A stretch of DNA of 64,000 nucleotides, from positions 1 through 64,000 of the forward strand of contig JAUCBJ010008014.1 of NCBI GenBank assembly GCA_032718475.1, read 5' to 3'. A model generated the notes under the pieces. It was not told the DNA's origin. It searched no databases and saw nothing but the letters and a program-made list of their open reading frames with translations. The stretch is from Nemertoderma westbladi (taxonomy: Eukaryota > Animalia > Xenacoelomorpha). The position numbers and the translations under genes are program-made. Of this stretch, positions 1-64,000 are shown in pieces (position 1 is the stretch's first letter; every line of letters starts with the position of its first letter).

Positions 1-240
1 TACTTACTTATTAAAGTACAATAAAGCCACTACTATATTTAAGTATTATTGGTAGGCAGAGTATTAGGAATGCAAAGTTCAGATCCTCGTGTCTCGGCTA
101 AACCAAGCTCTGGGTAGACCTTGGAAACGACTTGCCTCTTCTCACTGACATTGCTTCGTGCGATATTGCTCTCATACCGTATATTAAATAATACATATAG
201 TAGCGTGATGTCCCTTTAACAGTAGCGTATAACGCAAAAT

Positions 241-548
241 AAATCTGTTAAACCCTTTGACCATCTGTAATTCTAGTCGATTAAGATATCGCGGCACCCA
301 CCGATATACTTGAAAGACAAATTCTAGAATCAGTGGTTAACGTCCCCAGACAAGTTCTGGAATAAATCGGTGCCCATCTCAAATATTAATTATTTAATAT
401 TTGCAAATCTAATAAATCAAAATCTGTAAAATTCAGATCCTTCAACAATTCTAGTCAATTAAGATATCGTAGCATTTACCGATATTCTTAAAAAGACAAT
501 TTTCATAGAATTAAGGATCTTGTGTCCCCAGACATGTTCTAGAATCAA
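241..548. repeat. Degenerate two-copy direct repeat (~180-bp period)
   Basis: aaatctgt...aattctagtc.attaagatatcg...ccgatat...aaagacaa...gtccccagaca.gttct.gaat at ~241-365 and ~420-548. Confidence 0.7.
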
Positions 549-3500
549 AATATGTCAATTTAATTATCAAATAATAAAATTTCAGGGAATAAATTTAAAT
601 TCATGCCTTTTAATGAATTTAATAAATTGCCATTTTTACGCAATTTATAACATTCCCAAAATTCCATTAATTAATAGATCAAGGGAGCGGAGATTTATCT
701 TATTATGCGTATGAGTGTGCGAAAGTCTCCCAAACATAGTCAATAGCCGATAAAATTCATAAAGCCATGTATAAAACAGGACATTGACCATTAAAGAATT
801 ACTATTAAATAACATCCCAGATCTGTATGCATTGGAATTACCCTAATTCTACCGCTAGCTTTACATAATGTCACCATAGCAACAACCACGCTAGAATTAG
901 AATTGAGTTAAAAGAACAATAGAAAGCTTGTCCCATTGAATAGCATAGGGAATAAATAGCGCACTGCTAGTATCCAAGGATACATAATAATACAGTGACA
1001 TTCTGGAAGGCATTGACTAACGGACAAATGGCCCGAGTGTGTGTAATTTGTGGAAAGTTGTGTGTGTGGTATTTGTGAGTTTATAGGCGAATGTTACTAC
1101 TAAGGTGTGTTTACAGTAGCGAGTCGCAATTGTGAAAGTAACCCTAACTCTCCAGTAAGAACCTGAGGTGTATCTAAGCCTTTGGGACGGACAGTCGAGT
1201 GACTTGTGCCGGTAGTCGTTGTCGTTGTGCGGCTACGTCGTTGGCGAAAGTACAGCGGCGACGACACATCGGCGCTGAGGATCTCGCACTGTCCGGGGGC
1301 AGAGAGGGGTAGGCAGCGACGCCCGCTCGCCTAAATATAAACTCATTATAATATTGATAAACTCATATAGCAGATATGATTGAGTTGATAGAAGATGATC
1401 TTGGTATCAGGGAGTGATATACTCTACCTTTACAAGCGTTTGTTGATAGCTTAATACGCGGCGATGCTGGTCCAACTGCTGCGGAGGACGACGGTCGTTA
1501 TATCGAACCGCCAATGTCCCAAGAGCAGCTCGCGCGCGAGTTGGACTATAGAAAATTCGCAGCTCGATATACGCAGCGTAATGGTACATATATGGACTTC
1601 TTAACCATTGGCCATTCTATCGATTTACACGATACAGACTATGTCGAACATATCCTACCCAGAGGAGTCGAAACGATAAACCAAAATTCTAATGCGAAAA
1701 TCCTATTCGAAATCGACTCGAAAGAAAAGACATTAAAGAAACAAATAAACGCGGTAACTCCAACATATATTTGGAATTCTTGATAGAAGCATTGTAACAA
1801 CAAATAAATATCATCCGCGTTTCCCCTACCAGACGTGCGTCTTTGGTATTATTACGATAAATGCCCTAGACCCAGCCAATAAACGGAAAGACATAAACAT
1901 CCACGGAAACGTTGTGTTAAACACAGTTGTGCTCGTTATATTTACTGGAGTTTCGAGCGAAACTTGTTTGACGTATCACCTATGCTCACTCGGCTCAAAC
2001 GATCCTGGAGTAAACCTACGATCAGAGTCCCGGAATACTCGGTCAAACCTCCTCATTCCTTAGTTGGACCTCAGACCTGCGATCCTGGTGGTGTCGCGGA
2101 TCCTCGCGGACTGTATTCACTGTTCAAAGATCTAGTGCTACCCTAACAATTAATCGGTAACACTCCGACAGTGATTTCTAGCTAGCCGCCCATCTTACCT
2201 AGCCGGATTGTGACGCGGACACCTAATATCACTATCCAACCGTATGGTCGTTCCCGTTTAACGCAATACAACCCTTCATCAAGGTGAAGGAGAGCGTTGT
2301 ACGAAACGAGTTAAACGCTATTCTATAAAGATCAAAAAAGAAACCTGCGTTTGTACAGATAAACGTAAGTTATAACAGTAAGTCCAATCGATAAACGAAT
2401 TGGCCTTATCTCAGTTCGATTGGGAAATCTCGAATCTCTAAGAAGATATCAAGCTTAGAAAACCCTATTCTCTGCGAGAGTTTTGGACAAACGTATCCCA
2501 TGACAAGCGGAGGAAAATCAGCTCGAGGAGAAGCATATCGAAATGGACGAGACACCAACCGTAAACCCAAACCTTCTAATGCAATTGTATTGCACCCTTT
2601 ACCCAGGAGTTATAGCCTTTCTAGTAAAGTGGCTCGCCCCAAAGAGAAAAGGACTCTTGCTGGCCTCGGGAAACTGCGTGAACGCCGTCCGCGCAAGAAA
2701 AACTAACTGTTTAGAGTATCTTTACGTTTAAGAAACTGTGATTTTTATATTTTATAGACTGAAAATCCCATTTTCTGGGAGCGGTGTAAAAGCTTTTGCT
2801 GAATTGCCCGGTTATTTTTCCTTATTTTTCCCGTAAAATACTCTGTAGTTGGTTTAATAGGCGTAAGAGGCCGTATTATTGCTGTATCGGTGTTTTTAGA
2901 GGATCTAAGAGCTATTTCTTCCGTATGTGTACTGTGGAAGGCATAGTTGATGATTCTATGGCAATTCCGTGGCGCAAAAGGGGCTAGATACTCTTGAACA
3001 GTAGATACTATGACGACGGCTAACAGCTGATATTCATACGTGTCGATTTTCTTTGTTCTACGGCTTCTCTTAGTTCAGTCAACCAATCAGAGCGTTTTTA
3101 CGGCTCTTGTACAGAAATTTCCGAGAAATCACGTAATACATTATGGGCAGTGTTATCATTCTGTCTTGAGCCAGGAAGAACGGCTTTGGAATATTTTGTG
3201 CTGTTCTGCTTTTAGCCTAACACTAGTAGGCTTAATTATGAGGACATATATCCGTTATCACTGTGCAACTCAATACTTACCTACTAACCTAACTCAACTG
3301 GGTAACTCAATGGTTAACAACTTACTCAATGCTTGGCTGGTCTTGTCGTGCATACTTTTATAACGTTATACTGCTATTTACTGTCGATTATTCATTATAT
3401 GGTGATGAAATATTATATTGGAATAACGAGAAATAACCCCGAAACCCCAATATTCTTGATATACCGAAGGTAAGAGAGACAGGTTACATATAACGATTGT

Positions 3501-4032
3501 GACTTATGTTAAAGTGGTTTGAAGTGAATCTAATGTTATTTGATAGACCCTACATGAGTCGGTCTGTGTTCCTTTTATATGTGACTAAAATCAGTGAAGA
3601 TCGGCAGATTAGTGTGCAGTATTGTGCAGCGTTGTGTATGAGTGAGACTGATAACGAAGCATTTCCTAAAGAATGCGCCATATATGTGAATTGTAACTAA
3701 GCCATATCGTTGTGAGTAGTTTAAGTCATAACTCTGTTTATATAGATAGAGCGCCACGTCCTAAAGGAACTGTTAATATTCCCCGAAGGTGAATAATATT
3801 GTCAGAGATTATATAATACTGTCAGTCGAATAATACATTAGGCTTACATAGCAATAAGATTAAGCTGTCGAAGTCAATCTCCCGGGTATATCCAGCGGGT
3901 GAATGATCGCGCACAGATTGGTTTCAACTAGTGTAGTGAATCAAATACTTGTCAGAGGCTAAAAGCGATTTATTATCTAGAAGACATCCTAATTTGGCGG
4001 GTTAAACTGCCAAAGGTCTGAAAGCGCGAACA

Positions 4033-7000
4033 GCCTACCGATACAGTAAGTATATCGTGGTAGAGTAGAGTAGACACGACGAGACACCGCCTACCGATAC
4101 AGTAAGTATATCGTGGTAGAGTAGAGTAGACACGACGGGACACCGCATACCGGTACAGTAAGTATATCGTGGTAGAGTAGAGTAGACACGACGGGACACC
4201 GCCTACCGATACAGTAAGTATATCGTGGTAGAGTAGAGTAGACACGACGGGACACCGCATACCGGTACAGTAAGTATATCGTGGTAGAGTAGAGTAGACA
4301 CGACGGGACACCGCCTACCGATACAGTAAGTATATCGTGGTAGAGTAGAGTAGACACGACGAGACACCGCCTACCGATACAGTAAGTATATCGTGGTAGA
4401 GTAGAGTAGACACGACGGGACACCGCCTACCGATACAGTAAGTATATCGTGGTAGAGTAGAGTAGACATGACGGGACACCGCCTACCGATACAGTAAGTA
4501 TATCGTGGTAGAGTAGAGTAGACACGACGGGACACCGCCTACCGATACAGTAAGTATATCGTGGTAGAGTAGAGTAGACACGACGGGACACCGCCTACCG
4601 ATACAGTAAGTATATCTTGGTAGAGTAGAGTAGACACGACGGGACACCGCCTACCGATACAGTAAGTATATCGTGGTAGAGTAGAGTAGACACGACGAGA
4701 CACCGCCTACCGATACAGTAAGTATATCGTGGTAGAGTAGACACGACGAGACACCGCCTACCGATACAGTAAGTATATCGTGGTAGAGTAGAGTAGACAC
4801 GACGGGACACCGCATACCGGTACAGTAAGTATATCGTGGTAGAGTAGAGTAGACACGACGGGACACCACCTACCGATACAGTAAGTATATCGTGGTAGAG
4901 TAGACACGACGAGACACCGCCTACCGATACAGTAAGTATATCGTGGTAGAGTAGAGTAGACACGACGAGACACCGCCTACCGATACAGTAAGTATAACGT
5001 GGTAGAGTAGAGTAGACACGACGGGACACCGCCTACCGATACAGTAAGTATATCGTGGTAGAGTAGACACGACGGGACACCGACTACCGATACAGTAAGT
5101 ATATCGTGGTAGAGTAGAGTAGACACGACGGGACACCGCCTACCGGTACAGTAAGTATATAGTGGTAGAGTAGAGTAGAGTAGACACGACGAGACACCGC
5201 CTACCGATACAGTAAGTATATCGTGGTAGAGTAGAGTAGACACGACGGGACACCACCTACCGATACAGTAAGTATATCGTGGTAGAGTAGACACGACGAG
5301 ACACCGCCTACCGATACAGTAAGTATATCGTGGTAGAGTAGAGTAGACACGACGAGACACCGCCTACCGATACAGTAAGTATATCGTGGTAGAGAAGAGT
5401 AGACACGACGGGACACCGCGTACTGATACAGTAAGTATATCGTGGTAGAGTAGAGTAGACACGACGAGACACCGCCTACCGATACAGTAAGTATATCGTG
5501 GTAGAGTAGACACGACGGGACACCGACTACCGATACAGTAAGTATATCGTGGTAGAGTAGACACGACGGGACACCGACTACCGATACAGTAAGTATATCG
5601 TGGTAGAGTAGAGTAGACACGACGGGACACCGCCTACCGGTACAGTAAGTATATAGTGGTAGAGTAGAGTAGAGTAGACACGACGAGACACCGCCTACCG
5701 ATAAAGTAAGTATATCGTGGTAGAGTAGAGTAGACACGACGAGACACCGCCTACCGATACAGTAAGTATATCGTGGTAGAGTAGACACGACGGGACACCG
5801 ACTACCGATACAGTAAGTATATCGTGGTAGAGTAGAGTAGACACGACGGGACACCGCCTACCGGTACAGTAAGTATATAGTGGTAGAGTAGAGTAGAGTA
5901 GACACGACGAGACACCGCCTACCGATAAAGTAAGTATATCGTGGTAGAGTAGAGTAGACACGACGAGACACCGCCTACCGATACAGTAAGTATATCGTGG
6001 TAGAGTAGACACGACGGGACACCGACTACCGATACAGTAAGTATATCGTGGTAGAGTAGAGTAGACACGACGGGACACCGCCTACCGGTACAGTAAGTAT
6101 ATAGTGGTAGAGTAGAGTAGAGTAGACACGACGAGACACCGCCTACCGATACAGTAAGTATATCGTGGTAGAGTAGAGTAGACACGACGAGACACCGCCT
6201 ACCGATACAGTAAGTATATCGTGGTAGAGTAGAGTAGACACGACGGGACACCACCTACCGATACAGTAAGTATATCGTGGTAGAGTAGACACGACGAGAC
6301 ACCGCCTACCGATACAGTAAGTATATCGTGGTAGAGTAGAGTAGACACGACGAGACACCGCCTACCGATAAAGTAAGTATATCGTGGTAGAGTAGAGTAG
6401 ACACGACGAGACACCGCCTACCGATACAGTAAGTATATCGTGGGTAGAGTAGACACGACGGGACACCGCCTACCGGTACAGTAAGTATATAGTGGTAGAG
6501 TAGAGTAGAGTAGACACGACGAGACACCGCCTACCGATACAGTAAGTATATCGTGGTAGAGTAGAGTAGACACGACGGGACACCACCTACCGATACAGTA
6601 AGTATATCGTGGTAGAGTAGACACGACGAGACACCGCCTACCGATACAGTAAGTATATCGTGGTAGAGTAGAGTAGACACGACGAGACACCGCCTACCGA
6701 TACAGTAAGTATATCGTGGTAGAGAAGAGTAGACACGACGGGACACCGCGTACTGATACAGTAAGTATATCGTGGTAGAGTAGAGTAGACACGACGAGAC
6801 ACCGCCTACCGATACAGTAAGTATATCGTGGTAGAGTAGACACGACGGGACACCGACTACCGATACAGTAAGTATATCGTGGTAGAGTAGACACGACGGG
6901 ACACCGACTACCGATACAGTAAGTATATCGTGGTAGAGTAGAGTAGACACGACGGGACACCGCCTACCGGTACAGTAAGTATATAGTGGTAGAGTAGAGT

Positions 7001-10000
7001 AGAGTAGACACGACGAGACACCGCCTACCGATAAAGTAAGTATATCGTGGTAGAGTAGAGTAGACACGACGAGACACCGCCTACCGATACAGTAAGTATA
7101 TCTTGGTAGAGTAGAGTAGACACGACGGGACACCGCCTACCGATACAGTAAGTATATCGTGGTAGAGTAGAGTAGACACGACGAGACACCGCCTACCGAT
7201 ACAGTAAGTATATCGTGGTAGAGTAGACACGACGAGACACCGCCTACCGATACAGTAAGTATATCGTGGTAGAGTAGAGTAGACACGACGGGACACCGCA
7301 TACCGGTACAGTAAGTATATCGTGGTAGAGTAGAGTAGACACGACGGGACACCACCTACCGATACAGTAAGTATATCGTGGTAGAGTAGACACGACGAGA
7401 CACCGCCTACCGATACAGTAAGTATATCGTGGTAGAGTAGAGTAGACACGACGAGACACCGCCTACCGATACAGTAAGTATAACGTGGTAGAGTAGAGTA
7501 GACACGACGGGACACCGCCTACCGATACAGTAAGTATATCGTGGTAGAGTAGACACGACGGGACACCGACTACCGATACAGTAAGTATATCGTGGTAGAG
7601 TAGAGTAGACACGACGGGACACCGCCTACCGGTACAGTAAGTATATAGTGGTAGAGTAGAGTAGAGTAGACACGACGAGACACCGCCTACCGATACAGTA
7701 AGTATATCGTGGTAGAGTAGAGTAGACACGACGGGACACCACCTACCGATACAGTAAGTATATCGTGGTAGAGTAGACACGACGAGACACCGCCTACCGA
7801 TACAGTAAGTATATCGTGGTAGAGTAGAGTAGACACGACGAGACACCGCCTACCGATACAGTAAGTATATCGTGGTAGAGAAGAGTAGACACGACGGGAC
7901 ACCGCGTACTGATACAGTAAGTATATCGTGGTAGAGTAGAGTAGACACGACGAGACACCGCCTACCGATACAGTAAGTATATCTGTGGTAGAGTAGACAC
8001 GACGGGACACCGACTACCGATACAGTAAGTATATCGTGGTAGAGTAGACACGACGGGACACCGACTACCGATACAGTAAGTATATCGTGGTAGAGTAGAG
8101 TAGACACGACGGGACACCGCCTACCGGTACAGTAAGTATATAGTGGTAGAGTAGAGTAGAGTAGACACGACGAGACACCGCCTACCGATAAAGTAAGTAT
8201 ATCGTGGTAGAGTAGAGTAGACACGACGAGACACCGCCTACCGATACAGTAAGTATATCGTGGTAGAGTAGACACGACGGGACACCGACTACCGATACAG
8301 TAAGTATATCGTGGTAGAGTAGAGTAGACACGACGGGACACCGCCTACCGGTACAGTAAGTATATAGTGGTAGAGTAGAGTAGAGTAGACACGACGAGAC
8401 ACCGCCTACCGATAAAGTAAGTATATCGTGGTAGAGTAGAGTAGACACGACGAGACACCGCCTACCGATACAGTAAGTATATCGTGGTAGAGTAGACACG
8501 ACGGGACACCGACTACCGATACAGTAAGTATATCGTGGTAGAGTAGAGTAGACACGACGGGACACCGCCTACCGGTACAGTAAGTATATAGTGGTAGAGT
8601 AGAGTAGAGTAGACACGACGAGACACCGCCTACCGATACAGTAAGTATATCGTGGTAGAGTAGAGTAGACACGACGAGACACCGCCTACCGATACAGTAA
8701 GTATATCGTGGTAGAGTAGAGTAGACACGACGGGACACCACCTACCGATACAGTAAGTATATCGTGGTAGAGTAGACACGACGAGACACCGCCTACCGAT
8801 ACAGTAAGTATATCGTGGTAGAGTAGAGTAGACACGACGAGACACCGCCTACCGATAAAGTAAGTATATCGTGGTAGAGTAGAGTAGACACGACGAGACA
8901 CCGCCTACCGATACAGTAAGTATATCGTGGTAGAGTAGAGTAGACACGACGGGACACCGCCTACCGATACAGTAAGTATATCGTGGTAGAGTAGAGTAGA
9001 CACGACGGGACACCACCTACCGATACAGTAAGTATATCGTGGTAGAGTAGACACGACGAGACACCGCCTACCGATACAGTAAGTATATCGTGGTAGAGTA
9101 GAGTAGACACGACGAGACACCGCCTACCGATAAAGTAAGTATATCGTGGTAGAGTAGAGTAGACACGACGAGACACCGCCTACCGATACAGTAAGTATAT
9201 CGTGGTAGAGTAGAGTAGACACGACGGGACACCACCTACCGATACAGTAAGTATATCGTGGTAGAGTAGACACGACGAGACACCGCCTACCGATACAGTA
9301 AGTATATCGTGGTAGAGTAGAGTAGACACGACGAGACACCGCCTACCGATACAGTAAGTATATCGTGGTAGAGAAGAGTAGACACGACGGGACACCGCGT
9401 ACTGATACAGTAAGTATATCGTGGTAGAGTAGAGTAGACACGACGAGACACCGCCTACCGATACAGTAAGTATATCGTGGTAGAGTAGACACGACGGGAC
9501 ACCGACTACCGATACAGTAAGTATATCGTGGTAGAGTAGACACGACGGGACACCGACTACCGATACAGTAAGTATATCGTGGTAGAGTAGAGTAGACACG
9601 ACGGGACACCGCCTACCGGTACAGTAAGTATATAGTGGTAGAGTAGAGTAGAGTAGACACGACGAGACACCGCCTACCGATAAAGTAAGTATATCGTGGT
9701 AGAGTAGAGTAGACACGACGAGACACCGCCTACCGATACAGTAAGTATATCTTGGTAGAGTAGAGTAGACACGACGGGACACCGCCTACCGATACAGTAA
9801 GTATATCGTGGTAGAGTAGAGTAGACACGACGAGACACCGCCTACCGATACAGTAAGTATATCGTGGTAGAGTAGACACGACGAGACACCGCCTACCGAT
9901 ACAGTAAGTATATCGTGGTAGAGTAGAGTAGACACGACGGGACACCGCATACCGGTACAGTAAGTATATCGTGGTAGAGTAGAGTAGACACGACGGGACA

Positions 10001-13000
10001 CCACCTACCGATACAGTAAGTATATCGTGGTAGAGTAGACACGACGAGACACCGCCTACCGATACAGTAAGTATATCGTGGTAGAGTAGAGTAGACACGA
10101 CGAGACACCGCCTACCGATACAGTAAGTATAACGTGGTAGAGTAGAGTAGACACGACGGGACACCGCCTACCGATACAGTAAGTATATCGTGGTAGAGTA
10201 GACACGACGGGACACCGACTACCGATACAGTAAGTATATCGTGGTAGAGTAGAGTAGACACGACGGGACACCGCCTACCGGTACAGTAAGTATATAGTGG
10301 TAGAGTAGAGTAGAGTAGACACGACGAGACACCGCCTACCGATACAGTAAGTATATCGTGGTAGAGTAGAGTAGACACGACGGGACACCACCTACCGATA
10401 CAGTAAGTATATCGTGGTAGAGTAGACACGACGAGACACCGCCTACCGATACAGTAAGTATATCGTGGTAGAGTAGAGTAGACACGACGAGACACCGCCT
10501 ACCGATACAGTAAGTATATCGTGGTAGAGAAGAGTAGACACGACGGGACACCGCGTACTGATACAGTAAGTATATCGTGGTAGAGTAGAGTAGACACGAC
10601 GAGACACCGCCTACCGATACAGTAAGTATATCGTGGTAGAGTAGACACGACGGGACACCGACTACCGATACAGTAAGTATATCGTGGTAGAGTAGACACG
10701 ACGGGACACCGACTACCGATACAGTAAGTATATCGTGGTAGAGTAGAGTAGACACGACGGGACACCACCTACCGGTACAGTAAGTATATAGTGGTAGAGT
10801 AGAGTAGAGTAGACACGACGAGACACCGCCTACCGATAAAGTAAGTATATCGTGGTAGAGTAGAGTAGACACGACGAGACACCGCCTACCGATACAGTAA
10901 GTATATCGTGGTAGAGTAGACACGACGGGACACCGACTACCGATACAGTAAGTATATCGTGGTAGAGTAGAGTAGACACGACGGGACACCGCCTACCGGT
11001 ACAGTAAGTATATAGTGGTAGAGTAGAGTAGAGTAGACACGACGAGACACCGCCTACCGATAAAGTAAGTATATCGTGGTAGAGTAGAGTAGACACGACG
11101 AGACACCGCCTACCGATACAGTAAGTATATCGTGGTAGAGTAGACACGACGGGACACCGACTACCGATACAGTAAGTATATCGTGGTAGAGTAGAGTAGA
11201 CACGACGGGACACCGCCTACCGGTACAGTAAGTATATAGTGGTAGAGTAGAGTAGAGTAGACACGACGAGACACCGCCTACCGATACAGTAAGTATATCG
11301 TGGTAGAGTAGAGTAGACACGACGAGACACCGCCTACCGATACAGTAAGTATATCGTGGTAGAGTAGAGTAGACACGACGGGACACCACCTACCGATACA
11401 GTAAGTATATCGTGGTAGAGTAGACACGACGAGACACCGCCTACCGATACAGTAAGTATATCGTGGTAGAGTAGAGTAGACACGACGAGACACCGCCTAC
11501 CGATACAGTAAGTATATCGTGGTGGAGTAGAGTAGACACGACGAGACACCGCCTACCGATAAAGTAAGTATATCGTGGTAGAGTAGAGTAGACACGACGA
11601 GACACCGCCTACCGATACAGTAAGTATATCGTGGTAGAGTAGAGTAGACACGACGGGACACCGCCTACCGGTACAGTAAGTATATAGTGGTAGAGTAGAG
11701 TAGAGTAGACACGACGAGACACCGCCTACCGATACAGTAAGTATATCGTGGTAGAGTGGAGTAGACACGACGGGACACCACCTACCGATACAGTAAGTAT
11801 ATCGTGGTAGAGTAGACACGACGAGACACCGCCTACCGATACAGTAAGTATATCGTGGTAGAGTAGAGTAGACACGACGAGACACCGCCTACCGATACAG
11901 TAAGTATATCGTGGTAGAGAAGAGTAGACACGACGGGACACCGCGTACTGATACAGTAAGTATATCGTGGTAGAGTAGAGTAGACACGACGAGACACCGC
12001 CTACCGATACAGTAAGTATATCGTGGTAGAGTAGACACGACGGGACACCGACTACCGATACAGTAAGTATATCGTGGTAGAGTAGACACGACGGGACACC
12101 GACTACCGATACAGTAAGTATATCGTGGTAGAGTAGAGTAGACACGACGGGACACCGCCTACCGGTACAGTAAGTATATAGTGGTAGAGTAGAGTAGAGT
12201 AGACACGACGAGACACCGCCTACCGATAAAGTAAGTATATCGTGGTAGAGTAGAGTAGACACGACGAGACACCGCCTACCGATACAGTAAGTATATCGTG
12301 GTAGAGTAGACACGACGGGACACCGACTACCGATACAGTAAGTATATCGTGGTAGAGTAGAGTAGACACGACGGGACACCGCCTACCGGTACAGTAAGTA
12401 TATAGTGGTAGAGTAGAGTAGAGTAGACACGACGAGACACCGCCTACCGATAAAGTAAGTATATCGTGGTAGAGTAGAGTAGACACGACGAGACACCGCC
12501 TACCGATACAGTAAGTATATCGTGGTAGAGTAGACACGACGGGACACCGACTACCGATACAGTAAGTATATCGTGGTAGAGTAGAGTAGACACGACGGGA
12601 CACCGCCTACCGGTACAGTAAGTATATAGTGGTAGAGTAGAGTAGAGTAGACACGACGAGACACCGCCTACCGATACAGTAAGTATATCGTGGTAGAGTA
12701 GAGTAGACACGACGAGACACCGCCTACCGATACAGTAAGTATATCGTGGTAGAGTAGAGTAGACACGACGGGACACCACCTACCGATACAGTAAGTATAT
12801 CGTGGTAGAGTAGACACGACGAGACACCGCCTACCGATACAGTAAGTATATCGTGGTAGAGTAGAGTAGACACGACGAGACACCGCCTACCGATACAGTA
12901 AGTATATCGTGGTGGAGTAGAGTAGACACGACAAGACACCGCCTACCGATACAGTAAGTATATCGTGGTAGAGTAGAGTAGACACGACGGGACACCGCCT

Positions 13001-16000
13001 ACCGATACAGTAAGTATATCGTGGTAGAGTAGAGTAGACACGACGAGACACCGCCTACCAATACAGTAAGTATATCGTGGTAGAGTAGACACGACGAGAC
13101 GCCGCCTACCGATACAGTAAGTATATCGTGGTAGAGTAGAGTAGACACGACGAGACACCGCCTACCGATAAAGTAAGTATATCGTGGTAGAGTAGAGTAG
13201 ACACGACGAGACACCGCCTACCGATACAGTAAGTATATCGTGGTAGAGTAGACACAACGGGACACCGCCTACCGATACAGTAAGTATATCGTGGTAGAGT
13301 AGAGTAGACACGACGGGACACTGCCTACCGATACAGTAAGTATATCGTGGTAGAGTAGAGTAGACACGACGAGACACCGCCTACCGATACAGAAAGTATA
13401 TCGTGGTAGAGTAGAGTAGACACGACGGGACACCGCCTACCGATACAGTAAGTATATCGTGGTAGAGTAGAGTAGACTCGACGGGACACCGCCTACCGAT
13501 ACAGTAAGTATATCGTGGTAGAGTAGAGTAGACACGACGGGACACCGCCTACCGATACAGTTAGTATATCGTGGTAGAGTAGAGTAGACACGACGAGACA
13601 CCGCCTACCGATACAGAAAGTATATCGTGGTAGAGTAGACACGACGGGACACCGCCTACCGATACAGTAAGTATATCGTGGTAGAGTAGAGTAGACACGA
13701 CGGGACACAGCCTACCGATACAGTAAGTATATCGTGGTAGAGTAGAGTAGACACGACGAGACACCGCCTACCGATACAGTACGTATATCGTGGTAGAGTA
13801 GACACAACGGGACACCGCCTACCGATACAGTAAGTATATCGTGGTAGAGTAGAGTAGACACGACGGGACACCGCCTACCGATACAGTAAGTATATCGTGG
13901 TAGAGTAGAGTAGACACGACGGGACACCGCCTACCGATACAGTAAGTATATCGTGGTAGAGTAGAGTAGACACGACGGGACACCACCTACCGATACAGTT
14001 AGTATATCGTGGTAGAGTAGAGTAGACACGACGAGACACCGCCTACCGGTACAGTAAGTATATCGTGGTAGAGTAGACACGACGGGACACCGCCTACCGA
14101 TACAGTAAGTATATCGTGGTAGAGTAGAGTAGACACGACGGGACACCGCCTACCGATACAGTAAGTATATCTTGGTAGAGTAGAGTAGACACGACGGGAC
14201 ACCGCCTACCGATACAGTAAGTATATCGTGGTAGAGTAGAGTAGACACGACGAGACACCGCCTACCGATACAGTAAGTATATCGTGGTAGAGTAGAGTAG
14301 ACACGACGGGACACCGCCTACCGATACAGTAAGTATATCGTGGTAGAGTAGAGTAGACACGACGGGACACCGCCTACCGATACAGTAAGTATATCGTGGT
14401 AGAGTAGAGTAGACACGACGAGACACCGCCTACCGATACAGTAAGTATATCGTGGTAGAGTAGAGTAGACACGACGGGACACCGCCTACCGATACAGTAA
14501 GTATATCGTGGTAGAGTAGAGTAGACACGACGGGACACCGCCTACCGATACAGTAAGTATATCGTGGTAGAGTAGAGTAGACACGACAAGACACCGCCTA
14601 CCGATACAGTACGTATATCGTGGTAGAGTAGAGTAGACACGACGGGACACCGCCTACCGATACAGTAAGTATATCGTGGTAGAGTAGAGTAGACACGACG
14701 GGACACCACCTACCGATACAGTTAGTATATCGTGGTAGAGTAGAGTAGACACGACGAGACACCGCCTACCGGTACAGTAAGTATATCGTGGTAGAGTAGA
14801 CACGACGGGACACCGCCTACCGATACAGTAAGTATATCGTGGTAGAGTAGAGTAGACACGACGGGACACCGCCTACCGATACAGTAAGTATATCTTGGTA
14901 GAGTAGAGTAGACACGACGGGACACCGCCTACCGATACAGTAAGTATATCGTGGTAGAGTAGAGTAGACACGACGAGACACCGCCTACCTATACAGTAAG
15001 TATATCGTGGTAGAGTAGAGTAGACACGACGGGACACCGCCTACCGATACAGTAAGTATATCGTGGTAGAGTAGAGTAGACACGACGGGACACCGCCTAC
15101 CGATACAGTAAGTATATCGTGGTAGAGTAGAGTAGACACGACGAGACACCGCCTACCGATACAGTAAGTATATCGTGGTAGAGTAGAGTAGACACGACGG
15201 GACACCGCCTACCGATACAGTAAGTATATCGTGGTAGAGTAGAGTAGACACGACGGGACACCGCCTACCGATACAGTAAGTATATCGTGGTAGAGTAGAG
15301 TAGACACGACGGGGCACCGCCTACCGATACAGTAAGTATATCGTGGTAGAGTAGAGTAGTCACGACGGGACACCGCCTACCGATACAGTAAGTATATCGT
15401 GGTAGAGTAGAGTAGACACGACGAGACACCGCCTACCGATACAGTAAGTATATCGTGGTAGAGTAGAGTAGACACGACGGGACACCGCCTACCGATACAG
15501 TAAGTATATCGTGGTAGAGTAGAGTAGACACGACGGGACACCGCCTACCGATACAGTAAGTATATCGTGGTAGAGTAGAGTAGACACGACGGGGCACCGC
15601 CTACCGATACAGTAAGTATATCGTGGTAGAGTAGAGTAGACACGACGGGACACCGCCTACCGATACAGTAAGTATATCGTGGTAGAGTAGAGTAGACACG
15701 ACGAGACGCCGCCTACCGATACAGTAAGTATATCGTGGTAGAGTAGAGTAGACACGACGGGACACCGCCTACCGATACAGTAAGTATATCGTGGTAGAGT
15801 AGACACGACGGGACACCGCCTACCGATACAGTAAGTATATCGTGGTAGAGTAGAGTAGACACGACGAGACACCGCCTACCGATACAGTAAGTATATCGTG
15901 GTAGAGTAGAGTAGACACGACGGGACACCGCCTACCGATACAGTAAGTATATCGTGGTAGAGTAGAGTAGACACGACGAGACACCGCCTACCGATACAGT

Positions 16001-17119
16001 AAGTATATCGTGGTAGAGTAGAGTAGACACGACGGGACACCGCCTACCGATACAGTAAGTATATCGTGGTAGAGTAGAGTAGACACGACGAGACACCGCC
16101 TACCGATACAGTAAGTATATCGTGGTAGAGTAGAGTAGACACGACGAGACACCGCCTACCGATACAGTAAGTATATCGTGGTAGAGTAGAGTAGACACGA
16201 CGAGACGCCGCCTACCGATACAGTAAGTATATAGTGGTAGAGTAGAGTAGAGTAGACACGACGAGACACCGCCTACCGATACGGTAAGTATATCGTGGTA
16301 GAGTAGACACGACGAGACACCGCCTACCGATACAGTAAGTATATCGTGGTAGAGTAGAGTAGACATGACGGGACACCGCCTACCGATACAGTAAGTATAT
16401 CGTGGTAGAGTAGAGTAGACACGACGAGACACCGCCTACCGATACAGTAAGTATATCGTGGTAGAGTAGACACAACGGGACACCGCCTACCGATACAGTA
16501 AGTATATCGTGGTAGAGTAGAGTAGACACGACGAGACACCGCCTACCGATACAGTAAGTATATCGTGGTAGAGTAGAGTAGACACGACGGGACACCGCCT
16601 ACCGATACAGTAAGTATATCGTGGTAGAGTAGAGTAGACACGACGAGACACCGCCTACCGATACAGTAGGTATATCGTGGTAGAGTAGACACAACGGGAC
16701 ACCGCCTACCGATACAGTAAGTATATCGTGGTAGAGTAGAGTAGACACGACGGGACACAGCCTACCGATACAGTTAGTATATCCTGGTAGAGTAGAGTAG
16801 ACACGACGAGACACCGCCTACCGATACAGTAAGTATATCGTGGTAGAGTAGACACGATGAGACACCGCCTACCGATACAGTAAGTATATCGTGGTAGAGT
16901 AGACACGATGAGACACCGCCTACCGATACAGTAAGTATACCGTGGTAGAGTAGAGTAGACACGACGAGACGCCGCCTACCGATACAGTAAGTATATCGTG
17001 GTAGAGTAGAGTAGACACGACGAGACACCGCCTACCGATACAGTAAGTATATCGTGGTAGAGTAGAGTAGACACGACGAGACACCGCCTACCGATACAGT
17101 AAGTATATCGTGGTAGAGT
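4033..17119. repeat. 56-bp minisatellite (51/56/61-bp variants, ~235 copies) with higher-order repeats
   Basis: Unit gcctaccgatacagtaagtatatcgtg(gtaga)2-4cacgacg(g/a)gacacc. Variant patterns recur at ~224-bp and ~2.5-kb periods. Confidence 0.98.
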
Positions 17120-17194
17120 TTGTGTTTAGTAGCTCGCAAGTAACGCTGTGGGGTGTCGTTAATCAAACCTGCGCCTTTTATAGTCAACGCAGTT

Positions 17195-17420
17195 AGCAAG
17201 CAAACAGTCGGCCGAAGCCGGAGGCGACCCGATGGCTCCTCTTTCGATAGCTGCTACCCGAGGGTAGGGGTGGGCGCTACTCCTATCCCAAGATTTGCTC
17301 CCAGTTATTTAACTGGTACTCATTTCATCGACCCCAGTGGATGAAAGGCTGAGTGGACCCTGGCGGCGCTGAACCTACCGGTACAACCAATAGATAGAAG
17401 GTCCTGCGCTCAACCAACCT
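17195..17420 (-). mobile_element. tRNA-derived SINE
   Basis: The - strand has degenerate A/B boxes (TGGTTGAGCG, GGTTCAGCGCC), then CACTCAGCCTTTCATCC...GGGGTCGATGAAATGAGTACCAG, which I recognise as a metazoan SINE central domain, followed by a 3' tail. Confidence 0.7.
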
Positions 17421-17448
17421 TTGTCAACGCAGTACTCGTCTCTATATC

Positions 17449-19983
17449 TAATAACGCTGGTAGGCTTACTCACACATTTATTTAACAAGGCTGGTAGGCT
17501 TACTCATACATTTATTTACCAAAGGCTGGTAGGCTTTCTCACACATGTATTTAATAAGGCTGGTAGGCTTACTCACATTTATTTAACAAGGCTGGTAGAC
17601 TTACTCACACATTTATTTAATAAGGCTGGTAGGCTTACTCACACATTTATTTAATAAGGCTGGTAGGCTTACTCGCACATTTATTTAACAAGGCTGGTAG
17701 GCTTACTCACACATTTATTTAATAAGACTGGTAGGTAGGCTTACTCACACATTTATTTAATAAGGCTGGTAGGCTTACTCACACATTTATTTAATAACGC
17801 TGGTAGGCTTACTCACACATTTATTTAATAAGGCTGGTAGGCTTACTCGCACATTTATTTAACAAGGCTGGTAGGCTTACTCACACATTTATTTAATAAG
17901 ACTGGTAGGTAGGCTTACTCACACATTTATTTAATAAGGCTGGTAGGCTTACTCACACATTTATTTAATAACGCTGGTAGGCTTACTCACACATTTATTT
18001 AACAAGGCTGGAAGGCTTACTCATACATTTATTTACCAAAGGCTGGTAGGCTTACTCACACATTTATTTAACAAGGCTGGTAGGCTTACTCACACATTTA
18101 TTTAATAAGGCTGGTAGGCTTACTCACACATTTATTTAATAAGACTGGTTGGTAGGCTTACTCACACATTTATTTAACAAGGCTGGTAGGCTTACTCACA
18201 CATTTATTTAACAAAGGCTGGTAGGCTTTCTCACACATTTATTTAATAAGGCTGGTAGGCTTACTCACATTTATTTAACAAGGCTGGTAGACTTACTCAC
18301 ACATTTATTTAATAAGGCTGGTAGGCTTACTCACATTTATTTAACAAGGCAGGTAGACTTACTCACACATTTATTTAATAAGGCTGGTAGGCTTACTAAC
18401 ACATTTATTTAACAAGGCTGGTAGGCTTACTCACACATTTATTTAATAAGGCTGGTAGACTTACTCACACATTTATTTAATAAGGCTGGTAGGCTTACTA
18501 ACACATTTATTTAACAAGACTGGTAGGCTTACTCACACATTTATTTAATAAGGCTGGTAGACTTACTCACACATTTATTTAACAAGATTGGTAGGCTTAC
18601 TCACACATTTATTTAATAAGGCTGGTAGACTTACTCACACATTTATTTAATAAGGCTGGTAGACTTACTCACACATTTATTTAATAAAGCTGGTAGGCTT
18701 ACTCACACATTTATTTAATAAGGCTGGTAGACTTACTCACACATTTATTTAACAAGGTTGGTAGGCTTACTCACACATTTATTTAATAAGGCTGGTAGGC
18801 TTACTCACACATTTATTTAATAAGGCTGGTAGACTTACTCACACATTTATTTAACAAGGTTGGTAGGCTTACTCACACATTTATTTAATAAGGCTGGTAG
18901 GCTTACTCACACATTTATTTAATAAGGCTGGTAGACTTACTCACACATTTATTTAATAAGGCTGGTAGACTTACTCACACATTTATTTAATAAAGCTGGT
19001 AGGCTTACTCACACATTTATTTAATAAGGCTGGTAGGCTTACTAACACATTTATTTAACAAGGCTGGTAGGCTTACTCACACATTTATTTAATAAGGCTG
19101 GTAGACTTACTCACACATTTATTTAATAAGGCTGGTAGGCTTACTCACACATTTATTTAATAAGGCTGGTAGGCTTACTAACACATTTATTTAATAAGGC
19201 TGGTAGGCTTACTCACACATTTATTTAATAAGGCTGGTAGACTTACTCACACATTTATTTAATAAGGCTGGTAGACTTACTCACACATTTATTTAATAAA
19301 GCTGGTAGGCTTACTCACACATTTATTTAATAAGGCTGGTAGGCTTACTAACACATTTATTTAACAAGGCTGGTAGGCTTACTCACACATTTATTTAATA
19401 AGGCTGGTAGACTTACTCACACATTTATTTAATAAGGCTGGTAGGCTTACTCACACATTTATTTAATAACGCTGGTAGGCTTACTAACACATTTATTTAA
19501 TAAGGCTGGTAGGCTTACTCACACATTTATTTAATAATGCTTGTAGGCTTACTCACACATTTATTTAATAAGGCTGGTAGGCTTACTCACACATTTATTT
19601 AATAAGGTTGGTAGGCTTACTCACACATTTATTTAATAAGGCTGGTAGACTTACTCACACATTTATTTAATAAGGGTGGTAGGCTTACTAACACATTTAT
19701 TTAATAAGGCTGGTAGGCTTACTCACACATTTATTTAATAAGACTGGTAGGCTTACTCACACATTTATTTAATAAGGCTGGTAGGCTTACTCACACATTT
19801 ATTTAATAAGGCTGGTAGGCTTACTCACACATTTATTTAATAAGGCTGGTAGGCTTACTCACACATTTATTTAATAAGGCTGGTAGGCTTACTCACACAT
19901 TTATTTAATAAGGCTGGTAGGCTTACTCACACATTTATTTAATAAGGCTGGTAGGCTTACTCACACATTTATTTAATAAGGCT
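17449..19983. repeat. 34-bp minisatellite (~74 copies)
   Basis: Unit ggctggtaggcttactcacacatttatttaataa. Confidence 0.97.
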
Positions 19984-22900
19984 TTGGTGGAGCAACTGGG
20001 GGTCTTTTGGCGGTAGGTCGGCTTACTCACACATTTATTTAACAAGGCTTTAGTGGAACAAGTGGGGATCTTTTAGCGGTAGGTAGGCTTACTCACACAT
20101 TTATTTAACAAGGCTTTAGTGGAACAAGTGAGGATATTTTAGCGGTAGGTCGGCTTACTCACACATTTATTTAACAAGGCTTTAGTGGAACATGTGGGGA
20201 TCTTTTAGCGGTAGGTCGGCTTACTCACACATTTATTTAACAAGGCTTTAGTGGAACAAGTGGGGATCTTTTAGCGGTAGGTAGGCTTACTCACACATTT
20301 ATTTAACAAAGGCTTTTGTGGAGCAAGTGGGGTTCTTTTAGCGGTAGGTAGGCTTACTCACACATTTATTTAACAAGGCTTTGGTGGAGCAAGTGGGGGT
20401 TTTTTGGCGGTAGGTAGGCTTACTCACACATTTATTTAACAAAGGCTTTGGTGGAGCAAGTGGGGTTCTTTTAGCGGTAGGTAGGCTTACTCACACATTT
20501 ATTTAACAAGGCTTTAGTGGAACAAGTGGGGATCTTTTAGCGGTAGGTAGGCTTACTCACACATTTATTTAACAAGGCTTTGGTGGAGCAAGTGGGGGTT
20601 TTTTGGCGGTAGGTAGGCTTACTCACACATTTATTTAACAAAGGCTTTGGTGGAGCAAGTGGGGTTCTTTTAGCGGTAGGTAGGCTTACTCACACATTTA
20701 TTTAACAAGGCTTTAGTGGAACAAGTGAGGATATTTTAGCGGTAGGTCGGCTTACTCACACATTTATTTAACAAGGCTTTAGTTGAACAAGTGGGGATCT
20801 TTTAGCGGTAGGTAGGCTTACTCACACATTTATTTAACAAGGCTTTGGTGGAGCAAGTGGGGGTCTTTTGGCGGTAGGTAGGCTTACTCACACATTTATT
20901 TAACAAAGGCTTTGGTGGAGCAAATGGGGTTCTTTTAGCGGTAGGTAGGCTTACTCACACATTTATTTAACAAGGCTTTAGTGGAACAAGTGAGGATATT
21001 TTAGCGGTAGGTCGGCTTACTCACACATTTATTTAACAAGGCTTTAGTGGAACAAGTGGGGATCTTTTAGCGGTAGGTCGGCTTACTCACACATTTATTT
21101 AACAAGGCTTTAGTGGAACAAGTGAGGATATTTTAGCGGTAGGTAGGCTTACTCACACATTTATTTAACAAGGCTTTAGTGGAACAAGTGAGGATATTTT
21201 AGCGGTAGGTCGGCTTACTCACACATTTATTTAACAAGGCTTTAGTGGAACAAGTGAGGATATTTTAGCGGTAGGTCGGCTTACTCACACATTTATTTAA
21301 CAAGGCTTTAGTGGAACAAGTGAGGATATTTTAGCGGTAGGTAGGCTTACTCACACATTTATTTAACAAAGGCTTTGGTGGAGCAAGTGGGGTTCTTTTA
21401 GCGGTAGGTAGGCTTACTCACACATTTATTTAACAAGGCTTTGGTGGAGCAAGTGGGGGTTTTTTGGCGGTAGGTAGGCTTACTCACACATTTATTTAAC
21501 AAAGGCTTTGGTGGAGCAAGTGGGGTTCTTTTAGCGGTAGGTAGGCTTACTCACACATTTATTTAACAAGGCTTTGGTGGAGCAAGTGGGGGTTTTTTGG
21601 CGGTAGGTAGGCTTACTCACACATTTATTTAACAAAGGCTTTGGTGGAGCAAGTGGGGTTCTTTTAGCGGTAGGTAGGCTTACTCACACATTTATTTAAC
21701 AAGGCTTTGGTGGAGCAAGTGGGGGTTTTTTGGCGGTAGGTAGGCTTACTCACACATTTATTTAACAAGGCTTTAGTGGAACAAGTGAGGATATTTTAGC
21801 GGTAGGTCGGCTTACTCACACATTTATTTAACAAGGCTTTAGTGGAACAAGTGAGGATATTTTAGCGGTAGGTAGGCTTACTCACACATTTATTTAACAA
21901 GGCTTTAGTGGAACAAGTGAGGATATTTTAGCGGTAGGTCGGCTTACTCACACATTTATTTAACAAGGCTTTGGTGGAACAAGTGGGGATCTTTTAGCGG
22001 TAGGTAGGCTTACTCACACATTTATTTAACAAGGCTTTGGTGGAGCAAGTGGGGATCTTTTTGTGGTAGGTCGGCTTACTCACACATTTATTTAACAAGG
22101 CTTTAGTGGAACAAGTGGGGATCTTTTAGCGGTAGGTAGGCTTACTCACACATTTATTTAACAAGGCTTTAGTGGAACAAGTGAGGATATTTTAGCGGTA
22201 GGTCGGCTTACTCACACATTTATTTAACAAGGCTTTGGTGGAACAAGTGGGGGTCTTTTAGCGGTAGGTAGGCTTACTCACACATTTATTTAACAAGGCT
22301 TTGGTGGAGCAAGTGGGGATCTTTTTGTGGTAGGTCGGCTTACTCACACATTTATTTAACAAGGCTTTAGTGGAACAAGTGGGGATCTTTTAGCGGTAGG
22401 TAGGCTTACTCACACATTTATTTAACAAGGCTTTAGTGGAACAAGTGGGGATCTTTTAGCGGTAGGTAGGCTTACTCACACATTTATTTAACAAGGCTTT
22501 GGTGGAGCAAGTGGGGATCTTTTTGTGGTAGGTCGGCTTACTCACACATTTATTTAACAAGGCTTTAGTGGAACAAGTGGGGATCTTTTAGCGGTAGGTC
22601 GGCTTACTCACACATTTATTTAACAAGGCTTTGGTGGAGCAAGTGGGGATCTTTTTGTGGTAGGTCGGCTTACTCACACATTTATTTAACAAGGCTTTAG
22701 TGGAACAAGTGGGGATCTTTTAGCGGTAGGTAGGCTTACTCACACATTTATTTAACAAGGCTTTAGTGGAACAAGTGAGGATATTTTAGCGGTAGGTCGG
22801 CTTACTCACACATTTATTTAACAAGGCTTTGGTGGAACAAGTGGGGGTCTTTTAGCGGTAGGTAGATTTACAGTACATATACATTTCTTTAGTGGAACAA

Positions 22901-24492
22901 GTGGGGATCTTTTAGCGGTAGGTCGGCTTACTCACACATTTATTTAACAAGGCTTTGGTGGAACAAGTGAGGATATTTTAGCGGTAGGTAGGCTTACTCA
23001 CACATTTATTTAACAAGGCTTTAGTGGAACAAGTGAGGATATTTTAGCGGTAGGTCGGCTTACTCACACATTTATTTAACAAGGCTTTGGTGGAGCAAGT
23101 GGGGATCTTTTTGTGGTAGGTCGGCTTACTCACACATTTATTTAACAAGGCTTTAGTGGAACAAGTGGGGATCTTTTAGCGGTAGGTAGGCTTACTCACA
23201 CATTTATTTAACAAGGCTTTAGTGGAACAAGTGAGGATATTTTAGCGGTAGGTCGGCTTACTCACACATTTATTTAATAAGGCTGGTAGGCTTACTCACA
23301 CATTTATTTAATAAGGCTGGTAGGCTTACTCACACATTTATTTAATAAGGCTTTGGTGGAGCAACTGGGGGTCTTTTAGCGGTAGGTCGGCTTACTCACA
23401 CATTTATTTAACAAGGCTTTAGTGGAACAAGTGAGGATATTTTAGCGGTAGGTCGGCTTACTCACACATTTATTTAATAAGGCTGGTAGGCTTACTCACA
23501 CATTTATTTAATAAGGCTGGTAGGCTTACTCACACATTTATTTAATAAGGCTTTGGTGGAGCAACTGGGGGTCTTTTAGCGGTAGGTCGGCTTACTCACA
23601 CATTTATTTAACAAGGCTTTAGTGGAACAAGTGAGGATATTTTAGCGGTAGGTAGGCTTACTCACACATTTATTTAACAAGGCTTTAGTGGAACAAGTGA
23701 GGATATTTTAGCGGTAGGTCGGCTTACTCACACATTTATTTAACAAGGCTTTGGTGGAACAAGTGGGGATCTTTTAGCGGTAGGTCGGCTTACTCACACA
23801 TTTATTTAACAAGGCTTTGGTGGAGCAAGTGGGGATCTTTTTGTGGTAGGTCGGCTTACTCACACATTTATTTAACAAGGCTTTAGTGGAACAAGTGGGG
23901 ATCTTTTAGCGGTAGGTAGGCTTACTCACACATTTATTTAACAAGGCTTTAGTGGAACAAGTGAGGATATTTTAGCGGTAGGTCGGCTTACTCACACATT
24001 TATTTAACAAGGCTTTGGTGGAACAAGTGGGGGTCTTTTAGCGGTAGGTAGATTTACAGTACATATACATTTCTTTAGTGGAACAAGTGGGGATCTTTTA
24101 GCGGTAGGTCGGCTTACTCACACATTTATTTAACAAGGCTTTGGTGGAACAAGTGGGGGTCTTTTAGCGGTAGGTAGATTTACAGTACATATACATTTCT
24201 TTAGTGGAACAAGTGGGGATCTTTTAGCGGTAGGTCGGCTTACTCACACATTTATTTAACAAGGCTTTAGTGGAACAAGTGGGGATCTTTTAGCGGTAGG
24301 TAGGCTTACTCACACATTTATTTAACAAGGCTTTGGTGGAACAAGTGGGGGTCTTTTAGCGGTAGGTAGATTTACAGTACATATACATTTCTTTAGTGGA
24401 ACAAGTGGGGATCTTTTAGCGGTAGGTCGGCTTACTCACACATTTATTTAACAAGGCTTTAGTGGAACAAGTGGGGGTCTTTTTGTGGTAGG
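19977..24492. repeat. 66-bp minisatellite (~68 copies), equal to the 34-bp unit plus a 32-bp block
   Basis: Unit gctttagtggaacaagtggggatcttttagcg+gtaggt(a/c)ggcttactcacacatttatttaacaag. Confidence 0.97.
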
Positions 24493-24873
24493 TATGTCTG
24501 TATGTAGGTCTACATACATATTTATCTTGGGTGGAATAAATGGAATGCCTTCGGCGGGGGAAACTAATTTGTTTGGAAAAAGTAACTTCTATATTATTAT
24601 TATTATTAATGAATAATTTGATGAACTCTGTAGTTTTAACAATGTAACTTGGCAGAGGATACGGATGTCAGAGAGGAGTTGAGACGCAGAGAGGTTACAG
24701 CAGTAAATTTTGCAAACAGTCAAACAGAATCTTGAATGGCACCAATCATACTTACAGTAGAACGCAATTATCAGGTTTTGGTAAAACTTTAACAGCAAAA
24801 GTTAATTGTAAGTGTAGTTAGAACTTCAGTGGCTCTACAAACACATTGATTCTACATTAAATAACAAACTTAC

Positions 24874-24978
24874 ATTGTCTCTTTCAACCAATTCGGTTGA
24901 GTTCCCAGGGCTCTCTCCCAAACACTCCACAGCAGCAAGAGCTGCAAGAGTTAAAAGTAGAAGAGTTTCCTTGAACAT
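24874..24978 (-). CDS. Candidate first coding exon of a secreted protein: MFKETLLLLTLAALAAVECLGESPGNSTELVERDN
   Basis: ATG, signal-peptide-like n/h/c regions and a perfect AAT|GTAAGT donor. A TATA-like motif lies near 25195 on the - strand. Downstream exons are uncertain. Confidence 0.45.
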
Positions 24979-25611
24979 AGTGACCGTCACTAGTTTTTTA
25001 GTTAGTAGTCTGTTATTTTTAGTTTTTTAGTTTACAAAATACTTCAAGCACTAAAATACAATATTCTGCGAATGAATATAACGACACTAACACGCCATAC
25101 TTAAACTGTATAAAACGCAACCTAATAAACATTAAATACCAGCTGCTGCTTAGTGGAAGCAAAGTAGCGCAATGTTAGTAAATGGAGCGGCTTATATGAA
25201 TAAATAATTGGTGTGTTTTATGAAATAAAGTAACGGACTGATAGACCAACACAAACTCTCCTAATAAAAAGGTGCCTTAGAGACAAGCCGTTACATCTAC
25301 GGATATTGGTTTCGGTGAACAGGAAAGAGCAAATAATTTATATGAAAAAATAGTTGGAATTCCTACTTGGTGAGGTACAGTACCCATGCACAGCTACAGT
25401 ACTGCAGTATACAGTTGATGTATAGCCGCATAATAGAAGGCAATATACAGTATGACTAATACATTGCATTGGAGATTATACGGTATGAATCCATCTGGAT
25501 AGGATTAATCAACCCGATTTTAGCCAATTTGCTGATTGTATATTTGTTACGGTAGCGGAGTTGTGCGCTTGCGCGCGCACCGTAAGCGTAGGATTGCGCA
25601 ACTATCGTACT

Positions 25612-26504
25612 ACGTGTGGCTAAGTCACACGAATAGTTCCCAAAAGGCACTTTGGCATTTTTTCCAGGTACCTAAATAATTGCAACCAGCGTAAATGCCA
25701 AAATGCCAGAGTGCTTTTTGGGAACTGTAGTATAAATCCTTAAGATATTCTTTCGCCCACGTCACCGGGGGTATCATATTGATTGTTAAGAAGATATTGT
25801 TAAGAACGACCAAACTCGCGGTGACAAATTAATAATATTAATAACAAATTAATTAATTAAATTAAACTGTGTGCAAATTTTCGACCAACAGGTCTTTTAC
25901 GAGCACAAAATAAATAAATAAATGGTGTATGATTACTGGTATAAAGGATAAACCGTATTACGAGAAACTAGCGGGAATTTTGAAATATTTGAAATATTGC
26001 CAGAAACTGGCGGGAATTTTGAAATATGAAATGTGAAATATTACCGGTATTTTATTTTTGATAGTAATCAGCTGTTATTTGCGTCGAATTTCCCCTGGAG
26101 AGGGATTAATTTTTATTGCGTTGAAAGTCCCCCCTATCTGCAGTCAATACTGCGAATTAATATTAATACTATGTTGAACTACAATAACTAAGTAATACTT
26201 TATCAATTAAATATTACTGTATGTTATGGAGTACATTATATGGCCTACACACTTTACACTTATACAGCCAACGGTTCTTAAAAAGGATAAAGTTCTTTAG
26301 GCCAACCCAACCCGGATCTCAGCGAATAATGAATTTCAACTAAATGCCATAATGTCTTTGGGGAACTGTTATAATCATTCTACAGTTCCCCAAAAGCACT
26401 CTGGCATTTTGGCATTTACGCTGGTTGCAATTATTTAGGTACCTGGAAAATGCCAAAATGCCAAAGTGCCTTTTGGGAACTATTCGTGTGACTTAGCCAC
26501 ACGT
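25612..26504. mobile_element. MITE / non-autonomous DNA transposon with ~120-bp TIRs and 8-9-bp TSD
   Basis: acgtgtggctaagtcacacgaatagttcccaaaaggcac... (25612-25730) is inverted at 26380-26504. tatcgtact occurs at 25603-25611 and 26504-26512. Confidence 0.9.
26065..26140. repeat. Short dispersed repeat (second copy at 39646-39754)
   Basis: taatcagctgttatttgcgtc.aatttccc.tggagagg...ttattgcgt...agtccccc...cctatctg in both places. Confidence 0.7.
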
Positions 26505-26688
26505 ATCGTACTCGGGCAGCTAGTATGGATTGTTCATAGAGTTATTGAGGTTAAAAGAGTTCGATGTTTCTGTAGACTATAGTACTGTAGTATGTATTTT
26601 GTTTGTTGAAAGTGAATAATAGATAACTTAACTGATTATTGTGATCAATGATTTTTAACTTTACTAATAGATATTACACCATACTTAG

Positions 26689-26814
26689 CTGACTTGGTAC
26701 CGTATTGACCTGACCATCTTGACCGGTACAAAACGTCCTATAGAAGACATTTTAGAGAAAATGAGCAAAGAAAATATGGCGACAGTGTCAAGTAAAACTG
26801 AACGGACACAGACG
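26689..26814 (+). CDS. aGPCR candidate exon (GAIN region): LTWYRIDLTILTGTKRPIEDILEKMSKENMATVSSKTERTQT
   Basis: cttag acceptor, open 126-nt phase 0-0 frame, acg|gtgact donor. Phase fits the next exon, but motif support is weak. Confidence 0.5.
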
Positions 26815-29800
26815 GTGACTCAATTTAACTTATATTCGATATACAGTAGTACATGATTAAAATGTATAAATGAGTATCCATAAAATCCTTTCTTAACAAA
26901 CCGAACGCTGATAAGTTGAGATAATGTAACAAAATTACATACAACATTGCTTGCAAAGGTCACTTTTCAGCGTTAAAGACCCTTGTTTATTTATGTAAAC
27001 CTCCCACGCTGCGCTCGCTCGGTACATAAATAAACTCGGGTCATAACGCTGCAAAGCGCTACTTTGCACACAATTATGTGAATAGTTATATTTACCGGAG
27101 TTTTTTTACTTTTATGCTACTCCAGTACCAGCAAACAGATGTGTAAGGTTCCATTGGATTTATTTCTATATAGGTTATTATAGTTTACAAACTGCGACCA
27201 CAGGATGTTACCGAGCCCGTTGTAATTCCTCCTAAAGGCCTAGTTACCGAGAGAGACGGAGTCAACATTCCCGCTTCTGTTATATCAACTATTTCCGCTC
27301 AGTATGTCACTGTCGTTGGTTCGTTCTTCCCGACATTGGAAGCGGCGGATCACAAAAGGTTATATTAGTGCAGAATTAGTTTCAGTTTCAGTTTAATTTG
27401 AGATATTAATTAAATTGGTTCGCACATTTTTATCCCATATTTTGTGTATTTCGTTTTTGTACCGTTATAGGGCTTATTTCTGTCAAAAAAACGTATGTTT
27501 GTTTGTCTTTCTGTATGTTTGTTGCACATCGATATTGGCTTGACATATTTTTGGTAAAGTCTGATTTCAGCGTACCCTGTCATCCGACATATGGATTATG
27601 TTATATCGTTCAATCGTTGTATGCAGTTCACCAAACTGTACAATCATATTAAAACAAACTCCAAGATCGGTTCTCGAGATATCATAAAATTATATTCAAT
27701 TATAGAAGACCGTTAGGGCTTACTTGTTAAGATGTGTGCCGCTATAACTCTGTCAAACTGTATCAAACTTATCGACAACAGTTACGTAATCGATAATTTC
27801 TTGTTCTTTTGATAAAATTGTTTGGATTTAGAAGATTTGAAGTTTGGATAAATTTGTATTCAGAATAAGTTTTATGAGAATAAGTTTTTAGAATTTTGAG
27901 TAAAAATTAAATTATTTAATTTAGCAATGAAACCGTGGCTACTAAAGTAATCTCTTTAACGATAGATCCACCACCCAACACCCCGTTAGAAGACCCAATA
28001 TCGTATCGGCTGGAACTTCTAACTCCAAAAGGTAAGTAATTAGCACAAACCTTAACAAATCGGTAATTGGACTCAATCAGAACCAAAAAGGAAGGCAAAA
28101 TCGGTACGTTATGTTTAAAGATATCAAAGAAATTTAAGAAAATATATGATATGGGTTTAATCTCAGAAACTTTCGGTTGTACTCATAGACTACTCAGCGG
28201 TATAGAACAGACGTGATCCAATTACAATGTCTGTATGTTAATGTTTGTGTAAATACTACAAGTACGAAAATCCTAACTGTAAACTTAGATAACTGTAAAC
28301 TTTCCTTTATTTGCTTTGTGTTCATTTGTTGGGTGGCCTTGTTTGTCACGCAGAAAACAACTGGCATCTAAAATAACTACTCTAATATACTAAATATTTT
28401 ACCAAGGCTACGAAAATCCATTGGAATCAAAGCTCTGACTATCAGATGATATATTTCCAGAGCCTCTGTTAAATATCAGCCCCTGTCGGTATGCTACAAC
28501 AATACACACACAGATGTTTCATATAGCATAATATATATTGTTCACTTAGCAAACAAGGCATTGTACAACCTCTAGAACAAAATCTAATTACCAAAACCCA
28601 GCACCACCCTGCAGCTACTACGGATGTGACCTCCCGACCACTCCCACCGTTGAACTGATGTATCCTATTGGTAGTGGCCGATATATTCGGACCTCCCGAC
28701 CACTCCCACCGTTGAACTGATGTATCCTATTGGTAGTGGCCGATATATTCGGACCTCCCGACCACTCCCACCGTTGAACTGATGTATCCTATTGGTAGTG
28801 GCCGATATATTCGGACCTCCCGACCACTCCCACCGTTGAACTGATGTATCCTATTGGTAGTGGCCGATATATTCGGACCTCCCGACCACTCCCACCGTTG
28901 AACTGATGTATCCTATTGGTAGTGGCCGATATATTCGGACCTCCCGACCACTCCCACCGTTGAACTGATGTATCCTATTGGTAGTGGCCGATATATTCGG
29001 ACCTCCCGACCACTCCCACCGTTGAACTGATGTATCCTATTGGTAGTGGCCGATATATTCGGACCTCCCGACCACTCCCACCGTTGAACTGATGTATCCT
29101 ATTGGTAGTGGCCGATATATTCGGACCTCCCGACCACTCCCACCGTTGAACTGATGTATCCTATTGGTAGTGGCCGATATATTCGGACCTCCCGACCACT
29201 CCCACCGTTGAACTGATGTATCCTATTGGTAGTGGCCGATATATTCGGACCTCCCGACCACTCCCACCGTTGAACTGATGTATCCTATTGGTAGTGGCCG
29301 ATATATTCGGACCTCCCGACCACTCCCACCGTTGAACTGATGTATCCTATTGGTAGTGGCCGATATATTCGGACCTCCCGACCACTCCCACCGTTGAACT
29401 GATGTATCCTATTGGTAGTGGCCGATATATTCGGACCTCCCGACCACTCCCACCGTTGAACTGATGTATCCTATTGGTAGTGGCCGATATATTCGGACCT
29501 CCCGACCACTCCCACCGTTGAACTGATGTATCCTATTGGTAGTGGCCGATATATTCGGACCTCCCGACCACTCCCACCGTTGAACTGATGTATCCTATTG
29601 GTAGTGGCCGATATATTCGGACCTCCCGACCACTCCCACCGTTGAACTGATGTATCCTATTGGTAGTGGCCGATATATTCGGACCTCCCGACCACTCCCA
29701 CCGTTGAACTGATGTATCCTATTGGTAGTGGCCGATATATTCGGACCTCCCGACCACTCCCACCGTTGAACTGATGTATCCTATTGGTAGTGGCCGATAT

Positions 29801-32800
29801 ATTCGGACCTCCCGACCACTCCCACCGTTGAACTGATGTATCCTATTGGTAGTGGCCGATATATTCGGACCTCCCGACCACTCCCACCGTTGAACTGATG
29901 TATCCTATTGGTAGTGGCCGATATATTCGGACCTCCCGACCACTCCCACCGTTGAACTGATGTATCCTATTGGTAGTGGCCGATATATTCGGACCTCCCG
30001 ACCACTCCCACCGTTGAACTGATGTATCCTATTGGTAGTGGCCGATATATTCGGACCTCCCGACCACTCCCACCGTTGAACTGATGTATCCTATTGGTAG
30101 TGGCCGATATATTCGGACCTCCCGACCACTCCCACCGTTGAACTGATGTATCCTATTGGTAGTGGCCGATATATTCGGACCTCCCGACCACTCCCACCGT
30201 TGAACTGATGTATCCTATTGGTAGTGGCCGATATATTCGGACCTCCCGACCACTCCCACCGTTGAACTGATGTATCCTATTGGTAGTGGCCGATATATTC
30301 GGACCTCCCGACCACTCCCACCGTTGAACTGATGTATCCTATTGGTAGTGGCCGATATATTCGGACCTCCCGACCACTCCCACCGTTGAACTGATGTATC
30401 CTATTGGTAGTGGCCGATATATTCGGACCTCCCGACCACTCCCACCGTTGAACTGATGTATCCTATTGGTAGTGGCCGATATATTCGGACCTCCCGACCA
30501 CTCCCACCGTTGAACTGATGTATCCTATTGGTAGTGGCCGATATATTCGGACCTCCCGACCACTCCCACCGTTGAACTGATGTATCCTATTGGTAGTGGC
30601 CGATATATTCGGACCTCCCGACCACTCCCACCGTTGAACTGATGTATCCTATTGGTAGTGGCCGATATATTCGGACCTCCCGACCACTCCCACCGTTGAA
30701 CTGATGTATCCTATTGGTAGTGGCCGATATATTCGGACCTCCCGACCACTCCCACCGTTGAACTGATGTATCCTATTGGTAGTGGCCGATATATTCGGAC
30801 CTCCCGACCACTCCCACCGTTGAACTGATGTATCCTATTGGTAGTGGCCGATATATTCGGACCTCCCGACCACTCCCACCGTTGAACTGATGTATCCTAT
30901 TGGTAGTGGCCGATATATTCGGACCTCCCGACCACTCCCACCGTTGAACTGATGTATCCTATTGGTAGTGGCCGATATATTCGGACCTCCCGACCACTCC
31001 CACCGTTGAACTGATGTATCCTATTGGTAGTGGCCGATATATTCGGACCTCCCGACCACTCCCACCGTTGAACTGATGTATCCTATTGGTAGTGGCCGAT
31101 ATATTCGGACCTCCCGACCACTCCCACCGTTGAACTGATGTATCCTATTGGTAGTGGCCGATATATTCGGACCTCCCGACCACTCCCACCGTTGAACTGA
31201 TGTATCCTATTGGTAGTGGCCGATATATTCGGACCTCCCGACCACTCCCACCGTTGAACTGATGTATCCTATTGGTAGTGGCCGATATATTCGGACCTCC
31301 CGACCACTCCCACCGTTGAACTGATGTATCCTATTGGTAGTGGCCGATATATTCGGACCTCCCGACCACTCCCACCGTTGAACTGATGTATCCTATTGGT
31401 AGTGGCCGATATATTCGGACCTCCCGACCACTCCCACCGTTGAACTGATGTATCCTATTGGTAGTGGCCGATATATTCGGACCTCCCGACCACTCCCACC
31501 GTTGAACTGATGTATCCTATTGGTAGTGGCCGATATATTCGGACCTCCCGACCACTCCCACCGTTGAACTGATGTATCCTATTGGTAGTGGCCGATATAT
31601 TCGGACCTCCCGACCACTCCCACCGTTGAACTGATGTATCCTATTGGTAGTGGCCGATATATTCGGACCTCCCGACCACTCCCACCGTTGAACTGATGTA
31701 TCCTATTGGTAGTGGCCGATATATTCGGACCTCCCGACCACTCCCACCGTTGAACTGATGTATCCTATTGGTAGTGGCCGATATATTCGGACCTCCCGAC
31801 CACTCCCACCGTTGAACTGATGTATCCTATTGGTAGTGGCCGATATATTCGGACCTCCCGACCACTCCCACCGTTGAACTGATGTATCCTATTGGTAGTG
31901 GCCGATATATTCGGACCTCCCGACCACTCCCACCGTTGAACTGATGTATCCTATTGGTAGTGGCCGATATATTCGGACCTCCCGACCACTCCCACCGTTG
32001 AACTGATGTATCCTATTGGTAGTGGCCGATATATTCGGACCTCCCGACCACTCCCACCGTTGAACTGATGTATCCTATTGGTAGTGGCCGATATATTCGG
32101 ACCTCCCGACCACTCCCACCGTTGAACTGATGTATCCTATTGGTAGTGGCCGATATATTCGGACCTCCCGACCACTCCCACCGTTGAACTGATGTATCCT
32201 ATTGGTAGTGGCCGATATATTCGGACCTCCCGACCACTCCCACCGTTGAACTGATGTATCCTATTGGTAGTGGCCGATATATTCGGACCTCCCGACCACT
32301 CCCACCGTTGAACTGATGTATCCTATTGGTAGTGGCCGATATATTCGGACCTCCCGACCACTCCCACCGTTGAACTGATGTATCCTATTGGTAGTGGCCG
32401 ATATATTCGGACCTCCCGACCACTCCCACCGTTGAACTGATGTATCCTATTGGTAGTGGCCGATATATTCGGACCTCCCGACCACTCCCACCGTTGAACT
32501 GATGTATCCTATTGGTAGTGGCCGATATATTCGGACCTCCCGACCACTCCCACCGTTGAACTGATGTATCCTATTGGTAGTGGCCGATATATTCGGACCT
32601 CCCGACCACTCCCACCGTTGAACTGATGTATCCTATTGGTAGTGGCCGATATATTCGGACCTCCCGACCACTCCCACCGTTGAACTGATGTATCCTATTG
32701 GTAGTGGCCGATATATTCGGACCTCCCGACCACTCCCACCGTTGAACTGATGTATCCTATTGGTAGTGGCCGATATATTCGGACCTCCCGACCACTCCCA

Positions 32801-35800
32801 CCGTTGAACTGATGTATCCTATTGGTAGTGGCCGATATATTCGGACCTCCCGACCACTCCCACCGTTGAACTGATGTATCCTATTGGTAGTGGCCGATAT
32901 ATTCGGACCTCCCGACCACTCCCACCGTTGAACTGATGTATCCTATTGGTAGTGGCCGATATATTCGGACCTCCCGACCACTCCCACCGTTGAACTGATG
33001 TATCCTATTGGTAGTGGCCGATATATTCGGACCTCCCGACCACTCCCACCGTTGAACTGATGTATCCTATTGGTAGTGGCCGATATATTCGGACCTCCCG
33101 ACCACTCCCACCGTTGAACTGATGTATCCTATTGGTAGTGGCCGATATATTCGGACCTCCCGACCACTCCCACCGTTGAACTGATGTATCCTATTGGTAG
33201 TGGCCGATATATTCGGACCTCCCGACCACTCCCACCGTTGAACTGATGTATCCTATTGGTAGTGGCCGATATATTCGGACCTCCCGACCACTCCCACCGT
33301 TGAACTGATGTATCCTATTGGTAGTGGCCGATATATTCGGACCTCCCGACCACTCCCACCGTTGAACTGATGTATCCTATTGGTAGTGGCCGATATATTC
33401 GGACCTCCCGACCACTCCCACCGTTGAACTGATGTATCCTATTGGTAGTGGCCGATATATTCGGACCTCCCGACCACTCCCACCGTTGAACTGATGTATC
33501 CTATTGGTAGTGGCCGATATATTCGGACCTCCCGACCACTCCCACCGTTGAACTGATGTATCCTATTGGTAGTGGCCGATATATTCGGACCTCCCGACCA
33601 CTCCCACCGTTGAACTGATGTATCCTATTGGTAGTGGCCGATATATTCGGACCTCCCGACCACTCCCACCGTTGAACTGATGTATCCTATTGGTAGTGGC
33701 CGATATATTCGGACCTCCCGACCACTCCCACCGTTGAACTGATGTATCCTATTGGTAGTGGCCGATATATTCGGACCTCCCGACCACTCCCACCGTTGAA
33801 CTGATGTATCCTATTGGTAGTGGCCGATATATTCGGACCTCCCGACCACTCCCACCGTTGAACTGATGTATCCTATTGGTAGTGGCCGATATATTCGGAC
33901 CTCCCGACCACTCCCACCGTTGAACTGATGTATCCTATTGGTAGTGGCCGATATATTCGGACCTCCCGACCACTCCCACCGTTGAACTGATGTATCCTAT
34001 TGGTAGTGGCCGATATATTCGGACCTCCCGACCACTCCCACCGTTGAACTGATGTATCCTATTGGTAGTGGCCGATATATTCGGACCTCCCGACCACTCC
34101 CACCGTTGAACTGATGTATCCTATTGGTAGTGGCCGATATATTCGGACCTCCCGACCACTCCCACCGTTGAACTGATGTATCCTATTGGTAGTGGCCGAT
34201 ATATTCGGACCTCCCGACCACTCCCACCGTTGAACTGATGTATCCTATTGGTAGTGGCCGATATATTCGGACCTCCCGACCACTCCCACCGTTGAACTGA
34301 TGTATCCTATTGGTAGTGGCCGATATATTCGGACCTCCCGACCACTCCCACCGTTGAACTGATGTATCCTATTGGTAGTGGCCGATATATTCGGACCTCC
34401 CGACCACTCCCACCGTTGAACTGATGTATCCTATTGGTAGTGGCCGATATATTCGGACCTCCCGACCACTCCCACCGTTGAACTGATGTATCCTATTGGT
34501 AGTGGCCGATATATTCGGACCTCCCGACCACTCCCACCGTTGAACTGATGTATCCTATTGGTAGTGGCCGATATATTCGGACCTCCCGACCACTCCCACC
34601 GTTGAACTGATGTATCCTATTGGTAGTGGCCGATATATTCGGACCTCCCGACCACTCCCACCGTTGAACTGATGTATCCTATTGGTAGTGGCCGATATAT
34701 TCGGACCTCCCGACCACTCCCACCGTTGAACTGATGTATCCTATTGGTAGTGGCCGATATATTCGGACCTCCCGACCACTCCCACCGTTGAACTGATGTA
34801 TCCTATTGGTAGTGGCCGATATATTCGGACCTCCCGACCACTCCCACCGTTGAACTGATGTATCCTATTGGTAGTGGCCGATATATTCGGACCTCCCGAC
34901 CACTCCCACCGTTGAACTGATGTATCCTATTGGTAGTGGCCGATATATTCGGACCTCCCGACCACTCCCACCGTTGAACTGATGTATCCTATTGGTAGTG
35001 GCCGATATATTCGGACCTCCCGACCACTCCCACCGTTGAACTGATGTATCCTATTGGTAGTGGCCGATATATTCGGACCTCCCGACCACTCCCACCGTTG
35101 AACTGATGTATCCTATTGGTAGTGGCCGATATATTCGGACCTCCCGACCACTCCCACCGTTGAACTGATGTATCCTATTGGTAGTGGCCGATATATTCGG
35201 ACCTCCCGACCACTCCCACCGTTGAACTGATGTATCCTATTGGTAGTGGCCGATATATTCGGACCTCCCGACCACTCCCACCGTTGAACTGATGTATCCT
35301 ATTGGTAGTGGCCGATATATTCGGACCTCCCGACCACTCCCACCGTTGAACTGATGTATCCTATTGGTAGTGGCCGATATATTCGGACCTCCCGACCACT
35401 CCCACCGTTGAACTGATGTATCCTATTGGTAGTGGCCGATATATTCGGACCTCCCGACCACTCCCACCGTTGAACTGATGTATCCTATTGGTAGTGGCCG
35501 ATATATTCGGACCTCCCGACCACTCCCACCGTTGAACTGATGTATCCATGTTAAATTTCGACCAAAACATCTTATTAAATTGAATTTGTAATATTTTAGA
35601 ACAATAAATTAATTGTTTTAGAGAGCGACCAGACACCAATGTGTGTCTACTGGGACCCCAGTAACTCCTCTTGGTCACCCAAAGGTCTCCAGTTGCTAAG
35701 CAACACCACGGAATTAGTAGACTGCCAGTCCGACCATTTAACTAACTTCGCTGTTCTTATGGTACCAGTTGCTTATGAGGTAAGTTGATTGTTATTTTTA

Positions 35801-38219
35801 ATAAACCTTTATTTATATTTATATATATTATACTTATATATTATATATAACTTTATATATTGTACCCTCAGGGTAGAGAGACTTATAATTAACTAAATTA
35901 TATAAGATATAAGTGCCTACTACAGTAATTAAGCATTAAACCAACAGAGTATTATTTGAGTACAACACTGCCCACAACACATAACCGCTAAATAATTAAA
36001 ATAAAAACAAATCACATAAAACCGGTAAATAATTAAAATAAAAACAAATCACATAAAACCGCTAAATAATTAAAATAAAACATTACCATTTTGTATGTAT
36101 TTTATTGTCTTAATATAAATATTATTCTTTAAGAAAATATAAATTTAATAGTAATTTGCAAATGTTAACATGTAACATAAACTAACGTTAAAAGGGTAAA
36201 TTGGTTTGCTGAATAGAACGGAAGTTGTTAAACTATCTGGTTGTTTAACTACAATAAACTATGGAGTATTATTATTGACTAACAATTAAGAGTCTCTATA
36301 ACTTATACATCAATTGTGTTATAATTTTCTTTAATTCTATTCTTTGCAAGCCTTTCCTTGGATATGTTACGATCTCGGTTTTTTGAATAAATATTAAAAA
36401 AAGTTCCCATACAGATAATTATCATACCTACACCACTAACAGACATAGTACCGATACCCATAGGGAATAAATAATTATTTGTAGTATCATACACAGAACC
36501 TATTATAAACCCGACAGATGACATTAAATGGATAATAAAAATGATTACCATAATTGTTAATACTGTCCTCTGCTTAGGAGTCAACTTTGTGCCAATGGTT
36601 GTAACACCCGCGTTTTCAACGGCCTCTGCGAACCCGAGACATGTAGCGACCTCCATGACCCATTCCTGGCAATTCCGGTTTATGAGTCTGTATAATCTTC
36701 CGTTCACATCGTTATTCATAACAGCATCCCGCACTTGGTCGAGAGTAACCTTTATTTCCACGATCTTTATAGCATCGTCAGGGATTTTATCTGTTCCTTG
36801 ACCGAGTTCATTCCAGAATGCTTTTATTCTGAAGCCGGATTTCCCCAGTTCCGCACGGATAACTTCCTTAGAATCGTGGCAGTAGATAATGAGGGCCCAA
36901 TGGGTGAGTGGTGTTGGTTCCTTCATTAGTTGTGCGTTCAATTGGTCTGCAGGTTTAGATGGCCTGGAGCTTCTAGTTGATTTGATGGTGGCGTCCAGGA
37001 CTTTTCCGGTAATGTAAAACGACTTGATCTGCATTTGATCAGATAGTTTTTCCACCACTATCTGTGTTTCCACCTCAGCATTAGCCATAGTGCATTACTT
37101 GCATAAGACGTATGAGTTTTACAGTATTAAGGTCCCCACAAATGCTGTAAGCATGGGAGCTCTTCCCATCTTATTAAACAAATACTTGGTGTGTTACAGA
37201 TTAGATGGTGTATTTATATTATACTATACCATGCAGTACATTAAATTTTATTATTTCATAGAAATTAATGTTTTTTTTCTTCAATCAATCTACAATATGC
37301 AAAAATCTTGATAATTATCATATTTATATAGAAATAGTACGAAGTACACTTCCGTTTTTAAATAAACAAAGCCAAACTTACACTACCTACTACCGCAATG
37401 CAGCATTATTACATCATAATCTATTTTTATTGATTAATAATATCCATTTAATAATATAGCCGGCATAGCATTCTTAATGCACGACGCTGCATCACAGCAA
37501 ACCAATTTATTGTAGATTGTATGGTGGTAGCACAACCTACCAACATCTACCAACACAATTATTTGTTAGCCTACTCCAGTAAGCATGTGCAGCGGCAATG
37601 CAGCAGGCCTATTATAGTAGTATTAGTAATATAGATAGATAGATATATATATAGAAGATATATAGGAAAAGTATTTTATGCTCCCGAAACATAATTTAAC
37701 GTCTTATGGTAGATCTATCTATTAATATTTGATTCCTAGAGGTGAAATTTTGAGATTTATTTTTAATGAAATCATATATTTTTGGCTCTAAAGGCACATT
37801 GGAAAACAATCTTTTGTCGCCCATAAAAGCCACCTGTGGTCTATTAGTGCCACCTGTGTGGTCCATAAACGCCACCTGTGGTCCATAACGCCCCATAAAC
37901 GCCATCTATAGTCCATAAACGCCACCTGTGGTCCAAAATCGTGCTACCTATGGTCCATAAACGCCACCTGTAGTCCATAAACGCCACATGTGGTCGATAA
38001 ACGCCACCTGTGGTCCATTAACGACACCTATTGTCCATAAACGCCACATGTTATATTATTATTATATTATTATATTTATTATATTATTATATTTCATTCT
38101 CCTACTGCATAGTACATAGATACTTTAACAAACAAGAACCATAATAAAAATAAATCAACATAAAGCCCCACCCTTGCTGATAGCAGAGCTAGTGCTGCGA
38201 CGGTGGACACTTTTTACAG

Positions 38220-38250
<31 letters not shown>

Positions 38251-41200
38251 GTGCTATTTGCTTATAATTTTGAATAATTTAGAAATATATTGTAAAACTT
38301 AAATCTTAAGTAACCATATATTTTTCACCTCGGGTAATAAAGAGCAAGAGACAATATTAAAGAAAGAAAATAAAAATTGTTGAAACAAACAGAGAATAAC
38401 CATTACAAGAGAAGAAAGTGGTGGAAGATCGAAATATAAGAACGAACAGTTAGTAGGTATAAAAAATGTGACTAAGAGGATATTCAAATGTTTATTAGGA
38501 AAATATTTTAGACCGAGCTGTTATCATTGTAATAAATTGGAAAAAATTGACCTTTTTAGAGCAGATGAAAATTTGTTTTTTGATTTTTTTGAACGAATGT
38601 CGAGTGGCACCGAGTTCCAAATGACAGGACCTCGAAAACTCAGGGATCGTTGGGAAGAGCTAAGATTAAAAAGAGGAGTTGTGAAGTCGCCACGAACAGA
38701 AGATGTGGTCCATAAACGCCACACGTCATCCATAAACGCCACACGTGGTCCATAAACGCCACACGTGGTCCATATACGCCACACGTGGTCCATAAACTCC
38801 AGAAAGACCAAAATGTTGACAGTTAACTTTGAAAGTCCTCAGCAAGTCTCTGATCGGATGAGCATAAGCTCAAAGGATGGTATGCTTGAGCATGTGGATG
38901 ACTTCTGTTACCTGGGATCATGGATCCGGAAGTCAGGTGAGGACCTCCGAATACGTAAGGGAAAGGCATGGGCAGCCTTGAATAGGCTTTCCAGGATTTG
39001 GAAGTCACCGAGAATTAATCGGAAACTTAAGGTCCGATTATTTAGAGCAGCAGTAGTTCCAGTACTCCTCTATGGGAGTCCATGCTGGGCTCTAACTGCT
39101 GAGGACACCAAATCTCTGGCCGGCACATTCACAAGAAAGCTAGGCCGGGTTCATTGTGTCAAGTACAATGCACACATCTCCAACCAGACACTATATAACA
39201 ATGGAGGTGTCTCATTGGTTCCCCCAAGCTTGACACTAGAACAAAATCGCCTCCGCTTTGCAGGACATTGCTTTCGCCGTGAGGACCCGCCAGTGCATAA
39301 TCTTGTACTTTGGCAGCCTCATGGAGTGAATAAGCATGGTGGACAGCCCATGACTTTCTTGAGACGCATCTTAAAGGACACTGGCCTTGAAGATGCGGAT
39401 GATGTAGCAAATGTCATGGGTGATAGGGAGTTGTGGCGGCGCAATTTTGTCGACAAGCCGGCACAGCATTCTTAAAAATGCAGCTGCAATGCAGCATGCC
39501 GATACTAGTAGTAGTGGTCCATAAACGCCACCTCTGGTCCATAAATTTTCAATTTAGGGAAAGGAGCAGGTTACAGTGGCATGTTAATTTAACCAAAACA
39601 ATAAACTAAACACAATAGAACAGGTTACAGTTTTATATTTGAGTATAATCAGCTGTTATTTGCGTCTAATTTCCCTGGAGAGGATGAATTATTCTTATAA
39701 TTAATTATTTATTGCGTCCAGTCAGTCCCCCCCCCCCCCCCCCCCTCCTATCTGGGTAAATAACAACAACAACATGAACTAAAAAAAGTAAAAGTAAATC
39801 CTATGAAAGTAGATCCGGAAAAGTAAATCCTATGAAAGTAGATCCGGAAAAGTAAATCCTATGAAAGTAGATCCGGAAAAGTAAATCCTATGAATTTCTA
39901 TGGGAGTATTTTTCTTCCGCCAGGAAAAAAGTGTTGTCTTACAATACACCTAAAGACTTTGTTTGATAGAAGGCAATTCTCAGAATAAATGCTTTCATTC
40001 ATTAAACTTCGATCAGCCAGCCCCATTAGCTTACAGTTCCTTATGAACTACTGCATTATTATATAATCTATTTTTTATACTTTTACAGCTGTCTAACCCG
40101 CACGAATTTATCCTTCGAGTCCTTGGTTTAATTGGAGGAAGTCTGTCGCTGATTGGGCTGGTGCTCACAATTATTACGTATTTACTAGTATGGAGGTTTG
40201 TTACCAATACAACTACTACTAAGGAACTAGTGGTGCAGCATACGTTGAGGTGTGTCTGATACCTTCTGATACTAACTACTCTACTGTTGTCGTTGGTATT
40301 GCGATTACGTTTAAAAATTGCGAATCTATACAATTTTCCCTATCTGTATTTCCTTTATATTGTGTGTGTGGCGGAAGGTGGAAGGTGGAAGGTGGAAGGT
40401 TTCCATTGCCTAAAGATATTTCTACAGTAGTATTTCTTACAGCACAATATTCCGTATATATAATAACTTATAACTCTTAGGAGGAATTCTTACATTGGGA
40501 TCCGAGAACCTCTTTCTATTGTTCTCCTACATCTTGTAGACTCCAACTTCACTAGCATCGCTTGTTACATCTGACTCCCTCACCTCACTCATCATGTTGT
40601 TCTACTATTGTCTGTTTATTTTAGATTACTATCGTTTGAACGTAGCTTTGTTCTACTATTGTCTGTTTATTTTAGATTACTATCGTTTGAACGTAGCTTT
40701 GTTCTACTATTGTCTGTTTATTTTAGATTACTATCGTTTGAACGTAGCTTTGTTCTACTATTGTCTGTTTATTTTAGATTACTATCGTTTGAACGTAGCT
40801 TTGTTCTACTATTGTCTGTTTATTTTAGATTACTATCGTTTGAACGTAGCTTTGTTCTACTATTGTCTGTTTATTTTAGATTACTATCGTTTGAACGTAG
40901 CTTTGTTCTACTATTGTCTGTTTATTTTAGATTACTATCGTTTGAACGTAGCTTTGTTCTACTATTGTCTGTTTATTTTAGATTACTATCGTTTGAACGT
41001 AGCTTTGTTCTAATATTGTCTGTTTATTTTAGATTACTATCGTTTGAACGTAGCTTTGTTCTACTATTGTCTGTTTATTTTAGATTACTATCGTTTGAAC
41101 GTAGCTTTGTTCTAATATTGTCTGTTATTTTAGATTACTATTGTTTGAACGTAGCTTTGTTCTACTATTGTCTGTTTATTTTAGATTACTATCGTTTGAA

Positions 41201-44200
41201 CGTAGCTTTGTTCTACTATTGTCTGTTTATTTTAGATTACTATCGTTTGAACGTAGCTTTGTTCTAATATTGTCTGTTATTTTAGATTACTATTGTTTGA
41301 ACGTAGCTTTGTTCTACTATTGTCTGTTTATTTTAGATTACTATCGTTTGAACGTAGCTTTGTTCTACTATTGTCTGTTTATTTTAGATTACTATCGTTT
41401 GAACGTAGCTTTGTTCTACTATTGTCTGTTTATTTTAGATTACTATCGTTTGAACGTAGCTTTGTTCTACTATTGTCTGTTTATTTTAGATTACTATCGT
41501 TTGAACGTAGCTTTGTTCTACTATTGTCTGTTTATTTTAGATTACTATCGTTTGAACGTAGCTTTGTTCTACTATTGTCTGTTTATTTTATATTACTATC
41601 GTTTGAACGTAGCTTTGTTCTACTATTGTCTGTTTATTTTAGATTACTATCGTTTGAACGTAGCTTTGTTCTACTATTGTCTGTTTATTTTAGATTACTA
41701 TCGTTTGAACGTAGCTTTGGTCTACTATTGTCTGTTTATTTTAGATTACTATCGTTTGAACGTAGCTTTGTTCTACTATTGTCTGTTTATTTTAGATTAC
41801 TATCGTTTGAACGTAGCTTTGTTCTACTATTGTCTGTTTATTTTAGATTACTATCGTTTGAACGTAGCTTTGTTCTACTATTGTCTGTTTATTTTAGATT
41901 ACTATCGTTTGAACGTAGCTTTGTTCTACTATTGTCTGTTTATTTTAGATTACTATCGTTTGAACGTAGCTTTGTTCTAATATTGTCTGTTTATTTTAGA
42001 TTACTATCGTTTGAACGTAGCTTTGTTCTACTATTGTCTATTTATTTTAGATTACTATCGTTTGAACGTAGCTTTGTTCTACTATTGTCTGTTTATTTTA
42101 GATTACTATCGTTTGAACGTAGCTTTGTTCTACTATTGTCTGTTTATTTTAGATTACTATCGTTTGAACGTAGCTTTGTTCTACTATTGTCTGTTTATTT
42201 TAGATTACTATCGTTTGAACGTAGCTTTGTTCTACTATTGTCTGTTTATTTTAGATTACTATCGTTTGAACGTAGCTTTGTTCTACTATTTTCTGTTTAT
42301 TTTAGATTACTATCGTTTGAACGCAGCTTTGTTCTAATATTGTCTATTTATTTTAGATTACTATCGTTTGAACGTAGCTTTGTTCTAATATTGTCTGTTT
42401 ATTTTAGATTACTATTGTTTGAACGTAGCTTTGTTCTACTATTGTCTGTTATTTTAGATTACTATCGTTTGAACGTAGCTTTGTTCTACTATTGTCTGTT
42501 TATTTTAGATTACTATCGTTTGAACGTAGCTTTGTTCTACTATTGTCTGTTATTTTAGATTACTATTGTTTGAACGTAGCTTTGTTCTACTATTGTCTGT
42601 TTATTTTAGATTACTATCGTTTGAACGTAGCTTTGTTCTACTATTGTCTATTTATTTTAGATTACTATCGTTTGAACGTAGCTTTGTTCTACTATTGTCT
42701 GTTTATTTTAGATTACTATCGTTTGAACGTAGCTTTGTTCTACTCTTGTCTATTTATTTTAGATTACTATCGTTTGAACGTAGCTTTGTTCTACTATTGT
42801 CTATTTATTTTAGATTACTATCGTTTGAACGTAGCTTTGTTCTACTATTGTCTGTTTATTTTAGATTACTATCGTTTGAACGTAGCTTTGTTCTACTATT
42901 GTCTATTTATTTTAGATTACTATCGTTTGAACGTAGCTTTGTTCTACTATTGTCTATTTATTTTAGATTACTCCGTTTGAACGTAGCTTTGTTCTACTAT
43001 TGTCTGTTTATTTTAGATTACTATCGTTTGAACGTAGCTTTGTTCTACTATTGTCTGTTTATTTTAGATTACTATCGTTTGAACGTAGCTTTGTTCTAAT
43101 ATTGTCTGTTTATTTTAGATTACTATCGTTTGAACGTAGCTTTGTTCTACTATTGTCTATTTATTTTAGATTACTATCGTTTGAACGTAGCTTTGTTCTA
43201 CTATTGTCTGTTTATTTTAGATTACTATCGTTTGAACGTAGCTTTGTTCTACTATTGTCTGTTTATTTTAGATTACTATCGTTTGAACGTAGCTTTGTTC
43301 TACTATTGTCTGTTTATTTTAGATTACTATCGTTTGAACGTAGCTTTGTTCTACTATTGTCTGTTTATTTTAGATTACTATTGTTTGAACGTAGCTTTGT
43401 TCTACTATTGTCTGTTTATTTTAGATTACTATCGTTTGAACGTAGCTTTGTTCTACTATTGTCTGTTTATTTTAGATTACTATCGTTTGAACGTAGCTTT
43501 GTTCTACTATTGTCTGTTTATTTTAGATTACTATCGTTTGAACGCAGCTTTGTTCTAATATTGTCTATTTATTTTAGATTACTATCGTTTGAACGTAGCT
43601 TTGTTCTACTATTGTCTGTTTATTTTAGATTACTATCGTTTGAACGTAGCTTTGTTCTACTATTGTCTGTTTATTTTAGATTACTATCGTTTGAACGTAG
43701 CTTTGTTCTAATATTGTCTGTTTATTTTAGATTACTATCGTTTGAACGTAGCTTTGTTCTACTATTGTCTATTTATTTTAGATTACTATCGTTTGAACGT
43801 AGCTTTGTTCTACTATTGTCTGTTTATTTTAGATTACTATCGTTTGAACGTAGCTTTGTTCTAATATTGTCTATTTATTTTAGATTACTATCGTTTGAAC
43901 GTAGCTTTGTTCTACTATTGTCTATTTATTTTAGATTACTCCGTTTGAACGTAGCTTTGTTCTACTATTGTCTGTTTATTTTAGATTACTATCGTTTGAA
44001 CGTAGCTTTGTTCTACTATTGTCTATTTATTTTAGATTACTATCGTTTGAACGTAGCTTTGTTCTACTATTGTCTATTTATTTTAGATTACTATCGTTTG
44101 AACGTAGCTTTGTTCTACTATTGTCTATTTATTTTAGATTACTATCGTTTGAACGTAGCTTTGTTCTACTATTGTCTGTTTATTTTAGATTACTATCGTT

Positions 44201-47200
44201 TGAACGTAGCTTTGTTCTACTATTGTCTATTTATTTTAGATTACTATCGTTCGAACGTAGCTTTGTTCTACTATTGTCTGTTTATTTTAGATTACTATCG
44301 TTTGAACGTAGCTTTGTTCTACTATTGTCTGTTTATTTTAGATTACTATCGTTTGAACGTAGCTTTGTTCTACTATTGTCTGTTTATTTTAGATTACTAT
44401 CGTTTGAACGTAGCTTTGTTCTACTATTGTCTGTTTATTTTAGATTACTATCGTTTGAACGTAGCTTTGTTCTACTATTGTCTGTTTATTTTAGATTACT
44501 ATCGTTTGAACGTAGCTTTGTTCTACTATTGTCTGTTTATTTTAGATTACTATCGTTTGAACGTAGCTTTGTTCTACTATTGTCTGTTTATTTTAGATTA
44601 CTATCGTATGAACGTAGCTTTGTTCTACTATTGTCTATTTATTTTAGATTACTATCGTTTGAACGTAGCTTTGTTCTACTATTGTCTGTTTATTTTAGAT
44701 TACTATCGTTTGAACGTAGCTTTGTTCTACTATTGTCTATTTATTTTAGATTACTATCGTTTGAACGTAGCTTTGTTCTACTATTGTCTATTTATTTTAG
44801 ATTACTATCGTTTGAACGTAGCTTTGTTCTACTATTGTCTGTTTATTTTAGATTACTATCGTTTGAACGTAGCTTTGTTCTACTATTGTCTGTTTATTTT
44901 AGAATACTATCGTTTGAACGTAGCTTTGTTCTACTATTGTCTGTTTATTTTAGATTACTATCGTTTGAACGTAGCTTTGTTCTACTATTGTCTATTTATT
45001 TTAGATTACTATCGTTTGAACGTAGCTTTGTTCTACTATTGTCTGTTTATTTTAGATTACTATCGTTTGAACGTAGCTTTGTTCTACTATTGTCTGTTTA
45101 TTTTAGATTACTATCGTTTGAACGTAGCTTTGTTCTACTATTGTCTGTTTATTTTAGATTACTATCGTTTGAACGTAGCTTTGTTCTCATCAATCTTTGC
45201 TTTGCGTTGTTTGTTGCGATTCTGCTGTTCCTAATTGGAGTGGAAGGTCACGGGTTTCTAAATGTTAGTAGACATGTCTCTATATAACATTCTGGTTGTA
45301 CTTCTGTAACAGTTCTACTTTATTCCTTACAGGATTCTGGTTGTACTTCTTTAACAGTTCTACTTTATTCCTTACAGGATTCTGGTTGTACTTCTTTAAC
45401 AGTTCTACTTTATTCCTTACAGGATTCTGGTTGTACTTCTTTAACAGTTCTACTTTATTCCTTACAGGATTCTGGTTGCCCTTCTGTAACAGTTCTACTT
45501 TATTCCTTACACAGGATTCTGGTTGTACTGCTGTAACAGTTCTACTTTATTCCTTACAGGATTCTGGTTGTACTGCTGTAGCAGTTCTACTTTATTCCTT
45601 ACAGGATTCTGGTTGCCCTTATGTAACAGTTCTACTTTATTCCTTACACAGGATTCTGGTTGTACTGCTGTAACAGTTCTACTTTATTCCTTACAGGATT
45701 CTGGTTGTACTTCTGTAACAGTTCTACTTTATTCCTTACAGGATTCTGGTTGTACTTCTTTAACAGTTCTACTTTATTCCTTACAGGATTCTGGTTGCCC
45801 TTCTGTAACAGTTCTACTTTATTCCTTACACAGGATTCTGGTTGTACTGCTGTAACAGTTCTACTTTATTCCTTACAGGATTCTGGTTGTACTGCTGTAG
45901 CAGTTCTACTTTATTCCTTACAGGATTCTGGTTGCCCTTATGTAACAGTTCTACTTTATTCCTTACACAGGATTCTGGTTGTACTGCTGTAACAGTCCTA
46001 CTTTATTCCTTACAGGATTCTGGTTGCCCTTCTGTAACAATTCTACTCTATTCCTTACAGGATTCTGGTTGCCCTTCTGTAACAGTTCTACTTTATTCCT
46101 TACACAGGATTCTGGTTGCACTGCTGTAACAGTTCTACTTTATTCCTTACAGGATTCTGGTTGCCCTTCTGTAACAGTTCTACTTTATTCCTTACAGGAT
46201 TCTGGTTGTACTTCTGTAACAGTTCTACTTTATTCCTTACACAGGATTCTGGTTGCACTGCTGTAACAGTTCTACTTTATTCCTTACAGGATTCTTGTTG
46301 TACTGCTGTAACAGTTCTACTTTATTCCTTACAGGATTCTGGTTGTACTGCTGTAACAGTTCTACTTTATTCCTTACAGGATTCTGGTTGTACTTCTGTA
46401 ACAGTTCTACTTTATTCCTTACAGGATTCTGGTTGCCCTTCTGTAATAGTTCTACTTTATTCCTTACAGGATTCTGGTTGCCCTTCTGTAACAGTTCTAC
46501 TTTATTCCTTACAGGATTCTGGTTGTACTTCTGTAACAGTTCTACTTTATTCCTTACAGGATTCTGGTTGCCCTTCTGTAACAGTTCTACTTTATTCCTT
46601 ACACAGGATTCTGGTTGCACTGCTGTAACAGTTCTACTTTATTCCTTACAGGATTCTGGTTGCACTGCTGTAACAGTTCTACTTTATTCCTTACAGGATT
46701 CTGGTTGTACTGCTGTAACAGTTCTACTTTATTCCTTACAGGATTCTGGTTGTACTTCTGTAACAGTTCTACTTTATTCCTTACAGGATTCTGGTTGCCC
46801 TTATGTAACAGTTCTACTTTATTCCTTACACAGGATTCTGGTTGTACTGCTGTAACAGTCCTACTTTATTCCTTACAGGATTCTGGTTGCCCTTCTGTAA
46901 CAATTCTACTCTATTCCTTACAGGATTCTGGTTGCCCTTCTGTAACAGTTCTACTTTATTCCTTACAGGATTCTGGTTGCCCTTCTGTAACAGTTCTACT
47001 TTATTCCTTACACAGGATTCTGGTTGTACTGCTGTAACAGTTCTACTTTAATCCTTACAGGATTCTGGTTGTACTTCTGTTGCAGTTCTACTTTATTCCT
47101 TACAGGATTCTTGTTGTACTTCTGTAACAGTTCTACTTTATTCCTTACAGGATTCTGGTTGCCCTTCTGTAACAGTTCTACTTTATTCCTTACAGGATTC

Positions 47201-50200
47201 TGGTTGCCCTTCTGTAACAATTCTACTCTATTCCTTACAGGATTCTGGTTGCCCTTCTGTAACAGTTCTACTTTATTCCTTACACAGGATTCTGGTTGTA
47301 CTGCTGTAACAGTTCTACTTTAATCCTTACAGGATTCTGGTTGTACTTCTGTAACAGTTCTACTTTATTCCTTACAGGATTCTGGTTGCCCTTCTGTAAC
47401 AGTTCTACTTTATTCCTTACACAGGATTCTGGTTGTACTGCTGTAACAGTTCTACTTTAATCCTTACAGGATTCTGGTTGTACTTCTGTTGCAGTTCTAC
47501 TTTATTCCTTACAGGATTCTGGTTGTACTGCTGTAACAGTCCTACTTTATTCCTTACAGGATTCTGGTTGCCCTTCTGTAACAATTATACTCTATTCCTT
47601 ACAGGATTCTGGTTGCCCTTCTGTAACAGTTCTACTTTATTCCTTACAGGATTCTGGTTGCCCTTCTGTAACAGTTCTACTTTATTCCTTACAGGATTCT
47701 GGTTGCCCTTCTGTAACAGTTCTACTCTATTCCTTACAGGATTCTGGTTGCCCTTCTGTAACAGTTCTACTTTATTCCTTACAGGATTCTGGTTGCCCTT
47801 CTGTAACAGTTCTACTTTATTCCTTACAGGATTCTGGTTGCCCTTCTGTAACAGTTCTACTCTATTCCTTACAGGATTCTGGTTGCCCTTCTGTAACAGT
47901 TCTACTTTATTCCTTACACAGGATTCTGGTTGCCCTTCTGTAACAGTTCTACTTTATTCCTTACAGGATTCTGGTTGCCCTTCTCTAACAGTTCTACTTT
48001 ATTCCTTACAGGATTCTGGTTGCCCTTCTGTAACAGTTCTACTTTATTCCTTACAGGATTCTGGTTGCCCTTCTGTAACAGTTCTACTTTATTCCTTACA
48101 GGATTCTGGTTGCCCTTCTGTAACAGTTCTACTCTATTCCTTACAGGATTCTGGTTGCCCTTCTGTAACAGTTCTACTCTATTCCTTACAGGATTCTGGT
48201 TGCCCTTCTGTAACAGTTCTACTTTATTCCTTACACAGGATTCTGGTTGCCCTTCTGTAACAGTTCTACTTTATTCCTTACAGGATTCTGGTTGCCCTTC
48301 TCTAACAGTTCTACTTTATTCCTTACAGGATTCTGGTTGCCCTTCTGTAACAGTTCTACTTTATTCCTTACAGGATTCTGGTTGCCCTTCTGTAACAGTT
48401 CTACTTTATTCCTTACAGGATTCTGGTTGCCCTTCTGTAACAGTTCTACTCTATTCCTTACAGGATTCTGGTTGCCCTTCTGTAACAGTTCTACTTTATT
48501 CCTTACAGGATTCTGGTTGCCCTTCTGTAACAGTTATACTTTATTCCTTACAGGATTCTGGTTGCCCTTCTGTAACAGTTCTACTTTATTCCTTACAGGA
48601 TTCTGGTTGCCCTTCTGTAACAGTTCTACTTTATTCCTTGCAGGATTCTGGTTGCCCTTCTCTAACAGTTCTACTTTATTCCTTACAGGATTCTGGTTGC
48701 ACTGCTGTAGCAGTTCTACTTTATTCCTTACAGGATTCTGGTTGCCCTTCTGTAACAGTTCTACTTTATTCCTTACAGGATTCTGGTTGCCCTTCTGTAA
48801 CAATTCTACTCTATTCCTTACAGGATTCTGGTTGCCCTTCTGTAACAGTTCTACTTTATTCCTTATAGGATTCTGGTTGCCCTTCTGTAACAGTTCTACT
48901 TTATTCCTTACAGGATTCTGGTTGCCCTTCTGTAACAGTTCTACTTTATTCCTTACAGGATTCTGGTTGCCCTTCTGTAACAGTTCTACTGTATTCCTTA
49001 CAGGATTCTAGTTGCCCTTCTGTAACAGTTATACTTTATTCCTTACAGGATTCTGGTTGCCCTTCTGTGACAGTTCTACTTTATTCCTTACAGGATTCTG
49101 GTTGTACTGCTGTTACAGTTCTACTTTATTCCTTACAGGATTCTGGTTGCACTGCTGTAACAGTTCTACTTTATTCCTTACAGTATTCTGGTTGTACTGC
49201 TGTAACAGTTCTACTTTATTCCTTACAGGATTCTGGTTGCCCTTCTGTAACAGTTATACTTTATTCCTTACAGGATTCTGGTTGCCCTTCTGTAACAGTT
49301 CTACTTTATTCCTTACAGGATTCTGGTTGCCCTTCTGTAACAGTTCTACTTTATTCCTTACAGGATTCTGGTTGCCCTTCTGTAACAGTTATACTTTATT
49401 CCTTACAGGATTCTGGTTGCCCTTCTGTAACAGTTCTACTTTATTCCTTACAGGATTCTGGTTGCCCTTCTGTAACAGTTCTACTTTATTCCTTGCAGGA
49501 TTCTGGTTGCCCTTCTCTAACAGTTCTACTTTATTCCTTACAGGATTCTGGTTGCACTGCTGTAGCAGTTCTACTTTATTCCTTACAGGATTCTGGTTGC
49601 CCTTCTGTAACAGTTCTACTTTATTCCTTACAGGATTCTGGTTGCCCTTCTGTAACAGTTCTACTTTATTCCTTACAGGATTCTGGTTGCACTTCTGTAG
49701 CAGTTCTACTTTATTCCTTACAGGATTCTGGTTGCCCTTCTGTAACAATTCTATTTTATTCCTTACAGGATTCTGGTTGCCCTTCTGTAACAGTTCTACT
49801 TTATTCCTTACAGGATTCTGGTTGCCCTTCTGTAACAGTTCTACTTTATTCCTTACAGGATTCTGGTTGTACTGCTGTAACAGTTCTACTTTATTCCTTA
49901 CAGTATTCTGGTTGCACTGCTGTAACAGTTCTAATTTATTCCTTACATGATTCTGGTTGTACTGCTGTAGCAGTTCTACTTTATTCCTTACGGGATTCTG
50001 GTTGTACTGCTGTAACAGTTCTAATTTATTCCTTACAGGATTCTGGTTGCCCTTCTGTAACAGTTCTACTGTATTCCTTACAGGATTCTGGTTGCCCTTC
50101 TCTAACAGTTCTACTTTATTCCTTACAGGATTCTGGTTGTACTGCTGTAGCAGTTCTACTTTATTCCTTACGGGATTCTGGTTGTACTGCTGTAACAGTT

Positions 50201-53200
50201 CTACTTTATTCCTTGCAGGATTCTGGTTGCCCTTCTCTAACAGTTCTACTTTATTCCTTACAGGATTCTGGTTGCACTGCTGTAGCAGTTCTACTTTATT
50301 CCTTACAGGATTCTGGTTGCCCTTCTGTAACAGTTCTACTTTATTCCTTACATGATTCTGGTTGCCCTGCTGTAACAGTTCTACTTTATTCCTCACAGGA
50401 TTCTGGTTGCCCTTCTGTAACAGTTCTACTTTATTCCTTACAGGATTCTGGTTGCCCTTCTGTAACAGTTCTACTTTATTCCTTACAGGATTCTGGTTGC
50501 ACTTCTGTAGCAGTTCTACTTTATTCCTTACAGGATTCTGGTTGCCCTTCTGTAACAATTCTATTTTATTCCTTACAGGATTCTGGTTGCCCTTCTGTAA
50601 CAGTTCTACTTTATTCCTTACAGGATTCTGGTTGCCCTTCTGTAACAGTTCTACTTTATTCCTTACAGTATTCTGGTTGCACTGCTGTAACAGTTCTAAT
50701 TTATTCCTTACATGATTCTGGTTGTACTGCTGTAGCAGTTCTACTTTATTCCTTACAGGATTCTGGTTGCCCTTCTGTAACAGTTATACTTTATTCCTTA
50801 CAGGATTCTGGTTGCCCTTCTGTAACAGTTCTACTTTATTCCTCACAGGATTCTGGTTGCCCTTCTGTAACAGTTCTACTTTATTCCTCACAGGATTCTG
50901 GTTGCCCTTCTGTAACAGTTCTACTTTATTCCTTACAGGATTCTGGTTGCACTTCTGTAGCAGTTCTACTTTATTCCTTACAGGATTCTGGTTGTACTTC
51001 TACTTTATTCCTTACAGGATTCTGGTTGCCCTTCTGTAACAGTTCTACTTTATTCCTTACAGGATTCTGGTTGCCCTTCTGTAACAATTCTATTTTATTC
51101 CTTACAGGATTCTGGTTGCCCTTCTGTAACAGTTCTACTTTATTCCTTACAGGATTCTGGTTGCCCTTCTGTAACAGTTCTACTTTATTCCTTACAGTAT
51201 TCTGGTTGCACTGCTGTAACAGTTCTAATTTATTCCTTACATGATTCTGGTTGTACTGCTGTAGCAGTTCTACTTTATTCCTTACAGGATTCTGGTTGTA
51301 CTGCTGTAACAATTCTATTTTATTCCTTACAGGATTCTGGTTGCCCTTCTGTAACAGTTCTACTTTATTCCATACAGGTTTCTGGTTGCCCTTCTGTAAC
51401 AGTTCTACTTTATTCCTTACAGGATTCTGGTTGCCCTTCTGTAACAGTTCTAATTTATTCCTTACAGGATTCTGGTTGTACTTCTGTAGCAGTTCTACTT
51501 TATTCCTTACAGGATTCTGGTTGTACTGCTGTAGCAGTTATACTTTATTCCTTACAGGATTCTGGTTGCCCTTCTGTAACAGTTCTACTTTATTCCTTAC
51601 AGGATTCTGGTTGCCCTTCTGTAACAGTTCTACTTTATTCCTTACAGGATTCTGGTTGTACTGCTGTAACAGTTCTACTTTATTCCTTACAGGATTCTGG
51701 TTGCCCTTCTGTAGCAGTTCTACTTTATTCCTTACAGGATTCTGGTTGCCCTTCTGTAACAGTTCTACTTTATTCCTTACAGGATTCTGGTTGCACTGCT
51801 GTAACGGTTCTACTTTATTCCTTACAGGATTCTGGGTGCCCTTCTGTAACAGTTCTACTTTATTCCTTACAGGATTCTGGTTGCACTGCTGTAGCAGTTC
51901 TACTTTATTCCTTACAGGATTCTGGTTGTACTGCTGTAACAGTTCTACTTTATTCCTCACAGGATTCTGGTTGCCCTTCTGTAACAGTTCTACTTTATTC
52001 CTCACAGGATTCTGGTTGCCCTTCTGTAACAGTTCTACTTTATTCCTTACAGGATTCTGGTTGTACTGCTGTAGCAGTTATACTTTATTCCTTACAGGAT
52101 TCTGGTTGCCCTTCTGTAACAGTTCTACTTTATTCCTTACAGGATTCTGGTTGTACTGCTGTAGCAGTTATACTTTATTCCTTACAGGATTCTGGTTGCC
52201 CTTCTGTAACAGTTCTACTTTATTCCTTACAGGATTCTGGTTGCCCTTCTGTAACAGTTCTACTTTATTCCTTACAGGATTCTGGTTGTACTGCTGTAAC
52301 AGTTCTACTTTATTCCTTACAGGATTCTGGTTGCCCTTCTGTAGCAGTTCTACTTTATTCCTTACAGGATTCTGGTTGCCCTTCTGTAACAGTTCTACTT
52401 TATTCCTTACAGGATTCTGGTTGCACTGCTGTAACGGTTCTACTTTATTCCTTACAGGATTCTGGGTGCCCTTCTGTAACAGTTCTACTTTATTCCTTAC
52501 AGGATTCTGGTTGCACTGCTGTAGCAGTTCTACTTTATTCCTTACAGGATTCTGGTTGTACTGCTGTAACAGTTCTACTTTATTCCTCACAGGATTCTGG
52601 TTGCCCTTCTGTAACAGTTCTACTTTATTCCTCACAGGATTCTGGTTGCCCTTCTGTAACAGTTCTACTTTATTCCTTACAGGATTCTGGTTGCCCTTCT
52701 GTAACAGTTCTAGTTTATTCCTTACAGGATTCTGGTTGCCCTTCTGTAACAGTTCTACTTTATTCCTTACAGGATTCTGGTTGTACTGCTGTAACAGTTC
52801 TACTTTATTCCTTACAGGATTCTGGTTGCCCTTCTGTAACAGTTCTACTTTATTCCTTACAGGATTCTGGTTGCCCTTCTGTAACAGTTCTACTGTATTC
52901 CTTACAGGATTCTGGTTGCCCTTCTGTGACAGTTCTACTTTATTCCTTACAGGATTCTGGTTGTACTTCTGTAACAGTTATATTTTATTCCTTACAGGAT
53001 TCTGGTTGTACTGCTGTAACAGTTCTACTTTATTCCTTACATGATTCTGGTTGTACTGCTGTAACAGTTCTACTTTATTCCTTACAGGATTCTGGTTGCC
53101 CTTCTGTAACAGTTCTACTTTATTCCTTACAGGATTCTGGTTGTACTGCTGTAACAGTTCTACTTTATTCCTCACAGGATTCTGGTTGCCCTTCTGTAAC

Positions 53201-56200
53201 AGTTCTAGTTTATTCCTTACAGGATTCTGGTTGCCCTTCTGTAACAATTATATTTTATTCCTTACAGGATTCTTGTTGTACTTCTGTAGCAGTTCTACTT
53301 TATTCCTTACAGGATTCTGGTTGCCCTTCTGTAACAGTTCTACTTTATTCCTTACAGGATTCTGGTTGCACTTCTGTAGCAGTTCTACTTTATTCCTTAC
53401 AGGATTCTGGTTGCCCTTCTGTAACAATTCTATTTTATTCCTTACAGGATTCTGGTTGCCCTTCTGTAACAGTTCTACTTTATTCCTTACAGGATTCTGG
53501 TTGCCCTTCTGTAACAGTTCTACTTTATTCCTTACAGGATTCTGGTTGTACTGCTGTAACAGTTCTACTTTATTCCTTACAGGATTCTGGTTGCCCTTCT
53601 GTAACAGTTCTACTTTATTCCTTACAGGATTCTGGTTGCCCTTCTGTAACAGTTCTACTTTATTCTTTACAGGATTCTGGTTGCACTGCTGTAGCAGTCC
53701 TTCTACATTATTTCTTCCTCTCCGTGTTCACTTGGATGTTGAACGAAGGAATTCTCTATTATCTCAACGTAGTCGTTATATTTGAACGGGAGGTTTCCTG
53801 GAAATGGATTTATTTAGGTATCGGTTGGGGTGCGCCGTTATTGGTAGTTGGTATTTCGGCTGGTGCCAGCCAACTCAATGGATACTCGTACGAACGGCCA
53901 GGGGGAGATGTTATGTAAGTATTTATCTTTGGGATATAATAAAGTATTATTTTAATATTTGTTTAACTAAAATAGATATGCCGACTATGTTTATTTTAGT
54001 TTATTTTCTACTTTATATACCTCAACAGTAGGTTCAGTTTAGTTTATTTTCTACTTTATATACCTCAACATTAGGTTTAGTTTATTTTATACTTTATATA
54101 CCTCAACATTAGGTTTAGTTTAGTTTATTTTATACTTTATATACCTCATCAGTAGGTTTAGTTTAGTTTATTTTCTACTTTATATACCTCAACAGTAGGT
54201 TTAGTTTAGTTTATTTTCTACTTTATATACCTCAACATTAGGTTTAGTTTAGTTTATTTTCTACTTTATATACCGCAACATTAGGTTTAGTTTAGTTAAT
54301 TTTTACTTTATATACCTCAACAGTAGGTTTAGTTTAGTTTATGTTCTACTTTATATAGCTCAACATTAGGTTTAGTTTATTTTCTACTTTATATACCTCA
54401 ACATTAGGTTTAGTTTAGTTTATTTTCTACTTTATATACCGCAACATTAGGTTTAGTTTAGTTAATTTTTACTTTATATACCTCAACAGTAGGTTTAGTT
54501 TAGTTTATGTTCTACTTTATATAGCTCAACATTAGGTTTAGTTTAGTTTATTTTCTACTTTATATACATCAACAGTAGGTTTAGTTTAGTTTATTTTCTA
54601 CTTTATATACCTCAACATTAGGTTTAGTTTAGTTTATTTTCTACTTTATATACCTCAACATTAGGTTTAGTTTAGTTTATTTTCTACTTTATATACCTCA
54701 ACATTAGGTTTAGTTTAGTTTATTTTCTACTTTATATACCTCAACAGTAGGTTCAGTTTAGTTTATTTTCTACTTTATATACCTCAACATTAGGTTTAGT
54801 TTATTTTATACTTTATATACCTCAACATTAGGTTTAGTTTAGTTTATTTTCTACTTTATATACCTCAACAGTAGGTTTAGTTTAGTTTATTTTCTACTTT
54901 ATATACCTCAACATTAGGTTTAGTTTAGTTTATTTTCTACTTTATATACCTCAACATTAGGTTTAGTTTAGTTTATTTTCTACTTTATATACCTCAACAG
55001 TAGGTTCAGTTTAGTTTATTTTCTACTTTATATACCTCAACATTAGGTTTAGTTTAGTTTATTTTCTACTTTATATACCTCAACATTAGGTTTAGTTTAG
55101 TTTATTTTCTACTTTATATACCTCAACAGTAGGTTCAGTTTAGTTTATTTTCTACTTTATATACCTCAACATTAGGTTTAGTTTAGTTTATTTTCTACTT
55201 TATATACCTCAACAGTAGGTTCAGTTTAGTTTATTTTCTACTTTATATACCTCAACATTAGGTTTAGTTTATTTTATACTTTATATACCTCAACATTAGG
55301 TTTAGTTTAGTTTATTTTCTACTTTATATACCTCAACAGTAGGTTTAGTTTAGTTTATTTTCTACTTTATATACCTCAACATTAGGTTTAGTTTAGTTTA
55401 TTTTCTATTTTATATACCTCAACAGTAGGTTCAGTTTAGTTTATTTTCTACTTTATAACCTCAACATTAGGTTTAGTTTAGTTTATTTTCTACTTTATAT
55501 ACCTCAACATTAGGTTTAGTTTTGTTTATTTTCTACTTTATATACCTCAACAGTAGGTTTAGTTTAGTTCATTTTCTACTTTATATACCTCAACAGTAGG
55601 TTTAGTTTAGTTTATTTTCTACTTTATATACCTCAACAGTAGGTTTAGTTTATTTTCTACTTTATATACCTCAACATTAGGTTTAGTTTAGTTTATTTTC
55701 TACTTTATATACCTCAACATTAGGTTTAGTTTAGTTTATTTTCTACTTTATATACCTCAACATTAGGTTTAGTTTAGTTTATTTTCTACTTTATATACCT
55801 CAACAGTAGGTTTAGTTTAGTTTATTTTCTACTTTATATACCTCAACATTAGGTTTAGTTTAGTTTATTTTCTACTTTATATACCTCAACAGTAGGTTTA
55901 GTTTAGTTTATTTTCTACTTTATATACCTCAACAGTTAAGAAAAAATTTAGTGTATTGTATACTTTATGTAACTCGACAGTTGGTTTTATTTAGTGTTTT
56001 GTATACTTTATGATTCCTTTCCAGATGCTGGTTAGATCCTTCCGTTGGTGTTTTGTATGCCTTCATAGGCCCCGCAGTAGCTATAGCCGTGGCTAACATG
56101 GTGGTTATTGTTATTGTACTCAGAACGATGTTTAAAAGCTCGGCTTTTAATAAAAAATCGGAGATAGAACAGATCAAGTGAGTTACATTGAACAGATCAA

Positions 56201-59200
56201 GTGAGTTACATTGAATTATCTCCTGGATAGAACAGATCAAGTGAGTTACATTGAATTATCTCCTGGATAGAACAGATCAAGTGAGTTACATTGAACAGAT
56301 CAAGTGAGTTACATTGAATTATCTCCTGGATAGAACAGATCAAGTGAGTTACATTGAATTATCTCCTGGATAGAACAGATCAAGTGAGTTACATTGAATT
56401 ATCTCCTGGATAGAACAGATCAAGTGAGTTACATTGAATTATCTCCTGGATAGAACAGATAAAGTGAGTTACATTGAATTATCTCCTGGATAGAACAGAT
56501 CAAGTGAGTTACATTGAATTATCTCCTGGATAGAACAGATCAAGTGAGTTACATTGAATTATCTCCTGGATAGAACAGATCAAGTGAGTTACATTGAATT
56601 ATCTCCTGGATAGAACAGATCAAGTGAGTTACATTGAACAGATCAAGTGAGTTACATTGAATTATCTCCTGGATAGAACAGATCAAGTGAGTTACATTGA
56701 ACAGATCAAGTGAGTTACATTGAATTATCTCCTGGATAGAACAGATCAAGTGAGTTACATTGAATTATCTCCTGGATAGAACAGATCAAGTGAGTTACAT
56801 TGAATTATCTCCTGGATAGAACAGATCAAGTGAGTTACATTGAATTATCTCCTGGATAGAACAGATCAAGTGAGTTACATTGAACAGATCAAGTGAGTTA
56901 CATTGAATTATCTCCTGGATAGAACAGATCAAATGAGTTACATTGAATTATCTCCTGGATAGAACAGATCAAGTGAGTTACATTGAATTATCTCCTGGAT
57001 AGAACAGATCAAGTGAGTTACATTGAATTATCTCCTGGATAGAACAGATCAAGTGAGTTACATTGAATTATCTCCTGGATAGAACAGATCAAGTGAGTTA
57101 CATTGAATTATCTCCTGGATAGAACAGATCAAGTGAGTTACATTGAATTATCTCCTGGAATGTTTTAATTCAGGTACATATCGCCAAATATGTAAAAACA
57201 AGACAATATAAACATAACAATTTCGTGTAGAAATAGCTGAGATATCGTCGTTGGGAAGCTGCATGATTTAGACTGCGAGGCTATTTAATTGCTAAACCAC
57301 ATCGTAATAAACCCCCGCAACTCATCATGGGTTGATATTCTGAGGATTTGTAAATATTGTCTCTCACTAGCATCGCGTTGTATTTATTGTCTTGGAAATC
57401 ATTTTTTCAATATTCACCATTTCGTTAGTAATACAGTACAATAAACCCAATAACATTCAACGCTATTGCTGCTGGAAAAATATTCTTTTTGTGATTTCAA
57501 CCACACCTACAAACACCTACACAATTTAATTATAAATAGAGATGTTTATGATATTAATATTAATATTATTGCATTTGTGTTTAACATCCATAGATTGTAT
57601 AAATCATTAAGTAATTAAACAGGACTAAGGATGAACCAACTCCGTGGTGTAGGTGTTAGCATACCTGAACGTTTATCGGGAGACGCGGGTTCGATCCCCG
57701 CTGGTGGCGAATTCATTTTTTCCGCTCCATTTGCTATAGAGTTGGATCATCCTTAGTCCTGTTTAATTACTTAATAAAATATTAATATTAATATTATATT
57801 ATAATATTATTTTATGCATTTTATTTTATTTATTTTATTTTATTTTTCATATTTTATGTCTGCACTTTTAGCTTTAGGTGCGTTTTTCGATATTAACTTT
57901 TCTGTTTTTGTGTTGTAGGGGAGGCGTTTGGAGTTTATGCGTTATTGTTCCAGTTTTCGGAGTCTCTTGGGTGATCGGTGTTTTTGCTGTAACTGAAGAG
58001 GCAGTCGTGTTACAATATTTATTCAATATATTAATCTCGACTCAGGTTAGTGAAATTATATATTTGGGTTTCTTATTGCACCATCAGCTCGGGTTAGCCG
58101 ACCTCTAATCCGAATGTCTCTAATTATTATCATTTTCGCTCGGTTCAGTTTAGTAAATTAAGCAATGACGTCCAGGTGGGATCGAACTGGTGACCTCCGG
58201 GTTGCTCTAACCATTCAGCTAACGGCTCAGGTAAAAGATAGACCCGGAAATACTATCTGATACCTTGTATGTCCGCAATTGACCTCCTCATTGCCTCCCA
58301 TCTGCCAATGCCATCATATGCTGCCACTGTGCTCAACCCTACAGTACTTGGCCGTCTTTAACCAACCGTCTACAATGAAAGGATAGTGTGTATATTAACC
58401 ATGAACCATCTCGGTCATTTGATTCATTCTACCCTTTCATTGTAGCGAGTGGTTAAAGGCGGCCAAGTACTGTAGGATTGAGCCCAGTGGCAGCATATGA
58501 TGGTATTGACAGATAGGAGGCCATGAGGAGGTAAATTGCGGACATACAAGGTATCAGATAGTATTTCCGGGTCTATCTTTTACCTGAGCCGTTAGCTGAA
58601 TGGTTATACCAACCCGGACCAGTTCGATCCCACCTGGACGTCATTGTCGAATTCGCTAAACTGCGCCCAACGAATATTATAGTAATATCTAATATAAAAC
58701 CACTAATTTTGCCTTAAATACCTCTAATATCCCATTTCCTGTAAACAACATAACAAGAAAATGGTATTTTAAGTTTCGCCATTTTGTTTAACACAATGAA
58801 ATATTAGAGTAAAATCACTAGTAACTACTTATGAAACGCGACCATTTCGTACATGTTCAGTATGTTACGGATTAACGTTAGGTTATTAACTGTTCATTCA
58901 CTCTGGTTGAATTCAACTACTCCAATGATACGATTACAAATTGATTTAAGTCTCAAACATTTTGTTTTATTAAATTGTCTGTCAATAGTATTATTAAATC
59001 ATGAAAAAAAAACAATAAATAGTTGCGTTACCTGCAATGATGTTATTATTCTGTGGCGCGGATTACCATAATGCGGCTATTATTATTATGTAACACATAT
59101 AATGTGGCAACGAATATCGCTACATCAACATTTACAATAAATAATATACATAAATACAGAAAACAAATTTTGTAGATCTTTATGGACCAGTTTTCTGGGA

Positions 59201-61802
59201 ATTTATCAGACTCGTAGTTATTGTCGGACAGACTAACTCGACTATTCTCGAACTAACACACGTCACCAACTCGACTATTCTCGAACTAACTCACGTCACC
59301 AACTCGACTATTCTCGAACTAACTCACGTCACTAACTCGACTATTCTCGACCTAACTCACGTCACTAACTCGACTATTCTCGATCTAACTCACGTCACTA
59401 ACTCGAATATTGTTCAATAAACTACAATTAGTTAACTATTTTCTTAAACAATAATTTACTATGTTCTCTTTTTGTATTTCAGGGAGTTTTTATATTTATT
59501 TTTCATTGTCTCATGGCGAAACCTGTGCGAGACGCGTTGCGGAGGAAAGGATACTTAGCGAAAGGGATTAGAGGACCTCGATCTGGTACAAGTAGTGCGG
59601 TAAGTAATAGAAAGGATTAGAAGCAACAGATCTGGTACAAGCGGTGCGGTAAGTAATAGAAAGGATTAGAGGCAACAGATCTGGTACAAGCAGTGCGGTA
59701 AGTAATAGAAAGGATTAGAGGCAACAGATCTGGTACAAGCAGTGCGGTAAGTAATAGAAAGGATTAGAGGCAACAGATCTGGTACAAGCAGTGCGGTAAG
59801 TAATAGAAAGGATTAGAGGCAACAGATCTGGTACAAGCAGTGCGGTAAGTAATAGAAAGGATTAGAGGCAACAGATCTGGTACAAGTAGTGCGGTAAGTA
59901 ATAGAAAGGATTAGAAGCAACAGATCTGGTACAAGCGGTGCGGTAAGTAATAGAAAGGATTAGAGGCAACAGATCTGGTACAAGCAGTGCGGTAAGTAAT
60001 AGAAAGGATTAGAGGCAACAGATCTGGTACAAGCAGTGCGGTGAGTAATAGAGAGGATTAGAGGCAACAGATCTGGTACAAGCAGTGCGGTAAGTAATAG
60101 AAAGGATTAGATGCAACAGATCTGGTACAAGCAGTGCGGTAAGTAATAGAAAGGATTAGAGGCAACAGATCTGGTACAAGCGGTGCGGTAAGTAATAGAA
60201 AGGATTAGAGGCAACAGATCAGTGCGGTAAGTAATAGAAAGGATTAGAGGCAACAGATCTGGTACAAGCAGTGCGGTAACTAATAGAAAGGATTAGAGGC
60301 AACAGATCTGGTACAAGCAGTGCGGTAAGTAATAGAAAGGATTAGAGGCAACAGATCTGGTACAAGCAGTGCGGTAAGTAATAGAAAGGATTAGAGGCCC
60401 TCGATCTGGTACAAGTAGTGCGGTAAGTAATAGAAAGGATTAGAGGCAACAGATCTGGTACGAGCAGTGCGGTAAGTAATAGAAAGGATTAGAGGCAACA
60501 GATCTGGTACAAGCAGTGCGGTAAGTAATAGAGAGGATTAGATGCAACAGATCTGGTGCAAGCAGTGTGGTAAGTAATAGAAAGGATTAGAGGCTACAGA
60601 TCTGGTACAAGCAGTGCGGTAAGTAATAGAAAGGATTAGAGGCAACAGATCTGGTACAAGCAGTGCGGTAAGTAATAGAAAGGATTAGAGGCAACAGATC
60701 TGGTACAAGCAGTGCGGTAAGTAATAGAAAGGATTAGAGGCAACAGATCTGGTACAAGTAGTGCAGTAAGTAATAGAAAGGATTAGAGGCAACAGATCTG
60801 GTACAAGTAGTGCAGTAAGTAATAGAAAGGATTAGAGGCAACAGATCTGGTACAAGCAGTGCGGTAAGTAATAGAAAGGATTAGAGGCAACAGATCTGGT
60901 ACAAGCAGTGCGGTAAGTAATAGAAAGGATTAGAGGCAACAGATCTGGTACAAACAGGGCGGTAAGTAATAGAAAGGATTAGAGGCAACAGATCTGGTAC
61001 AAGCAGTGCTGTAAGCTGATTAGAAATATGGAACAAATTATAATTTTGAATGGGAGAGTCTTTAATGCTCATCAATCCAACGAATACCTGTTCGCATCAT
61101 AAACAGAAAGGAGACACAGCAAGACTCGCCTCAGTCTGCTGGAATCAATTACTGGGCTGATTTACATGCTAATAAACTCCTCCCTGCTTACTGTATAGTT
61201 GTCACATAGGAGTAGGCCAGAACCAAAGTTCGGCTAACAGATACACTTTGCTGTGTGACAATACCGCATGGCAGCTTTGTGAGAGCGCAATGGTGACCTA
61301 TTACATAGGGTTTGGGTTACAGCGCTCCGAAAACACGGAGGGCGCTGTTAAAGAGAAGTCAAAACGTGACGAAAATCCGCCGTGCTGTCACTGCGAATGT
61401 AAATATGTGAACCGGGATTAAGATAAAAGTTTATTTCATTAGATTTTTTAAATGTTTTTAATTTAATTAAAGTTTAATTGATTCGAATAGGCCGATCCCC
61501 CGACGTTGTCTACCACGGCTCGGAAGAGTTCGGCATTCCCGTCGTCTTCATCCAATCCCGATTCGATGACGAAGAAATACAGTAAAAGTAATTGGTCCAA
61601 TCACAAGATCGAGTTGAATACGAGATCCCCGACTCCTCCAATGAACGCTGCCGGTGATTCGAACTCAATCAAGCCGTTGATAGAGATCCAACCAGCTGTT
61701 ATCGCAACCACTGGGGTCAAACAGCAGTTAGATATTGACGAATTAGCTGATAGTTCAGGTAGAAATAAACATGATCTACTACTGGAAACAACTAATACTT
61801 AA
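26689..61802 (+). CDS. Adhesion GPCR (class B2, latrophilin/ADGRD-like), spliced, 5'-incomplete: exons 26689-26814, 27174-27358, 27925-28031, 35622-35779, 40089-40195, 45158-45263, 53673-53914, 56025-56177, 57919-58045, 59483-59599, 61491-61802
   Basis: Manual splicing gives one open 1740-nt frame with GT-AG introns and consistent phases (0,2,1,0,2,0,2,2,0,0). It encodes GAIN-B strands, GPS CVYW..W..C.SDHL/TNFAVLM and 7TM motifs NLC, LLHYFFLSVFTWMLNEG, GWGAP, CWL, AFIGP, FGVSW and STQGVFIFIFHC. Confidence 0.92.
26935..27083. mobile_element. Degenerate palindromic MITE-like element
   Basis: tgcaaag...cagcgtta.agaccc..gtttatttatgta pairs with tacataaataaac.cgggtc.taacgctg...ctttgca. Confidence 0.6.
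27174..27358 (+). CDS. aGPCR exon, GAIN domain (VIIVYKL...VNIPASVIS...VTVVGSFFPTL)
   Basis: tttctatatag acceptor, open frame, aaag|gttata donor, GAIN-B-like pattern. Confidence 0.8.
27925..28031 (+). CDS. aGPCR exon, GAIN domain (NETVATKVISLTIDPPPNTPLEDPISYRLELL)
   Basis: tttag acceptor and aaag|gtaagt donor. Resembles the GAIN pattern V.S.VIS.....L..PV...L. Confidence 0.85.
28628..35547. repeat. 62-bp minisatellite, ~111 apparently identical copies
   Basis: Unit gacctcccgaccactcccaccgttgaactgatgtatcctattggtagtggccgatatattcg. No variant seen by eye. Confidence 0.98.
35622..35779 (+). CDS. aGPCR exon encoding GPS autoproteolysis site and Stachel (MCVYWDPSNSSWSPKGL...CQSDHL/TNFAVLM)
   Basis: ttttag acceptor, gag|gtaagt donor, canonical HL/T cleavage triad and TNFAVLM tethered agonist. 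Confidence 0.95.
36303..37088 (-). CDS. Intronless nested gene: PPPDE/LRAT-like permuted papain-fold (NlpC/P60) protein with two C-terminal TM helices, 261 aa
   Basis: ATG in good context (GCTATGG). THWALII (catalytic His strand) precedes Y.LINRNCQEW (NC catalytic Cys). Two hydrophobic segments lie near the C-terminus. Confidence 0.8.
   Translation of the reverse strand: MANAEVETQIVVEKLSDQMQIKSFYITGKVLDATIKSTRSSRPSKPADQLNAQLMKEPTPLTHWALIIYCHDSKEVIRAELGKSGFRIKAFWNELGQGTDKIPDDAIKIVEIKVTLDQVRDAVMNNDVNGRLYRLINRNCQEWVMEVATCLGFAEAVENAGVTTIGTKLTPKQRTVLTIMVIIFIIHLMSSVGFIIGSVYDTTNNYLFPMGIGTMSVSGVGMIIICMGTFFNIYSKNRDRNISKERLAKNRIKENYNTIDV
38052..38702 (-). mobile_element. 5'-truncated CR1/L2-clade LINE 3' end
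   Basis: The - strand reads QRSLSFRGPVIWNSVPLDIRSKKSKNKFSSALK, a typical ORF2 C-terminus, then a 3' UTR and an (AAT)n-like tail at ~38052-38091. Confidence 0.75.
38798..39513 (+). mobile_element. 5'-truncated RTE-clade LINE (RT thumb/C-terminus) with (TAG)n tail
   Basis: KTKML...VDDFCYLGSWI...RKGKAWAALNRLSRIWKS...KVRLFRAAVVPVLLYGS..W...LRFAGHC, with tail tactagtagtag. Flanked on both sides by gtggtccataaac. Confidence 0.9.
39791..39894. repeat. 29-bp tandem repeat (~3.5 copies)
   Basis: Unit aaagtaaatcctatgaaagtagatccgga. Confidence 0.9.
40089..40195 (+). CDS. aGPCR exon, TM1 (HEFILRVLGLIGGSLSLIGLVLTIITYLLVW)
   Basis: ttttacag acceptor, ag|gtttg donor, typical TM1 pattern IG.SLS..GL.LTI.TY. 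Confidence 0.92.
40597..45187 (+). repeat. 51-bp array (~90 copies) of the TM2-exon 3' splice junction
   Basis: Unit ttgttctactattgtctgtttattttAG|attactatcgtttgaacgtagct. The last copy runs into the exon. Confidence 0.97.
45158..45263 (+). CDS. aGPCR exon, ICL1-TM2 (LLSFERSFVLINLCFALFVAILLFLIGVEGHGFLN)
   Basis: The acceptor is the last copy of the 51-bp array. aat|gttagt donor; NLC..L...L.FL.G motif. Confidence 0.88.
45289..53698 (+). repeat. 45-bp array (~187 copies) of the TM3-exon 3' splice junction
   Basis: Unit tctactttattccttacAG|gattctggttgcccttctgtaacagt. The last copy is the true acceptor and exon start. Confidence 0.97.
53673..53914 (+). CDS. aGPCR exon, TM3-TM4 (DSGCTAVAVLLHYFFLSVFTWMLNEG...GIGWGAPLLVVGIS)
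   Basis: The acceptor is the last copy of the 45-bp array. at|gtaagt donor; hallmark class B TM3/TM4 motifs. Confidence 0.95.
53996..55935. repeat. 43-bp AT-rich intronic minisatellite (~45 copies)
   Basis: Unit ttattttctactttatatacctcaaca(g/t)taggtttagtttagt. Confidence 0.96.
56025..56177 (+). CDS. aGPCR exon, ECL2-TM5 (CWLDPSVGVLYAFIGPAVAIAVANMVVIVIVL)
   Basis: tttccag acceptor and aa|gtgagt donor (first copy of the 40-bp array). CWL and AFIGP motifs. Confidence 0.95.
56163..57159 (+). repeat. 40-bp (and 23-bp) array of the TM5-exon 5' splice junction (~27 donors)
   Basis: Unit gatagaacagatcaa|GTGAGTtacattgaattatctcctg. The first copy is the exon end. Confidence 0.96.
57606..57775. mobile_element. 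170-bp MITE with 37-bp TIRs enclosing a tRNA-like Pol III cassette
   Basis: TIRs at 57606-57642 and 57739-57775 (1 mismatch). Inside are an A box TGGTGTAGGTG, a T-arm GCGGG-TTCGATC-CCCGC and T6 at 57716-57721. Confidence 0.8.
57919..58045 (+). CDS. aGPCR exon, TM6-TM7 (VWSLCVIVPVFGVSWVIGVF...LQYLFNILISTQ)
   Basis: tgttgtag acceptor, cag|gttagt donor, P.FG.SW and YLF..L.S.Q motifs. Confidence 0.93.
58123..58686. mobile_element. Foldback/palindromic element (~220-bp arms) with outward-facing tRNA-like heads
   Basis: 58163-58386 is the reverse complement of 58429-58646 around a ~42-nt loop. Each arm has TAGCTGAATGG...AGTTCGATCCC. Confidence 0.85.
59232..59406. repeat. 33-bp tandem repeat (~5 copies) rich in ACTAAC
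   Basis: Unit actaactcgactattctcgaactaactcacgtc. Confidence 0.9.
59483..59599 (+). CDS. aGPCR exon, end of TM7 and helix 8 (GVFIFIFHCLMAKPVRDALRRK)
   Basis: tttcag acceptor and gcg|gtaagt donor (first copy of the 49-bp array). QG.FIF.FHC motif. Confidence 0.95.
59560..61015 (+). repeat. 49-bp array (~30 copies) of the TM7/H8-exon 5' splice junction
   Basis: Unit gaaaggattagaggcaacagatctggtacaagcagtgcg|GTAAGTaata. The first copy is the exon end. Confidence 0.96.
61491..61802 (+). CDS. aGPCR probable terminal exon, Ser/Thr/Pro-rich cytoplasmic tail
   Basis: aatag acceptor in phase 0, open to TAA at 61800-61802, AATAAA at 62039. An internal cag|gtagaa donor is possible. Confidence 0.7.
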   Translation, partial: ADPPTLSTTARKSSAFPSSSSNPDSMTKKYSKSNWSNHKIELNTRSPTPPMNAAGDSNSIKPLIEIQPAVIATTGVKQQLDIDELADSSGRNKHDLLLETTNT

Positions 61803-62837
61803 TTGTTTACTTTTTGTGTTTTGTTAGTAAATTTGTAGTTGCTTAACATTAATCTTTAAGATTTATTACTAATTGGTTTTGTTGAAAACGGCTTAGCGAA
61901 AGTCGCCAGTTTTTATTTGGAGGTTTTTTTGAGACGTTTTTTCTTCTTTTTTTCAGACGGGTAAACTGACCCAAATAACGTCCCACATATTACCTGAGCC
62001 AATTAATACCGATTGAATATTAACATTTATCTCTTCAAAATAAAAAGTTTGTGGAACAAAATACAATTTCAAACTGTTAAATATCGAAGTTACGATTTCT
62101 TCTGGAATCCATTTTTTTCATACAGATAACGTTATGTCATTCAATTATTTTTACTCCGTTTTTATTGAACGTTTTTTTGGGACAGTTTCTTGTCTGAAAA
62201 AAGTGGAAAATCGATCCGTTATTGTTTGAGTTATAAAATGTTACATCGTATTTTTTTTTGTTAATATTTTAATTATAATTTATTCGTTAAACTAATTTTG
62301 ACGTAATTATTTATACAACTTAATGCCGGTATATATAATATTAACTATATAATATGCAATCAGTTCAAAACATCTCGTTTTATTATGTTACTCCATTGTA
62401 TTATAGCAGTTCCCGTTACTCACAATAAACCTTGCTGAACGTTTTAGGTAAATCTTTCTCATTTCGTGGTCCGGATAAATATAATATAAATTGTGCATTA
62501 ACAGCTCGAAGTGCCTTCGCGAGGCACGTGAAATAAATTAATGTTAATTGTCAACTCGAAAAAGTTATAAGCAAAATATAAGCAGATTTCTCCTAATCAC
62601 TTTTACTCCCTAGCGGCAGACTGAGTAACTGCAGACGGTTTAATAAAACCTCAGTCTGAGCTCAGTTGAGGGGCGGAACAAATATCAGCTGATATAAAGG
62701 TAAAGGTAAAAGGTGTACGGACAAATTTAAATGCGTACGGTCAATTCCGACCGGGGCAATTCCGACCCACACAATTCCGAATTACAAATATAAAACTGTA
62801 TCTTTCGTTTATTGTTTTGGTTAGAATTACGTGTCTA

Positions 62838-63110
62838 CACTGAAAAAACACAACCGCGGTTCTAAATTAAACCAACGGTTGTACATTTTAACTTGTGGTT
62901 ATAAATTGTGAACCAGTGGTTATTTTTAAAAACCGTGGTTTGAAAATAGAAGAAATGATATGATTTTTAAACCGCCGGTTTTCGATTAAAAACCGGGGGT
63001 TATAAAATACTGTCACTCGAAATTAAATGTGCAGTCGGAGTATGGATTTAAACCGCTGGTTTTCTAAACACAAACCGGAGGTTATAAAATACTGTCATTC
63101 GAAATTAAGT
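62838..63110 (+). mobile_element. Possible left end of a CACTA/EnSpm-like DNA transposon
   Basis: TA-CACTGAAAAAA terminus followed by clustered AACC..GGTT subterminal motifs and an ~80-bp duplication. The other end is not in the window. Confidence 0.35.
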
Positions 63111-63814
63111 ATAATAGTATTAAGTCTATATAGAACGCCATGATGTCATACCACATTCCCCTCGAGCCAGTATTTTGAAAATTCAATATCCCGCCACCTC
63201 AGCCATGCCATAATGACCAGCTTGTGTGCATACCAGCATAGCGCAGTAGGACAGCAGCACAGTCCTTATTGTTCTGCTGTACAGGCCGCAGGTCGGGCCT
63301 ACACAGTACTGCAGTACCAATTGCGTTTCCGGTTTGTGTTTAGCCAGTGCTGCGCGGCAGTACAGCAGTAGGCCTAACTGGTCTGGCATGGTACTAGTAG
63401 GTTAGGTCTATATTTATTATTGAGGCGTTTTTTGTGTTTTTGGAACCACCATTCCGTTGCCATGTTTGTTAACCCATTTTGACAGAATGCTGTACCTGTA
63501 CGCGGTACCGGTACTGTAAATGTCATACCTTAACTGTTATTACTATCGCATACCGGTATGCTCCTAGGGTGGAGTGAAAAAAACTCTTTTTTTCAAATGA
63601 AGTTGGAAATGAAGAAAGTACGTGAAACGGAAAATATGGAAACAAACCTTCTTGAGAAAGCGGTCAGTTTGGGCGAGGAGGGTGCCACTACCACTACTAA
63701 GAAACGAAATATAACGACAAATAAAAACACAAATAAACGCGCCCGACACCATGCCTTTGTTATAGACGAAGCTGTCAGGCTGTCGAAGTTCTCGAAAGTG
63801 ACGAAAGTGAGGAG

Positions 63815-64000
63815 ATGTCCGGTGATGAGGGTGAATCATCTGGAATTGATACCGGTAGTTTAATCGAAGCGAAAAAAGTAGGAGAATGTGTGTGGGCCAA
63901 ACTATCCAAGAAGGATATATTTTGGCCCAGCAAAGTGTGCGAACCCTATGGTAAACCGAGAAGCATTCATCGTCCCCACTGGGTATATTTTTTCGGAACC
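63815..64000 (+). CDS. Partial PWWP-domain ORF running off the window
   Basis: The frame from ATG 63815 reads MSGDEGESSGIDTGSLIEAKKVGECVWAKLSKKDIFWPSKVCEPYGKPRSIHRPHWVYFFGT, matching the PWWP pattern G..VWAK....[PW]WP..V...V.FFGT. The true start is uncertain. Confidence 0.65.
   Translation, partial: MSGDEGESSGIDTGSLIEAKKVGECVWAKLSKKDIFWPSKVCEPYGKPRSIHRPHWVYFFGT

Follow-up and report, generated by a model that had tools for sequence, protein, structure and literature searches.

An intact adhesion GPCR gene within a 64,000 nt stretch of Nemertoderma westbladi DNA (the window) carries minisatellites whose repeat units span its exon-intron boundaries. The phenomenon is already published, as 'mirages' (PMC3087553, PMC3902484) and as the human F7 VNTR, and the gene is a dense, very high-copy new example of the mirage class, most likely produced by slippage that is tolerated; minisatellites make up 70% of the locus. 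We give a probability of about 0.7 to the reading that five independent junction minisatellites were born by slippage and are tolerated as neutral DNA, with splicing choosing the copy beside the full exon. The survivorship alternative of the initial annotation, in which tolerated junction duplications grow into the intron, fits the data.

The receptor gene and its arrays

The exon model consists of nine AG/GT-bounded exons on the + strand (27966-62016), spliced in silico (Table 1). They give one continuous open frame, from the GPS exon onward and with a stop at 62016. Pfam cut-offs were passed by the GPS exon (GPS) and by the TM3-TM4, TM5 and TM6 exons (7tm_2); in this exon-by-exon search there was no 7tm_2 or GAIN match for the TM1, TM7 and GAIN1 exons. 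A GPS motif followed by a secretin-type 7TM region (PF01825, PF00002) identifies the gene as an adhesion GPCR. The named proteins closest to it are ADGRD1-, L- and G-like, come from many animal groups and reach at most 57% identity over the TM3-TM4 exon. There is no close protein model among the four matches or the best 150 of 1,614, where single-stretch identities reach 58% at most. P0005, P0006 and P0009 are protein models with several 7TM stretches. P0007, which has nine repeated TM3 matches, was considered as a translated mirage and rejected, being an unrelated repeat ORF.

Other features lie in or close to the gene. An open, GAIN-like exon candidate at 27174-27358 has a 3' phase that clashes with the next model exon, and this clash is likely to point to a missing exon or another splice site. 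The GPS-TM1 intron holds an intact 261-aa ORF, antisense to the receptor (36303-37088, - strand), with sub-cut-off matches to DUF6540 (E 0.009) and PPPDE peptidase (E 0.02). A 236-aa ORF at 38765-39475 matches DUF6451 below the cut-off (E 1.4e-5) and resembles the end of a retroelement ORF; it is flanked by 20-bp tandem repeats (37821-38051 and 38705-38801, with another copy near 39515). In the TM6-TM7 intron two stretches at 58170-58660 look, as judged by eye, like mutually inverted copies.

Table 1. Exons of the receptor model and tandem arrays in the window
Feature	Position	Strand	Remarks
GAIN-region exon, likely	27966..28031	+	66 nt; AG/GT-bounded; frame agrees with GPS exon
GPS exon	35622..35779	+	Pfam PF01825, E 5.4e-14
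TM1 exon	40089..40195	+	Exon model; weak tblastn match of ADGRD1 TM1
TM2 exon	45158..45263	+	Real acceptor 45158; 7tm_2 E only 0.035
TM3-TM4 exon	53673..53914	+	7tm_2 E 2.3e-19
TM5 exon	56025..56177	+	7tm_2 E 6.4e-6
TM6 exon	57919..58045	+	7tm_2 E 7.7e-6
TM7 exon	59483..59599	+	Exon model; tblastn match of ADGRD1, E 0.002
Last coding exon, likely	61957..62016	+	In-frame, AG-bounded, contains stop; predicted from DNA
Array A	40597..45187	+	TM2 acceptor; 51-bp unit (28 intron nt up to the junction + 23 exon nt after it)
Array B	45289..53698	+	TM3 acceptor; 45-bp unit
Array C	56163..57159	+	TM5 donor; 40/23-bp units
Array D	59560..61015	+	TM7 donor; 49-bp unit
Array E	53989..~56035	+	43-bp unit, ~48 copies; decayed derivative of the TM5 acceptor
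56-bp array	4033-17119		Donor-like motifs
34-bp array	17445-19983		Donor-like motifs
66-bp array	19950-24494		Donor-like motifs
37-bp array (small)	35983-36080		203 nt from exon, without contact
29-bp array (small)	39790-39894		194 nt from exon, without contact
33-bp array (small)	59232-59411		71 nt from exon, without contact

Tandem Repeats Finder assigns 70% of the window to eight large arrays. In arrays A, B, C and D the tandem unit spans a real exon-intron boundary, and E is a diverged case. The first four had been described in the initial annotation as straddling exon boundaries of one GPCR, and Tandem Repeats Finder places all of them accordingly. The copy numbers given there for the TM2 acceptor, TM3 acceptor, TM5 donor and TM7 donor (about 90, 187, 27 and 30) are close to the 90, 186, 27 and 30 sites that we count. 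AG is present at 89 of the 90 acceptor positions in A and at 179 of the 186 in B; GT is present at 26 of the 27 donors in C and at all 30 in D. Removing the four real sites leaves 320 intact AG/GT decoys (88+178+25+29), in line with the earlier figure of more than 300 decoy splice sites.

Array B, which contains 54 distinct units, occupies the 8,409-nt TM2-TM3 intron except for 25 unique nt (45264-45288). The first donor of array C is immediately followed by an in-frame TGA. The array D unit is mostly exon plus a diverged intron start, and read-through there hits a stop after 7 codons. Homogenisation is local, with variants restricted to runs of units; 47-nt units, for example, are found only in B units 3-63. 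Terminal units are diverged in arrays D and E, and the distal E copies are decayed.

Array E, whose unit resembles the TM5 acceptor, is a fifth junction array that the initial annotation had overlooked. The comparison scores 46, against a shuffle mean of 26.5, and none of 2000 shuffles scored as high. The best of nine other acceptors reached 35 and the best of 535 background windows 42, a modest margin over AT-rich background (46 vs 42). Additionally, one intermediate copy at ~55940-55990 bridges the array unit and the TM5 acceptor. Counting A to E, 5 of the 12 junctions from TM1 to the last exon are affected.

None of the modelled junctions could be linked to the remaining large arrays (56, 34, 66 and 62 bp). 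For the 56-, 34- and 66-bp arrays, neither a strict AG/GT scan of the + strand nor the tblastn matches listed gave a convincing adjoining exon; these arrays may be mirages of exons that are short or non-coding. The 66-bp unit resembles the 34-bp unit with a 32-bp insert. The 62-bp array (28628-35547) ends 74 nt before the GPS acceptor and shows 100% identity over 111.6 copies, reflecting either a very recent expansion or assembly smoothing.

Probable origin of the arrays and a possible junction bias

Under the neutral reading, each array would have been born as a microhomology-seeded duplication between short direct repeats and would have grown by unequal exchange, in a locus where any array reaches kilobases. 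Only those duplications that expanded into the intron and left the exon whole would have survived. Short ancestral introns would raise the share of arrays that lie on junctions, and the exon might raise it too by protecting one end of the array from being deleted. At A, B and D, as at TM5, the proximal site would be selected by exon definition or first-donor scanning, and any use of C or D decoys would meet a stop. Exon definition is an established principle that favours proximal site choice.

The ends of the arrays can be compared with a slippage-birth model in which minisatellites arise from flanking direct repeats of 5-10 bp (Haber and Louis 1998; Taylor and Breden 2000, as far as they are summarised in PMC3389668). 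Array A agrees with this model in having exact end repeats of 7 nt, and so does B, in which the intron part of the unit is identical to exon +29..+44 at 14 of 16 positions (56 of 5000 shuffles reach this score). In contrast, the exact repeats at the ends of array C are 2 nt for the 40-bp unit and 3 nt for the 23-bp unit (11+15-23), below the 5-10 bp of the model and thus a point against neutral slippage, and the 5' end of B has no intron part. The B unit resembles exon +1..+44 nearly throughout, and on this resemblance the present TM3 acceptor may be exon-derived. Only 25 unique intron bases precede the array, whose first base is the homologue of exon base +2. Such a start does not follow from a single simple duplication; either a deletion reaching the junction removed most of the old intron, or the present acceptor was rebuilt out of the exon.

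The initial annotation had proposed that four arrays landing on junctions might reflect a mutational process favouring junctions. We compared the arrays with a null of random placement, in which each array was collapsed to one unit and wholly exonic positions were left out. The collapsed introns measure 732, 3,884, 422, 44, 106, 784, 1,290 and 950 nt. Four or five of 11 arrays straddle a junction against 0.58 expected (P 1.7e-3 for four, 1.2e-4 for five), and for the six arrays longer than 900 bp P is 3e-4 with four straddling and 9e-6 with five, values that come from one gene in a locus picked post hoc for this pattern from very many windows. They also depend on intron length. The probability of five or more is 0.003, 0.04, 0.18 and 0.45 for introns of 500, 250, 150 and 100 nt, and that of four or more is 0.40 at 150 nt and 0.70 at 100 nt. 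Introns of 150 nt or less at the time of the duplications would therefore leave no junction excess. Two of the collapsed introns, of 44 and 106 nt, are as short as the neutral reading would have it. However, six of the eight are not short (422-3,884 nt), and at 250 nt five or more straddling arrays would still be improbable.

A process that starts short tandem duplications preferentially at exon-intron boundaries, with products that are still neutral, is the least unlikely of the rival explanations, at roughly one chance in five in our judgement. It might consist of transcription- or splicing-linked breaks, or of recombination concentrated at exon edges. In its favour are the excess itself (four or five straddling arrays vs 0.4-0.6 expected, on 5 of 12 junctions) and the start of array B at exon +2. 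Additionally, of the six arrays that straddle no junction, four are no more than 205 nt away from an exon (1.9 expected, P 0.085), a weak hint that exon closeness, rather than the splice signal, matters. Against it, the excess comes from one gene chosen post hoc and depends on ancestral intron length, and the ends of A and C carry ordinary short direct repeats. Slightly more doubtful is a stronger form, in which the duplication mechanism itself targets splice junctions in this animal, exon edges across the genome seed kilobase arrays and acceptors are even rebuilt from the exon. Such rebuilding is suggested by the exon-like unit of array B together with the 25-nt intron remnant.

Splice-site use, drift of the copies and sequencing runs

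Six sequencing runs are listed, four of which contain part of the stretch; none is recorded as RNA. Run X1 belongs to study P1, and X2 and X3 to study P2. Run X4 holds a spliced contig of 2,027 nt (depth 72) spanning 56025-56182. Beyond this interval it continues 5' with the last 30 nt of the TM3-TM4 exon and 3' with the TM6 exon; the five bases past the TM5 donor equal the intron start at 4 of 5, by chance. The transcript joins 53914->56025 and 56177->57919. The one spliced contig thus shows use of the proximal TM5 acceptor (E) and the proximal TM5 donor (C), and regular splicing is undisturbed at both. This evidence comes from one run, and contigs drop rare forms. The presence of a spliced contig of this gene makes it likely that X4, though labelled 'DNA?', is an RNA library. 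The contig has three exon SNPs, two silent and one V to L, and since two of the three are common to the X2 genomic contig it suits mRNA of this locus better than an old retrocopy.

The X4 contig extends 1,362 nt 5' and 507 nt 3' unbroken. With one extra A unit, two extra B units or three extra D units, words of 31 letters would occur more than once, and a contig would be expected to break at such repeats. If the contig follows the exon model, its continuity would support proximal or near-proximal use at A, B and D, and it is compatible with a single extra B unit or with one or two extra D units. There are no X4 contigs on 45130-45332 (the TM2 exon with A and B units). This gap counts neither for nor against any reading, as chance filtering also loses the exon contig of X2 there and that of X1 elsewhere, and the missing cover of array units in X4 is given no weight either; the X4 contig may lack the TM2 exon. 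Upstream A sites would give ordinary exon sizes (157-310 nt), and the first B decoy would yield a normal-looking 69-nt intron.

The initial annotation had the exon-proximal copy giving the intact receptor. This copy does continue into the remaining exon in each case, but the other copies are not necessarily frameshifted. The lengths of units A (17 codons) and B (15 codons) are divisible by 3, and neither unit has a stop in the frame of the gene. An in-frame, stop-free mRNA would come from 24 of the 89 A acceptors and 58 of the 179 B acceptors, the real site included, and the open frames running into the exons measure 1,224 nt (A) and 2,712 nt (B). Decoy use at A and B would thus escape a stop, a point against the neutral reading.

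The same open frames would suit an explanation in which the A and B ladders serve as alternative 3' splice sites, inserting hydrophobic repeats of 17 or 15 residues ahead of TM2 or TM3 and thereby tuning or inactivating the receptor. We consider this improbable. Of the random acceptor-spanning duplications possible in this gene, 2,409 of 9,279 (26%) are in frame and open, array E (43 bp) is out of frame, and two of three acceptor units would be in frame with P about 0.17. Selection for in-frame units is rejected on the 26% chance rate. The substitution types in B are 10 synonymous, 19 non-synonymous and 2 stop, compared with 37:92:6 possible, and those in A are 3:8:0 compared with 39:106:8 possible; both match neutral expectation. 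Stops and frameshifts persist in the distal A and B units. The proximal 23 A and 59 B units have no frame-breakers, in windows that are set by the last frameshift and in which variants are clonal. The frame is preserved in A and B, but the copies lack the coding constraint that would mark a coding VNTR or an in-frame alternative acceptor cassette. Taken together, the chance rate, the frame of E and the neutral substitution types mean that the open units are not a sign of function. Additionally, if the exon model is followed, the unbroken X4 contig would disfavour at least one extra A unit or at least two extra B units.

It is very unlikely that the arrays act as recursive or stepwise splice points or as U1/U2AF sponges, as the initial annotation had also suggested. 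A recursive-splicing ratchet point is a juxtaposed acceptor and donor, AG|GT. Arrays A, C and D have none and B has one, and recursive splicing is therefore unsupported. The 320 intact decoys and the 45 AG|GT motifs of array E could be read in favour of such a role. However, the intron that holds E is only 2.1 kb and the distal copies of E are decayed, and the long introns owe their length to the arrays alone. AG-affecting variants account for 2 of the 31 variant types of B and 1 of the 11 of A, so that AG loss is neither favoured nor avoided and AG is not under selection. Taken together, splicing-level functions are unlikely (well below one chance in eight).

Finally, we give practically no weight to the arrays being assembly artefacts: although the array copy numbers are as in the assembly and the neighbouring 62-bp array is perfectly uniform, units of A and B with head-to-tail joins and many variants are found in contigs of X1, X2 and X3, arrays E and C are also present in contigs of X1 and of P2 runs (the 'goes back 42' joint of E in X1 and X2), and the distinct B units are locally clustered. 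X1 may be the assembly's own source, so it is P2 that provides independent support. A check on raw data had been called for; A, B, C and E occur in DNA runs from both studies, which refutes the artefact reading as to their existence. In X1 and X2, a contig at 55901 with about half the depth of unique sequence joins an E-like unit to sequence absent from the window; it may represent another allele or a second locus with an E-like unit.

Known systems and significance

Mirages are tandem repeats spanning exon-intron boundaries in amphioxus Adh3, the globins BflGb6 and BflGb9, troponin C and PGBD5; most units retain AG/GT, splicing is reported to be normal and the origin is called unclear (PMC3087553, PMC3902484). 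The arrays described here are similar in that the unit spans the boundary, in that AG/GT is kept in A to D in the proportions given above, in that regular splicing is undisturbed at the TM5 acceptor and donor, and in that there is concerted evolution within the array with divergent end units. They differ in having 27-186 copies, compared with 1-7 in the globin and PGBD5 cases (PMC3087553, PMC3902484), in affecting five junctions of one gene, in making up most of the intron length and in having two acceptor units in frame.

In the 37-bp VNTR of human F7 intron 7, the first unit spans the junction and identical 5' pseudo-sites follow downstream, yet splicing takes only the donor that lies furthest upstream (Borensztajn et al. 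2006, PMC1557585). That paper demonstrates first-donor scanning and shows by mutation that the pseudo-sites are functional. Array C resembles this case, as the most upstream of its identical donors is used in the X4 contig. In contrast, F7 has 5-9 sites, compared with 27-30 here, and involves donors only, and its pseudo-sites are mutation-proven (PMC1557585), whereas the decoys here are predicted from sequence.

The model of Rogers, as discussed in PMC3087553, has introns gained through duplication of proto-splice sites. The resemblance of the B unit to the exon, with a TM3 acceptor that is perhaps exon-derived, recalls this model, but a new intron position is not evident from this gene alone. 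The accessible text of PMC10078293 deals with splicing-associated repeats in general and holds nothing on junction-spanning units. A literature search found no paper on a human UPF3A VNTR case, and a full-text search, with most subscription journals outside its cover, found no genome-wide test of junction bias.

The five events in this one gene motivate such a genome-wide test. The gene is also a test case for splicing, as 23 A and 57 B upstream acceptors would give open mRNAs, and decoy use at A and B would therefore be countable without loss to nonsense-mediated decay. Arrays of this kind can mislead gene prediction and short-read mapping. If junction-aimed duplication is true, the gene would offer a natural series of up to 186 near-identical acceptors on which to measure 3' splice-site choice, and the 58 that are in frame would go unseen by stop-based surveillance.
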